From NCBI GenBank assembly GCA_963785055.1, contig CAWATT010000003.1, positions 252,157 through 316,156 on the forward strand: DNA of 64,000 bases, written 5' to 3'. This document shows, piece by piece, positions 1 through 64,000 of this stretch (its first letter is position 1; each line of letters starts with the position of its first letter). Below the pieces are notes generated by a model. The model worked only from the letters and a program-made list of their open reading frames with translations. It had not been told where the DNA came from and did not search any database. The translations under genes and the position numbers were made by a program. The stretch comes from an uncultured Pseudomonadota bacterium (GTDB taxonomy: Bacteria; Pseudomonadota; Gammaproteobacteria; Steroidobacterales; Steroidobacteraceae).

Positions 1-381
1 GCCGGCCTGCTTCATGACCTTGATTGCCGACACCTTGTCGCCCATCAGCCGGATGGTCTCGGCCTTCGGCCCGATGAACACGAAGCCACTCTTCTCGACG
101 CGTTCCGCGAAGTCGGCATTCTCGGAAAGGAAGCCGTAGCCGGGGTGGATCGCGACCGAATCGGTGACCTCGGCGGCGCTGATGATCGCCGGCATGTTCA
201 GGTAACTCAGCGGCGAGGGGGGCGGTCCGATGCAGACCGTCTCGTCGGCCAGCAGCACGTGCTTGAGGTTGTTGTCGACGGTCGAGTGCACCGCGACCGT
301 CTTGATGCCCAGCTCCCGGCAGGCGCGCAGGATGCGCAGCGCGATCTCGCCGCGGTTGGCAATGACCACCTTGTCGAGCAT
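1..381 (-). CDS. accC: acetyl-CoA carboxylase biotin carboxylase subunit, N-terminal part (gene runs off window start)
   Basis: Minus-strand translation from the ATG at 381 gives [36 protein letters not shown]...[27 protein letters not shown], the conserved biotin carboxylase N-domain. It starts 11 nt after the accB stop. It is absent from the ORF track because it is open at the window edge. Confidence 0.9.
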
Positions 382-392
382 GCGGGAAGTCA

Positions 393-858
393 CTATTCGA
401 TCACGAACAGCGGCTGTCCGAATTCCACCGGATCGCCGTTCTTGACCATGATCGCGGTGACGCGACCGGCGCGGTCGGACTCGATCTGGTTCATCATCTT
501 CATGGCCTCGATGATGCACAGCACCTGGCCCACCTTGACCTCGTCGCCAATGGCAACGAAGGGCTTGGTGGTCGGGGATGAGGCCGCGTAGTAGGTGCCG
601 ACCATCGGCGCAGGGACCACGTTCTCGTCGTCCTTGCGGCGGGCGTGGACCACCGGCGCCGCCCTCCTGTGCGACCGGTTTCGGTGCGGCCGCAATCGCC
701 GCGACGGCGGCCGGCGGCGCGGCGAAGTACTGCGGCGCCGCAGCGCCGGTGGGCATGCGACTGATGCGCACGGACTCCTCGCCTTCGCGGATCTCGATCT
801 CGGCAATGCCCGATTCCTCGAGCAGCTCGATGAGTTTCTTTACCTTGCGGATATCCAT
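393..858 (-). CDS. accB: biotin carboxyl carrier protein AccB, split by one frame change in the Ala/Pro linker (about 650-700)
   Basis: The ATG at 858 (AGGAG upstream) gives [35 protein letters not shown]. The C-terminal biotinyl domain is in another frame (ORF 393..806): [12 protein letters not shown]...[17 protein letters not shown]...[10 protein letters not shown], with the EAMKM biotinylation motif. Confidence 0.85.
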
Positions 859-885
859 GGTCACTCCTGGGGGTCCGGGCTCGCG

Positions 886-1329
886 TCAGCCTGCGCCAAG
901 GCGTGCCGCCGCGGCGCGCAGGGCAAGTTCATAGCCCAATGCGCCGAGGCCCACGACCTGGCCAATCGCGATGTCCGAGAAATACGAATGCCGCCGGAAT
1001 TCCTCCCGGGCATGCACGTTGGAAAGATGAACCTCGATGAAGGGCAGCGAAACCCCGAGGATGGCGTCGCGCAGCGCGACGCTGGTATGCGTGAAGGCGC
1101 CGGGGTTGAGGATCATGAAGGCGACTCCCGCGGTCCGTGTGGCCTGGACCTCGTTCACGAGCTCATGCTCGGCATTGCTCTGGACGGCGCGCAGCTCGTG
1201 ACCCAGGTCCGCCGCAAGCCGCGTGCAGCGCTGGACGATGACATCCAGCGTATCGGCTCCGTAGAGACCGGGTTCCCGCGTCCCGAGCAGGTTCAGGTTG
1301 GGACCGTTGAGCAGGAGGAGACGCGCCAT
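886..1329 (-). CDS. aroQ: type II 3-dehydroquinate dehydratase
   Basis: Within ORF 886..1395, the internal Met at 1329 gives [24 protein letters not shown]...[17 protein letters not shown]...[19 protein letters not shown]. aroQ-accB-accC is a common proteobacterial gene order. Confidence 0.93.
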
Positions 1330-1417
1330 CCGATTATTGTCATGTTCAATAAAAGTGGCGCCATTTAACCCCAAAAGCAGGGATCGTGCTGGCAATTTCG
1401 GCCCAGCGTGGAGCCTC

Positions 1418-2153
1418 CTAGCCGGCTGCCGGCTTGGCTTCCGCGAGCGCGCGTCGCGTCGCCAGGTCCTTCAGGCCCTCCCGGATCTGCTCCCGCGCCT
1501 GTTCCAGTTCCAGCGAACCGGCATCGACCGCTGACACCTGGTCGAGGATCAGCGTGGCCTCATCGTGGTGCAGTTCGCCGATCTTCATGGCCACGATGCG
1601 CTGCTGGCTGTCGGCGAACAGCGTGAACGGGAAGGCTGGCTGCATGCCGACGGCCGCCACCGCGGCCAGGCCGTCTTCCTCGCCGATCAGCAGCGGGTAA
1701 TCCAGCGCGTTGGCGTCTGCAAACTTCAGGACGTCGTCGCGGAAGTCGACGGCAATGCCGATGACCTCCAGCCTTCTCGCTCGCCCGCTCGCGGCGCAGC
1801 TGGGAAAGCAGCGGGATCTCGCGCACGCAGGGCGCACACCACGTTGCCCAGTAATTCACTATGAGCGGCTGACCCTTCCATTCCCCGAGCCTGCGCAGCT
1901 TGCCGTCCCGGTCCATGAGCTCGAACTGCGGAAGCGTTTCGGGCAGTTCCTTGGGTGCGAGGGTGGCGTCCCCGGCTGCGGGCGTTGCCTCTGCCGCAGG
2001 CGCCTCCGCGGGCGCTGCCACAATCGTCGTTTCGGGCTGCCCTGAGAGCCTCTTCTGTACGAACCAGCCGACCGCCGCCGCAACGGCGATCGCAAGGACG
2101 GTGATCAGCAAGGTGCCCGGGCCCCGGCGTGGGGCAGCAGAGGGGGAGGTCAT
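1418..2153 (-). CDS. TlpA/ResA-like periplasmic thiol:disulfide oxidoreductase, one frame change near 1780
   Basis: ORF 1560..2153 has an N-terminal TM anchor and then [20 protein letters not shown] (WCxxC). The C-terminal half continues in ORF 1418..1837 ([33 protein letters not shown]...[14 protein letters not shown]). It lies directly downstream of dsbD. Confidence 0.75.
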
Positions 2154-2163
2154 GTGGCCGACT

Positions 2164-4047
2164 CTACCGGGACGGGGATGCGGTGGCCACCGTCGGTGCG
2201 GCCACCGCCGCCGGTGCCGCCGTGGCCTGCGCGGCGAGCGGCCCGAACTCCTCGGCCTTCATGAACCCGACGACCCGGTAGTTGCGGCGCTCGAGGCCAT
2301 CAGGCCCGTAGAAGGCGATGGTCGGGGGGCCAAAGATGCCGAAGTGCTTCAGCAGTTGCTGGTCGGATTCGTTGTTCGCCGTGACGTCGACCTGCAGCCA
2401 GACCGTGTTCGAGAGGGCGGTGCGAACGGCATCCTGGGGAAACGTGTATTTCTCCATTTCCTTGCAGGACACGCACCAGTCGGCATAGAAGTCGACCATC
2501 ACGGACTTGCCGCCGGACGAGGCGGCAGCGACGCGCGCATCCAGTTCCTCGAGCGTCCTGATTCGCTCAAAGGGCAGGCTGGCGTGTGTAGCCGCGGCCT
2601 GCAGCGGCCGCAGCGGATCGGTGGCGCCCTTGAACAGGCCGATGCCGAGCAGCACGGCGTAGACGCCCGCGGCCGTTGCGGCAAAGCGGGCAAGAATACG
2701 GCCCGAGCGCGAGTTCGCCATCGAACGGTGCAGCACGGCTGCGAGCGCGCCAACCGGGACGATCCACAACGCGAAGCTGATGCGCTCCGGCAGGATGCGC
2801 GAAAGCATCCACACCGCGACCCCCAGCATCATCACGCCCATCACCTGCTTGACCGTGTCCATCCACGCACCGGCGCGCGGCAACAGCCGGCCCGCAGACG
2901 CTCCGACGACCAGCAGCGGCACGCCCATGCCGATGGCCATCGAGAACAACGCGAGGCCACCGCGCGCGACCTGTCCGGACTGTCCGATCACCGAGAGTGC
3001 CGCCACCAGCGCCGGGCCCACGCACGTGGTGACGATCAGCGCGGAAAGTGCGCCCATCAGCACCACACCCGCCAGGTGTCCGCCTCGCTGGCGATTGCTG
3101 AGTTCGGTGAGCCGCGTCTGGATGAAAGAGGGCATCTGCACCGTGAAGAACCCGAACATCGAGAGCGCCATCGTGACGAACAGCGCCGCGAACAGCCCGA
3201 TGATCCAGGGCTGCTGGAACAATGTCTGTGCCTGCTGGCCCGCCGCCGCGAAGGCCACGCCGGCGATCGTGTACGTGGCGGCCATGCCGAGCACGTAGGC
3301 CACGGAAAGCCCGAAGGCCCGCCCGCGCGTAACGTTCGGGCCGCTGCCCGCGATGATTCCCGCCACTATCGGCACCATCGGCAACACGCACGGCGTGAAG
3401 GCCAGCGCGAGGCCCGCCAGGAAGAACATGCCGGCCATCAGGAACAGGTTGCCGCCGCGGATCAGGCCGGCGAGCGAATCCTGCTCGGAGACGTACCCAT
3501 CCGCGCCGCCCGCGACGTCGCCGCTGCCCGCCGGCAGTGCGGCGACCGCAGTGGCCCGGGGCATTTCAATGTCGAAGGTCTTCGAGGTCGGCGGGTAGCA
3601 CAGTCCGGCCTCCGCGCACCCCTGCCAACTCACCTTCAGCGGCAAGGTGAACGGCTCAAGGCTCCCGCGTGATACCGGCAGTTTCACGACGAAATCGTGG
3701 TGATAGACCACCTGTTCGCCGAAGAACTCGTCGGTCTTCTTCTCGCCTTCGGGGAGGGCGGGCGTGCCGAGCGCGGCTGGCTGGCCCTCGGCCATCGAGA
3801 ACTTCAGCTTGTCGCGGTAAAGGTAGTAGCCCTTGTGGACACCGAAACGCACCTCAACCCGGTCCGGCGCGGTTGCCTCGGCATGGATCTGGAACACCAC
3901 TTCCTGCGGAAGGAACTCGTCGTCCTGTGCTGCACTGCGGCTAAGGCCGGTCAGGGCAGCCGCGTCCGCCGCCCAGGCGACCGGTGTCGCCAGGGCGAGG
4001 CCCCCCAGGAGCAGGGCAAGGAGTCGGGCAGGCAATTGGGGCTTCAT
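2164..4047 (-). CDS. dsbD: thiol:disulfide interchange protein DsbD (DipZ)
   Basis: Within ORF 2164..4086, the probable start is MKPQLPARLLALLLGG at 4047. It has a signal peptide and periplasmic N-domain, a membrane core with FTPCVLPMVPIVAG and VTTCVGPALV, and a C-terminal thioredoxin domain DFYADWCVSCKEMEKYTF. Confidence 0.92.
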   Translation of the reverse strand: MKPQLPARLLALLLGGLALATPVAWAADAAALTGLSRSAAQDDEFLPQEVVFQIHAEATAPDRVEVRFGVHKGYYLYRDKLKFSMAEGQPAALGTPALPEGEKKTDEFFGEQVVYHHDFVVKLPVSRGSLEPFTLPLKVSWQGCAEAGLCYPPTSKTFDIEMPRATAVAALPAGSGDVAGGADGYVSEQDSLAGLIRGGNLFLMAGMFFLAGLALAFTPCVLPMVPIVAGIIAGSGPNVTRGRAFGLSVAYVLGMAATYTIAGVAFAAAGQQAQTLFQQPWIIGLFAALFVTMALSMFGFFTVQMPSFIQTRLTELSNRQRGGHLAGVVLMGALSALIVTTCVGPALVAALSVIGQSGQVARGGLALFSMAIGMGVPLLVVGASAGRLLPRAGAWMDTVKQVMGVMMLGVAVWMLSRILPERISFALWIVPVGALAAVLHRSMANSRSGRILARFAATAAGVYAVLLGIGLFKGATDPLRPLQAAATHASLPFERIRTLEELDARVAAASSGGKSVMVDFYADWCVSCKEMEKYTFPQDAVRTALSNTVWLQVDVTANNESDQQLLKHFGIFGPPTIAFYGPDGLERRNYRVVGFMKAEEFGPLAAQATAAPAAVAAPTVATASPSR

Positions 4048-4141
4048 CGGGCCGGAATTGTACCTCCGTGACAATAAAAGTCTCACGCATTCATTGATTT
4101 AGCTGCGACGCAGCTCACGCGGGCTCCCGGCAGAGCGGTTG

Positions 4142-4171
4142 CCCTTGAATTGAAAGGTTTCGCCGCTATGA
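4142..4171 (+). promoter_or_regulatory. sigma32 (RpoH)-type heat-shock promoter candidate for groESL
   Basis: CCCTTGAA at 4142-4149, a 13-nt spacer, then CCGCTATGA at 4163-4171. Compare the consensus CCCTTGAA-N13-15-CCCCATNT. It lies about 120 nt upstream of groES. Confidence 0.5.
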
Positions 4172-4181
4172 TTACGGCCCG

Positions 4182-4208
4182 TTAGCAGCCGGCGGTCGAG
4201 AGTGCTAA
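4182..4208 (+). promoter_or_regulatory. CIRCE inverted repeat (HrcA operator)
   Basis: TTAGCAGCC-N9-GAGTGCTAA against the consensus TTAGCACTC-N9-GAGTGCTAA. The right arm is perfect, the left arm matches 7/9, and the spacer is exactly 9 nt. It sits between the promoter candidate and groES. Confidence 0.7.
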
Positions 4209-4290
4209 CAGCCGTCCCCGGGCGGATCCGCAGGCTGCACTGGTTTTTGAAACAGTCGATTTTTGGGAAATCCACATAGGAGTGGCAAGC

Positions 4291-6234
<1,944 letters not shown>

Positions 6235-6280
6235 CGCGACGCGTTACCCGTTCATACGTTCGACTATCGTCATTGAAGAA

Positions 6281-6310
6281 GCCCCGGCGGGAAACTGCCG
6301 GGGCTTTTTC
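6281..6310. terminator. rho-independent terminator after groEL (possibly bidirectional)
   Basis: GCCCCGGC (6281-6288), loop GGGAAACT, GCCGGGGC (6297-6304), followed by TTTTTC. Confidence 0.75.
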
Positions 6311-6325
6311 CATGCTGGGGACGGT

Positions 6326-6895
6326 CTACTTCTTCAGCGGGTTCGGCTTGGCCGGCCGTGAAGCGGTTGGGGTTGCCTTCGTTGTAGATCGTGTGGCGCT
6401 TGAAGAACCACTGGCCGTCGATCTTCACGAACTCGTCGTCCCAGCTGCCGAAGCTCAGCCACTCGATCTTGCGCCGGTCGGCGTTGTTGCCGTAGTTCAT
6501 CCAGTAGGAGATGGCGCGGGCGTTGTCGCCGTCGATCTCGATCACCTGGTTGGTGACCAGGTGCCGGACCGTCGACGGCCACTCCCTGCCATCCGGAGTC
6601 TTGCGCCGGCGCGAAGTTCAGCTTCCGCAGGTCGTAGGTTCCGCTGGCCATGAATTCCCGGATCGCAGCGCGGCCTTTGACCTCGCCGCGCGCCCAATCG
6701 AGCACGCCGTCCTCGGTGAACACGGCGGCATAGCCGTCGGCATCGAAGTAGTCCATGGCGAGCACATAGCGGTGCTGCAGATCGATGATCGCTGCGCGAT
6801 CACCGGCTTCAAAGTCATCGCCCGGACCCGGAACATGGGCGCAGGGCTACCAGCAGCAGCAGCAGCAGAGCGAACGAAAGCACACCTGTCTTCAT
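6326..6895 (-). pseudogene. exported SnoaL/NTF2-like protein, several frame changes
   Basis: The ATG at 6895 gives MKTGVLSFALLLLLLVAL (signal peptide). NTF2-like pieces follow in ORFs 6334..6765 (YFDADGYAAVFTEDGVLDWARGEVKGRAAIREFM) and 6270..6545 (IEIDGDNARAISYWMNYG...GQWFFKRHTIYNEG). The likely true stop is at 6326-6328 (..PLKK*), before the terminator hairpin. The end coordinate is uncertain. Confidence 0.55.
6851..6868. repeat. (CAG)6 trinucleotide run
   Basis: cagcagcagcagcagcag. On the minus strand it encodes the Leu run of the signal peptide of the 6326-6895 gene. Confidence 0.9.
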
Positions 6896-6930
6896 GGATC
6901 CTCTCCGTGTGGAACGATGCTGCGCGCCGT

Positions 6931-8995
6931 TCAGCGCGCAGTGGGCTGCGACCGCGCCGCTTCCGCCAGCGAGATCAGGTAGGCGCGCAGCGCGACGGTG
7001 TCGCCATCCTTCAGGTAGTCGCGGAACGAGGCCATGCCCCGCTCGGACAGCGCGCCCTGCAGCACGATGGCGTCGAGCAGCGCCTGGCTATGCAGCGCCG
7101 GGGCGCGGCGCAGGTCCGGGAAGGTCGAGCGCGCGGCGCCATTGCGGCCGTGGCAGAGCTGGCACTGCGCCTCGAACACCTGCGCGCCACGCCGGATGGT
7201 GGCGGCATCGGCGAACTGCGGCGGCGGCGCGATCGGTCGCTCGGTGAACGGCGGCAGGTCGGGCAGCACGGTCTTGCCGCCGAGCTTGAACACCAGCAGC
7301 CGCGCGCCGTTCGGTGCGTAGTAGCCGCCCGGCATCGGGCCGCCCACCGCGATGGCGACATACTGTTCGCCGCCGACTTCGTAGCTGATGGCGCCGGCCA
7401 GCACCGCGGTCTTGGTGCCGAAGCTCCACAGCCGCTTGCCGTCGGTGGCGCGGTAGGCGACGAACTCCTGCTTCGGCAGATTGCCGTGGAACACCACGTT
7501 GCCGGCGGTGGCGAGCGCGCCGCCGGTCACCTGCACGCCGCCGGCGGGGTTGATGAATTCCTCGCTGCGCCACACTTCCGTCTGCGCCACCGGGTCCCAT
7601 GCCGTCAGGCGCCCGGTGAAGCTCTGCTTGCGTGTCGGGATTGTCGGCGAGATATTTCTGGCGTGCGTCGAGCGGGCCGATCAGCTGCCAGTGCGTGGTC
7701 GCCGGGATGTAGACCAGCTTCGTGATCGGGCTGTACGACATCGACTGCCAGGCGTGTCCACCGGCAGGACCGGGCGCCAGATTGAACACCTTGTTGGTGA
7801 GGTTGGTGCGCGCTTCCGGCACCACGATCGGGACGGCCGGTCGTCGAGGTCCACGCCAGTGGCCCAGTTCACGTCCGTGATAGGGCTTGGCCGACAGCAG
7901 CTTGCCGGTGGCCGCGTCGAGGACATAGAAGAAGCCGTTCTTCGATGCCTGCGTCACGACGTGGCGCTTCTTCCCGTCGATCTCGATGTCCAGCAGCATC
8001 AGCTGCTGGCCGGTGTCGTAGTCCCAGGTTTCCCACGGCGTGGTCTGGTAGTGCCAGGCGTAGCTGCCGTCCTTCGCATGCACGGCAACGATGGAGGTCG
8101 ATGAACAGGTTGTCGCCGCCGCCGGCGTCGCGCGCACCGCGTCCCACGGCGCGCCGTTGCCGGTGCCGAAGATCACGAGGTCGGTGACCGGATCGTAGGT
8201 GATCGCATCCCACACCGTGCCGCCACCGCCGCTGCTTCCACCAGCCCGGTGTCTTCCAGGTGGCCGCCGCCATCTCCATGGCCTTGTTCTCGAAGCCCTT
8301 CGCGGGATCGCCGGGGATGGTCCAGAACCGCCACAGGCTGCTTGCCGGTCTCGGCATCGTAGGCATCGATGTAGCCGCGCGCGTCGAACTCGCCGCCGGC
8401 CGAGCCGATGAAGATCTTGCCGTTGGCGATGCGCGGCGCGCCGGTGATCGAGTAGCGCCGTTCATCGGGCGTGGACTTCGTCGGACCACACCTGCTTGCC
8501 GGTCTTCGCATCCAGCGCGATCAGCCGGCCGTCGAGCGTGCCGAAGATGATCTTGCCGTTCCAGGCCGCGGCGCCGCGGTTGTCCACGCCGCAGCAGATG
8601 TTGATGTTCCACGCCCCGGCCACCTTGGGATCGTGCAGCCACAGCTGCTTGCCGGTCTTCGCGTCCACCGCCATCACCTTGCTCCAGGGCAGGGTGAGGT
8701 AGATCACGCCGTCGATCATCAGCGGCGTGGTTTCGATGTTCTGGTTGGTGGGCAGGTCGACGAACCAGGCCAGGCCCAGCTTGCCGACGTTGCTCGTCGT
8801 TGATCTTGTCGAGCGGGCTGAAGTACTGCTCGTCGAAGGTGCGGCTGTGGCTCATCCACTGGCCGCGCTTCCTTGTCGGCATTGAGCAGGCGCTTCATGT
8901 CGACCTTCGCGGCGCGACTGCGCCGGCGCTGGCACCGAAATACCGAGGGCCAGCGTCGTGCCCAGCAGGATGCGAACCCATCGCGGCGGTGCCAT
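6931..8995 (-). pseudogene. PQQ-dependent quinohemoprotein dehydrogenase (type II ADH-like), many frame changes
   Basis: Signal peptide MAPPRWVRILLGTTLALGISVPAPAQ (start 8995). PQQ propeller pieces are spread over three frames: [26 protein letters not shown], the vicinal-Cys motif [46 protein letters not shown], and [23 protein letters not shown]...[14 protein letters not shown]. The C-terminal cytochrome c domain has CQLCHG. I count at least 8 frame switches by eye. Confidence 0.85.
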
Positions 8996-9143
8996 TGCTT
9001 CCCCTTTCTGCTCGTTGTCCTGGGCGTGCAGGGTTGGCAAACCTTGCGCGCGCCATTTCATTCAAGCAGTCGCGGCTGGCACGCGCAAGCACTTGTCGTA
9101 CCATGGGCCCGCGGGACGTCGCGACAACAACAGGAGTGGATGC

Positions 9144-10222
9144 ATGAGAGCAGTGCTGGTCCCCGTGGTCCTCCTGGCGCTCGCCCCCGTGGCAACCGCG
9201 CAGCAGCCATCGTCCGCATTTGATCGCGGTCGCAGCCTTCAAGCCTGGCAGGATCCTGGCTATGCGGCGCTGACGGCGCGCTGCAAGGTGCCGCCCCCGC
9301 CGCGCGCCACTGGTGGCGGTACGGCACCGGCCGCGACGGCCGCGGCACCACCGGCCCCGGCTCTGCCTGCGCCCGATGCGATCGCGGGTGTGATCGCCCC
9401 TGGACAACATTGGAAAGTCGTCTGGTCCTGGGAGGGCAACAACGCGGATGGCCCGATTGCCGGTGACGACGGTTCGCTGCTGTTCGCGAACAACGATGCG
9501 AGCAACGTGATGCGGCTCGATCCGGCGACGCGGGCTCGCCAGCGTGCTGTTCGACAACACGAACACCGGTGGCGCGGTGTCCCGAAGCAAGGATGGCGCG
9601 CTGTTCCTCGCAGTGCGCGGATTGGGCGGCGGCATCGAGCAGCTCGAGCCGCGGCGACGCATGTTCGCGAATACCTTCCAGGGCGAACCTCTCGAGTGCG
9701 CCGGGGGCACCGTGAACGATCTCGTCGCGGACGCCCGCGGCGGCGTCTATCTCTCGGTATCCGGGAGTGGTGTGTTCCACGCCAGTCCGGCCGGCAAACT
9801 GACGAAGTATGGCGACGTCCCTGCGGCCAACGGCATCATCCTGAGCCCGGACGAACGCACGCTCTACGCCACGAACGGTGGCGTGGTGGTGGCCTTTGAC
9901 GTGCAGGCGGACGGTTCGCTGGCGAACCAGCGCGAGTTCGGCAGGTTGCGGGGAGGTCAGGGAGGAGACGGCGCCGCAGTGGACGCCGAGGGCCGTGTGT
10001 ATGTCGCCACGGGAGCCTCTGCCGACGTTTTCTCGCCCGGCTGGCGAATTCCTGGGTTCCATAGCCGGGCCTCGCGGGCTGCATGGCGTCGCGTTCGGCG
10101 GCAAGGACAAGAAGACGCTGTACGGCATCGTGTTCTATGGCGGCTGGGGAACGCCCAGCGCACGCAACCAGATCGTCGCGATTCCCATGCTGGCGCAGGG
10201 CTACCTGGATCGGGCGAAGTAG
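9144..10222 (+). pseudogene. SMP-30/gluconolactonase/LRE-family protein, two frame changes (about 9535 and 10035)
   Basis: The ATG at 9144 (AGGAG upstream) gives MRAVLVPVVLLALAPVATAQ (signal peptide). Later pieces are GPIAGDDGSLLFANNDASNVMRLDP, DLVADARGGVYLS...ANGIILSPDERTLYATNGG...GGDGAAVDAEGRVYVAT, and LHGVAFGGKDKKTLYGI in the third frame, ending at 10222. Confidence 0.75.
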
Positions 10223-10275
10223 CGCCCGGCACGACTACGGGGTTTGCAATCGTCAATACTGGTGGCGAGGCCTGA

Positions 10276-10704
10276 TCACTCTCGTCGGCCCGGCTCATTC
10301 CGCAGCGGGCTGCCGATTCCGCAGTACACGAAATAACCAATGGTGAACACCACAACCGATAGATCCACCGCAAACGGAAGCCAGAAACCAGCGACGAACG
10401 GTTGCCTCGCGTTGAAGAGCACGAGCCATACCATGAACGCCTTCTCGAGAAGGCTGTAGAGGCCGATCGGGACGCGCCACGCGGGGAATATCGCCGCACC
10501 CATCATGAACAGGCCCATGAGCCCGACCATGATTCCCCAATGCTGGATGATGATCGTGTATTCGACCAGGAAGGGAAGTTTCGCGATGGTGGACGTGGCC
10601 CAGGAGGGGAAGAACGCGAAGATCCCTATGAGTGCTGTTCCCGCGCCGGTCAGCAGGTAGAAGGGCCGGAAGGCCCGGGAAAAAAAGCGCTCGAGATCTG
10701 GCAT
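10276..10704 (-). CDS. hypothetical 4-TM membrane protein
   Basis: Intact 142-aa ORF with four hydrophobic segments (LLTGAGTALIGIFAFF, WGIMVGLMGLFMMGAAIF, AFMVWLVLF, AVDLSVVVFTIGYFVY). I recognise no family. Confidence 0.6.
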   Translation of the reverse strand: MPDLERFFSRAFRPFYLLTGAGTALIGIFAFFPSWATSTIAKLPFLVEYTIIIQHWGIMVGLMGLFMMGAAIFPAWRVPIGLYSLLEKAFMVWLVLFNARQPFVAGFWLPFAVDLSVVVFTIGYFVYCGIGSPLRNEPGRRE

Positions 10705-10797
10705 GTTGAAGCGGCTCCTGAGGCAGTGCGGATGGACCTGGCTCGCCGGCTTGGCCGGCGGCGGCAGTCTATTGTTCGCCGGAATCTGGCTGGGCGA

Positions 10798-11942
10798 TCA
10801 GTAGGAAGAGTGACTGGCCTGTTTGCCGCGCGCAATCGCGGCAGGGAAAGCCGAAGCGTGCTCACTGTTCGACGTGACCCGATCGTCCCCGATGGCGGCA
10901 GCATTTTTACGCACGACATAAAGGCCGAGGCCGAGGTTGCGCCGGCCCTCGGGAGTCCGTGTCGGAGTAGTCGACCGTCCGCTCGCACCAGCGGGATCAA
11001 GATGGGTCAGCATGCGGGCGGGGATGGTCTTGCCGATGTTTTCGACCGCGAGCCTGATTCCTCCCGGCGTCGCCGTCCAGGCTGCCGTGAATGACGGAAT
11101 CAGGTGATCGTACATCATTGCGTTGAGATGCCAGGTTCGACGAGCGCCTGGTGGAATTGCGGCGCATCCCATTCCCCTTCGGTGTCCCCCTGTACCGCAA
11201 GCTCCAGCACGTGCCCCCTGCTGATGGCCTCGATTTCCGTCAGCGCGTCACGGACGAACTTTTCCAGCTGCAGGGGGTGCCGGACTGATGGCGAGTCCGG
11301 TTCCGAGGCGATTGCGCGTGTATTCGACCAGGTCATCCAGCAGCGCCCTCATCTGCGCGACGCTGCGCAAGACGATGGCAGCCTGGCGACCGTCGGACCG
11401 GGATTTCTGCTCGAGGCGAGCGCAGCTGGCAATCGTGCTCAACGGTCCGCGCAGGTCATGTCCCATCATGCCGAGGAACAGGTCACGCGTCTTGTCCATC
11501 TCTGCCAGGAACACACTCAGGGACTCGGCGGTCGCCTGATCAACTGCCTCGTTGAAGCGGATCACGTCTTCCAGGTCTTCGGCGCCAGCCATCGGAGAGG
11601 CCGCGCCCCACAGGCGCAGGACCGTCGCGCGCAGCGCGCGATACTCGGCCACCATCTGTTCCACTTCGAATCCCTGCCGTTCGCGCTGGCGGGCATGACT
11701 GCGCGAGGGAGCATCGGTGGCAGAAGAGGCGGTGGAACTGTTGCCTTCGGACTTCGCCTGCCGTTCCTCGTCGTCCTGCGGCCGATCCATGTCTGCAGCG
11801 ATTTCCTGCAGGATCAGCTTCCCGTGGTCCCGCAGGGCGCGCTCGTCCAGGCCGGAAGCCGCCGGCAGCTGCTGGCGGGCAAAGTCCACCCAGTCGGCCA
11901 GGATCGGTTCGAGGTTCTGTTTGATGAAGCTGAAAGGCGCAT
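10798..11942 (-). pseudogene. soluble sensor histidine kinase, about 3 frame changes
   Basis: HisKA H-box LFLGMMGHDLRGPLSTI lies in ORF 11248..11889. HATPase_c pieces are IRLAVENIGKTIPARML and LGLGLYVV in ORF 10798..11172. The N-terminal sensory part reads FIKQNLEPILADWVDFARQQLPAASGLDERALRDH. No TM segment is seen. The start near 11942 is uncertain. Confidence 0.8.
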
Positions 11943-12012
11943 GGCGATTCTTGCTGCAGGGGGACTTCCTGCAAGCGATTCGAGCATAGCGCGTTCGCTC
12001 CGGCGGGTAAGG

Positions 12013-12048
12013 GCATGCGCCGGCAGCATCCTGGCTGCCGGCGCATGC
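12013..12048 (-). terminator. perfect 15-bp stem hairpin just after the phoX stop
   Basis: GCATGCGCCGGCAGC-ATCCTG-GCTGCCGGCGCATGC. There is no U-tract on the minus strand, so intrinsic termination is not certain. Confidence 0.5.
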
Positions 12049-12054
12049 TGGACA

Positions 12055-14268
12055 TCAGGTTCCGATGATGCCGCCGTCGTCCTTGGTGATGACAACCACG
12101 CGCGGAACGCGGCCGGCCGGCCGGTACGCGGTGTGCCGTCGGCGGATTCCTCCCACTGCGACTGCGGCCAGTTGGAAAACTGCGTCGGGTTGGCAGCGGT
12201 CGAGTCCTCTCCGGGATGCTGTATGCCCACGAACATCGTGCGGGCATCAGGCGTCATGACCACGCCCGTTACTTCGCAGTTCCGCGGACCGTTGAGGAAG
12301 CGACGCGTCTTGCCAGTCGCGGGATCCGCACAGACCATGCTGTTGGCACCGATGTTCACCCAGTCGCCCTGGGCATCGCCCGCCTGGTCCGTCTGCACCC
12401 ACAGCCGCCCGAAGTCGTCGAACCAGAGTCCGTCCGGAGCGCCGTAGTCGGCGCTGCCGTTCGGATCGTCCACGATATTGCCCTTGAAGTCGTTGGTGGG
12501 CAGTGCGGCCTTGGTGGTCGCGACATCGCCATTCTGCACGAACAGGTCCCACTTGAACGTCGTGGCCAGGACGCTTCTGCCATCCTCGCGCCAGCGGATC
12601 ACGTCCGCCGTAGAGGTTGAGCTCCCGCGGGTTGGCGGCGTCCACCGGAGGGCGCGCGGAGCCGGCGCTGGTCGAACCGTCCACGGCATTGACGGACGCG
12701 GTGCTTGTGCCACGGCGATTGTTGTTCGTCAGCGTGCAGTAGACCTCGATCTCGCGGAAGCTCCGGCTGCGCGGACGGGCGCCCGTCCACTCGGGGCGGT
12801 CCATCATCGTCGCGCCGACGGCGTCGCCGGCCATGCGCGTCTTGATCAGGATCTTCGCCTGCACCTCTTCGTCGTTGGCGCCAGCGAAATTCGGATTGTC
12901 GCGCAGCGCCTTGCCGTCGACGCCGATCGTGCCCGGCACCAGTGCCAGCCACTGGCCGGAAAGATCCGCGTTGAACTTCGCAACGTACAGCGTGCCCTTG
13001 TCGAGCAGGTCGCGATTGCGGCGTGAGTTGTTCTTGTGGACGCGGCCGGCGCTCACGAACTTGTAGATGTACTCGTTGCGCTCGTCGTCGCCCATGTAGA
13101 CGCCCAGGCGATCATCCTCATCGACGACGCACCACGCGCCCTCATGCTTGAAGCGGCCGAGCGCCGTGCGCTTGACCGGCTCGCGCCAGGGGTTGTACGG
13201 GTCGATCTCGACGACCCAGCCGAAATGGTTCGGCTCGTTCGGGTTGACGGACACGTCGAAGCGCGGGTCGGTCGTGTGCCAGCGGTAGCCGAAGCCGGTG
13301 GCACTGATGCCGTAGCGGCGATTCAGCTTGCCGGTTTCGGTCGCGACGGATGTGTCGACCACGCCGGTGCTGCTGCCGAAGTAGCCGTTCCAGTTCTCCT
13401 CGCCGGTCAGGAACGTGCCCCAGGGCGTCACGCCGTGACCGCAGTTGTTCAGCGTGCCATGGCCATGGAAGCCGTCGAGCGAATAGCCGGTGGCGACGGA
13501 GCCTGAATCGGTGATGTCGAACTCCTTCGTCTGCATCAGCGGATGGCCGGCCGCGGCCCCCGAGAACAGCACGGGCGTATTGCCGGTAATGCGGCGGCCG
13601 TACATCGAGTAGCGGTTCACTGACCAGTCGCCCTTCCACTCGCCCTTCCATTTGGCCTTCGAGCGGCCCCTGCCGACTTTCCGGCGGATCTCCGCGACGG
13701 AGACGCCATGCGCCGCCTGCGACTTGCGGGTCTTGGCGATCGTGTAGCCGGCACCGAGCTGCCCGTCCGGAAACAGCACTTCCTCATGCGTGTATTCGTT
13801 GTTCACGCACAGCAGGCCGATGTCGCTGGCGAACCGGCCGTGATCGTCGTACAGGGGAAAGTAGTGCAGTCCGTCGCAATGCTCACCGAACTGCTTGAGC
13901 TGCTCGGCAGCCGTCTCGCTCGCATCGCCGCGGAAAGACGTGCCGCCCGGCATGATCGGGTCGCCCCAGGCGACCAGCAACTCAGCCGAGTAGCCGGGAG
14001 GCACCGTGACGACGTCGGGCACAGGCGCCAGGCTCGCAGGAACGTTGGCAAAGCCGATACCCGGCTGGCCGTAGCCGTTGTGCGCTTCCACCGACTGCAC
14101 GAGCCCGCCAAGCGTCAGGCCGCCGGCGCTGGTGAGGGCGGCCGCACCGATGCCGGTTTTCATGAATGAGCGGCGCGATATTTCGACGCGCTCGATGACC
14201 TGGTGGATGGACTCGTTCACCGACGTGTTCAGCGACACGTCGTTCGTCGGATGGGAAGCGCCCTTCAT
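12055..14268 (-). pseudogene. phoX: Tat-exported PhoX-family alkaline phosphatase (DUF839), two frame changes (about 12605 and about 12130)
   Basis: The start at 14268 (AGGAG upstream) gives MKGASHPT...ISRRSFMKTGIGAAALTSAGG (twin-arginine signal). The body has PPGYSAELLVAWGDP, LLCVNNEYTHEE, TPWGTFLTGEENW, NHFGWVVEIDPYNP and RFKHEGA. The C-terminal part is in ORF 11814..12713 (APDGLWFDDFGRLWVQTD...MFVGIQHPGE). The true end, VVVITKDDGGIIGT*, is at 12055. Confidence 0.9.
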
Positions 14269-14317
14269 GGAGATCTCCTGGCTCGTGAAACTGGAGCGCA
14301 GAGCTTCATGGGCGCAT

Positions 14318-14346
14318 GTGACGCTGGGGTGACTGCCGCATGACAC
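14318..14346 (-). promoter_or_regulatory. Pho-box-like phased repeats upstream of phoX
   Basis: The minus strand reads GTGTCAT-gcgg-CAGTCAC-ccca-GCGTCAC. These are three 7-mers at 11-bp spacing resembling CTGTCAT-N4-CTGTCAY. The last repeat ends about 50 nt before the phoX ATG. Confidence 0.5.
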
Positions 14347-14406
14347 GGTCGTTGCGGTCCACCAGACCTGCACTCAATTGCCGGAGCGGGTAACCTGAGC
14401 AGACAG

Positions 14407-14730
14407 ATGGCAGCTTCCAGCAACATGATCGGGGTATTCGTCACCTTCGACCTCGGCGCAGATTTCGACGCTGCGCGCCTGACGCAGCTCGCCCAGGCGG
14501 CGTTGCCGAAGTTCCAGGGCATGCCGGAACTCGTGTCCAAGACGTTCACGATCGATGCGGGAGCCCGACAGGCGGTCAACTTCTATGTCTGGCGGAGCGA
14601 GGCGGCGGCGCGCCGTTTCTTCTCCGAAGAGACGCTTGCGTGGGTAACGGGCGTCTACGGGGTGCAGCCGACGTTGCGGTTCGTCCAGATCGCCGGGCTC
14701 GTCGAGAGCCAGGGCGAACTGGGCAGCTAG
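14407..14730 (+). CDS. YdhR-like small dimeric alpha/beta-barrel (putative monooxygenase) protein
   Basis: Intact 107-aa ORF: IGVFVTFDLGADFDAARLTQLAQAALPKFQGMPELVSKTFTID...AVNFYVWRSEAAARRFF. The length and pattern resemble the YdhR family. The call is from memory only. Confidence 0.55.
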   Translation: MAASSNMIGVFVTFDLGADFDAARLTQLAQAALPKFQGMPELVSKTFTIDAGARQAVNFYVWRSEAAARRFFSEETLAWVTGVYGVQPTLRFVQIAGLVESQGELGS

Positions 14731-14743
14731 TGCTGCTTCGACT

Positions 14744-15223
14744 TCAAACGAGCCTGTACACATCCACCTGCACGGTGCCGGGTCGGCCTTGGGCACCCCC
14801 GGCACTGCACAGGAAGATCGCTTCGTTGAGCCATTGCCAGTCCCCATTGGGCGCCGTGAATTCCACGGCCGTGCGGAAGTAAGCCGGCGAGCCCGGTGCT
14901 GCCGGCACGATGAGACCCCGATTGACTACCTTCACCAGCGTCTTGTCCGCCAGCTCCAGCGCATAAGTCGCCTCGATCTCGGTCACGCCATCCGAGCGCG
15001 TGCGCTGCCAGTCGGCGCCGCCGGGAATCACGCGACCGGCAATGTCCTTGCCCAGCACCTCGCCGCCTGTGATGGGAATGGCACGGATCTGGCCTGTGGC
15101 CGTCTCGCCCACCGCCAGAACGCCCTCGATGGTCGCGAAGATGCTGAAGACGAATTCCACCGCGGGACTGTGGGCCGGTGGGCCGGCAAACCCGGACGTC
15201 ATGACAGATTCCTTGTGCTGCAT
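14744..15223 (-). CDS. DUF3237-family protein (paralog 1)
   Basis: Intact ORF: IRAIPITGGEVLGKDIAGRVIPGGADWQRTRSDGVTEIEATYALE...GSPAYFRTAVEFTAPNGDWQWLNEAIFL. An alternative start is at 15202 (MTSGFAG, with AAGGA upstream). Confidence 0.75.
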   Translation of the reverse strand: MQHKESVMTSGFAGPPAHSPAVEFVFSIFATIEGVLAVGETATGQIRAIPITGGEVLGKDIAGRVIPGGADWQRTRSDGVTEIEATYALELADKTLVKVVNRGLIVPAAPGSPAYFRTAVEFTAPNGDWQWLNEAIFLCSAGGAQGRPGTVQVDVYRLV

Positions 15224-15226
15224 GAT

Positions 15227-15688
15227 TCAGAGCACCCGGTAGTAGTGGATGACGACCTTGTCCGCATGGCGTTCGCCCCAGGACACGAACAGCGCCTTGT
15301 TGAGCCAGTCGTAGGCACCTGCCGGTGCATCGAAACGCGCGACGGCGCGCATGTAGTACTGGTCCGGCGGCACCACCTCACCGGCACTGAGTCGCGCCAT
15401 CACTGCCGGCGGGCCATGCCGCATGCCCTTGCTCGAGACACGGATGGTGGCGCCGTCATGCGTCAGCATTGCACCGGACACGTCGAGCCGCGCCAGGCCA
15501 TCGGGCTGGATCAGTTGCCAGTCGAACGAACCCGGAATCACCGTGCCACGCAGGCGCGGACCGGCAAAGGAGCCGGCGCCGATGGGCACGCCCTGGTGAA
15601 ACCCGGCAGGGATCTGCCCCACCTGCACCGGACGCGAGACCTGCACCTCGGCGTCCATGAGCCATTCGAGTCGAATCGGATCGGGCAT
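15227..15688 (-). CDS. DUF3237-family protein (paralog 2)
   Basis: Within ORF 15227..15739, starting at MPDPIRLEWLMD. Motifs are GAGSFAGPRLRGTVIPGSFDWQLIQPDGLARLDVSGAMLTHDGATIRV and YYMRAVARFDAPAGAYDWLNKALFV. It is clearly paralogous to its neighbours. Confidence 0.75.
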   Translation of the reverse strand: MPDPIRLEWLMDAEVQVSRPVQVGQIPAGFHQGVPIGAGSFAGPRLRGTVIPGSFDWQLIQPDGLARLDVSGAMLTHDGATIRVSSKGMRHGPPAVMARLSAGEVVPPDQYYMRAVARFDAPAGAYDWLNKALFVSWGERHADKVVIHYYRVL

Positions 15689-15764
15689 CTGCGACGCACC
15701 CCCGCGTGAACGCGGCTTGCGGGTATTGAGGCAGGCCAACGATCAGTTGCGCTAGCATGCCGGC

Positions 15765-16322
15765 ATGACTCGACACATCATATCCATCGGCCTGTCGCTG
15801 ATCACGGGCCTGTTCGCGGGGCCGCTCCTGTCGGCCCAGGAAAACCGGACTTCCGCAGCGCCTGCGCCGCCACCGCTGGTGTTTGCCTTCGAACTGCGGG
15901 CCACGGTTGGCGACCCCGTCGTCATCGGCGAAGTGCGGCACGGCCTGCGGCGGATCGTGGCAATCACCGGCGGCACGGTGCGCGGCCCGATGATGAATGG
16001 CGTCGTGGTGCCGAACAGCGGTGCCGACTGGCAGTTGATCCAACCCGACGGGTTCTCCGAGCTCGACACGCGCTACACGCTCCGAACGGAGAAAGGCGAG
16101 CTCGTCTACGTGCAGAACGTGGGGATCCGCCACGCGCCGCCGGAGGTCATGCAGCGGCTCAACGCGGGCCAGATCGTCGATCCCGGGCTCGTCTATTTCC
16201 GCACGGTACCGAAGTTCGAGACTGCCGCACCGGAGCTGCAATGGCTCACGCGCAGTATCTTTGTCGGCGTAGGCGAGCGTTCACCGAACGAAGTCATCGT
16301 GCGGTTCTATCGCATCGAGTAA
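15765..16322 (+). CDS. DUF3237-family protein with signal peptide (paralog 3)
   Basis: MTRHIISIGLSLITGLFAGPLLSAQE (signal peptide), then RRIVAITGGTVRGPMMNGVVVPNSGADWQLIQPDGFSELDTRYTLRTEKGELVYV...VYFRTVPKFETAAPELQWLTRSIFV. Confidence 0.75.
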   Translation: MTRHIISIGLSLITGLFAGPLLSAQENRTSAAPAPPPLVFAFELRATVGDPVVIGEVRHGLRRIVAITGGTVRGPMMNGVVVPNSGADWQLIQPDGFSELDTRYTLRTEKGELVYVQNVGIRHAPPEVMQRLNAGQIVDPGLVYFRTVPKFETAAPELQWLTRSIFVGVGERSPNEVIVRFYRIE

Positions 16323-16335
16323 CCCGATTGCGCTC

Positions 16336-16788
16336 TCAGGGAGACCTGCGCCGCCAGAACTGCTCCATCTCGAGGTACAGGAACGAGGCGGACCAGGAGA
16401 TCAGGATGAAACCAGTCAGCGCCTCGGTCCCGGAGAGGAAGCGGATCGGCCCGACCGGCGCCAGGTCACCGAATCCCACAGTCGAGAACGTCATCGCCGA
16501 CAAATAGATCACGTCGAGAAAGTGAGGCTCGGTGGCGCCGCTGATCGTGCCGGCATCCGGAACCCCGAGCAGCAGCCAGCTTGCGACGCCGAACACCCAG
16601 ATCTCGGATACGTGCAGCAGAATGATGCCGCAGACGCCGAACAGCACCTTGCGGCGGCGCAGGCCGTGCAGTTGCCCAAGTCGACTGGACATCCAGGCGA
16701 GGCCTTCGTAGTGAACGAGAACCGCCAGCGCCACGGTGGCGCCGGTCACGAGCACGATCAGCGTGTTGGAGAGCCAGTTCGAGTACAT
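16336..16788 (-). CDS. minimal two-TM potassium channel (KcsA-like pore only)
   Basis: Intact 150-aa ORF with the selectivity filter in YLSAMTFSTVGFGDLAP, flanked by TM helices. No RCK or other cytoplasmic domain is present. Confidence 0.85.
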   Translation of the reverse strand: MYSNWLSNTLIVLVTGATVALAVLVHYEGLAWMSSRLGQLHGLRRRKVLFGVCGIILLHVSEIWVFGVASWLLLGVPDAGTISGATEPHFLDVIYLSAMTFSTVGFGDLAPVGPIRFLSGTEALTGFILISWSASFLYLEMEQFWRRRSP

Positions 16789-16895
16789 CGGGGTCCCGCA
16801 GTCTAACGCTGCGCGCGCGATAGAGGGCCAGGTGCTGACGTCGATGGCCGGATACTGCTAGCCTGCCGCGAACGAAACGTCGCCAGGGGCGATGC

Positions 16896-18298
16896 ATGGC
16901 GCAGGCCGAGGATCTCACCGCACTGGGTATCGCCGAGGCCGGCCGGCGCATGAAGTCGGGCGCGCTCTCGCCGGTCGATCTGACGCAGGCCTATCTCGGC
17001 CGGATCGAGTCGCCTCGACCCGCAGATCAATGCCTACATCACGGTGACGGCCGAGTCGGCGCTCGCCGAGGCGAGCACAGCCGCCGCCGAGATCGTCGCA
17101 GGCCGTCATCGCGGACCGTTGCACGGCGTGCCGCATCGCGCTGAAGGACAACATCGACACGGCCGGCGTGAGGACGACAGCGTCCAGCCGGATTTACGCG
17201 GACCGCGTTCCGGACACCGACGCCGAGGTCGTGCGTCGGCTGAAGGAGGCCGGGGCAGTGCTGCTGGGCAAGCTCAACATGCACGAGTTCGCCTACGGCG
17301 GCACCACCGCGTTCGCGCTCGCCGGCCCGATGCGAAATCCCTGGAATCTCGCGCGTCATCCGGGTGGCTCCTCCGGCGGCTCGGCCGCCGCCGTGGCCGC
17401 GTGCCTCTGCGCCGGCGCGCTCGGCACCGACACGGCAGCCTCCATCCGCTTGCCGGCGTCTTTCTGCGGTGTGACGGGCTTCAAGGCGACGCATGGGCTG
17501 GCGAGCATCCGCGGCATCGTGCCGCTCTCGGAGACCCACGACCATGTCGGCCCGATCTGTCGCAGCGTCGAGGATTGCGCGCTGCTGATGGATGCGATCA
17601 CCGGGTTCGATCCGCTCGATCCCGTCAGCATCCGGTCTGCACCGCAACACCTGGCAGCGGCGATCGGCCGGGACGTATCGGGATTGCGGCTCGGCGTGGC
17701 GCGCGCGCCTTACTTCGAGGATCTCGATCCCGACGTCGATGTCGCCCTGGACGTGGCACTCGAGGTCCTGCGTGGCCTGGTCGCCGGGATGCGCGAGGTG
17801 GAGTTCTCCAGCCCGGACACGTATCCGGTGCTGGCGGCCGACGCCTACGCCTGGCACGCCGCATTCGTCGCCGACGAAGTGCGCCGCAGCCTCTACCATC
17901 CCACGACGCTCGCCCGCGTCATGGATGGCGCAGGTATTTCGACTACGGCATATATCGAGGGTCGCCGCCGGATGGCCATTGCGCGCAACACGGCGAGCCG
18001 GTTTTTTGAGGACGTGGACCTGATCGTTACCCCGACCTGCATGGTGCTGCCGGATACCATCGAGAACGTGCTCGCTGGAAAGTCCCTGCCATCGGACCTT
18101 CCCTTGTTGCGCAACACCTTGCCCTGCAACGTGCTCGGGATCCCGTCGATCAGTGTGCCGTGCGGATTCTCGGCGGCGGGCCTGCCCATAGGGCTTATGA
18201 TCTCAGGTCCGCCGCTGGGAGAAGGGCAGGTCCTGGCGCTCGCCCATGCCTATCAACTTGCGACCGGCTGGAGCGCGCGACGCCCGCCAATCGGCTGA
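16896..18298 (+). pseudogene. amidase-signature (GatA-like) amidase, two frame changes (about 16995 and 17135)
   Basis: N-terminus LTALGIAEAGRRMKSGALSPVDLTQAYLGRIES, middle piece AYITVTAESALAEASTAAAEIVAGRHRGPLHGVP. The main ORF 17168..18298 carries GKLNMHEFAYGGTT...GGSSGGSAAAVAA...GTDTAASIRLPASFCGVTGFKATHG. Confidence 0.88.
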
Positions 18299-18313
18299 GA
18301 CGAGGAGAACACG

Positions 18314-18922
18314 ATGATGCGACTGAAAAGCCTGGGACGTAGTGCGGTCGTGCTTGCGACGGTCGCACTGCTTGCCAGCTGCGCGAGCGGTCCCGAAATC
18401 CGCGCCGATTTCGACCCGGCCGCGGACTTTGGCCAGTTCCGGACGTTCGGGTTCGTGGAGCAGGCCGGCACCGACACCGGCAACGCGCGCACGATCACCA
18501 CGCTGCAGTTGCAGAACGCGGCGGCGCGCGAGATGGAGGCCCGTGGCTACGTTCGCGCGGACAAACCGGACCTCGTGATCAACTTCCACGGCCGCATCGA
18601 CGAACGGGTGGACATCCAGTCGCGCCCGGCTCCCAGCATGGGTCCGGCATGGGGTTATCGGGGCTGGGCCGGTTCCCCCTCGGGCGCCTGGGGCGGCACC
18701 GAGGTCACGACGCGCCGCTACAACGTGGGCACGCTGGTCGTCGACCTCGTGGACTTCGAGCGGCGCCAGATGGTGTTCCAGGGTGTTGCGGAGGGCACCA
18801 TGACGCGGGACATGCAGAACAACCGCGAGCAGACCATCAATCAGGCGATGGCGCAGATCTTCTCCAGGTTTCCGTTCGTCGCGGGACAGTCGGCGCCGGT
18901 AAGGGCGCAGGGCGGCAGGTAG
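18314..18922 (+). CDS. DUF4136-like lipoprotein
   Basis: MMRLKSLGRSAVVLATVALLASCASGP (lipobox LLASC). Other motifs are FRTFGFV, DLVINFHGRIDE and GTLVVDLVDFERRQMVFQGVAEG. Confidence 0.7.
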   Translation: MMRLKSLGRSAVVLATVALLASCASGPEIRADFDPAADFGQFRTFGFVEQAGTDTGNARTITTLQLQNAAAREMEARGYVRADKPDLVINFHGRIDERVDIQSRPAPSMGPAWGYRGWAGSPSGAWGGTEVTTRRYNVGTLVVDLVDFERRQMVFQGVAEGTMTRDMQNNREQTINQAMAQIFSRFPFVAGQSAPVRAQGGR

Positions 18923-19002
18923 CCTCGTCAGCGACCAGCTGGCCGGCTTTCGGCATAAACTCCGAGCCTGTCGAATGGGCGTACCGGCAGGGCGCCGTCA
19001 GA

Positions 19003-19869
19003 TCACAGGCCGAAGTCCGCTGCGCTGTGCCGCTCCGGCAGGCGAAGTTCGGGCGGGCCCATCGTGGTGTTCACGCGGCGCCCGCGCTGCACGGCCGGCC
19101 GGCTGGCGATGAGATCCGTCCAGCGCCGCACGTTCGCGTACTCGTGCACCGAGAGGAATTCCGCGGCGTTGTAGGCCCCGTTCATCAGGCTTCCGTACCA
19201 CGCCCAGTTGGCAATGTCCGCGATGGTGTACTCGCCGCCAGCCACGTACTCGGTCCTGCCGAGCTGGGTATCCAGCACGTGCAGCAGCCGCCTGGTCTCC
19301 ATCGCGAAGCGGTTGATCGCGTACTCGATCTTCATCGGCGCGTAGGCATAGAAGTGCCCGAATCCTCCGCCCAGGAACGGAGCCGAGCCCATCTGCCACA
19401 TCAGCCAGTTCATTGTCTCGGCGCGCTGATGAGGCTCCTTCGAAAGGAAGGCATCGAACTTCTCGGCAAGATAGAAGAGGATCGAGCCGCTCTCGAAAAG
19501 GCGCACTGGCGGATCGGTGGACCAGTCGAGCATCGCCGGGATCTTCGAATTCGGGTTCACAGCCACGAAGCCGCTGCCGAACTGCTCGCCCTGGCCGATG
19601 TTGACCAGCCAGGCGTCGTACTCGGCGCCTGCGTGGCCCAGCGCGAGCAACTCCTCCAGCAGGATGGTGACCTTCTGGCCGTTGGGCGTGCCCAGGGAAT
19701 AAAGCTGCAGCGGGTGCTCACCGCGCGGGAGTTCCTTCTCATGCGTTGCACCGGAGACGGGGCGGTTGATGTTCGCGAAAGTCCCGCCGCTGGGCTGGTC
19801 CCAGGTCCAAACCCGCGGGGGCTTGTATCCCGCCGGAAGGTTCAGGTCTGCAATGTCGTCTGCCGCCAT
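19003..19869 (-). CDS. yghU: Nu-class glutathione S-transferase, YghU type
   Basis: Intact 288 aa: YKPPRVWTWDQPSGGTFANINRPVSGATHEKELPRGEHPLQLYSLGTPNGQKVTILLEE...VNPNSKIPAM...ESGSILFYLAEKF. The length and N-terminal extension match YghU as I remember it. Confidence 0.9.
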   Translation of the reverse strand: MAADDIADLNLPAGYKPPRVWTWDQPSGGTFANINRPVSGATHEKELPRGEHPLQLYSLGTPNGQKVTILLEELLALGHAGAEYDAWLVNIGQGEQFGSGFVAVNPNSKIPAMLDWSTDPPVRLFESGSILFYLAEKFDAFLSKEPHQRAETMNWLMWQMGSAPFLGGGFGHFYAYAPMKIEYAINRFAMETRRLLHVLDTQLGRTEYVAGGEYTIADIANWAWYGSLMNGAYNAAEFLSVHEYANVRRWTDLIASRPAVQRGRRVNTTMGPPELRLPERHSAADFGL

Positions 19870-19962
19870 CCAGTGCTCCTTGCAGGCCCGGCCGCCGGAC
19901 CGCCTGACGGTATTCTAGCGACTCATATGTCTTGCAGAGCTGGTGTAGATTGAGGTCCTGTC

Positions 19963-21855
19963 ATGCCAGGGAGAATCGCAGTCATGAGGATCAGGTCAGG
20001 ATTTCCGGCCGTTGTCGGTATCGTGTTCGGACTTGCTGCCTGCTCGCCGCCGCCACCCGCCGCAACCGCTGTCAGCCCCGCTGCGACAGCCGCGCCCGTG
20101 ACGGCGTTGCCGCCGCCAAACCCCGAGAACAACGTCTACTTTGGCGATGTCCACGTCCACACCGGCTGGTCATTCGACGGTTTCACCAATGGCTCCAAGA
20201 CCACGCCGACGGACGCCTATGCCTGGGCGCAGGGCAAGCCGATCACCGGCAGCGGCGGCCCGGAGCTGCAACTCAAGACGCCGCTCGACTTCTACATGGT
20301 GGCCGACCATGCCGAGTACATGGGCGTGTTCAACCAGATGGCGAACCCCGACAGTCCACTGAGCAAGACCGAACTGGCGAAGCTCGTGACCTCGCCCGAC
20401 GCGAACGTCCGGATGCAGGCGTTCGCCGGAGTCCTGCGCGACATGAGCGCCGGCAAGCGCGACCCGCAGCTGAGCGACCCCGCGCTGGCGCGCACGGTCT
20501 GGGCCGAAATCGTCAAGGCGGCGGACGACAACTACATTCCCGGCAGGTTCACGACGTTCGCCGGATTCGAATGGACGTCGAATCCGCAGCAGCGCAACCT
20601 GCATCGGGTCGTCGTGTTTCGCGACACCGCGCACCTGCCCGACCTGGTGCTCTCGGCGCTTGATTCCGAGGACCCTGAAACGTTGTGGAAATGGATGGAC
20701 GAACAGCGCGCCAAGGGCTCGACGCTGTTTGCCATCCCCCACAACGGCAATGCCAGCGATGGCCGGATGTTTGAACTGCTGAAGTTCGACGGCAAGCCGA
20801 TCGATGCCGCGTACAACAGCACGCGCGCCGCCAATGAACCGCTGTACGAGATCACGCAGATCAAGGGCACCTCGGAGACCCATCCCGACCTGTCACCGAC
20901 CGACGAGTTCGCTTCGTTCGAGCAGTGGGACTACACGCTTTCCGCGGACTACCAGCGTCCGACGCATCGCAAGGGCAGCTTCGCGCGCCAGGCGCTGCTC
21001 GACGGCATGAGCCAGGCCGCTGCCGGATCCGGCAACCCGTTCAAGTATGGCTTCATCGGCGACACCGACACGCACAACGCTGCGGCCAGCCACGAGGAGT
21101 TCAACTTCACCGGCAAGTTCGCCTTCGAGAACAATGCGAAGGAACGACTGACCGGCGTGCCCGGTGCGCCGGCGGGCCAGGTCCAGCAGATCCAGGAGTT
21201 CAGCTCTGGCGGCCTGGCGGGAGTCTGGGCACCGCAGAATACGCGCGAGGCCATCTGGGATGCGATGCAGCGCAAGGAGACATTTGGCACCTCGGGCCCG
21301 ATGATGAAGGTGCGCTTCTTCGGCAGCTTCGACTACGCCATCGACGATGTGCGCAAGGCCGATTTCGTCAGGCTCGCCTATGACAAGGGCGTGCCGATGG
21401 GCAGTGACCTGAAGCCCGGCGCCGGCAAGGCGCCGACGTTCCTCGTCATGGCGACCAAGGACCCCAAGAGCGGCAACCTGGACCGTGTCCAGATCGTCAA
21501 GGGCTGGCTCGATGCGGCCGGCCAGCAGCACGAGAAGGTTTTTGACGTGGCCTGGTCGGGCGACCGCAAGGTTGGTGCCGATGGCAAATTGCCGGCCGTT
21601 GGCAACAGCGTGGACCCGGCGACGGCGACCTACTCGGACGCAATCGGCGCCACGCAGCTGGCCGCCGGCTGGACCGATCCTGAATTCAAGCCGGGCGAGA
21701 GCGCCTTCTACTATGCCCGCGTGCTGGAGATTCCGACGCCACGCTGGAACACCTACGATGCGGCCCGGCTGAACATGAAGCCCCTGACCATCGTGCCAGT
21801 GACGATTCAGGAACGCGCCTGGAGTTCGCCAATCTGGTACACACCGGGCCAGTGA
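19963..21855 (+). CDS. DUF3604-family (PHP-like metal-dependent) lipoprotein
   Basis: Intact 630 aa with lipobox FGLAACS. Motifs are YFGDVHVHTGWSFDGF, MVADHAEYMG, FAGFEWTSN, AIPHNGNASDG, FIGDTDTHNA and SSPIWYTP. An alternative start is at 19984. Confidence 0.8.
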   Translation: MPGRIAVMRIRSGFPAVVGIVFGLAACSPPPPAATAVSPAATAAPVTALPPPNPENNVYFGDVHVHTGWSFDGFTNGSKTTPTDAYAWAQGKPITGSGGPELQLKTPLDFYMVADHAEYMGVFNQMANPDSPLSKTELAKLVTSPDANVRMQAFAGVLRDMSAGKRDPQLSDPALARTVWAEIVKAADDNYIPGRFTTFAGFEWTSNPQQRNLHRVVVFRDTAHLPDLVLSALDSEDPETLWKWMDEQRAKGSTLFAIPHNGNASDGRMFELLKFDGKPIDAAYNSTRAANEPLYEITQIKGTSETHPDLSPTDEFASFEQWDYTLSADYQRPTHRKGSFARQALLDGMSQAAAGSGNPFKYGFIGDTDTHNAAASHEEFNFTGKFAFENNAKERLTGVPGAPAGQVQQIQEFSSGGLAGVWAPQNTREAIWDAMQRKETFGTSGPMMKVRFFGSFDYAIDDVRKADFVRLAYDKGVPMGSDLKPGAGKAPTFLVMATKDPKSGNLDRVQIVKGWLDAAGQQHEKVFDVAWSGDRKVGADGKLPAVGNSVDPATATYSDAIGATQLAAGWTDPEFKPGESAFYYARVLEIPTPRWNTYDAARLNMKPLTIVPVTIQERAWSSPIWYTPGQ

Positions 21856-21861
21856 CCCATC

Positions 21862-21886
21862 GCTGACGGCGGGTCAGGCCGTCAGC
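21862..21886. terminator. hairpin between convergent DUF3604 gene and cho (overlaps the cho stop)
   Basis: GCTGACGGC-GGGTCAG-GCCGTCAGC, a 9-bp perfect stem with no clear T-tract. Confidence 0.35.
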
Positions 21887-22737
21887 TCGGTTACCGTCAC
21901 GCCGCCCTCGAGCAACGGGCGGCACAGGATCTGGTAGCAGTCCGCATCGAACTCCGGCCGCACGGTGGCCAGTCCGGCAGCTTCCCGCAGCGTGGCTGCC
22001 GAACCGAGGTGGCACCAGTTGCGCACCACATGATGCTCCGTCAGTTCGCCGTCGGATTCGGTGATCGACACTGCGCCTGCCCACGGCCAGCAGCGCAGCG
22101 CCATGGCCGACAGCGCCTCCCGCAGGCGTGCATCGTGCTCCAGCACGGATTCCTTGTGCGTGCAGACGCCTGCGCAGCGACCGAGCATCGAGCGCATGCA
22201 CGGCCGGTCCTTGGGCAACTTTTCCAGTCCCATGCGACCGAGGCACAGGCGCTGGGCATCGGCCATCCCGGCCAGGTGCGCGAGGGCCGCGGTGCGGCTT
22301 CGAAACAGCCCGTAGCAACCCGTGTCGCGACTGAAGTCGATGGTCTGGCAGTCGACGAGTTCGGGCCTGCCATCCGACAGCAGGATCGAGCACAGTCGGT
22401 AATTGCGTCGCAGTCGCCGGTTCAGCAGCGGGAAGTCCTGCTTGACCATGCGCGCCTCGAGCAACAGCGCCCCGATTTCGCCCGCAGTGCGATGAATACT
22501 GAGGCGCCGCGCCTGGCTGAGCATGCGCGCCTCGGTGCGATTGCGCAGGTGGGCGAGCAGTCGACTGCGCAGGTTCACGCTCTTGCCGATGTAGAGGGGC
22601 AGGTCGGCGACCTCACCGTGGAAGACGTAGACGCCCGGACGCTGCGGCACGGTTTCAACCTGCTCGCGCAGGTGCTCGGGATAGCGGTAGGGAACGCGGG
22701 AACCGCGTGGTCTCCGGACTGGTGATTTCATTCGCAT
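21874..22737 (-). CDS. cho: GIY-YIG excinuclease Cho (UvrC N-terminal homolog)
   Basis: Within ORF 21874..23013, the likely start is MRMKSPV at 22737. The GIY-YIG motif is PGVYVFHGEVADLPLYIGKSVNLRSRLLAHL...EIGALLLEARMVKQ. At about 288 aa it lacks the UvrC C-terminal half. Confidence 0.8.
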   Translation of the reverse strand: MRMKSPVRRPRGSRVPYRYPEHLREQVETVPQRPGVYVFHGEVADLPLYIGKSVNLRSRLLAHLRNRTEARMLSQARRLSIHRTAGEIGALLLEARMVKQDFPLLNRRLRRNYRLCSILLSDGRPELVDCQTIDFSRDTGCYGLFRSRTAALAHLAGMADAQRLCLGRMGLEKLPKDRPCMRSMLGRCAGVCTHKESVLEHDARLREALSAMALRCWPWAGAVSITESDGELTEHHVVRNWCHLGSAATLREAAGLATVRPEFDADCYQILCRPLLEGGVTVTELTA

Positions 22738-22770
22738 TGCGGTGGAGGACTCTGGGCGGTAGTTTGAAGC

Positions 22771-23697
22771 ATGTCCGCGTCGCCGACACTGCCTCCCGCC
22801 GTCTCCGGCCAACTGGTACGCATCGGACGGCAGGAGCTGGGACTGCGCGGCTACCTTGCCGGCAGCGGCCCTTCGCTGCTGCTTGTCCACAGCGTCAATG
22901 CTGCCGCTTCGGCTGCAGAAGTTCGACCGCTGCACGAGCACTACCGCGCCACCCGGACAGTCCTCAGCATGGACTTGCCCGGGTTCGGGGCCTCCGACCG
23001 CAGTGACCGGCACTACAGTCCGAGGCTGATGACGGATGCGGTGCTGGCGGCGGCCGCGGAACTTTCCGCACGCAATGGCGGTGGCCCGGTCGACGCGCTC
23101 GCCGTGTCGCTTGCCTGCGAGTTCCTGGCCCGCGCAGCGAGCGAACGACCCGACGCGTTCGGGCGAATTGCGCTAGTCAGCCCTACAGGTTTCAAGGGCC
23201 AGGCCCGTCCAGAAGGTCCGCCCGGCAGCGTCGTGGGTGCGCCATGGATACTGCGCCTGCTGCGCGGCCCGGGGTGGGGCAGGCCACTGTACCGCCTGCT
23301 CACGCGCCCGGCCGTGATCCGGTATTTCCTCGAGCGGACCTGGGGCTCGAAGCAGATCGACGAAACGCTCTGGCGATACGACATCGAAACGGCGCGGCAG
23401 CCCGGCGCCGAGCATGCACCGCTGCACTTCCTTGCCGCGCAACTGTTCAGTCTGGACGCACGCCGCCTTTATGAGTCGTTGTCTCAGCCGGTCTGGATGT
23501 CGCATGGCATTCGCGGCGACTTCACGGACTACCGAGGCAAGCACAGCGTCGAGCAGCGGCCGAACTGGAGCTTCGATGTCTTCCCGACCGGGGCGCTGCC
23601 CTATTTCGAAGTGCCCGCCGAGTTCTTCGTCCGCTACGACGCAGTCTCTGGCAGGCGTGCCGCGCGCATAGCCCAGGCGCAATGCTCTTCTGCGTGA
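22771..23697 (+). CDS. alpha/beta-fold hydrolase
   Basis: Intact 308 aa: GSGPSLLLVHSVNAAASAAEVRPL...SMDLPGFGASDR...VDALAVSLACEF (nucleophile-elbow-like). It is divergent from cho. Confidence 0.7.
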   Translation: MSASPTLPPAVSGQLVRIGRQELGLRGYLAGSGPSLLLVHSVNAAASAAEVRPLHEHYRATRTVLSMDLPGFGASDRSDRHYSPRLMTDAVLAAAAELSARNGGGPVDALAVSLACEFLARAASERPDAFGRIALVSPTGFKGQARPEGPPGSVVGAPWILRLLRGPGWGRPLYRLLTRPAVIRYFLERTWGSKQIDETLWRYDIETARQPGAEHAPLHFLAAQLFSLDARRLYESLSQPVWMSHGIRGDFTDYRGKHSVEQRPNWSFDVFPTGALPYFEVPAEFFVRYDAVSGRRAARIAQAQCSSA

Positions 23698-23726
23698 AAC
23701 CTACTCAGGGCTCATCGTGAGCTCCC

Positions 23727-23900
23727 TTAAAGCCAGCGGCCCGTGCTGACGGTCATCTGCCCATTGTTGCCAATCGGCACTGCCACGTTCATGCCCACCC
23801 CCACGTTGGCATTGCAGCCCGAGAGTGCGAGCGTGGCGAGGAGGGTGGCCGCGAGCACCACGCGCCGCGCGATCCCGTGAGACCTGGTTCCAGTGTTCAT
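23727..23900 (-). CDS. small (57 aa) lipoprotein
   Basis: MNTGTRSHGIARRVVLAATLLATLALSGCNANVGVGMNV..., with lipobox LSGC. It begins 2 nt after the upstream VOC gene stop. It is a short ORF, so confidence is moderate. Confidence 0.45.
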   Translation of the reverse strand: MNTGTRSHGIARRVVLAATLLATLALSGCNANVGVGMNVAVPIGNNGQMTVSTGRWL

Positions 23901-23902
23901 CT

Positions 23903-24754
23903 TCACGCTCCAATCTTCTGCAGGACGAGGATGGCGCCGCCCGGGTCGGTGATCACGGCCATGGTGCCTTCGCGCAATTCCGGCGAGGGCGGGAGCAGGA
24001 CCTTTCCGCCGAGCGCCTTCGTGCGTTCCACCGCCCCGGCAAGATCCAAGACGCCGAAGTGCGTGAGCCATGCCGTAGACCACAGCGGATCGGGGCTCCT
24101 GAAAATGCCCGCGCGCTCGACAGTCCCGGATTTCATCATCGTGTAGGTGCCGCCGCGCCGGGCGACATCGACGGGCGTGAGGCCCGTGACTTCCCGGTAG
24201 AAAGTCGCGGCCTGCACGGGATTGTTCGACGGCAACTCGGTCCAGACCACCCGGCCGGCCCCGGCACGTGTGGTGGCGTCGTCCGGATCCCCGATGCTGC
24301 TGCGGACGAGACCGATCACGGCCTTTTCGCTATCGGTCACGGCCGCGACGCGACCCATCGGGATGGTGCGAGCCGTGAGCGCCACCTGGCCACCGAGCGC
24401 CAGCGCGCGTGCGACGGAGGCATCCACATCCGCAACGGAGAAATAAGGGAGCCATCGCGTGATGGGCTTGCCGTCGGCCGGCGGTGCCGTCTGCACGATG
24501 CCGGCGACGTACACGCCGTCCTGCCGGGCCAGTGAGTAGGGCAGGCCGCCCGCGGAGGTGGCCTGCTCGAATTCCCAGCCAAATACTCCGCCGTAAAAGC
24601 GCCGCGCTGCCGCGGCATCCTCGGTGATGAGATCGTTCCACACGACTTTGCCGGCCAGCGGCGTCTGTGAGAAGGACATGCCGGAAAGGTCGAGGTTTCC
24701 CATCGACGCACAGGCGCCCAACAACGCCAGGGTGACGATCGCCAAGATTCTCAT
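23903..24754 (-). CDS. two-domain VOC (glyoxalase/bleomycin-resistance fold) lipoprotein
   Basis: Within ORF 23903..25141, the start MRILAIVTLALLGACAS is at 24754 (lipobox LLGAC). There are two VOC repeats: VVWNDLITEDAAAARRFYGGVFGWEF... and VVWTELPSNNPVQAATFYREVTGL... Confidence 0.8.
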   Translation of the reverse strand: MRILAIVTLALLGACASMGNLDLSGMSFSQTPLAGKVVWNDLITEDAAAARRFYGGVFGWEFEQATSAGGLPYSLARQDGVYVAGIVQTAPPADGKPITRWLPYFSVADVDASVARALALGGQVALTARTIPMGRVAAVTDSEKAVIGLVRSSIGDPDDATTRAGAGRVVWTELPSNNPVQAATFYREVTGLTPVDVARRGGTYTMMKSGTVERAGIFRSPDPLWSTAWLTHFGVLDLAGAVERTKALGGKVLLPPSPELREGTMAVITDPGGAILVLQKIGA

Positions 24755-24860
24755 CCCGGGCACTCCTCCAGGCAAAAGGTCCAACCCCGCCGAGTATAGG
24801 GCGAGGGGAGGGAGGGGGCAGTTGATATCGCGCTGCTGCCGGCGGTGCGACAATGCGGCG

Positions 24861-25334
24861 ATGCTGCGCATACTCTCCGACCTCTTCGATTCACTGAAGC
24901 CTTCCCTGGCGCCGGTCGACATTGCCGATCGGGAGCACACGCTGCAACTGGTGACGGCGGTACTGCTCATCGAGGTAGTCCGGGCCGACGGCGAGATCGA
25001 TGATTCCGAGCAAAGGGCAGTCATGGAGGCCCTTGGGTCGAGGTTCTCGTTGACGGGCCAGGAACTGGCTGATGTTTTCGAGCTGGCCCGGCACAAGTCG
25101 GAGCACGCGCACGATCTGCACAGCTTCACCGAACGGCTCAACGAGCAACTGGGTGAAGCCGAGCGGATACATGTGTTCGAGCTGCTGTGGGCCGTCGCCT
25201 ACGCCAATGGCAAGGCGGATGACCACGAGGCACATCTTCTGCGACGGCTGGCAGACCTGCTGCACATCCGTCATCAGGATGCGATTGGCGCCAAGCTGCG
25301 TGCCGAGCGCGCCTGCGCAGGGCCTGCGGTGTGA
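24861..25334 (+). CDS. TerB-family (tellurite-resistance-like) protein
   Basis: MLRILSDLFDSLKPS...HTLQLVTAVLLIEVVRADGEIDDSEQRAVMEAL...FELLWAVAYANGKADDHEAHLLRRLADLLHI. Confidence 0.8.
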   Translation: MLRILSDLFDSLKPSLAPVDIADREHTLQLVTAVLLIEVVRADGEIDDSEQRAVMEALGSRFSLTGQELADVFELARHKSEHAHDLHSFTERLNEQLGEAERIHVFELLWAVAYANGKADDHEAHLLRRLADLLHIRHQDAIGAKLRAERACAGPAV

Positions 25335-25389
25335 AAGCCCGGTGGTGTGCTACGGTGAGTGCCCTCCACGGACTACCGGTCTGCAGACC

Positions 25390-25959
25390 ATGCTCCAACT
25401 GATCCTGGGACTTGCGATCTTCCTCGGCATCCACTCGGTGTCCATCATCGCGCCGGCTGCACGTGACCGCTGGGCGGCCGCGATGGGTGCGAACGCGTGG
25501 CGCGGCCTGTATTCAATCGTGTCCATTGCCGGATTCCTGCTGCTGATTTACGGCTACGGCGTGGCGCGACAGTCGCCCGTAGTGCTCTACGCGCCGCCAC
25601 CGTGGACGCGACATGTCGCGTTCCTGCTGATGTTGCCCGTGTTCCCGCTGTTGTTCGCGGCGTACCTGCCCGGGCGGATCAAGTCGGCGGTGAAGCACCC
25701 GATGCTCGCCGCGGTGAAGATCTGGGCGTTTGCACACCTGCTTGCCAACGGCATGCAGGCGGACGTGCTGCTGTTCGGGGCCTTCCTGGCCTGGGCGGTG
25801 GTTGACCGCATCTCACTCAAGCGCCGCGTGGCGCGTCCCGTCAAGGCGGCGCCCGTGTCACCCTGGAACGATGCCATCGCCGTGATCGGCGGCCTGGTGG
25901 TCTATGTCGTGACGCTGTTCTGGCTGCACCGGGTGCTGGTGGGCATGCCGCTGGTCTAG
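25390..25959 (+). CDS. NnrU-family membrane protein
   Basis: MLQLILGLAIFLGIHSVSIIAPAARDRW...RGLYSIVSIAGFLLLIYGY...HPMLAAVKIWAFAHLLANG. Confidence 0.8.
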   Translation: MLQLILGLAIFLGIHSVSIIAPAARDRWAAAMGANAWRGLYSIVSIAGFLLLIYGYGVARQSPVVLYAPPPWTRHVAFLLMLPVFPLLFAAYLPGRIKSAVKHPMLAAVKIWAFAHLLANGMQADVLLFGAFLAWAVVDRISLKRRVARPVKAAPVSPWNDAIAVIGGLVVYVVTLFWLHRVLVGMPLV

Positions 25960-26094
25960 CGGATGGCTGGCGCATGTCCGGGTCCGGCATGCAAACGATT
26001 CCCGAGAGCTGATTGCTCGCGTATCCTCACTCTGGTTGAGTAATCAAAACACAGCGGACCTTGGCGGGAGCCAGGTGCGCGAAAAGGGGAGTCC

Positions 26095-29027
26095 GTGACC
26101 ACATCGACCTGGCTACATCTGGAAGATCGGCTGTTTTCGCTCAAGACGGTGGCCGGCTGCGTCGCCTGCGCAGTCGCAGGCTGGGCACCGCTCGCGCTAT
26201 CCGCCGAGAGCAGCCTTGCCACAGACACAGCCCTCGAGGAGGTCACGGTAACCGGCACCCGAATCCGCAGGACGGCGTAACCGCGCCGACGCCGGTCACG
26301 GTGGTTGACGCGGCCCGCATGCAGGACCTCGGCGCGACGAATATCGGCAACCTGCTGAACTCACTGCCGTCGTTCCGGCCGTCAGCGAACCTCCAGACCA
26401 CGAACATCGGCCCGCGTGCGGCCGGCATGATCCAGGCAGATCTGCGCGGCCTCGCCCCCGTGCGGACGCTGGTGCTCGTCGAACGACCGCCGGTTCGTGC
26501 CTTCCACGCAGGAAGGCACCATCGACCTGAACCAGATTCCCGACGCTGCTTGCTGGATCGCAGCCGAGGTGGTGACAGGCGGTGCTTCGCGCAGTACGGG
26601 TCGGACGCGGTCGCCGGCGTGGTGAACATCTTCACGCCAGCGCACCTGCGAAGGACTCAAGGGCGAACTGCAGTACGGGCGTCGGGGCGAGGGCGATGCC
26701 GAGAACATCCGCGCAGGTGTTGCCGGTGGCACGCCTTCGCGGCGAGGCAGTGGCCATCTGGTCGCCGCCATCGAGTACGAGGACAACAACGGCGCGGGAG
26801 GCTGCTACGAGCGTGACTGGTGCGCGCAGGAGTGGCAGGTCATCACCAACACCGGTTCGGCGAACCCGAACGCGGCCGGCCACAAACTGATCGGCTATCC
26901 GGTGAACAACATCCTGTCGAGCTCGCGCACCGTGAACGCTGTGCAGGGCGGCCTGATACTCAATGGACCGCTGCGGGGCACGGCATTCAACGACAATGGC
27001 ACGCCGCGCCAGTTCCAGTACGGCCTGGTGTTCCCGAACAATCCCACGTTCATGCAGGGTGGCGACGGGGCCGGCAGGAACGGCTTCATCGGCGCGCCGT
27101 ACATCATGATTCCCACCGAGCGCTACGTGGCGTTCGGCAGCCTGCAGTACGATTTCAGCGACAGCCTGCAGGCCTTTGCGGAGCTGTCGTACGGACACAC
27201 ATCGTCGAACGGCCGCGGCGCGCAGACGCGGGACTTCTTCGCCGCCGGCGCCAACGCCATCACCATTCGCGGGGATAATCCATTCCTGCCCGCGGCGCTG
27301 AGGACGGCCCTCACGACAGCCGGCCAGCCGCTGACCAGCGCGACCTCGTTCGTGCTGGGTCGCATGGGGGATGACTTCGGATACACGGACAACCGCAACA
27401 AGTCCGATGTGGTGCGCGTGCTGGCGGGCTTGAGCGGTTCCATCAGCGAAAGCTGGAAGTGGGACGTATCGGCGCAGTACGGCAGGACGAAGTACGAGCA
27501 GGATGTGCTGAACAATCGCATCCAGCAGCAGGTGATCGGCGTGCCGAACGCCACGGGCCAGGCAGCGCGCATCCAGCTCGCCGCAGACGTCACGACCAAT
27601 GGCGCCGGGCAGGCGGTCTGCCGCAGCACGCTCACCAATCCCAACAACGGCTGCGTGCCGGTCAACCTGTTCGGCGCGAACAACTTTTCCGGCCGCGGCC
27701 AAGGCTTACCTGTACGGTGACGGCTGGCTGAATCAGGAATTCACGCAGAAGGCCTTTGCGGCCAACCTGCAGGGCGATCTGTTCAGCACCTGGGCGGGCG
27801 CTGTGCCGCTGGCAGTCGGCGTGGAGTATCGCGACAACGACGCCAGCACCACGGCCGATCCCATCTCGGCCAGCAGCGGCTTCTACGTCTTCAATTCGGC
27901 TGTCGTCTCCGGCGGCATCAAGGTCAAGGAAGGATTTGCCGAGACCGTGGTGCCGTTGGCCAAGGACCTGCCGTGGCGAAATCGTTGTCGCTCAACGGCG
28001 CCGATCGGTTCACCGACTACAGCACCAGTGGCACGATGTGAAGACCTGGAAGTACGGCGCCGCGTACGAACCCGTCGACTGGCTGAAGTTCCGTGGCACG
28101 CGCTCGCGCGACATCCGCGCGCCGAATGCGGCAGAGCTCTACAGCCCGCAGGTCACCGGCTTCCAGACCATCAACGGCATCCTGGTGCCGACGGTCAGTG
28201 GTGGCAATCCGAACCTGAATCCCGGAGAACGCAGACACAAGACCATCGGTCGCGTATGCCATCGTCGGCAGCGGATCGCTGCAGGGCCTGCGCGCCAGCG
28301 CGGACTACTACAACATCGACATCAGACAACGTGATCGCGCACGCTGTCGGGCCAGGTGCTGCTGAACCGCTGCCTGCAGGCCGGCGCTGTACTGCAACCA
28401 GATCGATCTTCGAACCCGGCACCACGTCGCCGGCCCAGGTCAGCGTTGTGTCGCTGAACCTGAACCGGCTGGAGACCAGCGGCTTTGACTTCGAGCTGAG
28501 CTATCGCATGCCGCTGGAGCTGTTCTCGCGCACCGGCGACCTGGACCTGCGCCTGCTCGCCACGCGGGTCATCCACCTGAAGACCACGGATGCCACCGGT
28601 GCGGCCATCGAACGCGCGGGCGTCGCCGGCAACAACGTGTCCGGCGGTGGCGCGGGCCTGCCTCACTGGCAGCTCAACGCACTTCACCACCTACCAGACC
28701 GGTGGCCTGACGCTGTCGCTCGAAACACGCTACTGCAGGGCGGACTGTTCGACTCGACGCTGATCGGGCCCGAGCAGGCCGGTTACAACGTGAACCTGCC
28801 CAACAGCATCAACACCAACCATGTGGATGGGCGCGATCTACTTCAATCTCGGTGCGCGCTACAAGCTGCAGAGCGTGGCCGACGGCAAGCTCGAGGTGTT
28901 CGGCGCTATCCAGAACCTGCTGGACAAGGATCCGCCGGTGGCGCCCAGCAACCAGGGCGCAACCAACCAGCTGCTGTTCGATCCGCTGGGCAGGCTGTAC
29001 CGCTTCGGCGTGCGGATGAACTTCTGA
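26095..29027 (+). pseudogene. TonB-dependent receptor, more than 10 frame changes
   Basis: GTG at 26095 (AAGGGGAG upstream). The plug region reads EEVTVTGTRIRR / GVTAPTPVTVVDAARMQDLGATNIGNLLNSLPSF / EVVTGGASAQYGSDAVAGVVNIF. Barrel pieces occur in all three frames. The terminal strand is LFDPLGRLYRFGVRMNF* at 29027. Confidence 0.88.
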
Positions 29028-29040
29028 TGCGGCGCGATCG

Positions 29041-30643
29041 CTAGCGCTGCACGACTGGCGGATCATCCAGAAGCTGGCGCAGGTCGCGCACGGGATCGCT
29101 CACCGCGCGCGACACGGCGTCGAAGATCATCGAAGGCTGTGCCTGCGGCTCGAACGGCGGCCAGTAGGCCAGCCCCGGCGCATTCGGATTGCCCGTGCGC
29201 GCGAACTGGATCCATGCGGCGCTCATGGCGTCGGCCACGAGTTGGGCCGCGGCGGCGTCCGCACCGGTCATGCCGGTGCCCGACGCGACGTTGTCGAACA
29301 CCAGCGGCACGTCGAGGCCGTGGTGCGCGCGCAGCCTGCCGCCGCCCAACGGCGTTTCCCATTCCAGGCGGTAAAGATAGACGGGCGCGCCGCGCTGGGC
29401 TGCCTTGCGGCTGGCCAGCGTGCGCGCGTTCCTGCCCATGCCGAGTTCGGTGGTGACGGCAAAGTACAGATCGCTCGGGGATGCAGCAGGACGCTGGCGG
29501 CGCAGGGCCGTGATGACCTCGTCGACGTCGGCTGCGGGCATGGCCACCACCAGGTGCCGCCGCAGGCCAGCCCAGTCCAGATCGAAAGCATCGGCGGGCG
29601 GAAACAGCACGGTGGTCTCGTCCTTGTTCGAACCCACGATCACCGCGACATCCGCCGACTGCGCGGGTGCATCCGGCGTGAAAGGGTGGCGTAGCACCGA
29701 GCGTCCATCGACCACCGGCCCGACGCCAAGCGGTGTGCCACCCGTAACTTTCCGCAACGCATCGATGAGCTGGTCCACCGGCACCCGCTGCAACTCGCGC
29801 GCCTGCCGACCCTGGAGACCCAGTTCCTTGAGCACGCCCGCGGTGGTCTTCGCGGCATCTTCCGCGGGAATCCCCGTGATGCCGAAGCCGCTCTGCAGGA
29901 TGGCGCGACGGAACAGGCCGCGCGCCTCCGGCATGCCCATCAGCGTGCCGGCCTTGCCGCCGCCGCCGGATTCGCCGAACACGGTTACCGTGGCCGGGTC
30001 ACCACCGAACTCGGAGATGTTGTCGCGGACCCATTGCAGTGCCAGCACCAGGTCGAGCTGTCCCACGTTGCCGGAATCCGCGAACTCCGCGCCAGCGACG
30101 TCGCCGAGATAAAGGTACCCAAAGGCGTTGAGACGATGGTTGAGGGTCACCACCACGATGTCGCCGCGCCGCGCCAGGCGCTCGCCGTCAGTTGCGGGTG
30201 CCTCTCCCGAGCCCACCACATACCCGCCGCCGTGCAGCCAGACCATCACCGGCCGGCGCTTGCCGTCACGCAGGCCCGGCGTCCAGACGTTCAGCACCAG
30301 GCAGTCTTCGCTGATGCGCGCGGTCGGGTCCGGTCGTTCGTTGCCTCCGGTAGGTGGCATCTGTGGGCACTGATCGCCGTAGCGTCGCGCGTCTCGCGTG
30401 CCCTTCCACGGGTCCGGAGCGCGCGGCGACTTGAACCGGCCGGATCCTGCCGTGGATGCCCCGTAGGGAATGCCCTTGAAGCTGTGAATCCCCTGGCTCG
30501 CGGAGCCGCGCAATTCCCCGCCACCGAGCAGTTGCGGTCGGACCGCTGGCGGTACCCTGGGCCAGCGCAAGGCTGGAAATCGACAGGCCCGCCGTCGCTG
30601 CGGTCAGGCTCCATTTCAGCACGCATCGCACAAGCCTGCGCAT
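29041..30643 (-). CDS. type-B carboxylesterase/lipase family protein, one frame change near 30550
   Basis: N-terminal signal MRRLVRCVLKWSLTAATAGLSISSLALAQG (ORF 30266..30643). The body is in ORF 29041..30570: FKGIPYGASTAG, EDCLVLNVWTP, VMVWLHGGGY, and TVFGESGGGGKAG (GESxG nucleophile). Confidence 0.88.
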
Positions 30644-30655
30644 GGGAAGCTTCCG

Positions 30656-31117
30656 TCAGCGCTTCGCGGGTTGCAGCAACTCGAAATGATTGCCAGCCGG
30701 ATCCAGTGCCATGGCAATGCGGATTCCGCTGTTGCCGAAGGCGAACGGCTCCCGCTCGATGCGACCGCCGGCTGCCTTCACCCGCTCGACCGCTGCATCG
30801 AGATCGCTCACGTTGAAGACCAGGTGGCCCATGTCGTGCGCGATCTCATCCGAGGGGCGCGATCTCAGCACCAGGTCCGGCGCCGGGTTGGCCTTGGCTG
30901 CCTCGGGCGTGGCGCCGAAATCCAGCATGATCTGCGTGAACTGGGGGTTCTGCATCCGCTGAACCTCGTGCATGCCGAGCGCGGTCTGATAGAACTTCGC
31001 CAACGCAGTGACATCGCTGGCGCCGATGCGAACGCCATTGAGCGAATTCCCGGCATCAGCACCAGCAGCGAGCGGCGCGGCCAGCATCAGCAGCGCAACA
31101 AGGGAAATCTTCGGCAT
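30656..31117 (-). CDS. exported single-domain VOC/glyoxalase-fold protein
   Basis: The start MPKISLVALLMLAAPLAAGA is at 31117, followed by IGASDVTALAKFYQTALGMHE...HLVFNVSDLDAAVERVKAAGG. It ends 12 nt upstream of the esterase gene on the same strand. Confidence 0.75.
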   Translation of the reverse strand: MPKISLVALLMLAAPLAAGADAGNSLNGVRIGASDVTALAKFYQTALGMHEVQRMQNPQFTQIMLDFGATPEAAKANPAPDLVLRSRPSDEIAHDMGHLVFNVSDLDAAVERVKAAGGRIEREPFAFGNSGIRIAMALDPAGNHFELLQPAKR

Positions 31118-31248
31118 GGGGACTGGACTCCTCGGATTGGTCCCGCGATTCAACCCTGTCGTGCCGGCAATTGCAAAGGCGCGGGAGTACAACCGACACC
31201 TGTTAGGTGCTAGCGTAGGTGCCGTTGACACTTCGGGGGGAGAGACAC

Positions 31249-31735
31249 ATGTTTCGGCGTGATTTCAGTTCCGGCCTGCTGCTGTTCGGGGGTGCTTTGG
31301 CCTCGGCGGGCGTGGTCGCCCCGTTGTCCGCAGCGCAGACCGGATGCGCCGGTTCGCTGACGGAACAGGACCTGCGCGACTACCTGGCGGCCTTCAACGC
31401 CAGCGACTTCGACGGCTTCGCGCGTTTCGTATGCCCCGGACGTGCTCTTCGAGGGACAGGGCGGCACGTTCCGCAGCCGCGAGGAAGTGCTTGCCTTCTA
31501 CCGGGACGTGAAATCACGCGTACGCGAGACCATCACGCTCAACGACATCGTCGCCGGGGACGGGGACATCGCCGCGGACATCACCACCGAGCTGGTCGCC
31601 ATCCGCGACTTCCCGAACCTGTCCACCGGCGCCATGCGCCAGGGAGAAACGCGCCGCTCCCAGAACTTCGTCTGGTACCAGTTCCGGGGCCGCGAGTTCG
31701 TGCATATCCGGTCCGCGCGCTACCGTCGCCTGTGA
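31249..31735 (+). CDS. Tat/Sec-exported NTF2/SnoaL-like protein, one frame change near 31435
   Basis: MFRRDFSSGLLLFGGALASAGVVAPLSAAQ, then DLRDYLAAFNASDFDGFARF. It continues in ORF 31442..31735 (FEGQGGTFRSREEVLAFYRDVKSRVRETITLNDIV...). Confidence 0.6.
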
Positions 31736-31742
31736 GGTCAAC

Positions 31743-32168
31743 GTGAACAACTGTCGCCCCGCGGAAGGGATGAGCCGTGAACGCTTCCAGGCCTATATAG
31801 ACGCGTTCAACCGCAACGACCATGCCTACGGTGATTACTACGACGAGAACGTGGTGCTGGTCATTGCCGGGAACACCGAGCTGCGTGGCCGCCAGGCAAT
31901 CCATGACTTCTATCGTGATGTGAAGACCCAGACGCGGCGCACCATCCAGGTCAACCGCTACCTGAGCACGCCAGACCGTATCGCGGTCGAGCTCCAGTCC
32001 GAGTTCCTCGCACTCGAGGACGTTCCCGATTTCACCGCGGGCGCCATGCAGAAGGGCGACCGCATCTTCATCAACACATTCGTCATATACGAACTCAAGG
32101 ATGGTCGTTTCGCCCGCATTCGCTCAGCGGTGTTCCGCAAGGTCGAGACCAAAGCGACGAAGCCGTGA
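31743..32168 (+). CDS. NTF2/SnoaL-like protein (paralog of the preceding gene, no signal peptide)
   Basis: RERFQAYIDAFNRNDHAYGDYYDENVVLVIAGNTELRGRQAIHDFYRDVKTQTRRTIQVNRYL. It is colinear with the upstream paralog (EEVLAFYRDVKSRVRETITLN). Confidence 0.65.
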   Translation: MNNCRPAEGMSRERFQAYIDAFNRNDHAYGDYYDENVVLVIAGNTELRGRQAIHDFYRDVKTQTRRTIQVNRYLSTPDRIAVELQSEFLALEDVPDFTAGAMQKGDRIFINTFVIYELKDGRFARIRSAVFRKVETKATKP

Positions 32169-33943
32169 GCGGCGATCGGCGGGATTTCCTCAAGGGCGCG
32201 ATGGTGGCTGCGGTGGCGGGCAGTGTTAGCCGCCGGGCTTCGGCGGGCGGCCCGCCCCAGTTCCAGGGAGCGACACGCCAGGGTCGCGATCCCGGCGAAT
32301 CCCCTACCAGGCCTCTTCCGCCCCAGTATCGCGTCGAGCGTGTCGACGGGCTGCTCATCGAGCGCGACGTGGGTGTGAAGCTGCGAGACGGCGTGACCAT
32401 CTACGTGGACATCTATCGCGCCGACGGACCGGCGGGGGAGAAGGACGTGCCGGCCATCGTCGGCTGGGGACCTTACGGCAAGCACACCTTGCCTCGCGTG
32501 TATGCTCCGGAATCGGGCGTGAATCCGGCTGGATCTCGCGGCACGCGGGCTTCGAGGCGCACCGATCCGGCCTACTGGTGCGCGCGCGGCTACGCCGTGG
32601 TGTATCCGAATCCGCGCGGCAGCGTGGCATTCCGAAGGCGACATGCAGCATGGCGGGATCACCGAGAGCCGCGACTGCTACGACCTGATCGAATGGGTCG
32701 GCACGCGACCGTGGTGCAACGGCAAGGTGGGGCTCAGCGGCGTTTCCTACCTCGCCGCGATCCAGTACCAGGTTGCGCCGCTCAGGCCGCCGCATCTGGC
32801 CGCGATCAATCCATGGGAAGGCTTCACCGACTGGTACCGCGAGTTCGCCTACCACGGCGGCATCCGCGAGACCGAGCTTCCTGCCGTGCGCGACCAACAG
32901 CATCAACTGGTCGCTGAACCGCACCGAAGACACCCTCGCCAACGTGCTGGCGCACCCGCTCTACGACGCGTACTGGGGGAGCAAGGAGAATCGATCTCGG
33001 CGGACATCGAGGTGCCGGCGTTCGTGGTCGCAAGCTGGTCCGACCAGGGGCTGCACACGCGCGGCACGCTCGACGGCTACCGGCAGATCGGTCGCAGCAG
33101 AAGTGGCTCCAGGTGCACGGCCAGAAGAAGTGGGGGCACTTCTACGATCCGCGCAACGTGCGCGCAGCTGCAGACGTTTTTCGATCACTTCCTCAAGGGC
33201 ACGGACGACACGGTGCTCGGGTGGCCGAAAGTGCGCATCGAAGTGCGCGAGCGGGCCTATGTCCAGGCCCAGCGTGCGGAGGCCGAATGGCCGCTGCAGC
33301 GGCAGCGCCTGCTGCCGCTGTATCTGGATGCCGCGTCGGCGCACGCTCGCTGCAACCAGGCCCGCAGTGGAAGCACAGCGAAAGTACCTGTCCACCGACA
33401 AGGTCGCAGGCGGCGACTTTCGACTACGTCTTCCCGGAAGACACCGAAATCACCGGCCACATGAAGCTGCGGGTGTGGGCCGAGGCCGCGAGCGACGACG
33501 ACATGGACCTGTTCGTCGCCATCCAGAAGCTCGACCGCAACGCCGAGGTGGTGGGCGTTCACTATTACGCCAGCTACGACACCGGACCGGTGGCGCTCGG
33601 CTGGCTGCGCGCCAGCCACCGTGGACTCGACGCCGCGAAGTCACGTCCCGAGCGGCCCATCCAGTCGCATCGCCTCGAGGAACGCCTCGTACCCGGGGAG
33701 GTCCTGCCGCTCGACGTCGAGATCTGGCCTTCTTCCACGTTCTTCCGCAAGGGTGAGCGGCTGCGTGTCCTCGTGAAAGGCTCGGACATCTACCCCTATC
33801 CGGATCGCGCACCCGGCCTGCCCCTGGCCTTGCACGAGGAAACCCGCAACAGCGGCGAGCACGTGATCTGGAGCGGCGGTCGATTCGACTCGCACCTTCT
33901 CGTCCCGGTGATTCCCGCAGGACCCCCGCAGCAGGCTGCCTAG
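32165..33943 (+). pseudogene. Tat-exported CocE/NonD-family (S15 X-Pro dipeptidyl-peptidase-like) hydrolase, at least 5 frame changes
   Basis: GTG at 32165 overlaps the upstream stop (GTGA). The signal is MSGDRRDFLKGAMVAAVAGS (twin-arginine). Pieces are VKLRDGVTIYVDIYRADG, GWGPYGKH, ARGYAVVYPNPRGS, CYDLIEWVGTRPWCNGKVGLSGVSYLA, SWSDQGLHTRG and KWLQVHGQKKWGHFY. The C-terminal beta-sandwich (ITGHMKLRVWAEAASDDDMDLFVAIQK...) ends at 33943. Confidence 0.8.
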
Positions 33944-34019
33944 GGAGGGCAGGCGATGCCGATCGGCGAGTTGCTGGTACAGTCTGGCACCGGTTGGTGA
34001 ACTTACAGAGGGATCTGTC

Positions 34020-34793
34020 ATGCGCATGTCTTTCAGCAAGCTCTTCGTCGTCCTTCTCTGCCTGTCCGCAGCGGGCACAGCGGCGGCCGCGCAACCGGCC
34101 AGTCCAACGCCATTCCAGCAACTCGTGCTCAAGGCCATGCAGAGCGAGACGCGCACGCCCGAAGAGCGCGCGCGCGACGTGAACCGCATGCCGGCCGAGA
34201 TCCTCGAGTTCTTCCGGATGCGCGAGGACATGCGGGTGATCGAGATACTTCCGGCCGGCGGCTGGTTCACGAAGATCCTGGCGCCGGTGCTGAAAGACAA
34301 GGGCCAGCTGTACGTCACGCACCCCGAAGGGTTTTATGCGGAGGCCTACCGGCGCATCGCAGGCCAGCCGGGGCTGGAGGGCGTCAAGGAGGTCGGCTGG
34401 GGCGCCACCGCCGCGGGCAGCGGTGGTCCGTTCGGTCCCTCCGGGCGATGGGACGTGGAGCCGGTCGACCTGGCGCTGACCTTCCGCAACTACCACAACT
34501 TCTCGCCGGCCGACCGCGCCAAGGTGAACAAGTCGACCTTCGATGCGCTGAAGTCCGGTGGCTACTACGGGATCGTGGATCACACGCGCCGGCACAACGA
34601 GCCGCAAACGCGCGAGAACGGCCGTCGTGTCGACCCGGTGCTCGTCATCAAGGAGGTCCAGGAGGCTGGCTTCGAGTTCGTCGATTTCAGCAACCTGTAC
34701 TACCGGCCGAACGACGCGCTCGAACTGGAAGTGGCCAATCCCGCGGTGAACGACCGGACGGATCGCATCGCGCTGCTGTTCCGGAAGCCGTAG
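34020..34793 (+). CDS. exported class I SAM-methyltransferase-like protein
   Basis: Intact 257 aa: signal MRMSFSKLFVVLLCLSAAGTAAAA, then DVNRMPAEILEFFRMREDMRVIEILPAGGWFTKILAPVL...ALKSGGYYGIVDH. It resembles the periplasmic methyltransferase-like family as I remember it. Confidence 0.6.
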   Translation: MRMSFSKLFVVLLCLSAAGTAAAAQPASPTPFQQLVLKAMQSETRTPEERARDVNRMPAEILEFFRMREDMRVIEILPAGGWFTKILAPVLKDKGQLYVTHPEGFYAEAYRRIAGQPGLEGVKEVGWGATAAGSGGPFGPSGRWDVEPVDLALTFRNYHNFSPADRAKVNKSTFDALKSGGYYGIVDHTRRHNEPQTRENGRRVDPVLVIKEVQEAGFEFVDFSNLYYRPNDALELEVANPAVNDRTDRIALLFRKP

Positions 34794-34824
34794 GTAACAA
34801 GCCCGTCGCTACAAGCCAGCGGCG

Positions 34825-35286
34825 TCAGCGTGGTTGTCTGCGCAAACGACTCACGACAAGCGCGACGAGGATGCCGTCGAGCAGAATGGCACCCGTGCCA
34901 AAGACGATGCGGCCGGTGAGGTCGTCGACCGGGCGGGGTGCCGACGTGCTCGAGCCGATGGAGGTGGTCGACGTGAAGCGTCTCTCTCCCGGCCCGAAGG
35001 CCACCCAGTTGGCCACCGCCGTCAGTCCGAGCAGGATCGCGATGCCGAAGAATGCCTGCGGCTTCGCGTGCCCGCTCCAGGTACTGCTGAGGACTGCCAG
35101 GCCGCCGCAGATGAAGACCATCCCGCAGGTGACGAGCACCCACCGCGGAGCGTGAACGCTGGCGGGGTCGTGGGGAATCCAGTTGCAGCCGATCCCGACA
35201 ATCAACGCGCCCATGAGCAGGAAGGGCGCCGCGAACAGGGTACCTGCCAGGCGAGTCAGGGGAGGAGACGTTGAAGCATTCGCCAT
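34825..35286 (-). CDS. hypothetical multi-TM membrane protein
   Basis: Within ORF 34825..35433, the start is MANASTSPPLTRLAGTLFAAPFLLMGALIVGIG. There are four hydrophobic segments. I recognise no family. Confidence 0.5.
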   Translation of the reverse strand: MANASTSPPLTRLAGTLFAAPFLLMGALIVGIGCNWIPHDPASVHAPRWVLVTCGMVFICGGLAVLSSTWSGHAKPQAFFGIAILLGLTAVANWVAFGPGERRFTSTTSIGSSTSAPRPVDDLTGRIVFGTGAILLDGILVALVVSRLRRQPR

Positions 35287-35380
35287 GCCGTCAGTTGACG
35301 AGAACTGCAGCTCGTTTGCAGTGACGTGGGTCGCAAGGGCTTGACCACGGTGGGGTGCAGGAACCCCGGGGTGCGCCAGG

Positions 35381-35743
35381 CTACTGCGGTGAGTCGAGTG
35401 TGAACGTCGACCGCGACGCCGCATTCGCAGCATCCCGTCGAAGTTTTTCGTGGTCCTCTTCCATGGTCCGGATCTCGTCCCGCGTCATGCAGACTTCGGC
35501 GGACCGGGCGCGCGAACCGGTGGTGCCGCGTGTCTGGCAGAAGTATTCCTCCCCATCGCGGACCACGCGCCGAAAGCCCGGGGGGGTGGGCTGTTGCTGC
35601 CCGGACACCGTGGCGGCTACAGGGGCCTGTGCGGGCAATGCGTCGGCGGGTGGCGATGCCACGGGTGCTGTCGTTGCGCAGGCGGCCAGCAGCCAGCCCA
35701 GCGCAACAGCGATCGCGGTGCCAGTCGTGCTTCGCTTGTTCAT
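35381..35743 (-). CDS. hypothetical lipoprotein
   Basis: Within ORF 35381..35971, the start is MNKRSTTGTAIAVALGWLLAACATT (lipobox LLAAC). I recognise no family. Confidence 0.5.
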   Translation of the reverse strand: MNKRSTTGTAIAVALGWLLAACATTAPVASPPADALPAQAPVAATVSGQQQPTPPGFRRVVRDGEEYFCQTRGTTGSRARSAEVCMTRDEIRTMEEDHEKLRRDAANAASRSTFTLDSPQ

Positions 35744-35841
35744 GCGAGGATGACTATACAACCTGGGCCGGGCCAGGAGGGGCCATTGATACCGGCCGCC
35801 GTTACAGACTGTTACCGGCGTCTGCGCTAGCCTCTGCGCCG

Positions 35842-36480
35842 ATGAAATCCCCGTGGATGATCCTCTGTACGCTGGCCCTCGTGGCCTTGGGCGGTCCGGC
35901 AATGGCCATCGAGGAGCCCCGTTATGAGCTGGAACAGCGCGATGGCGACATCGAGCTGCGCCGCTATGCACCCTACCTGGTTGCCGAGACCCGGGTGGGC
36001 GGTTCGTTCGACGAGGCTGGCAATGCGGCGTTCCAGCGACTGTTTCGTTACATCAGTGGCAACAACCGCGGCGAGCAGAAGATCTCCATGACCGCGCCAG
36101 TCGTGCAGCAGGACGCGAGTGGCTCGAAGATCGCGATGACCGCGCCGGTGCGCCAGGAAGGCGATGCGACAGGCGGTTTCCGGGTGGCATTCGTCGTGCC
36201 AGCCGAATTCTCGCGTGCGACGGTTCCCGAGCCCAACGACCCGCTTGTGACGATCCGGGAAGTGCCGGAGCAGCGGATGGCAGTGTTGCGGTATTCCGGG
36301 CGCTGGACCGAGAAGAACTACCGCGAGCATGAAGAGCTGCTGCGCAAGTGGATCGCCGAACGCGGGCTCGCCGCCGACGGGCCGCCCGTCTACGCGCGCT
36401 ACAACGCCCCGTTCGTACCGTGGCCCATGCGACGAAACGAGGTGCTGATACCGGTGACGGAGGCCACCCTCAATCGATGA
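35842..36480 (+). CDS. SOUL heme-binding-family protein with signal peptide
   Basis: MKSPWMILCTLALVALGGPAMAIEEPRYELEQRDGDIELRRYAPYLVAET...AFQRLFRYISGNNRGEQKISMTAPV...RYNAPFVPWPMRRNEV. Confidence 0.8.
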   Translation: MKSPWMILCTLALVALGGPAMAIEEPRYELEQRDGDIELRRYAPYLVAETRVGGSFDEAGNAAFQRLFRYISGNNRGEQKISMTAPVVQQDASGSKIAMTAPVRQEGDATGGFRVAFVVPAEFSRATVPEPNDPLVTIREVPEQRMAVLRYSGRWTEKNYREHEELLRKWIAERGLAADGPPVYARYNAPFVPWPMRRNEVLIPVTEATLNR

Positions 36481-37222
36481 GCGCGCTTTGCAGGGCCCGA
36501 TCAACGTCCGCGAGGGTGTAACGGATCCGCACCTCGCCGCCATGCGGGTGATACACGTTCCCTCGAAAGGGTGCGGCCAGGACCTTGCCGCGATCATCGA
36601 TCAGCCAGTAGCTCGGCACGCCATAGAACTGCGTCTCATCGGCAGCACGGAAGGCGCCGTGCCACTCCTCGACGGTGCCATGGCCGGGTCCTGGCTGGAG
36701 ATTTCCGGAAGGGTTCCGCATCAGCGCGAAACGGACGTCGAAATGCGGGGCAAACGGCAGGATGCCGACCTTGCGGGCTGCGAGCGTGCTGTCGACGAAG
36801 GCCTGGCGTGCGGCATGGAAGTCGGCGCTGTCATCGGCCGCGTCGAGGAAGACCCTGTCCTTGGCGCCGAGAACCTTGCTGTGATAGACCGGCGCGGCCG
36901 CGACGGCGACGAATCCCACGCCCTTGCCCTGGTACCTGCCATGCAGCGTCCGCAGGATGTGCGTGTCCTCGAAGGAATCCTGGCACCACAGATGGCCGGG
37001 CATGCCGCTGCCGAGGTCTCCACCACCAAAGATGAACAGGACATTGACGTTGCCAGGCTGCGATGCAAACAGGTCCAGCAGTGATACCGGGTTGCCCTCG
37101 GCGTCGCCCACTGTGACCGCGGCAGGAATCATGCTGCCTTCGCTGAAATGCGTTGCCGGTGCACCCAGCGCTACCGCATTCAGAAGGGCATACGAAAGCA
37201 GAGAGCAGAAGAGTCGGTGCAT
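36470..37222 (-). CDS. exported thioredoxin-fold-like protein with degenerate active site
   Basis: The start is MHRLFCSLLSYALLNAVALGAPA. NVLFIFGGGDLGSGMPGHLWCQDSFEDTHILRTLHGRYQGKGVGFVAVAA looks like a TlpA/redoxin layout, but only one Cys (WCQD) sits where CxxC is expected. Confidence 0.45.
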   Translation of the reverse strand: MHRLFCSLLSYALLNAVALGAPATHFSEGSMIPAAVTVGDAEGNPVSLLDLFASQPGNVNVLFIFGGGDLGSGMPGHLWCQDSFEDTHILRTLHGRYQGKGVGFVAVAAAPVYHSKVLGAKDRVFLDAADDSADFHAARQAFVDSTLAARKVGILPFAPHFDVRFALMRNPSGNLQPGPGHGTVEEWHGAFRAADETQFYGVPSYWLIDDRGKVLAAPFRGNVYHPHGGEVRIRYTLADVDRALQSALID

Positions 37223-37266
37223 GAAACCCCGCGTTCCAGTACAGACATTGTCGACCCGGGCAGGCA

Positions 37267-37707
37267 TCAGTCGCACGGCGCTGTCATTTCGCGGTCAACC
37301 TTGTCCATCAGTGGCTTTGGTGCCACAGACGCGACATTCGAGAACCTGCGACTGTTGCACCAGTATTCGCGCCCCATCGGCTCGGAATTGACGAGGTCCA
37401 GCCACCTGCTGGCCTCGTATCGCGCGACTGTTCCCTTCACCCACTGCGGTGACCCGATCTCGATCACGCTGATCGAGTGGTGCGCCGGGCCACGCCGGCG
37501 CAAAACATCGCGGCAAATGTCGCCGCGCGGTACGCGGTTCCTTTCAAGGTCGATGCCCACGATGCGCCAAGGAGTCTGGAGTCTCGCGCCCAGTGCCGGC
37601 ACTCTGCAACCTTCGTTTCCCGTCCTCGCTGCCGACCCAGGCCCTTGCCGGAAGACGAGATCGCCAATTCTGGACAAATCCAGGACGCAGGAGCAGTAAT
37701 GCGCCAT
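37267..37707 (-). CDS. hypothetical protein
   Basis: The 146-aa ORF shows strong GC third-position bias in this frame, whereas the opposite-strand ORF 37148..37699 shows none. GC is slightly lower (about 62%) than the surroundings. I recognise no family. The start is uncertain. Confidence 0.4.
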   Translation of the reverse strand: MAHYCSCVLDLSRIGDLVFRQGPGSAARTGNEGCRVPALGARLQTPWRIVGIDLERNRVPRGDICRDVLRRRGPAHHSISVIEIGSPQWVKGTVARYEASRWLDLVNSEPMGREYWCNSRRFSNVASVAPKPLMDKVDREMTAPCD

Positions 37708-37747
37708 GCGGGCGGCTCCATCGAAGCGGATATCTCAGGGAGGGATC

Positions 37748-39157
37748 ATGCGCAACACACTCGTCGCATCCGTCGCAGCACTCACGGCATCGTTCGCGGG
37801 CGTGTCGGGATCGGCACAACCGCCGGAGCAGCAGGTAATTCCTCCGGAAGCCCGCTACTGGATAGGGGCGACTACCGGCGGAGGCATGCTGGCCATGTCC
37901 GGCATGGCGGGCGGCGGCAGGCCGTCGATGAGTTCAATGATGCGCATGGCCTCAGGCGGAATGCCCACGGAGGGCCGGACCCTTGAGCTGAAAATCGGCA
38001 GCACGCTGGCAGCCACGGGTGATCCCGAAGCCTTCCACACCATGCCGCCAGGCGCCCAGGTCAACAAGCCCATCTACCTGCAGACGCCGGAGCCGGGTCG
38101 AAGTGGTACCTCGTCAGGCTCTTACCAGCAGCCCAAGGGCCAGATCTCCTTTTATTGGGGGTGTGGCGAGAAGGCGGGCCCGGGCCAACCGGTTGTGCTG
38201 ACGTTCGACAAGCTGCTGAGTGGCGAGAACGACCCGGAGCTGGAGGCACTGCAGGGCTCGGTCTCCGCGCGCGGTGTCCGCAAGCCAACGCCCGGCAACT
38301 CGAAGACCTATGCGGACTGGCCGCACGAAGACCGCAAGAACCGCAACAAGGGGCTGGAGGCGACGTTTCCGGTCGGCTCCACCCTCGCTGGCCCGCATGT
38401 CATCGAGGGCAACTTCACGCCGAAGATCGAGTTCACGCTTCCCGCGGACAAGTCGTTCATGGAAGCGGTGCGCTACACGGCCACGAACGTGCTGCCCTCC
38501 GGCGCTATCGCCGTGAGCTGGAGCGCCACGGCGCGCGCTACGGGCTACTCACTGGGTGTGATGGCGCCGGAGCGCGTCGGTGATGACAGCGCCAATTTCG
38601 TCATGTGGTCGTCGGCCGACCGGCCGGCGACATTCATCCAGATGGAATACCTGACGCCGGCAGAAGTGAACCGCCTCATCGGCCTGAAGGCCGTGTTGCC
38701 TGCTTCGACCACGACCTGCACGGTGCCGGCCGAAGTGGTCAAGGCCACGCGCGAGGGATCCATGCTGATGTTCTCCGCGTACGGTGACGAGGCCACGTTC
38801 ATTCATCCCGCGCGTCCCGCCGATCCCAAGGTGGCCTGGGACCAGGAGTGGTTTACCCGCGTCGGCTACAAGTCCGTACGCATGGACATGATCTCGCCAC
38901 AGGGCATCACCGATCCGATGGCCGCGATGACGGTTGGCGCTGGCGGCGGCGCGGCTGGCGGCGCTGCGCCCGAGGCCGCTCCCGAGGCCATGTCCGACGA
39001 GGAGTACTGCCGGCAACTCGACGCGCAGCAGGCGAACAAGCCCTCGGTGACCGACGCGATCCCGGGTGGCGCCCTTTTGAAGCGACTGGGCCGCAAGGCT
39101 GCGGAGGATCCGCCATCGGCATCCGACCCGCGCTGTGCGAACCTCAAGAAGGAGTAG
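37748..39157 (+). CDS. secreted hypothetical protein (about 470 aa) with Met/Gly-rich N-terminal tract
   Basis: Within the intact ORF 37706..39157, the start is MRNTLVASVAALTASFAGVSGSAQ (signal peptide). A tract GGGMLAMSGMAGGGRPSMSSMMRMASGGMP follows, then a large domain I do not recognise, then an Ala/Gly/Pro linker and a Cys-containing tail (EEYCRQLD...DPRCANLKKE). Confidence 0.6.
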   Translation: MRNTLVASVAALTASFAGVSGSAQPPEQQVIPPEARYWIGATTGGGMLAMSGMAGGGRPSMSSMMRMASGGMPTEGRTLELKIGSTLAATGDPEAFHTMPPGAQVNKPIYLQTPEPGRSGTSSGSYQQPKGQISFYWGCGEKAGPGQPVVLTFDKLLSGENDPELEALQGSVSARGVRKPTPGNSKTYADWPHEDRKNRNKGLEATFPVGSTLAGPHVIEGNFTPKIEFTLPADKSFMEAVRYTATNVLPSGAIAVSWSATARATGYSLGVMAPERVGDDSANFVMWSSADRPATFIQMEYLTPAEVNRLIGLKAVLPASTTTCTVPAEVVKATREGSMLMFSAYGDEATFIHPARPADPKVAWDQEWFTRVGYKSVRMDMISPQGITDPMAAMTVGAGGGAAGGAAPEAAPEAMSDEEYCRQLDAQQANKPSVTDAIPGGALLKRLGRKAAEDPPSASDPRCANLKKE

Positions 39158-39287
39158 TCCCGACAAGCTGCGGTCCCGGCGGCGCACGGCCCAGAGGATT
39201 ACGTCGTTATGGTGAAAGTCGCTTGCTCGATCTCCCGAATCATGTGAAACCTGTGGCGTAACGCAGACAGGGAGCGAAGCGGAGGAT

Positions 39288-40167
39288 ATGTCGGCCAGCG
39301 CTACTGCAGCAGGGCAAGGCGTGCCGTTCGGCAGGTTCAGGCGCCTGGACGTTGGCATCGCCAAGCGATTCTTCCGCGGCTACAAATTGGCCCAGTCGTG
39401 GCTTGATCCCGAGCGCAAATTCAGGATCCTCTTCTCCACCAAGCCGGACTGGGAGAAGCAGCTGATTTCTGCCTTCGCGATGACCCGGCACGAGATCGCC
39501 TTCGGGGAGATCTCTCCCGACAGCATCAGGAAACATGACCTGCTGGTCCCCCTGTCCGTGCACGCCCTCGAGCGACTGCAAGGGATGCGCGCACTGCTCA
39601 CGAGGAATCCCATTCCGATCCCGAGCATGACAAGCGTCCGGCTGTGCGACGACAAGTACCTGTTCAACCAGGCTCTGATTTCGGGCGGTTTCGGGGACTT
39701 CATCCCGCGGATGGAAGGAACCCTGCGCTATCCCTACATCCTCAAGAAGCGGCGAGGTGAGTGGAGCCAGCACGTCCATGTCATCGAGGGCACTGAGGAC
39801 GAACGCAAGCATGCGAGACGCACTGGCCAGTCCGGAGTACTTCCGCCAGGAAATCGTGCGTGGCCCGTACGAGTATGCAACCCACGTCCTGTTCAAGCAG
39901 GGAAGGATCGCCTGCTCGCTCAACATCGAGTACGCCTTCGATTCAGCAACATCCGTCAAGGGTCAGGACAGGGAAATCTACAGGAAGGTCTGCAGCTGCC
40001 CGTTTCTCGATGAGTTCACCTCGGTCCTGTCGTCGATCGGCTTCGAGGGTCTCTGCTGCATCAACTACAAGGTGAGCGCCGGCCGGCCGCTCATCCTCGA
40101 GATCAACCCGAGGTTCGGCGGAAGTCTCTGTCCGTACTTCTTCGTCTTCCTCAGAAGCTTGAACTAG
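39288..40167 (+). CDS. small ATP-grasp-fold ligase, one frame change near 39810
   Basis: The ATG at 39288 is preceded by GGAGGA. ORF 39288.. gives LCDDKYLFNQALISGGFGDFIPRMEGTLRYPYILKKRRGEWSQHVHVIEG. ORF 39757..40167 gives YFRQEIVRGPYEYATHVLFKQGRIACS...GFEGLCCINYKVSAGRPLILEINPRFGGS. GC is about 57% against about 67-70% nearby. Confidence 0.7.
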
Positions 40168-40577
40168 GCAGCCCCGACATGGTTGACCTCGACCTGCCCC
40201 TTGCCGATGCAGCCCCAGACCGCGAACCCGGCGCGAGACGGCGAGGGCCGCCAGCGGCACGACGGTATCGAAGCGAGCGCCGAGGCTGGCGATATCCAGC
40301 CGGACTGGCGAAGGCCGCGACCATCAGCGCCGCTGGGGCGAGCAGCAGCCAGGCGGCTGCTGCCCATGTCGTGCAGGCGCCGCGCATGCAGGACGATGGC
40401 GGGGAACAGCAGCACCAGCATGCACCACTGTGCGGTGCGGCCCTTCACCAGGAACACGTAGAACACCACCACCGCCAGCAGCGTGAGCAGCGCGGGCACG
40501 AACTGCCCGCGCGAAGTGCGGCCGCCGGGCCTCACGAACAGGTGAGTCGAAGATATTGTCGCCGGTCGAGGACTCAC
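40164..40577 (-). pseudogene. DUF805-family inner-membrane protein, frame changes in the C-terminal half
   Basis: The GTG start at 40577 overlaps the upstream stop (GTGA). GRTSRGQFVPALLTLLAVVVFYVF...LLFPAIVLHARRLHDMG carries the DUF805 RRLHD motif. The continuation AAWLLLAPAALMVAAFASPAGY is in ORF 40151..40387. Confidence 0.6.
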
Positions 40578-40975
40578 CGAGCGTCACGGCGCGTCGCTGC
40601 AGCGACTCCCTTGTAGTAGTCGACGTACGCCAGCATCAGCAGGCCGTTGAGGGCGAACGCAGCGAGCGCCAGGAAGGCGCCGAGGGGCTCGTCGTCCAGC
40701 ATCATCGACCAGAAGAGCGCACAGGTCGAGACCGGCATCAGCACGCAGAGCGCCGCCGGGACGAAGAATCCGGCAAGGATCAGCGCCCCCGTGACCAGCT
40801 GGATCGCCATGGCGATGTCGAACAGCCCCGAATGGACGAACGCAGACATCAGTTGGATGGCGAGCGGTTCGGTTCCGGTGGCATTGGACCAGAGCGGGAA
40901 GAAGAAGTGGTTGATGCCGTTGGCAAGCATCCAGGCGCCGAAGACCAGTCGACCGGCCAGGACGAGCGGCTTCAT
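40574..40975 (-). CDS. 4-TM membrane protein, DoxX-like (tandem paralog B)
   Basis: MKPLVLAGRLVFGAWMLANGINHFFFPLWSNATGTEPLAIQLMSAFVHSGLFDIAMAIQLVTGALILAGFFVPAALCVLMPVS. Its ATG overlaps the stop of paralog A (ATGA). The family assignment is tentative. Confidence 0.55.
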   Translation of the reverse strand: MKPLVLAGRLVFGAWMLANGINHFFFPLWSNATGTEPLAIQLMSAFVHSGLFDIAMAIQLVTGALILAGFFVPAALCVLMPVSTCALFWSMMLDDEPLGAFLALAAFALNGLLMLAYVDYYKGVAAATRRDAR

Positions 40976-41397
40976 GAGCGAACTCCCGTGGACGTTGCAG
41001 CGCACGGCGCTGGACGCAGCGCGAACATCGATCGGTAGTTCCTGCTGTAGGCGAGGCACAGCAGCACATTGCAGAGCAGCACCGCATAGCCGAACAGCGC
41101 CGCACGCGAGCCCCATCCTTCGAGGGGTGCGTCCCAGTAGAACACGCAGAACGAGACGGGCATGCACACGAGCAGCGCGAGCGGCGCATAGAACCCGATC
41201 AGGACGCAGATTCCGGCAATCAGCTCCACGGCCTTGACGATGTCGAACAGGCCGCTGTCGATCAGGGCCGAGATCAGTTCCTGGCTGAGGGGCTGTGAGC
41301 CCATTGGCTGCGGGAATATGGGAACGAAGTGGTTCACGCCGGCGGGAATCATCCAGGATGCGAACAGGAGTCGTACAAACCAGATGGCGTACTTCAT
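40972..41397 (-). CDS. 4-TM membrane protein, DoxX-like (tandem paralog A)
   Basis: MKYAIWFVRLLFASWMIPAGVNHFVPIFPQPMGSQPLSQELISALIDSGLFDIVKAVELIAGICVLIGFYAPLALLVCMPVS, colinear with paralog B. Confidence 0.55.
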   Translation of the reverse strand: MKYAIWFVRLLFASWMIPAGVNHFVPIFPQPMGSQPLSQELISALIDSGLFDIVKAVELIAGICVLIGFYAPLALLVCMPVSFCVFYWDAPLEGWGSRAALFGYAVLLCNVLLCLAYSRNYRSMFALRPAPCAATSTGVRS

Positions 41398-41493
41398 GGA
41401 GCCCCCCGAGTGAGAATCGTTCTGTTCGGCCTGCGCTGAGTGGCCGTCTTTGTGGGGTAAAGCTTAGTCGCCGTGGGCGCAAATTGAAATCGT

Positions 41494-41516
41494 CGACAAA
41501 CATTACCCGTTTGTCG
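41494..41516. promoter_or_regulatory. 8-bp inverted repeat in a divergent intergenic region (possible operator)
   Basis: CGACAAAC-ATTACCC-GTTTGTCG, lying between the 41397 (minus) and 41579 (plus) start codons. Confidence 0.3.
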
Positions 41517-41578
41517 GTACGCGGCGTTACGCTAGCCGGAAGCCGTTATCTACATCATGACCGTTGGGGAAATTTCAG

Positions 41579-42067
41579 ATGCTCAAGGAAGTCCAGGGAG
41601 ACCTGCTGTTGTCGCGCGCCGCAGCCATTGCGCATGGCGTCGCGCCGAATGATCCGTTTTCACAGGGGCTGGCACTCGCGCTGCGGGAGCGCGCGCCATC
41701 GCTCTACAAGGACTTCCGCCACTACTGCCAGACGTACCATCCGAAGCCTGGCTCGTTGTGGACCTGGACAGGTCCAGATGGCGTGCGCGTCGTGAACCTG
41801 TTCACGCAGGAGGCCGTGGAAGGACATCATGGCGGCAAGCCGGGGCGCGCGACCGTCTCGAACGTTGCGCATTCGCTCAGGGCGCTTCGTCAACTGGCCG
41901 AGTCGGAGGGATTCCAGAGTCTCGCGCTGCCGCGGCTTGCGACGGGCGTCGGCGCGTTGCCCTGGGAGGAAGTCAGGCCCCTGATCAGCCAGCATCTGGA
42001 TGGGCTGGGCATTCCCGTCTACGTCTACTCCGTCTATCACGCCGGTGTGGCGGGGACTGAGTCATAA
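41579..42067 (+). CDS. macro-domain (ADP-ribose binding/hydrolase) protein
   Basis: MLKEVQGDLLLSRAAAIAHGVAPNDPFSQGLALALRE...VVNLFTQ...SLALPRLATGVGALPWEEV, a stand-alone macro domain of about 160 aa. Confidence 0.8.
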   Translation: MLKEVQGDLLLSRAAAIAHGVAPNDPFSQGLALALRERAPSLYKDFRHYCQTYHPKPGSLWTWTGPDGVRVVNLFTQEAVEGHHGGKPGRATVSNVAHSLRALRQLAESEGFQSLALPRLATGVGALPWEEVRPLISQHLDGLGIPVYVYSVYHAGVAGTES

Positions 42068-42087
42068 ACGCGGCGACGACTGACGAG

Positions 42088-42843
42088 TTGCCTTTTGCGG
42101 CGCCTTGTCGTCGGGTTGCCCCGTCCGCGCCGTTTCGCTGGCTCAGGCTCGGCTGGCGGGATCTGCGCGCGGCGCCCCTCCAGAGCCTGACTTATGGCCT
42201 CGCGATCACGCTGCTGAGTCTTGGCATCAGCTATCTTGCCTGGCGATTCGGCAGCGGCTGGATGGTGATCGTGATGCTGCCGCTGTTCGTGTTTGCGGCG
42301 CCGGTGCTGGCGCTGGGACTTTACGCCATCAGCGCGGAACTGGAACGGGGTGAAGAGCCATCGCTGCGGCGCTGCATGCTCGAGGAGCGCTGCCGGCTTG
42401 GCGATGCCCTGGTGTATTCACTCGTGCTGCTGGTGATCGGGCTGCTGTGGATGCGGGCGGGTTCTGGCGTGCAGGTGTTCCATCCGCAGAACGCTCAGGC
42501 CCCGTTCGGTGAAATGGCCCGTTTCCTTGCCATCGGCAGCGCCGTGGGAGCGGTATTCGCGCTGCTTGTGTTCGCCGCGAGTGCCTTTTCGCTGCCGATG
42601 CTGCTGGACCGGCGCGTCGATGGAATGACAGCCGTGGTGACGAGCGTCAATACAGTGCGACGGAACAAGCCCGCGATGCTGGTGTGGATCTGCCTGATCC
42701 TGGCTGCCGTGCTGATCGGCTTCGCCACGGCGTTCGTGGGGTTGATCATCCTGATGCCGCTGATCGGCCATGCCACCTGGCATGGCTACCGCGAGGCGGT
42801 CGATGCATCCGCGTGGCCGGCCAACGTGCCTGCAGCCGCCTGA
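42088..42843 (+). CDS. DUF2189-family integral membrane protein
   Basis: Intact ORF with a TTG start as given in the track. PFRWLRLGWRDLRAAPLQSLTYGLAITLLSLGISYL, five or six TM segments, and a C-terminal LIGHATWHGYREAV. Confidence 0.7.
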   Translation: MPFAAPCRRVAPSAPFRWLRLGWRDLRAAPLQSLTYGLAITLLSLGISYLAWRFGSGWMVIVMLPLFVFAAPVLALGLYAISAELERGEEPSLRRCMLEERCRLGDALVYSLVLLVIGLLWMRAGSGVQVFHPQNAQAPFGEMARFLAIGSAVGAVFALLVFAASAFSLPMLLDRRVDGMTAVVTSVNTVRRNKPAMLVWICLILAAVLIGFATAFVGLIILMPLIGHATWHGYREAVDASAWPANVPAAA

Positions 42844-42860
42844 GCGACTGCGGGCCTTGC

Positions 42861-44405
42861 TCAAGGCGCTGCCTTTCCTTTCTCCAGTTCCATCTTCGCC
42901 GCAGCGCGGCGCGCCCGCTGGTCCGTCAGCAGCCGATAGGCGATGTAGTACTTGTAGATGTTGCTGACGTAGGTCACCGTTTCGCGACCGATCTTCTGCG
43001 AGGCCACGCGCTCCACGTTTCCGAACCAGACGTTGGGATCCAGGCCCTGCCTCTGCGCTTCGCTCCGCAACTGCCGCAGCCGGCCAGGCCCGGCGTTGTA
43101 CGCCGCGAAGGTCATCAGGCCCTTGTTCAGGTCGTCCATCGGTTCGTCCTTGAAATACTGGTCCATCATGAACCGCATGTACTTCACGCCCGCGTGGATG
43201 TTGGCGTCGAGCACGGTGATGTCACCGACTTTCAGCTCCTTTCCGGTGGCGGGCATCACCTGCATGATGCCGATCGCACCCACGGGACTGCGCACGCCGT
43301 GATCCAGTGTCGACTCCTGGTAGCCCTGGGCAGCCATCAACAGGTAGTCCAGGTCGTACTGCTCGCCGTACTTCCTGAAGATATCGACTACCGCGGCCAG
43401 TTTCTGTCGTTCCGTCGCCGAGGCGGCCTGCTTTGCAAACTTTGTATCCTTCAGGTAGCGCCTTTCGAGGATATTGCGGAACGCATCCCCTTCGCCGTGT
43501 TCGCGTAGCCAACTGTCCGCCGCGTCCTTCAGTTGCGGATTGTCCTTGCGAAAGGCGAGCGCGAGGTTGCCACCGGTAGCCAGCGCAGCCGTCTGATGCA
43601 CCGTGATATCGGGGAGCAACTGGCTCCAGAACTGCGCCAGGTAATCGTCCACCACGGTGACCGGCACCAGCCCGGCATTGACCATCTCGAGGATGTCGTC
43701 GTCCTCGAGCACGGCGGGCAGATCGATGATCTCCATCGGCGCCTTGCCGCGCGCCCTGAACTGTTCGTTCAGCTTGTCGAGGTTCTCCCTGTAGACGCCG
43801 GTTCCGCGGACATACACCTCCTGTCCCGCAAGATCCTCGATCGAGGAAATCGGCGGTGCGCCGGGGCCCGTGACCACCACCTGGCTCACGTTCGTTCGCG
43901 TGGGCGTGGAGAAGGCGACGAGCTTTTCCAGTTCAGGCCTCACCGTCACCATGGCGGCCACCATGTCGATCGTGCCCCCTGAAAGCGCCGGGTATAGCTG
44001 TTCGCGGGTCATGGGCAGCAGCATCACATGCACTTTGAGGTTGCCGGTCTTCAGTCGCGCGTTGAGGTCTTTCTCGAAGGCCTTCACGGACTCGTAGGTG
44101 AGTCCGCGCTCCTGCCCTTCGGAAATGTAGTAGTGCGTGCGATTGTAGGTAACGCCGACGCGGATCAGGCGGCGCTCGATCATCGCGTCCAGATCACCCG
44201 TAAAAGGCTTGGCCAAGACAAGTCGCACGGGCTCGGGCAACGCATCGAAAGGGGAGGGGATTTCGGGTAGCGGCGAGTCCGCGGAAGTGGCGACTGGCGA
44301 GGCGGACGTCGCCGCAGTCTCCGGTTTCTTCGTGCAGCCGAGGAGGGCTGTCGCCAGCAGCGCAGCTGACCAGGCGAGAATCCTGCTCGACTTCAGAGTC
44401 ATCAT
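42861..44405 (-). CDS. mltF: membrane-bound lytic murein transglycosylase F
   Basis: Intact 514 aa with lipobox ALLGCT. There is an N-terminal family-3 solute-binding-like domain (LIRVGVTYNRTHYYISEGQERGLTYE) and a C-terminal SLT domain (QGYQESTLDHGVRSPVGAIGIMQVMPATG...AAYNAGPG). Confidence 0.9.
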   Translation of the reverse strand: MMTLKSSRILAWSAALLATALLGCTKKPETAATSASPVATSADSPLPEIPSPFDALPEPVRLVLAKPFTGDLDAMIERRLIRVGVTYNRTHYYISEGQERGLTYESVKAFEKDLNARLKTGNLKVHVMLLPMTREQLYPALSGGTIDMVAAMVTVRPELEKLVAFSTPTRTNVSQVVVTGPGAPPISSIEDLAGQEVYVRGTGVYRENLDKLNEQFRARGKAPMEIIDLPAVLEDDDILEMVNAGLVPVTVVDDYLAQFWSQLLPDITVHQTAALATGGNLALAFRKDNPQLKDAADSWLREHGEGDAFRNILERRYLKDTKFAKQAASATERQKLAAVVDIFRKYGEQYDLDYLLMAAQGYQESTLDHGVRSPVGAIGIMQVMPATGKELKVGDITVLDANIHAGVKYMRFMMDQYFKDEPMDDLNKGLMTFAAYNAGPGRLRQLRSEAQRQGLDPNVWFGNVERVASQKIGRETVTYVSNIYKYYIAYRLLTDQRARRAAAKMELEKGKAAP

Positions 44406-44427
44406 CGGCAGTGTGGCGTCAGCGACT

Positions 44428-44646
44428 TCATGTACCGGACTTCACGCCACACGTGTTCATGCCCAGCAGGCGATAGAGCGGGCACCAGCCGATCAGCCCG
44501 GTCGCCAGGGGAACGAGGCCGATCCATCCCCACTGGGCCTTCGGTCCGATGAAGACCAGGCTCAGAAGCCCCAGCCCGACGATGATCCGCAATGCCCTGT
44601 CGACCGTGCCTTCGTTCCTGAAACCTGCAGCCATGACCTTCTCCAT
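44428..44646 (-). CDS. DUF2892 (YgaP-like) small membrane protein
   Basis: NEGTVDRALRIIVGLGLLSLVF...LVPLATGLIGWCPLYRLLGMNTC. Confidence 0.7.
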   Translation of the reverse strand: MEKVMAAGFRNEGTVDRALRIIVGLGLLSLVFIGPKAQWGWIGLVPLATGLIGWCPLYRLLGMNTCGVKSGT

Positions 44647-44845
44647 CCTGAGGATGACAGTCCGAGTTTCCGCCGGGTTCCGTCGCTAATCAACAGCCTG
44701 TTGCCGCCTGACGCAACTGATTCGCAGTAGCGCCCGGCTACGCGCGGGCTGCAGGTATACAATTTCCGCAGGACGGACAACTTATCTCCACAGGGGCACC
44801 ATGCGCAGCAAGAACACCTGGCGGGTCAAGGTCGTGGCCAGCACC

Positions 44846-45307
44846 ATGCCAAAGCCCTTGATCCTTGTCGCGGATGGCGGAACGGCCCGCCTCTTTGGTG
44901 TCACCAGCACCGCAGGCAAGAAATCCCTGAAGGAAAAGGCGACCCTGGAGCGCGAATCGGCCCACAGTCCGGGCAGGGCGCTGGTCACTGATCGCACCGG
45001 ACGCGTGTTCGATTCGGGTGGCAGGACGGGCTCGGGCCCCCCTACACGTTCCCGGCACGGGGCAGAGAGCGATTTCGACCCCCACGAGGTCGAGGTGCTT
45101 CGTTTCGCCAAGCGCATCTCGCGCCGCATCGATCTGGAGCGTCGTGCCGGCAAGATCGGGGCACTGATCGTCATCGCGGAGCCGCGCTTCCTGGGTGTGC
45201 TGCGTCAGGTCTGGTCGGGTCCGACGAAGAAGATCGTCAGCCGGGAGGCCGCGAAGGATCTGGTGCGGGCTTCGGACGCCCAGATACTGAAGCTTGCGAT
45301 GCCGTGA
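44846..45307 (+). CDS. Host_attach-family (host attachment protein) protein
   Basis: MPKPLILVADGGTARLFGV...DRTGRVFDSGG...RHGAESDFDPHEVEVLRFAKRISRRID...LIVIAEPRFLGVLRQV...KDL, the typical Host_attach pattern. Confidence 0.8.
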   Translation: MPKPLILVADGGTARLFGVTSTAGKKSLKEKATLERESAHSPGRALVTDRTGRVFDSGGRTGSGPPTRSRHGAESDFDPHEVEVLRFAKRISRRIDLERRAGKIGALIVIAEPRFLGVLRQVWSGPTKKIVSREAAKDLVRASDAQILKLAMP

Positions 45308-45897
45308 TGAGGCCTCGCAGGGTCCTGATAATCGACGGTCACCCGGATGCCGGGGCGGAACGCTATATCCACGCCCTGGTCGCAGCCTATCGCGAAGGTG
45401 CGGAGTCTGCAGGGCACCAAGTGCGACTCGTGCACGTCGCATCCCTGGTCGTGCCTTCGCTGCGCAGCAATGCCGAGTTCCAGTCGGGCGAGCCGCCGCC
45501 AGCAGTGCGCGGGGTCCAGGCCGACCTGAAGTGGGCCGATCACCTCGTGCTGCTGTTTCCGCTGTGGCTCGGTGACATGCCGGGACAGCTCAAGGTGCTG
45601 CTTGAACAGGTGCTTCGTCCTGGCTTCGCGTTCGCCGCTGCACGCGGCAAGGGCTTTCCACGCAAGCTGCTCACCGGTCGCTCGGCGCGCGTCATTGTCA
45701 CGATGGGCATGCCCGCGTTCTTCTACCGCTGGTACTTCCGCGCCCACAGCGTGAAGAACCTCGAACGCAACATCCTGGGCTTCTGCGGGTTCGCGCCGGT
45801 GCGCACGACCATCGTCGGCATGGTCGAGGGCATCGGCGACGCGGGCCGCAAGGGCTGGATCGCCAAAGTCGAGGCGCTGGGAAGAGAGGCGCGCTGA
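45304..45897 (+). CDS. flavodoxin-fold NAD(P)H (quinone) oxidoreductase (Flavodoxin_2 / KefF-MdaB-like)
   Basis: [35 protein letters not shown]...[27 protein letters not shown]. The GTG at 45304 or the ATG at 45307 overlaps the upstream stop. Confidence 0.8.
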
Positions 45898-47268
45898 TGG
45901 CCCTGCGACTGGGCTTCTACGGTGCAGCCGGCACGGTCACGGGTTCCCGCTACCTGCTGGAGACGGGGTCACGCCGCCTGCTCGTCGACTGCGGGCTGTT
46001 CCAGGGCTACAAGCAGCTGCGCCTGCGCAACTGGGCGACCCCGCCGATCGACGCCGCGAGCGTCGACGCGGTGATCCTCACTCACGCCCACATCGATCAC
46101 AGCGGCTACCTGCCGCGCCTGGCCGTCGAGGGGTTTCGCGGACCGATCTATTGCTCGAGCGGCACCATGGAACTCTGCCGCATGCTGCTTCCGGACAGTG
46201 GCAGGCTTGCAGGAGGAGGACGCTCGCTTCGCGAACCGGCACGGGTTCTCGAAGCATCACCCGGCACTGCCGCTATACACGCAGGACGACGCCGAGGCCG
46301 TGCTGCGTCAGTTCAAGCCGGTCAAGGCGCACACGCAGTTCAACCCGGTTCCGGGTGTCACCGCGGAGCTGCGCTATGCGGGCCACATTCTCGGCGCGAC
46401 CTTTGTGCGTGTGCTGGCGGAAGGCGTCTCGGTCACGTTCAGCGGCGATATCGGGCGACCGGACGATCCGGTGATGAACCCGGCCGAGGCTCCGGCTCCC
46501 ACCGACTACCTGGTCACGGAGTCCACGTATGGGGATCGCAGCCACCCGGTCATCGATGCCGAGGAAGAGCTGGGCCGATGGCTGAACAAGGCCTGTGCGC
46601 GCGGCGGCGTCACGGTAATTCCCGGCTTTGCCGTTGGTCGCGTGCAGGCGTTGCTGTGGCAGATCGCGCAGCTCAAGGAACGCAGGCAGATCCCGGATGT
46701 GCCGGTGTACGTCGACAGCCCGATGGCCACCGACGCCACGAAGCTGTACGAGCAGTTCCACCGGGCTCATCGGCTCGATGCCGGGCAGGCGCGGCGCATG
46801 GGCGCGGTCGCCCGCTTCATCAACAGCCCCGACGAATCGAAAGCCCTCGACGCGCAGAAGGGACCGATGATCATCATCTCGGCCGCGGGAATGGCGACCG
46901 GGGGCAGGGTGCTGCATCACCTGAAGGTGTTTGTTGGCGACGAACGCAACCTGGTGCTGTTTGCCGGTTTCCAGGCGCCAGGTACGCGCGGCGCCCTCAT
47001 GGTGGGAGGCGCCCGGTCCGTGCGAATCCACGGCCAGGAATTTCCGATCCGCGCCGAGGTGGCCCGGCTTGAGGCCTCCTCCGCGCATGCCGATGCCGAT
47101 GAACTGCTCGCGTGGATGCAGCAGCTTCCACAGCCGCCAAGGCATGTGTATGTGACGCACGGCGAACCCGGCGCGAGCGACGCGCTGCGCGCCCGGATCG
47201 ACCACGAGCTGCGATGGAACGCCAGCGTTCCCGAATACCGCGAAGTCGTGACGCTCGACCGGGCGTAA
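45897..47268 (+). CDS. beta-CASP metallo-beta-lactamase-fold nuclease (RNA-metabolising MBL), one frame change near 46200
   Basis: The ATG overlaps the upstream TGA (TGATG). Motifs are [49 protein letters not shown] and [16 protein letters not shown]. The body is in ORF 46198..47268. Confidence 0.88.
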
Positions 47269-47290
47269 GCCCGGGCAGGGCCGCTTCCGC

Positions 47291-48125
47291 ATGGCACCGG
47301 CAGGCCGTCGCCACAACGGTCATTCGGCGCCTGCTGCTGCTCACACTGGAAGAAGCGCGCGAGCAACCCGGATCAGGCAATCCCGACACGGATGCAATCC
47401 ATCAGCTGCGCCGAAGCATCAAGCGGGCTCGCGCGCTGATCCTGCTGTTGCGCGGCGCCGTGGCGCGTGGGGCCACCGATGCCATGGGCGAGGAGCTTGC
47501 GGACATAGCCCGCCCCTGGGGGGTTCTCAGGGATGCGCAGGTTTCCAGGCAGCTGCTGGCGGAACTACTTGGGCCTGCTGCCATCGGACCAACGCCACGG
47601 GGATCGACTGCGCCGCGCGTGCAACTCTGCAGGCGCACCCGGCGCCGGTTGGCAGATTGCCGTTCCGAGGTTGAGGGCTGGAGCGTCACGCCAGGGGACT
47701 GGGAGGTAGTCGGCAAAGCGCTCAGGCGAGCCTGGCGACGGGCGCAAAGCGTATTGCCGTCGGACATTGCCGGCGCGACACCCCAGGCTCTGCACCGCTG
47801 GCGACGCAGGGTGAAGGTGTTGCAGAACGAGCTGCTCGTGCTCACGCCGCTGCACGACGAGGCCGTGCTGCGCCTGCTGCGCGATCTGGATCGCCTTGGG
47901 GACCTGCTCGGTCGTGAGCATGATCTGGCCGTGCTCGCTGCAGGCTTCCGGCGCGGCGAAGTCCGGCCGGCACCGGCAGTATCGCGTCGGTCGCTGTTCT
48001 CGGCGATACGCAACGAGCGCCGCCTGCTGAGGGCTTCGATTGAGCAGCTCGGCGTACCGCTGTTTGCCCAGTCCGGACAGCATTTCGAGCGTCGCCTGCA
48101 CCGCCGGTGGCGCGACGCCCGTTAG
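47291..48125 (+). CDS. CHAD-domain protein, start region frame-shifted or uncertain
   Basis: ORF 47112..48125 carries AIHQLRRSIKRARALILLLRG...ALHRWRRRVKVLQNELLVL...LLRDLDRLGDLLGREHDLAVL, the repeated conserved-His helices of CHAD. The ATG at 47291 is in another frame. Confidence 0.7.
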
Positions 48126-49249
48126 GCAGTGAACTCCGGTCTCAGGCGCTGGATATATCCAGCCCCAGTCCCGGTCGACCGGCGAGTCCGTCTCACCGCC
48201 ATATCGATTACCCCGCCGGCACCGAACATCAGCGGTGGGTTGACCACATCATGCGTCAGCAGGTGTGTTCCAAAGGCTCCTTCCTGCGCGTAAACCACGC
48301 CGCCAGCAGCACTGACGACTGTCAGGGCGGCACGGGTCAGGACGCTCGTCTCGCCTGCGTGTGCGCCCACGATGACGCCGAGTCCGCGTGCCATCGCAGC
48401 CCGGACCAGGCGAAGCGATCGCAGCAGGCCGCCCATCTTCGATACGCGGCAATTCACAAGCCAGCGGTCCGGGTCTGATGGAATCCGGTTGAGCTGGCCG
48501 ACGCGCGAGATGCTCTCGTCGAGGATGATCCTGGTGCCGAGCGACTCGGCGACGGCCTGGAGACCCTCGAAATCTCCCGGCTGAAGCGGCTCCTCCACCG
48601 CGGAAAATCGAAACTGGAGCGACTCCATATCCCTCAGGCAGGCTTCATGGTTGCGCCAGATGTTGTTGGCATCAGCGCGCACGGCGTCTCCGCCAAGGCC
48701 GGACGCGAGAAGCACGCGGACCTTCGCCTCGTTCTCCATCCGGTCTGGAGAGAGCTTGATCTTGAAGGTGCGGAACCCCGCCTGCAGGAACCTTTCGAGC
48801 TGGGCAGCGAACTGCGCTGTTGATCCGTCCCCGAGGACTGCCGTGTACTGGAAGCGACCGGCGAGCTCGGGTACGTCCAGCAGGCTCTCCACCGGGCATC
48901 GCTGCCTCCTCCCCAGCATATCGAGCAGTGCAAGTTCGACGGCGGTCCAGGCGGCCGGGTAAACGTCGATCAGCGCCTCGTTGGCTTCAACCCATTTCCT
49001 GAGTGACTGAAGATCATGGATATCCGCGAGCCACTCCGCCCGATGCCGGTCGACGAACGCCAGCGACGTACCCAGGCTTTCCGCGGTCACATACTCCCGC
49101 GGACACCCCTCGCCGAACCCTGTCTCACCGCCTGCTGCGCGCGCCCGCACCCAGAGGGACTGGGTCGAATGGCGCTCCGCCGCGGCATGCTTGAATGCTT
49201 CCTTGAAGGGGATCGCGAGCTCCGATGCCTCGATGCTCTCGAGGATCAT
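48122..49249 (-). CDS. enolase-superfamily enzyme, MLE subgroup (N-acyl-amino-acid racemase / dipeptide epimerase / OSBS-like)
   Basis: Intact 375 aa with the KxK motif FRTFKIKL, metal ligands in VRADANN, AVEEPL and IILDES, and the second catalytic Lys in CRVSKMGG. Confidence 0.88.
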   Translation of the reverse strand: MILESIEASELAIPFKEAFKHAAAERHSTQSLWVRARAAGGETGFGEGCPREYVTAESLGTSLAFVDRHRAEWLADIHDLQSLRKWVEANEALIDVYPAAWTAVELALLDMLGRRQRCPVESLLDVPELAGRFQYTAVLGDGSTAQFAAQLERFLQAGFRTFKIKLSPDRMENEAKVRVLLASGLGGDAVRADANNIWRNHEACLRDMESLQFRFSAVEEPLQPGDFEGLQAVAESLGTRIILDESISRVGQLNRIPSDPDRWLVNCRVSKMGGLLRSLRLVRAAMARGLGVIVGAHAGETSVLTRAALTVVSAAGGVVYAQEGAFGTHLLTHDVVNPPLMFGAGGVIDMAVRRTRRSTGTGAGYIQRLRPEFTA

Positions 49250-50943
49250 GACCCTGACCGTTCGACGAGAGTGCCCAGGTCGAAGCCGAAGTTCTTGCGG
49301 TAGGCCAGTGCAACGGTCTTGAACTGCCCCTCTCGCTGGCCCAGCTCCACACAGTGACGCTTGTAGATCTCCCCGGCATCGCGGTTGAGCCAGTGGACGA
49401 CCACGCCTTCCAGTCGCTGACTTTCGCGCTTGCCCTTGTACTCCATGTTCAGGTCCGCGAGCCTGCCATCCACCGCGAGCGCCACCTCACGCTGGTCAGG
49501 CCTCGCCTTGCCGTCGAGCTCGAGATACAGGCAATAGCGCCGTTCAGTCTCGTCGGCCAGCATCATCACGAATCGTCCTGTGACGCCGTACAGCTCCAGC
49601 GAGGAACGCACGGCCGCCAGCACCTGGGACTCGTAGAGCTTCTCGCCGGTCATGCTTGTGACGCCTTTGCCCTTCTGGACGAAGCGCAGGAGTGGCGTTT
49701 GATGCAGGCGTCCCACGACCCGCACCAGGTCGTTGATGAAGTAGCGATACAGTCCCGAGGGCGTCGTGACGATCACGTAGTACTCGAGACCCTTGCGCAA
49801 CTGCTCCAGCGTCAGGAATACCGGTTCAGCGCGATCCCAGAGGTCCCGTTCCACGAACTCGAAGAAGTGCGTTTCAAGGGTCGGAATTCCGGTGCCGGAA
49901 CGGCGGCCGAGCGTGATCGTGCCGCGGAACTCGCTGGCGATGTAGCCGATGTCGATGATTCGTGCACGAGGGGGCAGTTCACCCCGCAGGGCATCCAGGG
50001 CAAAGCCCGAGCTGCCGAATGTCCAGGTCCCGACCAGGCGCAGCTTCGGCCAGAGGTCGGCAATCCGGGTCTCGACTCCGGTGGATTGCACGCGATCGAG
50101 TTCGTCGGCGCGGGACGCGTCAGCCGTAAGCCGCCCGGCCACTGCCTCGCTGATCCCTGCAGGCAGGTCCAGTTCGCGAAAGAAGCCGCCGCGCCTGACA
50201 TCGTCGATCAGGGCTTCATGATGCTGCCGGAATAGCCGGACCAGGGTCAGTATCGTGACGGGGTTGGCGGTTGCAATGTAGGTCAGGTCGGCGCGCGACA
50301 GGGCCAACCTCAGGATCAGAAGGTACTTCAGCTGGCAGTCCTTGATGGTCAGGACAATCGGCGGCACAACGAACTTGTTCCGGACGATGCGGGGCGTGCT
50401 GCCGGCCACGAAGCCAGAAGCCGATCCAAAGGGTCGGCCGTTGGCAAGCACGCCCTCCAGGGGTGGGCTGACGATGGCCAGCATGGCGCCGGAGAACGCC
50501 TCGGGACACTGTCGATGCTGAAAGGCGATGGCAGTCTCCTGGATGTCGCGCAGCGACTTCAGGTGTGACGCCGTAAGCGGCAGGTCTTTCGGTTGGTCAG
50601 TCGTCCCGCTGGTCCGCACATAGCAGAGCGGCATCTCCGCCGTCAGGGCCGCTTCTCCCAGTTCGATCTCCGCGGCAACGTAGGGTCGTAGCTGCTCGAA
50701 AGTGCTGACTGGAACGCGGGAGGCGAATTCCCCGTAGCTGGAGATCGAGTCGAAACCGTGCTGGCGGCCGAACGTCGTGTGCCGGTTCGCGGCAAGGATC
50801 CGCAGCAGCAGGCGTCGCTGGGCATGCATCGGCGCCCTGGAAACGCGTGCGAGTCGAACCCCGCTCATCGCCCTCACGGCGCGCAGCTTCAGCTCGAGCG
50901 CTGCATTGGCGAACCAGTCCGTGACGACAGCCGGGGTGGACAT
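49246..50943 (-). CDS. GH3-family acyl-acid amido synthetase (adenylate-forming)
   Basis: Within ORF 49246..50985, the start is MSTPAVV at 50943. LLLRILAANRHTTFGRQHGFDSISSYGEFASRVPVSTFEQLRPYV and the adenylation motif YVRTSGTTDQPKDLPLT are present. Its stop overlaps the enolase gene start (ATGA). Confidence 0.88.
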   Translation of the reverse strand: MSTPAVVTDWFANAALELKLRAVRAMSGVRLARVSRAPMHAQRRLLLRILAANRHTTFGRQHGFDSISSYGEFASRVPVSTFEQLRPYVAAEIELGEAALTAEMPLCYVRTSGTTDQPKDLPLTASHLKSLRDIQETAIAFQHRQCPEAFSGAMLAIVSPPLEGVLANGRPFGSASGFVAGSTPRIVRNKFVVPPIVLTIKDCQLKYLLILRLALSRADLTYIATANPVTILTLVRLFRQHHEALIDDVRRGGFFRELDLPAGISEAVAGRLTADASRADELDRVQSTGVETRIADLWPKLRLVGTWTFGSSGFALDALRGELPPRARIIDIGYIASEFRGTITLGRRSGTGIPTLETHFFEFVERDLWDRAEPVFLTLEQLRKGLEYYVIVTTPSGLYRYFINDLVRVVGRLHQTPLLRFVQKGKGVTSMTGEKLYESQVLAAVRSSLELYGVTGRFVMMLADETERRYCLYLELDGKARPDQREVALAVDGRLADLNMEYKGKRESQRLEGVVVHWLNRDAGEIYKRHCVELGQREGQFKTVALAYRKNFGFDLGTLVERSGS

Positions 50944-50947
50944 GGGG

Positions 50948-51793
50948 TTACCTGAACGGCGCACGCATCTGCCGCAGGAAGCCACGGGGGTAGGCGCGGT
51001 CCATTACGCCGAGGTCCTTGACCGACTCGTGTTGCGGCAGATACCAGGTGCCGAATACCAGGTCCCAGACAATCGTCGTGTTGCTGAAGTTGCAGGCCGC
51101 GACCTGCGGATCGCGCGCATGGTGCCAGCGATGCGTCTCCGCGCTGCCAACCACGTAATTGAGCCAGCCGTACCGAAGCCGAAGGTTGCTGTGCTGGAAG
51201 AAGCCATTGACGGAGTAGAGCAGGAAGTAGCCTGCGATCACCCGCGGGTCGACCCCCAGCATCAGGAACGGCACCGTATCCACCGCAAAGTGCAGCATCT
51301 TCTCCAGCGGATGAAAGCGCCCGACGTTGAGCACGTAGAGGATGTCCGGCGAGTGGTGCACCGCGTGCAGCCGCCAGAGAGCGGGAAATCGATGGCATGC
51401 GCGGTGCAGCCAGTAGCGAAGGAAGTCCACGATCAGGACCATCACCACTGTCTGCACCATCAGCGGCCAGCCATGCGGCCAGAATCCCGCGGCCGTGTGG
51501 GCGTGCGTCCATGAGGACAGCAACAACACCGTCACGAGGAGCAGCATGCGCGGCAGCGCCACCTGGACCAGCGCGAGAAATGCGGCGTCGGCCCTGACGT
51601 CGGCCGCCTGCGGCCGCCAGAGAAGCCGCTCCGGAAATCGACGCTCCAGCGCGAGCAGCGCCACGCCTGCAAGGAAAACGGGCGCGTAGGTCGCCAATGC
51701 CATCGGGGCACCTGCTTCGAGCAGCAACCCGAAGCCCACAACGGCAAGGACCATGGTCGCCGGATACCAGGTGCGCGCAAGGATCGTTGTCAT
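50948..51793 (-). CDS. fatty-acid-hydroxylase/sterol-desaturase-family membrane di-iron oxygenase
   Basis: Three His boxes: WLHRACHRF, LHAVHHSPD and THRWHHARD, with multiple TM segments. An alternative start is at 51850. It ends 4 nt before the GH3 start. Confidence 0.88.
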   Translation of the reverse strand: MTTILARTWYPATMVLAVVGFGLLLEAGAPMALATYAPVFLAGVALLALERRFPERLLWRPQAADVRADAAFLALVQVALPRMLLLVTVLLLSSWTHAHTAAGFWPHGWPLMVQTVVMVLIVDFLRYWLHRACHRFPALWRLHAVHHSPDILYVLNVGRFHPLEKMLHFAVDTVPFLMLGVDPRVIAGYFLLYSVNGFFQHSNLRLRYGWLNYVVGSAETHRWHHARDPQVAACNFSNTTIVWDLVFGTWYLPQHESVKDLGVMDRAYPRGFLRQMRAPFR

Positions 51794-51859
51794 CCTTCGT
51801 CCCGGACGTAGCGGCGTTTGGTGCGCAGTCTGGAGGCTGGGTCCCTGCATCGGCTGCGC

Positions 51860-54800
51860 TCACGCGTCGATGGACCGCAGCAGTTGCTGCGTCTGCGGTG
51901 ATGGCTCGGACTGCAGGCTCACGCGCAGCGTCTCGCGGCAGCGCTGATATACATCGAGGGCCTCGGCCTTGTGGCCGTGTCGCAGATGCAGGCTCATCAG
52001 CTGGCGGTAGAGGCTCTCCGACAGCGGATCAATCTCGATACCGTGATGGAGAAGCCTTGTGGCGTCCTCGGGTCCGGCTCCGCGCTCCAGTGCCTGCGCC
52101 GCCGAGCCGATGAAATGGATCACGCGTGCATGGAGCTGCTGTCGCGGGGCCGCGACCCATGCAAGGTCGAGATCCTGCTGGAGCAGCGGACCACGGTAGA
52201 GCCGCATCACCCGATCCGTGGCCCGCAGCAACGCCTCGTGGGTTACCGCGCCGGGACCCGTCGTCGTCGCCGCCGGCTGGGTCAACTGTCGCCACTGGCC
52301 CAGCGCCTCATCCAGGGCCCACAGGTCCAGCCAGAAGCGGCTCGCGTCGAGACTGAGCATTCCGGATTGCAGCGTGATGGCGCTGTCGTCTCCAAGCAGC
52401 TTGCGCAGCCGGTGCAGCGTCGTCGTCAGGGAGCGTTGTGCATAGTCGCTGTCGATGCGCGGCCACATGGCGTCCGCTATCCGGGCAAGTGGAACCTGCT
52501 GGCCGTTCAGGCAGGCGATGGCCTTCAGCAGTTCCAGGGCGCGGCTCTGGGTGCGTGCACCCGGTGCGGCGTCCTCCCGGGATGTGGACTCCAGCGAGAA
52601 GTGACCCAGCACCCGGATTTTCCAGATCCACGGCCAGATTTCGAGGCGACATGATGGCGGATCGGGTGTCAGGTTGCGGCTCCTGACCAGGCTCGCCACG
52701 TAGGCCGTCTCGATCTTCCTCTCCAGTGCAAAGGCACAGAGACGTGCAAGTTGCTCCGGCAGCCAGAACATCGCGAAACTGAAGCCACGCTCCCGCCCCA
52801 GTGCAAGCGCTTCACGCAGCTTGATCTCGGCAGCGTCGTCATCGCCCTGTTCACGCGCGAGCTGCGCCAGGGCGAGCAGGGAGAGGAAATCGAACAGTCG
52901 GCTACGTATGGGCTGCCCGATCCGCTGCACCCTTGCGATCTGCTCCTGGGCGGCCTTGAGCTCGCCGATCGCCATCTGTGCCTGTGCCAGGGCAAGGCCG
53001 GCCAGTGCCTGGAAGAAGGGCGCCCCAAGTTGCTCCGCCAGTTGCGTTGCTTCCCGGGCATGCTCGTGCGCCCGCCAGCGGTCGCCACGTAGCAGGGCAT
53101 CCCACCCGAGGAAGTATTGCTGCATGCAGGCGCCGAACCGGCGCGGATCGGCCTCTGAAGCTGCCGCGCGCCGCAGCAGTTCTGCAGACGTGTCCCGATC
53201 TCCAGCGGCCAGCGAAGCGCCGGCCCCGTAGAGCATGAGCGTGCTGCGCCACAGGCTCACGCCGGCCCGCTCCGCCATGTCGAGGCCGTCATAGACCGCC
53301 TCGAGGCAAAGGTCCTGTCGGCCCTGCAACATGTGGAACATCGACTCCAGCTGCCGCAAGGTCACGAGTGCGACGGCCGGGACGGAGCGTTCTTCCGCCA
53401 GCGCGCGCAGCGACTCGATCAGCGTGGAAGCCCGCGCGAACCGCCCGGTCCAGATGAGGACCGTCACGACATAGAGTCCTGCAGTCATGCGCACACGCGG
53501 ATCGAAACCTTCCTGCATCAGCGCGAGGGTCCGCTCGCCCCATTCGTAAAGGTCCGGATGCTGCGGCTGCCGCAGGATCATCGCCATGAAGAGACTCTGC
53601 GTGACGCGTGCTTCAATTTCCGGGCTGGACCAGCCGCAGCTTGCGATGAGCTGTTCGGCCTCGGCGATCCAGCGATCCAGCGGGTGCAGGTCGTTGGGAT
53701 CGTGGACCAGCACGTCCATCAGTCCGGCAAGCGCGAGGAACGCCCCGGTGTTGCCGCTGTTACCCGACTGGGCGCGAAAGCCGCGGTAGCTGCGCTCGAA
53801 CTGCAGTGTCGCCTCCGCCGGCGCGCTCGCGAACCTCGCATTGGCCACCCAGTAGGCTAGCCACGGATCGGAGTCGCGAACCTCCGGGGACATGGCCTCG
53901 ACCCAGCGTACCAGCGTCTCGCCGCGGCCCTGTGACAGCAGCTGTTCGGCATGCTGCAGTGTCAGGTTCTTCAATGCCGGCCAGTCCTGGCCCTCCATCA
54001 GGAGTTGTGCAGCGGCATCGACCTGCCCAAGCTCCAGCAGCAGTTGGGCCGCACGCCCGCGCGCCTGCCGCAGGTCAGCCACGCTGTATACCTCGCGCGC
54101 CTTGCGCAACAGGAATTCCCGGGCCAGCGGATGCAGCTGGTAGAACAGCTCGTCGCCAGTCGGCATCGGAATCAGCAGGTAGGCATAGGGCTGCAGCCCG
54201 TCGAGCAGTGCCGCGACATCCACATCCGGACACAGGCGTTGCGCCAGGGCGGTGCTGAACTGCGGCAGCATCGCGATGCTCAGCAACAGGTCGCGGGTCG
54301 GCGTATCGAGCTGGCGGAAGATCTCCTCGCCGAAGTAGTCGAACGCCAGCGCCGGGGAGGGATTCAGCACTCCCGGATCAGTCAGCGCCCGACGATCGGA
54401 CAGCAGCATCGCCAGCGCCACCACCCACCCCTGGGTCCGACGATAGAGCGTCTCCAATGCCCCTTCGTCGAACTGCAGGCCGCGCAGCGCGATGATCCCG
54501 TCCTGTTCCTCGCGCGTCAGCTGCAACTCATCCCAGTCCACGACCACAAGCCGGTCGTTGGCGCGGTACCTGGCCAGCGCCGCTGGGGGGCCGGAGCGCC
54601 CCACGACGAACACGCAACCGCCTGTCGGCACCTCGCTCAAGGCAGCCTGCAGCAGTGTCTTGAGCGCGGAGGCTTCCGCGCCATCCTGGAAGTTGTCCAG
54701 CACGATCGCGAATGGCGCGCGCAGCCGGTTACAGAGATCGCGCAGGTAGCGCCGCGTGAATCCCTCCAGGTCCGCGAGGTTCTCCGGTGCCAGCAGCGGC

Positions 54801-55093
54801 AGTGGATCACCCTTCGCGCCGCGCTGCTGGATGGCCTGGCTTACGAAATAGAAGAATGTGGCGGGATCCGCATCGCTGCTGTCCACCTGGTACCAGATCG
54901 TGTCCATTGGCCTGTGGGACAGGTAGTCGGCGACCAGCGTCGTCTTTCCTGATCCAGGGGGACCCGCGATCCAGACCATCGGACGGGAGACGGCGCTGTC
55001 GAGAAGATCGAACAGTCGCGACCGGGCGAGCGCGTTGACCGGAACAGGTCTCGCCGTCTTTGCATACTGAACTTGCATGCTGGTGCCCGTCAT
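51860..55093 (-). CDS. large STAND-type transcriptional regulator: MalT-like P-loop NTPase + TPR-like helical array + C-terminal SARP (winged helix + BTAD)
   Basis: Intact 1077 aa. The N-terminus reads ALARSRLFDLLDSAVSRPMVWIAGPPGSGKTTLVADYL (Walker A) ...FAIVLDNFQD (Walker B-like). The C-terminus reads KIRVLGHFSLE...ALELLKAIACL...LTTTLHRLRKLLG...RFWLDLW...YRGPLLQ...LYRQLMSLHLRHGHKAEALDVYQRCRETL. Confidence 0.85.
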   Translation of the reverse strand: MTGTSMQVQYAKTARPVPVNALARSRLFDLLDSAVSRPMVWIAGPPGSGKTTLVADYLSHRPMDTIWYQVDSSDADPATFFYFVSQAIQQRGAKGDPLPLLAPENLADLEGFTRRYLRDLCNRLRAPFAIVLDNFQDGAEASALKTLLQAALSEVPTGGCVFVVGRSGPPAALARYRANDRLVVVDWDELQLTREEQDGIIALRGLQFDEGALETLYRRTQGWVVALAMLLSDRRALTDPGVLNPSPALAFDYFGEEIFRQLDTPTRDLLLSIAMLPQFSTALAQRLCPDVDVAALLDGLQPYAYLLIPMPTGDELFYQLHPLAREFLLRKAREVYSVADLRQARGRAAQLLLELGQVDAAAQLLMEGQDWPALKNLTLQHAEQLLSQGRGETLVRWVEAMSPEVRDSDPWLAYWVANARFASAPAEATLQFERSYRGFRAQSGNSGNTGAFLALAGLMDVLVHDPNDLHPLDRWIAEAEQLIASCGWSSPEIEARVTQSLFMAMILRQPQHPDLYEWGERTLALMQEGFDPRVRMTAGLYVVTVLIWTGRFARASTLIESLRALAEERSVPAVALVTLRQLESMFHMLQGRQDLCLEAVYDGLDMAERAGVSLWRSTLMLYGAGASLAAGDRDTSAELLRRAAASEADPRRFGACMQQYFLGWDALLRGDRWRAHEHAREATQLAEQLGAPFFQALAGLALAQAQMAIGELKAAQEQIARVQRIGQPIRSRLFDFLSLLALAQLAREQGDDDAAEIKLREALALGRERGFSFAMFWLPEQLARLCAFALERKIETAYVASLVRSRNLTPDPPSCRLEIWPWIWKIRVLGHFSLESTSREDAAPGARTQSRALELLKAIACLNGQQVPLARIADAMWPRIDSDYAQRSLTTTLHRLRKLLGDDSAITLQSGMLSLDASRFWLDLWALDEALGQWRQLTQPAATTTGPGAVTHEALLRATDRVMRLYRGPLLQQDLDLAWVAAPRQQLHARVIHFIGSAAQALERGAGPEDATRLLHHGIEIDPLSESLYRQLMSLHLRHGHKAEALDVYQRCRETLRVSLQSEPSPQTQQLLRSIDA

Positions 55094-55095
55094 GT

Positions 55096-55713
55096 TCAGA
55101 AACGGAACCTGAAGCCCAGGTTCAGGCTGCTCGAACTCCAGTCGCTCCCTTCCGCCACTATCGGCTGGTACTCAAGGTCGAACGCGACCCTCGGGCTCAC
55201 GATCCAGCTGACCCCGACTCCATAGGAGAATGAACCGCTGGAATCGGAAGCCGAGACCTCCCCGTAGACGTCCTCGGCACTGACCTCGAGAGTTGCCTGT
55301 GAGTAACCAACCAGTGCATACAGATCCCAGTTCTCTGCTATCGGAAGATAGGCCTGTGCGAACACTCCGTATACGCTGGCAAGCCTGAGGTCGACTTCCG
55401 GGGGTCCCAGGTCGATGTCGAAATCGATGTCGAAGTCTTCCGAGAGGTCCAGGACCGCGTCCGAGCTGGCGCCGGCGCGCACACCAACAGCAAGATAACG
55501 ACTGAAACGCCAGCCACCCTGGACAAAGACATAACCCAGGTCCTGCGAGCGCATGCCTGTCGATTCCAGGCTCAGGCTCCCTATTCCCGCTCCCGCGAAC
55601 CAGCCGGTGCGATTCTCCTCCGTGGAAGTCGGCATACCGCCCGCGGCCTGGGCCGCAAGTGGCAGGCATGCGGAAGTCGCAAGGGCAATGACCGAACGGC
55701 TAATGGCATTCAT
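55096..55713 (-). CDS. small outer-membrane beta-barrel protein
   Basis: The start is MNAISRSVIALATSACLPLAAQA (signal peptide). Amphipathic strands alternate through the body, and the terminal motif is LNLGFRFRF*. It ends 2 nt before the regulator start. Confidence 0.7.
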   Translation of the reverse strand: MNAISRSVIALATSACLPLAAQAAGGMPTSTEENRTGWFAGAGIGSLSLESTGMRSQDLGYVFVQGGWRFSRYLAVGVRAGASSDAVLDLSEDFDIDFDIDLGPPEVDLRLASVYGVFAQAYLPIAENWDLYALVGYSQATLEVSAEDVYGEVSASDSSGSFSYGVGVSWIVSPRVAFDLEYQPIVAEGSDWSSSSLNLGFRFRF

Positions 55714-55805
55714 ACTTGTTCTCCCCTGTATTGTTTCGGGCAAGGGGAAGTATTCGCGCCAGGGGCTTACCGGCCGCCCAGCGCCGGGTTACAGATGACT
55801 TACTC

Positions 55806-57348
55806 ATGAACCGCAAACCACTGTTCCTCCTTCTCGTCCTGCTGGCGGCCTGTGGGAGTGGAAGCCTGGGTGAGCCTGTGGAGCCCCCGCTCCCGCCAGG
55901 GCCACCGGTCAGCGGTCCGGCGTGGCCGGCATTCGGCGGCAATTCACAGCACACGGCACTTGCCAGCACGGCCGCCCAACCGTTGGGTCGCATCCTCTGG
56001 CGCACTCCCGTCGACCTGGCGCCGCAGTACGGGGGCGGCGGCAGCTACCTGCTCACGCACTACGGCTCGCCGGTAATTTCTTCCCGCAACACGGTCCTTG
56101 TCCCGGTCAAGACCGCGGCCAACGGCTCGTTTCGCTTCGAGGCCCGCAACGGTTCCAATGGCGCCTTGCTCTGGAGCGCAACCAGCGACTACGTCGTGCC
56201 TCCGCACAACTGGTTTCCGAGTTTCAATCTGACCCTTGCGCAGACGGGCCGCGTCTATGCGCCAGGGATGGGCGGAAAGCTCTACTTCCGCGATGACGTC
56301 GATTCGGCCACGGGTAGCGTCCAGACCGTCGTGTTCTATGGCGCAGCCGTCTATGCCGCATCGAAGAGCCAGTTGGATGCTGCCGTCACAATCAGTACGC
56401 CGGTGACCGCCGATGCGGCAGGCAACGTGTTCTTCGGCTTCATCGCCACCCAGCCGAACCCGGCCGGCCTCAGCAGCGGAATCGCCCGAATCTCGGCAAA
56501 TGGCACCGGCACCTGGGCTGCGGCCAGCGTGATTTCAAATGATGCCGGAATCGATCGTCTCGCCATGAACAGCGCGCCCGCGCTGTCCGCGGACGGCGCC
56601 TTTGTGTACGTCGCGGTCAGCAACGCGCAGGGAAACGGCTATCTGCTGCGCCTGAACAGCACGACGCTGGAGCGCACCGCAAGCGTCAGCCTGCTGGATC
56701 CGCGAACGGGCACGCCTGCCCTGGTCTCCAGTGACGCCACGTCCTCGCCCACGGTTGGCCCCGATGGGGATGTGTATTTCGGCGTTCTGGAAGCCAACCG
56801 GCCGTCACACAACTATCGCGGATGGCTGCTGCACTTCGACGCCGAGTTGGGTCAGACGAAGATTCCGGGCGGGTTCGGCTGGGATATCACGGCCTCGACC
56901 ATTCCGGCCTGCGGCGGTGCCTTCCTACACGGGCACTTCTTCCTACCTGATCGTGACCAAGTACAACAATTATGGCGGCGCGGGCAGCGGCGATGGCCAG
57001 AATCGCATGGCCGTGCTGGATCCCACCCGCTCACAGCCAGACCGGATTTCCGGGAATCCGACCATGCTGGAGGTCATGACGATACTTTCGCCGACACCCG
57101 ATCCCGGTTACGCCGGCGGCGTGAAGGAATGGTGCGTCAACACCGCTGTTGTCGATCCCGTTACGCGGTCTGTTCTCGTCAACAACGAGGATGGCCAGAT
57201 GTATCGCTGGAATCTCGTGACCAACACGCTGTCCGAGCAGATCCGCTTCACCAACGGATTGGGCGAATCCTACACGCCCACGGCGCTTGGCCCGGATGGC
57301 GTGATCTACGCCATCAACAACGCGATGCTGTTCGCGGTGGGAAGCTGA
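55806..57348 (+). CDS. beta-propeller (PQQ-like/BamB-like repeat) lipoprotein, one frame change near 56925
   Basis: MNRKPLFLLLVLLAACGSG (lipobox). WPAFGGNSQHT and repeated G..Y / DG.L.W propeller-like strands follow. The C-terminal part is in ORF 56731..57348 (..GPDGVIYAINNAMLFAVGS*). Confidence 0.6.
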
Positions 57349-57377
57349 GAACGGTCGCCCAGGACCTGCTCCTAGCC

Positions 57378-58214
57378 GTGACCAGCACATTCGAAAAGCC
57401 CGAGCGCGCAGACTGGACAATCGACCAGGGATGGGACCACTACACGACGGCCCAGCACGCCGTCTGGAAGGTGCTTTTCGAACGGCAACTGGAAGTGTTG
57501 CGGGGTCGCGCCTGCAGCGAATTCATCGCCGGTATGCGGTCTCTGCCCATCGGCGCCGACCGGATTCCAGACTTTCGTCGACTGAGCGACGCCTTGATGA
57601 AAGCAACCGGCTGGGAGGTGGTTGCGGTACCCGGGTTGGTGCCCGACGAGGTGTTTTTCGAGCACCTTGCGAATCGCCGCTTCCCGGCCGGCAATTTCAT
57701 TCGTGGCGCCGACGAATTGGAATACCTGGAAGAGCCGGACGTCTTTCACGACGTCTTCGGCCACGTGCCGATGCTGATGCATCCCGTGATCGCCGACTAT
57801 ATCCAGGCCTATGGGCAGGGTGGACTGCGAGCGCAGCGTCTTGGCAACCTGGCCCAGCTGGCGCGCGTCTACTGGTACACGGTCGAGTTCGGGCTCGTCC
57901 AGCAGGCCGACGGGTTGCGGATCTACGGCTCCGGCATCGCGTCATCATCATCCGAGAGCGTATTTGCCATCGACGATCCATCCCCGAACCGCATTCGCTT
58001 CAACCTGGACCGTGTCATGCGGACGCTGTACCGCATCGATGCGTTCCAGGAGACCTATTTCGTCATCCGCGATCTCGAAGAGCTGCTGGACCTGGCGCAG
58101 GTGGATTTCGCGCCGGTCTATGAGCGTATTGCAGGACTGTCGGAAATCGCCCCGGGCGAGCTGCTGCCAACCGACGTCCTGATCAGTCGCGGCACTGGCC
58201 GGTATCACCTGTAG
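57378..58214 (+). CDS. phhA: phenylalanine 4-monooxygenase (pterin-dependent aromatic amino-acid hydroxylase)
   Basis: Proposed GTG start at 57378, inside the 832-aa read-through ORF 55716..58214. Motifs are YTTAQHAVWKVLFERQLEVLRGRACSEF, RIPDF, LEYLEEPDVFHDVFGHVPML (His ligands) and RVYWYTVEFGLV (Glu ligand). Confidence 0.92.
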   Translation: MTSTFEKPERADWTIDQGWDHYTTAQHAVWKVLFERQLEVLRGRACSEFIAGMRSLPIGADRIPDFRRLSDALMKATGWEVVAVPGLVPDEVFFEHLANRRFPAGNFIRGADELEYLEEPDVFHDVFGHVPMLMHPVIADYIQAYGQGGLRAQRLGNLAQLARVYWYTVEFGLVQQADGLRIYGSGIASSSSESVFAIDDPSPNRIRFNLDRVMRTLYRIDAFQETYFVIRDLEELLDLAQVDFAPVYERIAGLSEIAPGELLPTDVLISRGTGRYHL

Positions 58215-58330
58215 GACGCCTCCCACCGGTTTTCAGGACGGCGGCACGGCCAACTGCAGCCAGTGCCTGCTGATGCGCTCGCCATGCAACTGCTCCAATG
58301 CGTGCTCCACACGACGCACAAGGGACAGTC

Positions 58331-58717
58331 ATGAAACTTCAACTTCTTCTCGCCTCAGGCACTTGCCTGCTGCTGGGCGCATGTGCGACCCAGGACCTGC
58401 GCTCGACGGAAGCAATCGCTCGCGCCGAGAACAGCATCAGCCAGGCCGACCAGGCGGGCGCCCGCCGCTACGACCCCGCCGCGCTGGATTCGTCCAAGAA
58501 GAAACTGAACGATGCAAAGATCGCCGAGGACAAGGGAGAGCAGACGCAAGCCCTTTACCTTGCCCAGCAGGCAGAGCTGGAGGCCGAGATGGCCACCGCC
58601 AAGGGTCGCACGGCCGAGGCCAACAAGGCTGCGGAAGAGGTGCGCGCCAGCACCGAGGCGCTGCGAACTGAAAGCGCGCGCGAGCGGCCCCAGTCAACAG
58701 CCGGAACGGGAGAATGA
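58331..58717 (+). CDS. DUF4398-family lipoprotein
   Basis: MKLQLLLASGTCLLLGACATQ (lipobox), followed by a helical Ala/Glu/Lys-rich body (AIARAENSISQADQAGARRYDPAALDSSKKKLNDA). Confidence 0.7.
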   Translation: MKLQLLLASGTCLLLGACATQDLRSTEAIARAENSISQADQAGARRYDPAALDSSKKKLNDAKIAEDKGEQTQALYLAQQAELEAEMATAKGRTAEANKAAEEVRASTEALRTESARERPQSTAGTGE

Positions 58718-59574
58718 TGATGAACAAGCAACAACTGCCTGCCGCGATCGCGCTTGCCGTTTCGCTGGCCATTGCCGCCGGCTGTGCCTCGGCACCGAAG
58801 ACTTATCCGGAACTCGAGGCGGCGCGCGCAGAAGTCCGACAAGTGACTTCCGAGCCCCTGGCCCAGGAAGCCGCCGGCATCCGCCTCAAGCAAGCCAACG
58901 AGGCCCTGCTGCGCGCGGACGAGGCTGTGCGCACTGGCGAGTCGCGGGAGCAGATCCAGCAGGACTCGCTGCTGGCGATGCAAAATGCCCAGATCGCCAA
59001 GGAACAGGTTGCAGAGATGAAGGCCCGCAAGGCGGTGGAAGCGGGCGAGGCAGCTCGCAACCAGGTATTGCTCGATGCCCGCGAGAAGGATGTGCGTACC
59101 GCCCAGCTTGAGGCTGACAAGGCCAAACAGCAGGTCGCATCCGCAAATGACCGGGCCTCGGACGCCGCGGATGCCACCGCCCGAATGCGGGCTGAGCTGG
59201 AAGCGCTCCAGGCAAAGCAGACCGATCGCGGCATGGTGCTGACGCTGGGAGACGTGCTGTTCGCAACTGGCCAGGCGACCTTGCAGCCCGGGGCCATGCG
59301 GGTCATCGATCAGCTGACATCCTTCCTGGACAAGTATCCTGACGCGACCATTTCGGTCGAGGGTCATACGGACAGCATGGGTAGCGATGACTACAACCTG
59401 GCCCTGTCGCAGCAGCGGGCAGATGCGGTCCGGTCCGCCGTTACCGCGAAGGGCATTGATGCGCGACGCGTAACGACCCGCGGCCTCGGAGAGTCCCTTC
59501 CGGTCGCGTCGAACACGGACGCTTCGGGAAGGCAGCAGAACCGTCGGGTGGAGATCGTATTCGGCAATAGCTGA
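58714..59574 (+). CDS. OmpA-family lipoprotein with N-terminal DUF4398-like helical region
   Basis: Lipobox IAAGCAS. The C-terminal OmpA_C domain reads LTLGDVLFATGQATLQPGAMRVIDQLTSFLDKYPDATISVEGHTDSMGSDDYNLALSQQRADAV...NRRVEIVF. Its start overlaps the upstream stop. Confidence 0.9.
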   Translation: MMMNKQQLPAAIALAVSLAIAAGCASAPKTYPELEAARAEVRQVTSEPLAQEAAGIRLKQANEALLRADEAVRTGESREQIQQDSLLAMQNAQIAKEQVAEMKARKAVEAGEAARNQVLLDAREKDVRTAQLEADKAKQQVASANDRASDAADATARMRAELEALQAKQTDRGMVLTLGDVLFATGQATLQPGAMRVIDQLTSFLDKYPDATISVEGHTDSMGSDDYNLALSQQRADAVRSAVTAKGIDARRVTTRGLGESLPVASNTDASGRQQNRRVEIVFGNS

Positions 59575-59647
59575 GGCGGGCGGTCTTGGTTGCGCGGGTC
59601 ACTTGAACGTACGATCCGCGTAGCCATACCACTTTCCGGGGCTTTCC

Positions 59648-60213
59648 ATGCACCATACGTCCTCGTTTCCCGCCTTGGTCGCGGCGACACTGGTCGTCGC
59701 GACTTTCCGCCGGGAGTTCCCCGGCCGCCGAACCTCCCGCACCCATCGCCGGCATCGTGGCCCCGAATGTGGTCGTCATCAGCCCGACGCTGGTGACTGC
59801 GGGCCAGCCCACCCGTGAATCGCTGCAGCGATTGAAGGCGGAGGGGTATGCCGCGGTGATTTCACTTGCACCGGGTAATACGCCCGGACGCGGTCAAGGA
59901 CCAGGCGGAGATCCTCGCGGCGCAGGGCATCGAGTTCGTGCACATTCCGATTCCCTGGCAGGCGCCCGAGGCGAAACACCTTCAGGCCACGGCAGCGGCG
60001 CTGAACCGCCTGCAAGGCCAGAAGGTGCTGCTGCACTGCCAGATGAACATGCGCGCGTCGGCGCTGGCCTTCCTCTATCGAACGGTGTACATGAAGGAGG
60101 ATCCTGCCACGGCCTGGGTCGACGTGAAGCGGCTCTGGACGCCGAAGGACCAGTGGGCGGGTTTCATCGACGAGCAACTGCATGCGGGCGGAATCGCGTT
60201 CAAGACCGAGTGA
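59648..60213 (+). pseudogene. exported DSP/PTP-like phosphatase-fold protein (DUF442-like), two frame changes
   Basis: MHHTSSFPALVAATLVVAT (signal peptide). ISPTLVTAGQPTRESLQRLKAEGYAAVISL is in a second frame. DQAEILAAQGIEFVHIPIPW...KVLLHCQMNMRASAL (HCx5R(S/T) motif) is in ORF 59866..60213. Confidence 0.65.
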
Positions 60214-60240
60214 GCCGGCGATCGACGGAAGGGGGATCCC

Positions 60241-61854
60241 ATGATGCGACCCATGATCTTCACGGCACTTCTCGCAGCCACGGGGTCGATTCAAGCGCCT
60301 GCGCAGCATGAGAACCACGGCGCGATGCCTGCAGGGCAGATCGGCAGCGACAACATAGTTTTCGAAACCTCCTGTGCCGATGAAGTGCAAGGAGACTTCA
60401 ACAAGGGCGTCGCGCTGCTGCACTCCTTCTGGTTTCCGGAGGCCAGGCGGATGTTCACGGACATCGCAGAACGGGATCCTGCCTGCGCCATGGCCTGGTG
60501 GGGCCTGGCGATGAGCCAATGGGGCAACCCGTTTGCCGGAGTGCGAGCCCCGGGTGTCATCGAAGGCGGACAGGCGCTGGTGGCCAAGGCGCGCAGCACG
60601 GGATCACCCACGCCGCGCGAACGCGGACTGATCGAGGCAGTAGCCAACCTGTATCGAAGCGCCGATGCGGGCAGCCAGCGCGAACGCATGCTGGCCTATG
60701 AGTCCGCAATGGGAAAGCTGGCGGCAACCTGGCCGGATGACCAGGAGCTCAGCATCTTCCACGCACTGGCCATTACCCAGACTGCGCCTCCCACGGACAA
60801 GAGCCATGCGGAGCTGTTGCGCGCCGCTGCCATCCTCGAGCCGCTGTTCGCGAAGTACCCGGATCACCCCGGTCTTGCGCACTACATCATCCACACCTAT
60901 GACGTTCCGACGCTCGCGTCCAGGGCATTGCCTGCTGCGCGCCGTTACGCGGACCTTGCGCCTGCGGCGCCACATGCGCTGCACATGCCTTCGCACACGT
61001 TCTCTCGCGTCGGGTACTGGCAGGAGTCCATAGCCAGCAACCGCCGGTCGGCGGATGCCTCCCGCGAGAATGGCGAGTCGAGCGACGAACTGCATGCGCT
61101 GGACTACCTGGCCTATGCGTATCTGCAGACTGCGAACGACGTCGCCGCGAAGGAGGTGGTCACGCGCGCTGCTGGCATCAGCGCCAATTCGGCGCCTGGA
61201 ACACCGTTGATAAATTCGTTCGCCGTTTCAGCGATTCCCGCGCGCTACGCCATCGAGCGAAGGGACTGGCCAGCGGCGGCGGCCCTGGTGCCCCATTCCG
61301 GCAGCAGTCCAGCCACTGAAGCCATAATCCGCTTCGCGCGCGCGGTGGGGGCCTCACGGAGCGGCAATCCCGCAGCAGCCACCGCAGATATCGCGCGCCT
61401 TGCTGAACTGCGCGACATCCTTGCCGCAGTCCCCGACCCCTATTGGGCTGAACAGGTGGACATCCAGCGGCGTGTGGCGCTGGCCTGGCAGGCATTCGCG
61501 CAGGGACGCAGCGCCGAGGCGATTTCGCAGCTGGCCGCAGCGGCGGAAATGGAAGACAACACCGACAAGGCGGCCGTCACGCCGGGGCCGTTCCTGCCTG
61601 CCAGGGAGTCAATGGGGGAGCTACTGCTGCAGGCCGGTCGCCCGGTAGAGGCCCTGGCAGCCTTCGAAGGCGTTCTGAAGAAGGAGCCCAACCGGTTCCA
61701 TGCGCTGGCAGGTGCCGGGCGTGCAGCGACCGCCGCCGGCAATGGTGCCAAGGCGACGGCGTACTACACGCAGCTGCTGACGACCTGCGCCGATGCCGGT
61801 GAGGCGGGCCAGCGTCCGGAACTGTTATCCGCCCGGCAGGTGGTCGGCCGCTGA
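60241..61854 (+). CDS. exported hypothetical protein with TPR-like C-terminal repeats
   Basis: Intact 537 aa. The signal is MMRPMIFTALLAATGSIQAPA. A conserved-looking N-domain follows (FNKGVALLHSFWFPEARRMF...CAMAWWGLAMSQWGNPF). The C-terminal helical repeats read AEAISQLAAAAEMED...GRPVEALAAFEGVLKKEPNRFHALAGAG. I recognise no family. Confidence 0.5.
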   Translation: MMRPMIFTALLAATGSIQAPAQHENHGAMPAGQIGSDNIVFETSCADEVQGDFNKGVALLHSFWFPEARRMFTDIAERDPACAMAWWGLAMSQWGNPFAGVRAPGVIEGGQALVAKARSTGSPTPRERGLIEAVANLYRSADAGSQRERMLAYESAMGKLAATWPDDQELSIFHALAITQTAPPTDKSHAELLRAAAILEPLFAKYPDHPGLAHYIIHTYDVPTLASRALPAARRYADLAPAAPHALHMPSHTFSRVGYWQESIASNRRSADASRENGESSDELHALDYLAYAYLQTANDVAAKEVVTRAAGISANSAPGTPLINSFAVSAIPARYAIERRDWPAAAALVPHSGSSPATEAIIRFARAVGASRSGNPAAATADIARLAELRDILAAVPDPYWAEQVDIQRRVALAWQAFAQGRSAEAISQLAAAAEMEDNTDKAAVTPGPFLPARESMGELLLQAGRPVEALAAFEGVLKKEPNRFHALAGAGRAATAAGNGAKATAYYTQLLTTCADAGEAGQRPELLSARQVVGR

Positions 61855-62340
61855 CCCGAAGTTCTGCACCCAGTAGATGTGTCCGCGCCGGGATCCTTCT
61901 GCAAGGCCGATTCCGATCTGCGCAAATCGCGCATCCATGATGTTCTCGCAGTGGCCGGTGCTTTCCAGCCAGCCGCGCACCACTTCCTCCGCGGATTCCG
62001 GACCGAACGCGATGTTCTCCCCGGTGAGGCGCGGGCTGTAACCGGCGCGTCGCACGCGATCCCCCGGTGTGCTTCCGTCCGGGGCACGATGATCGAAGTA
62101 CCCACGACGCGCCATATCCTCCGCATGTCGTTGTGCAGCGCGACCGAGTGGCTCTGAAACCTTCAGCGATGCGACTGGCGGGAAATGCCGGCGGCCGCAC
62201 CTGTGGCCACTGGCGCGGGCGTCGTTCACCAGGTCGAGCACGCGCTGCAGCACCGCACGAGCGGATTCCTCCGATACGCGGACCTCGGCCTGCGCACTGG
62301 CGCACCACAGGAACAGCAAGGGAAGCAGGAACAGCCTCAC
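61825..62340 (-). CDS. CAP/SCP (YkwD-like) domain secreted protein
   Basis: MRLFLLPLLFLWCASAQA (signal peptide). Motifs are LDLVNDARA, LGRAAQRHAEDMARRGYFDHRAPDGSTPGDRV, GENIAFG and GWLESTGHCENIMD. The 3-prime end overlaps the convergent 60241-61854 gene by 30 bp. Confidence 0.8.
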   Translation of the reverse strand: MRLFLLPLLFLWCASAQAEVRVSEESARAVLQRVLDLVNDARASGHRCGRRHFPPVASLKVSEPLGRAAQRHAEDMARRGYFDHRAPDGSTPGDRVRRAGYSPRLTGENIAFGPESAEEVVRGWLESTGHCENIMDARFAQIGIGLAEGSRRGHIYWVQNFGSAADHLPGG

Positions 62341-62435
62341 GTCGCCAGTATCACGATGCGCCCATGAACCGGCCGTGAACGCCGTCCCGGCACCCGAAAT
62401 CCACGCCCCTGCGAGCCACCCGGCGATGAGTCAGA

Positions 62436-63415
62436 ATGGCATTTGACATGAAACGGGTCGTCTTCTTCACCCTTGCGGGCCTGCTGATGCAGGGTTGCGC
62501 GTCCACCGCGAAAGTGGAGGCGCCACTGGCCCCCATCCGGGTCTCGGGCAGTTACTGGATCGAGCTGTCGCCGGTGCTGGTGGCCGCCAACAGCTTCTAC
62601 CCGCAGCAGATCCCGGTTGGGCGAAGGGGGCATTACCCGGATCACCTCCGGCGAAGCCGACCTGGCAACCAACGCCGAAACGCAGCTGTTGCGGGAATCC
62701 GTGACGAACCCCGATCTGCGCATCATCATGACGGTCACTGAAAGCTACTATCGCCTCGTGGCGCGGCGCTCGGCGGGCATCCAGTCGGTGGCCGACCTCA
62801 AGGGCAAGCGCGTCATGGTGCCGCGCATGACTTCTGCCCACTACTTCCTGGTGGCGATGCTGCGCAGCGCGGGGCTCACCGAAGAAGATGTCGTGCTGGT
62901 GAATCTCCCTCGGGCCCAGGGCGATCAGACGGGCATGGACCAGATGTCGGATGCCCTGGCCCGCGGGCGAGGTCGATGCCATCTCCATCTGGGAGCCGGA
63001 GCCCGAGGACGCGGTGCATCAGCTGGGGATGACGCGGTGGTGCTGCAGGATCGCAGCGTGTACCGCGAAGTGTTCAATCTTCACGCCAGGGCCACGGACC
63101 TGGCGGATCCGGAAAAGCGCCGCTCGATCGTGGCGTTCGTGCGTGCCGTCGCCGAGGCGACCGAGGCGCTGAAGACGGATCCCGAGACCGTAGTGGCCGC
63201 ATGTGTCGGGCGTTACCGGCTTCAGCGTCGAGGAGATCGGTTGGGGCTGGCCGGAGATGGAGTTCCCGGTGAAGATCGTGCCGGACATGCTGGACGTGCT
63301 CGAAGTGGAAGAGGTCTGGGTCGCCAAGGCAGGCAATCGGGCTCCACGAAGTCGCGAGGAACTGGCGAAGTTCATCGATGCGTCCGTACTCGAAGAGGCG
63401 CTTTCGACCAGGTAG
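62436..63415 (+). pseudogene. NMT1/SsuA-like ABC-transporter substrate-binding lipoprotein, about 4 frame changes
   Basis: Lipobox LLMQGCAS. Pieces in three frames are SYWIELSPVLVAANSFY, ATNAETQLLRESVTNPDLRIIMTVTESYYRLVARRSAGIQSVADLKGKRVMV, GEVDAISIWEPEPEDA and FSVEEIGWGWPEMEF... Confidence 0.7.
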
Positions 63416-63437
63416 AAAGAGCAGGGGGTGAAAAGAG

Positions 63438-63996
63438 ATGAAGGCACGTCACGCCAGCCTGGCCGTCATGGTGCTGGCCCTCATGGCGCCGGCTACCGGC
63501 AGCGCGCAGGCCAGTGCCCTGACGCTGGAGCAGCGACTGCAGCGCGTGGAGGACGAGCTGGCCATCCGGCGCGTGCTGGTCGACTATGCCGCAACACAGG
63601 ACGCGCGCGACTACTCCGGCTACGCCGCGCTGTTCGCCGAAGGACGGGGAATGGGTGAACGGGAAGACCGTCCACAAGGGACGTGCCGCCATCCACAAGA
63701 TGCTGGTCGATCTGTATGGCACGCCGCCGCCCGGCTATGTCAACAGCGATAGCTATCACCTGACCTCGAATCCCGAGATCAATGTGAACGGCGATCGGGC
63801 AACGGCGCGATCGCGTCACCTGCTTGTGTTGCGCGGTCCCAAAGGCGAGCCGACGCCCGCCCTTGCCGGTCGCTATGAGGACGAGTTGATCCGCGAGGAC
63901 GGCCAGTGGAAGATCCTGCGTCGGGTCGACTTTCCGGTCATGCCGACATCGGAAGAGTGGATGAAATTCATACGCGAGCGCAGGGCGACGCAGTGA
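63438..63996 (+). CDS. exported SnoaL/NTF2-like protein, one frame change near 63650
   Basis: MKARHASLAVMVLALMAPATGSAQA. LEQRLQRVEDELAIRRVLVDYAATQDARDYSGYAALFAE is typical of SnoaL_4-like N-termini. It continues in ORF 63586..63996 (EWVNGKTVHKGRAAIHKML...HLTSNPEINVNGDRATARSRH...). Confidence 0.65.
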
Positions 63997-64000
63997 GGAG

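Follow-up and report, generated by a model that had tools for sequence, protein, structure and literature searches.

A conserved hydroxylase–GH3–enolase-superfamily cassette in a Steroidobacteraceae contig and its possible role in making and tailoring a lipoamino acid

The window analysed here, a 64,000-nucleotide stretch of a contig from an uncultured Steroidobacteraceae bacterium, contains a cluster of five co-directional genes, and raises the question of which of these belong together and what their products make. A sequence-only reading had treated all five as one intact pathway acting on N-acyl amino acids. When the ORFs of the window were re-read, all five were found again on the minus strand at the coordinates it had given, and each of its family assignments was backed by a Pfam profile search (Table 1). 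The motifs it had named were also recovered, namely SGTTDQPK in the GH3 protein, FKIKL, DAN, EEP, DES and SKMGG in the enolase-superfamily protein (enolase member hereafter) and three His boxes in the hydroxylase.

Table 1. Features of the cluster, with positions in the window
Feature	Position	Strand	Basis or detail
Small outer-membrane beta-barrel protein (OMP), 205 aa	55096..55713	-	Pfam OMP_b-brl, 76 bits
STAND-type regulator, 1077 aa	51860..55093	-	Pfam AAA_22, AAA_16, TPR_MalT, BTAD, Trans_reg_C
Membrane di-iron hydroxylase, FA_hydroxylase family, OlsE-like, core member	50948..51793	-	Pfam FA_hydroxylase, 103 bits
GH3-family acyl-acid amido synthetase, 565 aa, core member	49246..50943	-	Pfam GH3 N/M/C, 172/66/40 bits
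Enolase-superfamily enzyme, MLE subgroup, core member	48122..49249	-	Pfam MR_MLE_C, 87 bits, and MR_MLE_N, 22.4 bits; ORF of 375 aa with frameshifted C-terminus
Single inserted base, A on the coding strand	48193	-	blastn against contigs L047 and L043
Divergent intergenic region, 92 nt	55714..55805	.	Between the OMP start and an oppositely oriented lipoprotein-like gene

The tight junctions described earlier were all matched. Only 2 nt separate the OMP stop from the regulator ATG, and the regulator stop is followed after 9 nt by the first ATG of the hydroxylase ORF (51850) or after 66 nt by a second (51793). The hydroxylase stop lies 4 nt from the GH3 ATG, and the GH3 and enolase genes overlap in an ATGA (49246–49249), which suggests translational coupling. 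In L043, a contig from a close relative, the OMP-regulator spacing is 29 nt, indicating a 27-nt deletion in the window and a 2-nt junction that is specific to it. The divergent region upstream of the OMP gene is presumed to be the promoter region of the cluster, and no sigma-70 consensus or terminator signal above chance was seen within positions 47800–56200.

The cluster is not entirely frame-intact, as had been claimed. Relative to the independent contig L047 (97.5% identity, with one gap), the window has one extra base in the enolase gene, and the same base is evident in comparison with L043, which is 89% identical. The frame shifts 16 codons before the native stop (48142–48144), and the conserved last 16 residues, DGLAGRPGLGLDISSA, are swapped for 23 unrelated ones; three-frame translation recovered this tail, followed by the stop, in the +1 frame. 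The tail is kept in the homologues P0001–P0013, with G360, G362 and L363 invariant or nearly so. The copy in the window may be impaired, or the inserted base may be an assembly error. As 1-nt insertions break the frame twice in the 11-kb stretch shared with L043, once within the cluster itself, the argument that the cluster is an island of intact genes is weak.

The conserved unit is made up of three genes, FA_hydroxylase-GH3-enolase, rather than five. Well over 100 contigs of environmental bacteria carry these three next to one another. Their order is kept in approximately 38 of 42 genome loci anchored on GH3, the loci with this order being from Steroidobacteraceae, Burkholderiales, Rhodocyclales, Methylomirabilota, Gemmatimonadota and other MAGs. 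An independent metagenome scan anchored on the enolase member found GH3 directly upstream of it in all 69 informative loci, and the hydroxylase upstream of GH3 in all 45. The sequence-only reading had staked its proposal on this adjacency recurring in other genomes, and the recurrence proved to be strong. Moreover, 69 of 86 loci encode the hydroxylase and GH3 as a single protein of ~850 aa; most of the best 120 database matches are fused likewise, with fused gene calls from JGI, NCBI and ENA. A usual fourth member, a small membrane protein of ~150 aa, precedes the core in 35 of 40 loci and is absent from the window. Of 44 informative loci, 13 have a gene for a CocE/NonD hydrolase 3′ of the enolase gene, as do L017, L032, L035 and L044, but it is missing from most loci and from the window. 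We conclude that the trio is a genuine functional unit.

The two remaining genes are lineage-specific accessories outside this cassette. The barrel and the regulator were found together with it in none of 80 metagenome loci and in none of 42 genome loci besides L043, where the barrel orthologue is 86% identical and that of the regulator, at the same position, 95% identical. The barrel gene, with its ATG at 55713 and an ORF that reaches upstream to a TTG at 55743, has a GGGGAG Shine-Dalgarno-like motif 8–9 nt ahead of the ATG, and its product has a signal-peptide-like N-terminus and a C-terminal FRF. The regulator combines an N-terminal MalT-like NTPase domain, to judge from AAA_22 (33 bits) and AAA_16 matches and a match to the NCBIfam MalT model over residues 16–422 (154 bits, under the cut-off of 537), with MalT-type TPRs, a weakly matched OmpR-type wHTH (Trans_reg_C, 18 bits, residues 849–904) and a C-terminal BTAD/SARP domain (62 bits, residues 953–1075).

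The hydroxylase has approximately four hydrophobic segments and the His boxes HRACH, HAVHH and HRWHH. Its sole NCBIfam match is to OlsE (NF052566), the ornithine-lipid head-group C4 hydroxylase of Rhizobium tropici, likewise a membrane di-iron FA_hydroxylase with three His boxes. The match is full length (residues 21–299 to model positions 3–283 of 293) but scores 158 bits, under the cut-off of 475, and the fusion to a GH3 ligase is undescribed for OlsE. Translation more likely starts at 51793, giving a protein of 281 aa, than at the first ATG, because alignments to all homologues begin at residue ~20, the gene call in L043 is also 281 aa, and a window-specific 28-nt insertion lies between the two ATGs.

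The GH3 assignment, which the sequence-only reading had also opened to challenge by profile search, is solid. Besides having the three Pfam domains, the protein aligns over its full length to JAR1 (5ech, E 1e-23), SGTTDQPK falling opposite SGTSQGRPK, and nucleotide motif 1 is conserved. An identical protein (P0121) sits on a 322-kb public contig. The only NCBIfam match is to OlsH, at 95 bits against a cut-off of 620, and the distance to OlsH is about the same as that to JAR1. Among the fused proteins, that of L045 matches both the OlsE and OlsH models, OlsH scores falling at 95–105 bits with the GH3 of the window included.

The enolase member belongs to a separate, uncharacterised MLE-subgroup family, closest to the dipeptide and N-succinyl-amino-acid racemases. 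K163, K165, D193, E219/E220, D244, K271 and the motif QEGAFG are invariant across the family; among these are the KxK pair, the second Lys and the three ligands of the metal. Both catalytic lysines occur throughout the MLE subgroup and do not discriminate among racemases, dehydratases and cycloisomerases. With an AF2 model (pLDDT 91.8), Foldseek returned 2p88 as the top match, with 1jpm and 3jva among the best; identity to every solved structure is only 20–25%, with TM scores of 0.80–0.85 and 21–24% identity to the group of 2p88, 1jpm, 1tkk, 3jva and 3rit, whose fold, KxK pair, D/E/D metal ligands and strand-6 Lys it shares. A search of the PDB with a profile of the family ranked the dipeptide epimerase 3jva (9e-38), the N-succinyl-Arg/Lys racemase 2p88 (4e-37) and the Ala-Glu epimerase 1jpm (5e-32) 10–15 orders of magnitude above the muconate cycloisomerases (≤1e-22). 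Dipeptide epimerases bind the free ammonium of their substrates with a DxD motif; in this family an invariant QEG stands in its place, which agrees better with an N-acylated substrate than with a dipeptide. The genomic setting, with GH3 and a membrane hydroxylase, is also unlike the peptidoglycan-recycling or succinyl-transferase/hydrolase settings of the known enzymes.

It is very improbable that the five ORFs are mere neighbours without joint function and the enolase member a muconate cycloisomerase of aromatic catabolism. The best NCBIfam E-value is indeed to a muconate/chloromuconate cycloisomerase subfamily model, and several PDB neighbours are cycloisomerases. However, that match reaches 77 bits against a cut-off of 335, and the protein falls well short of every NCBIfam equivalog cut-off. 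The trio adjoins in every informative locus across several phyla, usually with hydroxylase and GH3 fused, and neither catA/catC-type neighbours nor recurring aromatic-catabolic genes were seen around the cassette in the surveyed loci. Identity as a bona fide muconate cycloisomerase, raised earlier as a possible objection, was rejected on these grounds.

What the cassette makes is a matter of prediction. We give about even credence to a role for the three enzymes, four genes in most genomes, in making and tailoring a lipoamino acid at the inner membrane, the most likely product being a modified fatty-acyl amino acid akin to the GH3-dependent ornithine lipids. GH3 would activate a free carboxylic acid (most likely a fatty acid) by adenylation and then move its acyl group onto the alpha-amino group of an amino acid to give an N-acyl amino acid, as OlsH does with ornithine. 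The OlsE-like hydroxylase, the N-terminal membrane domain of the fusion in most genomes, would then add a hydroxyl group to this product, probably in its head group. The MLE-subgroup enzyme, whose translation seems coupled to that of GH3, would abstract the alpha-proton beside the head-group carboxylate and most likely invert the alpha-carbon, in the manner of an N-acyl-amino-acid racemase, or, less likely, remove the hydroxyl just added by elimination. Such a route of N-acylation, hydroxylation and inversion, in outline that of the sequence-only reading, gains indirect support from the fusion, the OlsE and OlsH matches and the racemase ranking, while we infer the substrates, the order of steps and the enolase reaction. 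Because the OlsH and OlsE matches fall far under the equivalog cut-offs, the fatty-acid and head-group specificities are extrapolations. In the lineage of the window the small membrane protein has been lost, and the barrel and STAND/SARP regulator, as local additions upstream, may supply outer-membrane passage and ligand-dependent activation.

An unlikely variant keeps the cassette and its first two steps but makes the enolase member a beta-eliminating dehydratase or a cycloisomerase. The hydroxylase would add a leaving group to the head group, and abstraction of the alpha-proton would be followed by elimination or cyclisation, the product being a lipoamino acid of the dehydro or lactone/lactam type. 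An elimination step would make chemical sense of the obligatory hydroxylase partner. Dehydratases and cycloisomerases of the MLE subgroup share the KxK/K residues, and weak NCBIfam matches to OSBS, cis-3-hydroxy-L-proline dehydratase and muconate cycloisomerase score about as well as those to racemases. The invariant E323 of QEGAFG, at the end of strand 8, is presumably at the position of Glu327 of muconate cycloisomerase, the alignment offset being only estimated. Set against this, the N-acyl-amino-acid and dipeptide racemases and epimerases outrank cycloisomerases and OSBS by far in the profile search, and the closest hydroxylase of known function, OlsE, modifies ornithine at C4 (cited in PMC12493201), a carbon that is not in the beta position relative to the carboxylate.

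It is also doubtful, and quite improbable in our view, that the cassette is non-lipid, either conjugating an aromatic, phytohormone-like or xenobiotic acid or converting D- to L-amino acids by way of a short-lived N-acyl intermediate that is formed at the expense of ATP, racemised and then hydrolysed, comparable to the succinyl-transferase/NSAR/hydrolase route in Geobacillus. Plant GH3 enzymes act on jasmonate, auxins and benzoates (PMC12493201), and a distantly related GH3-enolase pair from a planctomycete (L042) has an AMP-ligase, a UbiD decarboxylase and an SDR as neighbours, which hint at an aromatic or unsaturated acid instead of a fatty acid. The CocE/NonD hydrolase could cleave an amide or ester, but its patchy occurrence, and the lack of recurring aromatic-catabolic genes, argue against this reading. 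Fusion of GH3 to an integral-membrane hydroxylase and the frequent small membrane protein point to a membrane-embedded, lipidic substrate, as in the favoured lipoamino-acid route.

The closest described system is the OlsH/OlsI ornithine-lipid pathway of Singulisphaera acidiphila (PMC12493201, 2025; review PMC12971839, 2026), in which a bacterial GH3 enzyme is likewise encoded in an operon with lipid-tailoring genes. OlsH, a GH3-like N-acyl-ornithine synthetase, forms N-acyl-ornithine from a free fatty acid with ATP and Mg2+, and its authors predict other amino acids for homologues (PMC12493201), so that the earlier description of bacterial GH3 homologues as essentially uncharacterised has been overtaken. 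The GH3 of the window shares with OlsH a three-domain architecture and nucleotide motif 1, but by its score is no OlsH equivalog. It lacks the OlsG methyltransferase partner and the OlsI alpha/beta-hydrolase O-acyltransferase, no OlsI-like protein being found in the window, and its partners are instead an enolase-superfamily enzyme and an OlsE-like hydroxylase to which it is usually fused. The taxa also differ, the cassette being found in beta/gamma-Proteobacteria, Methylomirabilota and Gemmatimonadota MAGs. Homology to plant JAR1 and GH3.5/6/12/15 is full length and suggests a shared two-step adenylation/amidation, though the plant enzymes are soluble, stand-alone and hormone-acting, whereas the bacterial GH3 shares its gene cluster, and usually its polypeptide chain, with a membrane hydroxylase. 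Neither PMC12493201 nor PMC12971839 mentions an enolase, racemase or epimerase, and no precedent for an enolase partner in a lipoamino-acid cassette was found. GH3-dependent lipoamino acids are already known through OlsH; what seems to be new is the pairing of an enolase-superfamily enzyme with a cassette that would synthesise and tailor a lipoamino acid.

Between positions 48122 and 55743 of the window, five minus-strand ORFs lie in the same direction (see table). The sequence-only reading had assigned a family to each of the five proteins, and Pfam profile searches upheld every assignment. The motifs it quoted were all located in the window proteins, and the junctions were found as claimed: taken in order, the first three gaps measure 2, 9 or 66, and 4 nt, and the last two genes overlap as ATGA. 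The G+C content of the cluster (0.64–0.66) is the same as that of the remainder of the window. Comparison with the corresponding region of a close relative (contig L043, 89% nucleotide identity) revealed that the 2-nt spacer between the barrel and regulator genes (55094–55095) is the product of a 27-nt deletion in the window. A 28-nt insertion found only in the window lies between the two candidate start codons of the hydroxylase gene (51794–51850) and creates the in-frame ATG at 51850. Together with this insertion, the alignments of homologues, which begin at residue ~20, and the 281-aa length of the gene call in L043 make 51793 the probable start of the hydroxylase. The barrel and regulator genes are directly upstream of the hydroxylase, GH3 and enolase-superfamily genes (the cassette), with spacers that leave no room for terminators of their own, and may be co-transcribed with them; a scan for promoter and terminator consensus sequences found nothing above chance and is silent on co-transcription.

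Positions of the five-ORF cluster and of neighbouring genes in the window
Feature	Position	Strand	Length
Metallo-beta-lactamase/beta-CASP/RMMBL gene (ORFs 45897–47072 and 46198–47268)	45897–47268	+	
CHAD-domain gene	47112–48125	+	
Enolase-superfamily ORF	48122–49249	-	375 aa
GH3 ORF	49246–50943/50985	-	565/579 aa
Hydroxylase (FA_hydroxylase) ORF	50948–51850	-	300 aa
STAND/putative SARP regulator	51860–55093	-	1077 aa
Small OM beta-barrel (OMP_b-brl)	55096–55713/55743	-	205/215 aa
ORF spanning two genes	55716–58214	+	832 aa
DUF4398 gene, then DUF4398-OmpA gene	58298–59574	+	

This description of the cluster was largely correct, the exception being the enolase-superfamily gene, which had been called frame-intact and carries a 3' frameshift. 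Its product matches the database protein P0001 at 100% identity through residue ~352 and then departs from it. P0001 is encoded on contig L047, which comes from a separate, independent run and shares 97.5% nucleotide identity with the window. Over 2.4 kb their alignment has one gap, where the window has an additional A (48193); this A is also evident against L043. The +1 frame recovers the family-conserved tail DGLAGRPGLGLDISSA, which holds the invariant or nearly invariant G360, G362 and L363, with a stop at 48142–48144. The extra A may be a real mutation or may stem from the assembly. An exact database look-up of the window enolase protein gave no match because of the frameshifted C-terminus. 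The same look-up with the window GH3 protein gave no match; the database protein P0121 is nonetheless identical to it.

The intactness of all five genes in a window of disrupted genes had been pointed out. The 11 kb common to the window and L043 contain two frame-breaking 1-nt insertions, at 56909 in a neighbouring 529-aa gene and in the enolase gene, so the cluster is not a clear island of intactness, and with one of the two insertions falling within it intactness was rejected as a sign of selection. The insertion at 56909 frameshifts the 529-aa gene, which is lipoprotein-like and belongs to no Pfam family, and the shifted frame continues into a phenylalanine-4-hydroxylase (Biopterin_H) gene; the 832-aa ORF is an artefact of this insertion, and in L043 the two genes are separate and both intact. 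The metallo-beta-lactamase gene is split across overlapping frames, an apparent frameshift that is either an assembly error or a true pseudogene. This agrees with the remark on the many disrupted genes of the window. Transcribed towards the enolase gene, the CHAD-domain gene has its stop codon where the frameshifted ORF ends. The two DUF4398 genes lie beyond the phenylalanine hydroxylase gene, and both the CHAD and the DUF4398/DUF4398-OmpA arrangements are also present in L043 or L047.

Scanning one genome per GTDB species with GH3 as the anchor gave 42 loci, which were searched with the five window proteins using tblastn. The hydroxylase, GH3 and enolase genes were found, identically ordered and oriented, in essentially all loci with at least 50% GH3 identity where the contig allows, and the regulator and barrel in none of the 42. 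The closest named relatives are Steroidobacteraceae MAGs, with L001 the closest. An independent enolase-anchored scan of JGI metagenomes matched >550 stretches, and the best 80 of these were analysed. All counts, here and in the other surveys, come from tblastn hits, since a simple gene caller based on GC3 overlooked some genes and put others on the wrong strand. A survey of GH3–enolase adjacency had been proposed as a check, and among the best 80 stretches GH3 was immediately upstream of the enolase gene in all 69 informative loci and the hydroxylase upstream of GH3 in all 45. The STAND regulator and the barrel were each found in 0/80. Hence the grouping of the three enzymes stood, and the five-gene unit in which they had been placed was the wrong size. 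The five-gene arrangement with the same upstream neighbours was found only in L043, where the regulator is 95% and the enzymes ~86% identical (enolase 86%). All carriers of the cassette found are uncultured, which explains why it has gone unnoticed until now.

The cassette usually has a fourth gene, which encodes a conserved hydrophobic protein of ~120–160 aa with the motifs RVxGQAxQxW, FLPPFxAFQGSxLPY and WIPAxFHxVLA, which matched no Pfam or NCBIfam family. This small membrane protein (~150 aa) was upstream of the hydroxylase in 35/40 informative loci among the best 80 metagenome stretches and was present in 32 genome loci, lying immediately upstream of the hydroxylase in L001, L003, L009, L010 (8623–9090), L013, L017, L027, L031, L035, L044, L045 and others. 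A divergent HTH_26 regulator was found in 9/32 informative loci and a downstream CocE/NonD hydrolase in 13/44, again among the best 80. Neither the small membrane protein nor the HTH_26 regulator had a match in the window at E<0.1, and the former is also missing from L043. The CocE/NonD (Peptidase_S15) hydrolase gene, absent from the window, directly follows the enolase gene in the genome loci L017, L032, L035 and L044, in the last of which (10116–11879) it overlaps the enolase gene by 1 nt; where present, it could provide an acyltransferase or hydrolase step. The small membrane protein, the hydrolase (about 30% of loci) and the differing regulators are variable accessories.

The regulator in the window matched the Pfam families BTAD (62 bits, above threshold), AAA_22 (33 bits, cut-off 27), AAA_16 and, weakly, TPR_MalT, and residues 849–904 gave 18.2 bits with Trans_reg_C, whose cut-off is 26.2. 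Residues 16–422 matched the NCBIfam MalT model at 154 bits, below its equivalog cut-off of 537, and the L043 orthologue is annotated with WHD_MalT. By these profiles the protein is assigned to the STAND/MalT-like NTPases. Its domain order is unusual, with the MalT-like NTPase and TPR regions first and the BTAD and putative wHTH (SARP-like) module C-terminal, opposite to that of the AfsR-type large SARPs. The barrel protein scored 76 bits against OMP_b-brl (PF13505, cut-off 28.7) and has the signal-peptide-like N-terminus (MNAISRSVIALATSACLPLAAQA) and the C-terminal aromatic residue (FRF) of a small OM beta-barrel.

The frames of hydroxylase and GH3 run on without a break in 69 of the 86 loci that could be evaluated. 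Public gene calls (JGI, NCBI, ENA) agree, with proteins of ~845–850 aa containing PF04116 and three GH3 domains making up the majority of the best 120 matches. The loci with split genes, among them the window, L043, L001, L044 and L012, form a minority clade. By Rosetta-stone reasoning, the fusion is strong evidence for a single membrane-associated substrate on which both predicted activities act.

The window GH3 protein matched PF03321, PF23571 and PF23572 at 172, 66 and 40 bits (cut-off 23.6 each). It is homologous to plant JAR1 over its full length and keeps nucleotide-binding motif 1 (S-S/T-G-T-x-x-x-x-P-K), its TSGTTDQPK aligning with SSGTSQGRPK of JAR1. It is assigned on this basis to the GH3 acyl-acid amido synthetase family, with a predicted ATP/Mg2+-dependent activity that would link an acid to an amino acid by an amide bond. 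The only NCBIfam model to match was OlsH (NF052613), a GH3-like N-acyl-ornithine synthetase, at 95 bits in two stretches; with a curated cut-off of 620 bits, an OlsH equivalog was rejected. OlsH of Singulisphaera acidiphila uses ATP and Mg2+ to convert a free fatty acid into N-acyl-ornithine, acts together with the alpha/beta-hydrolase OlsI and has an essential motif 1 serine, S115A being inactive (PMC12493201). This single planctomycete enzyme was the first demonstration, in 2025, of GH3-dependent bacterial amino-lipid synthesis, and its authors point out that homologues in bacteria number in the thousands, are uncharacterised and may use other amino acids, and ask what role other GH3 homologues play (PMC12493201). 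In the OlsH system the operon partner is the O-acyltransferase OlsI, whereas a search for an OlsI-type partner found no alpha/beta-hydrolase gene in the 44–60 kb region of the window. A literature search for a system combining GH3, an enolase-superfamily member and a hydroxylase surfaced only the OlsH paper and its 2026 review, which mention no enolase, racemase or epimerase and whose sequence set does not include the beta/gamma-proteobacterial clade of cassette GH3s (PMC12493201, PMC12971839).

The hydroxylase scored 103 bits against PF04116 (cut-off 31) and has four hydrophobic segments and the His boxes HRACH (149), HAVHH (162) and HRWHH (240), features that place it in the FA_hydroxylase superfamily. 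The sole NCBIfam match was to the ornithine-lipid hydroxylase OlsE (NF052566), with a full-length alignment at 157.8 bits; the curated cut-off is 475, and an OlsE equivalog was likewise rejected. The fused protein of the genome locus L045 matched both the OlsH (105 bits) and OlsE models. No relative of the hydroxylase with a solved structure was found by sequence.

In the enolase-superfamily member, K163, K165, D193, E219/E220, D244 and K271 (KxK, the D/E/D ligands and the second Lys) are invariant across 36 family members. They align with K160/K162, D191, E219, D244 and K268 of 1jpm, which we take to be the KxK of strand 2, the D/E/D metal ligands of strands 3–5 and the Lys of strand 6. These residues place the protein, which matched MR_MLE_C and MR_MLE_N in Pfam, in the MLE subgroup of the enolase superfamily. 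The AlphaFold model is confident (pLDDT 91.8), and a Foldseek search placed it about equidistant (20–25% identity, TM 0.8–0.87) from the N-succinyl-Arg/Lys racemase 2p88, which was the top match, from Ala-Glu and dipeptide epimerases and from muconate cycloisomerases. A profile of the 36 members ranked dipeptide, N-succinyl-amino-acid and Ala-Glu racemases first (E 1e-38 to 1e-25), with cycloisomerases at 1e-22 or worse.

The protein fell below every NCBIfam equivalog cut-off. Dipeptide and L-Ala-D/L-Glu epimerase models gave 45–47 bits against cut-offs of 343–500. Dipeptide epimerases use a DxD motif to hold the free ammonium at the N-terminus of the substrate, and the position of this motif is occupied by an invariant Q322-E323-G324 in the window protein's family, so membership of the epimerase families was rejected. 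An NSAR/OSBS assignment was also rejected, the best of the menC-type models (cut-offs 130–288) reaching 77 bits against 200, as was a muconate/chloromuconate cycloisomerase (TIGR02534, 77 bits against 335), with no cat/clc neighbours in the window or in L043–L046. The missed cut-offs, the profile ranking, the invariant catalytic residues and the replacement of DxD by QEG mark it as a distinct MLE-subgroup family whose closest relatives act on N-acylated amino acids. Judged solely from the ranking of those relatives, the predicted activity is most likely that of an N-acyl-amino-acid racemase (1,1-proton transfer).

In the model we consider for the cassette, the GH3 domain, acting on the cytoplasmic side of the inner membrane, would form an N-acyl amino acid, the OlsE-like domain would then hydroxylate it, and the enolase member would abstract the alpha-proton, most likely inverting the stereocentre. 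We give this model, built entirely on homology and genome context, an even chance of being right. The main alternative to inversion is that the enolase member dehydrates or cyclises the hydroxylated head group. The substrate may also be a non-lipid acid, a possibility hinted at by a locus in a Planctomycetota MAG (L042, 8240–16061), where a distant GH3 gene (30% identity, with an N-terminal extension of ~200 aa) adjoins an enolase-superfamily gene (29%), followed by genes for an AMP-binding ligase and a UbiD-family decarboxylase and with an SDR gene upstream. This pair suggests that the GH3–enolase pairing predates the link to the hydroxylase.

If the sequence of acylation, hydroxylation and inversion is extended to its product, the cassette would make a new class of amino-lipids or lipid signals, head-group-hydroxylated N-acyl D-amino acids, via a membrane-anchored bifunctional OlsE-like/GH3 enzyme and the first enolase-superfamily enzyme dedicated to lipid head-group epimerisation, a pathway that would be widespread among uncultured Proteobacteria, Methylomirabilota and Gemmatimonadota from soil and groundwater. 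We put this forward tentatively, and think it rather unlikely to hold in full. The GH3-dependent amino-lipid theme is known. What is new is a large, coherent GH3 clade, which the cassette defines and which covers >550 matched metagenome stretches and MAGs of dozens of species. Two partners without precedent accompany its GH3 enzymes, an OlsE-like hydroxylase in fused form and an enolase-superfamily enzyme as an obligatory companion, and these lead to concrete, testable predictions. They are a new N-acyl amino acid that may be hydroxylated and of D configuration, a novel role for an orphan family of the MLE subgroup, and a natural bifunctional synthase/hydroxylase that could serve biosurfactant-type lipoamino-acid production without CoA or ACP.
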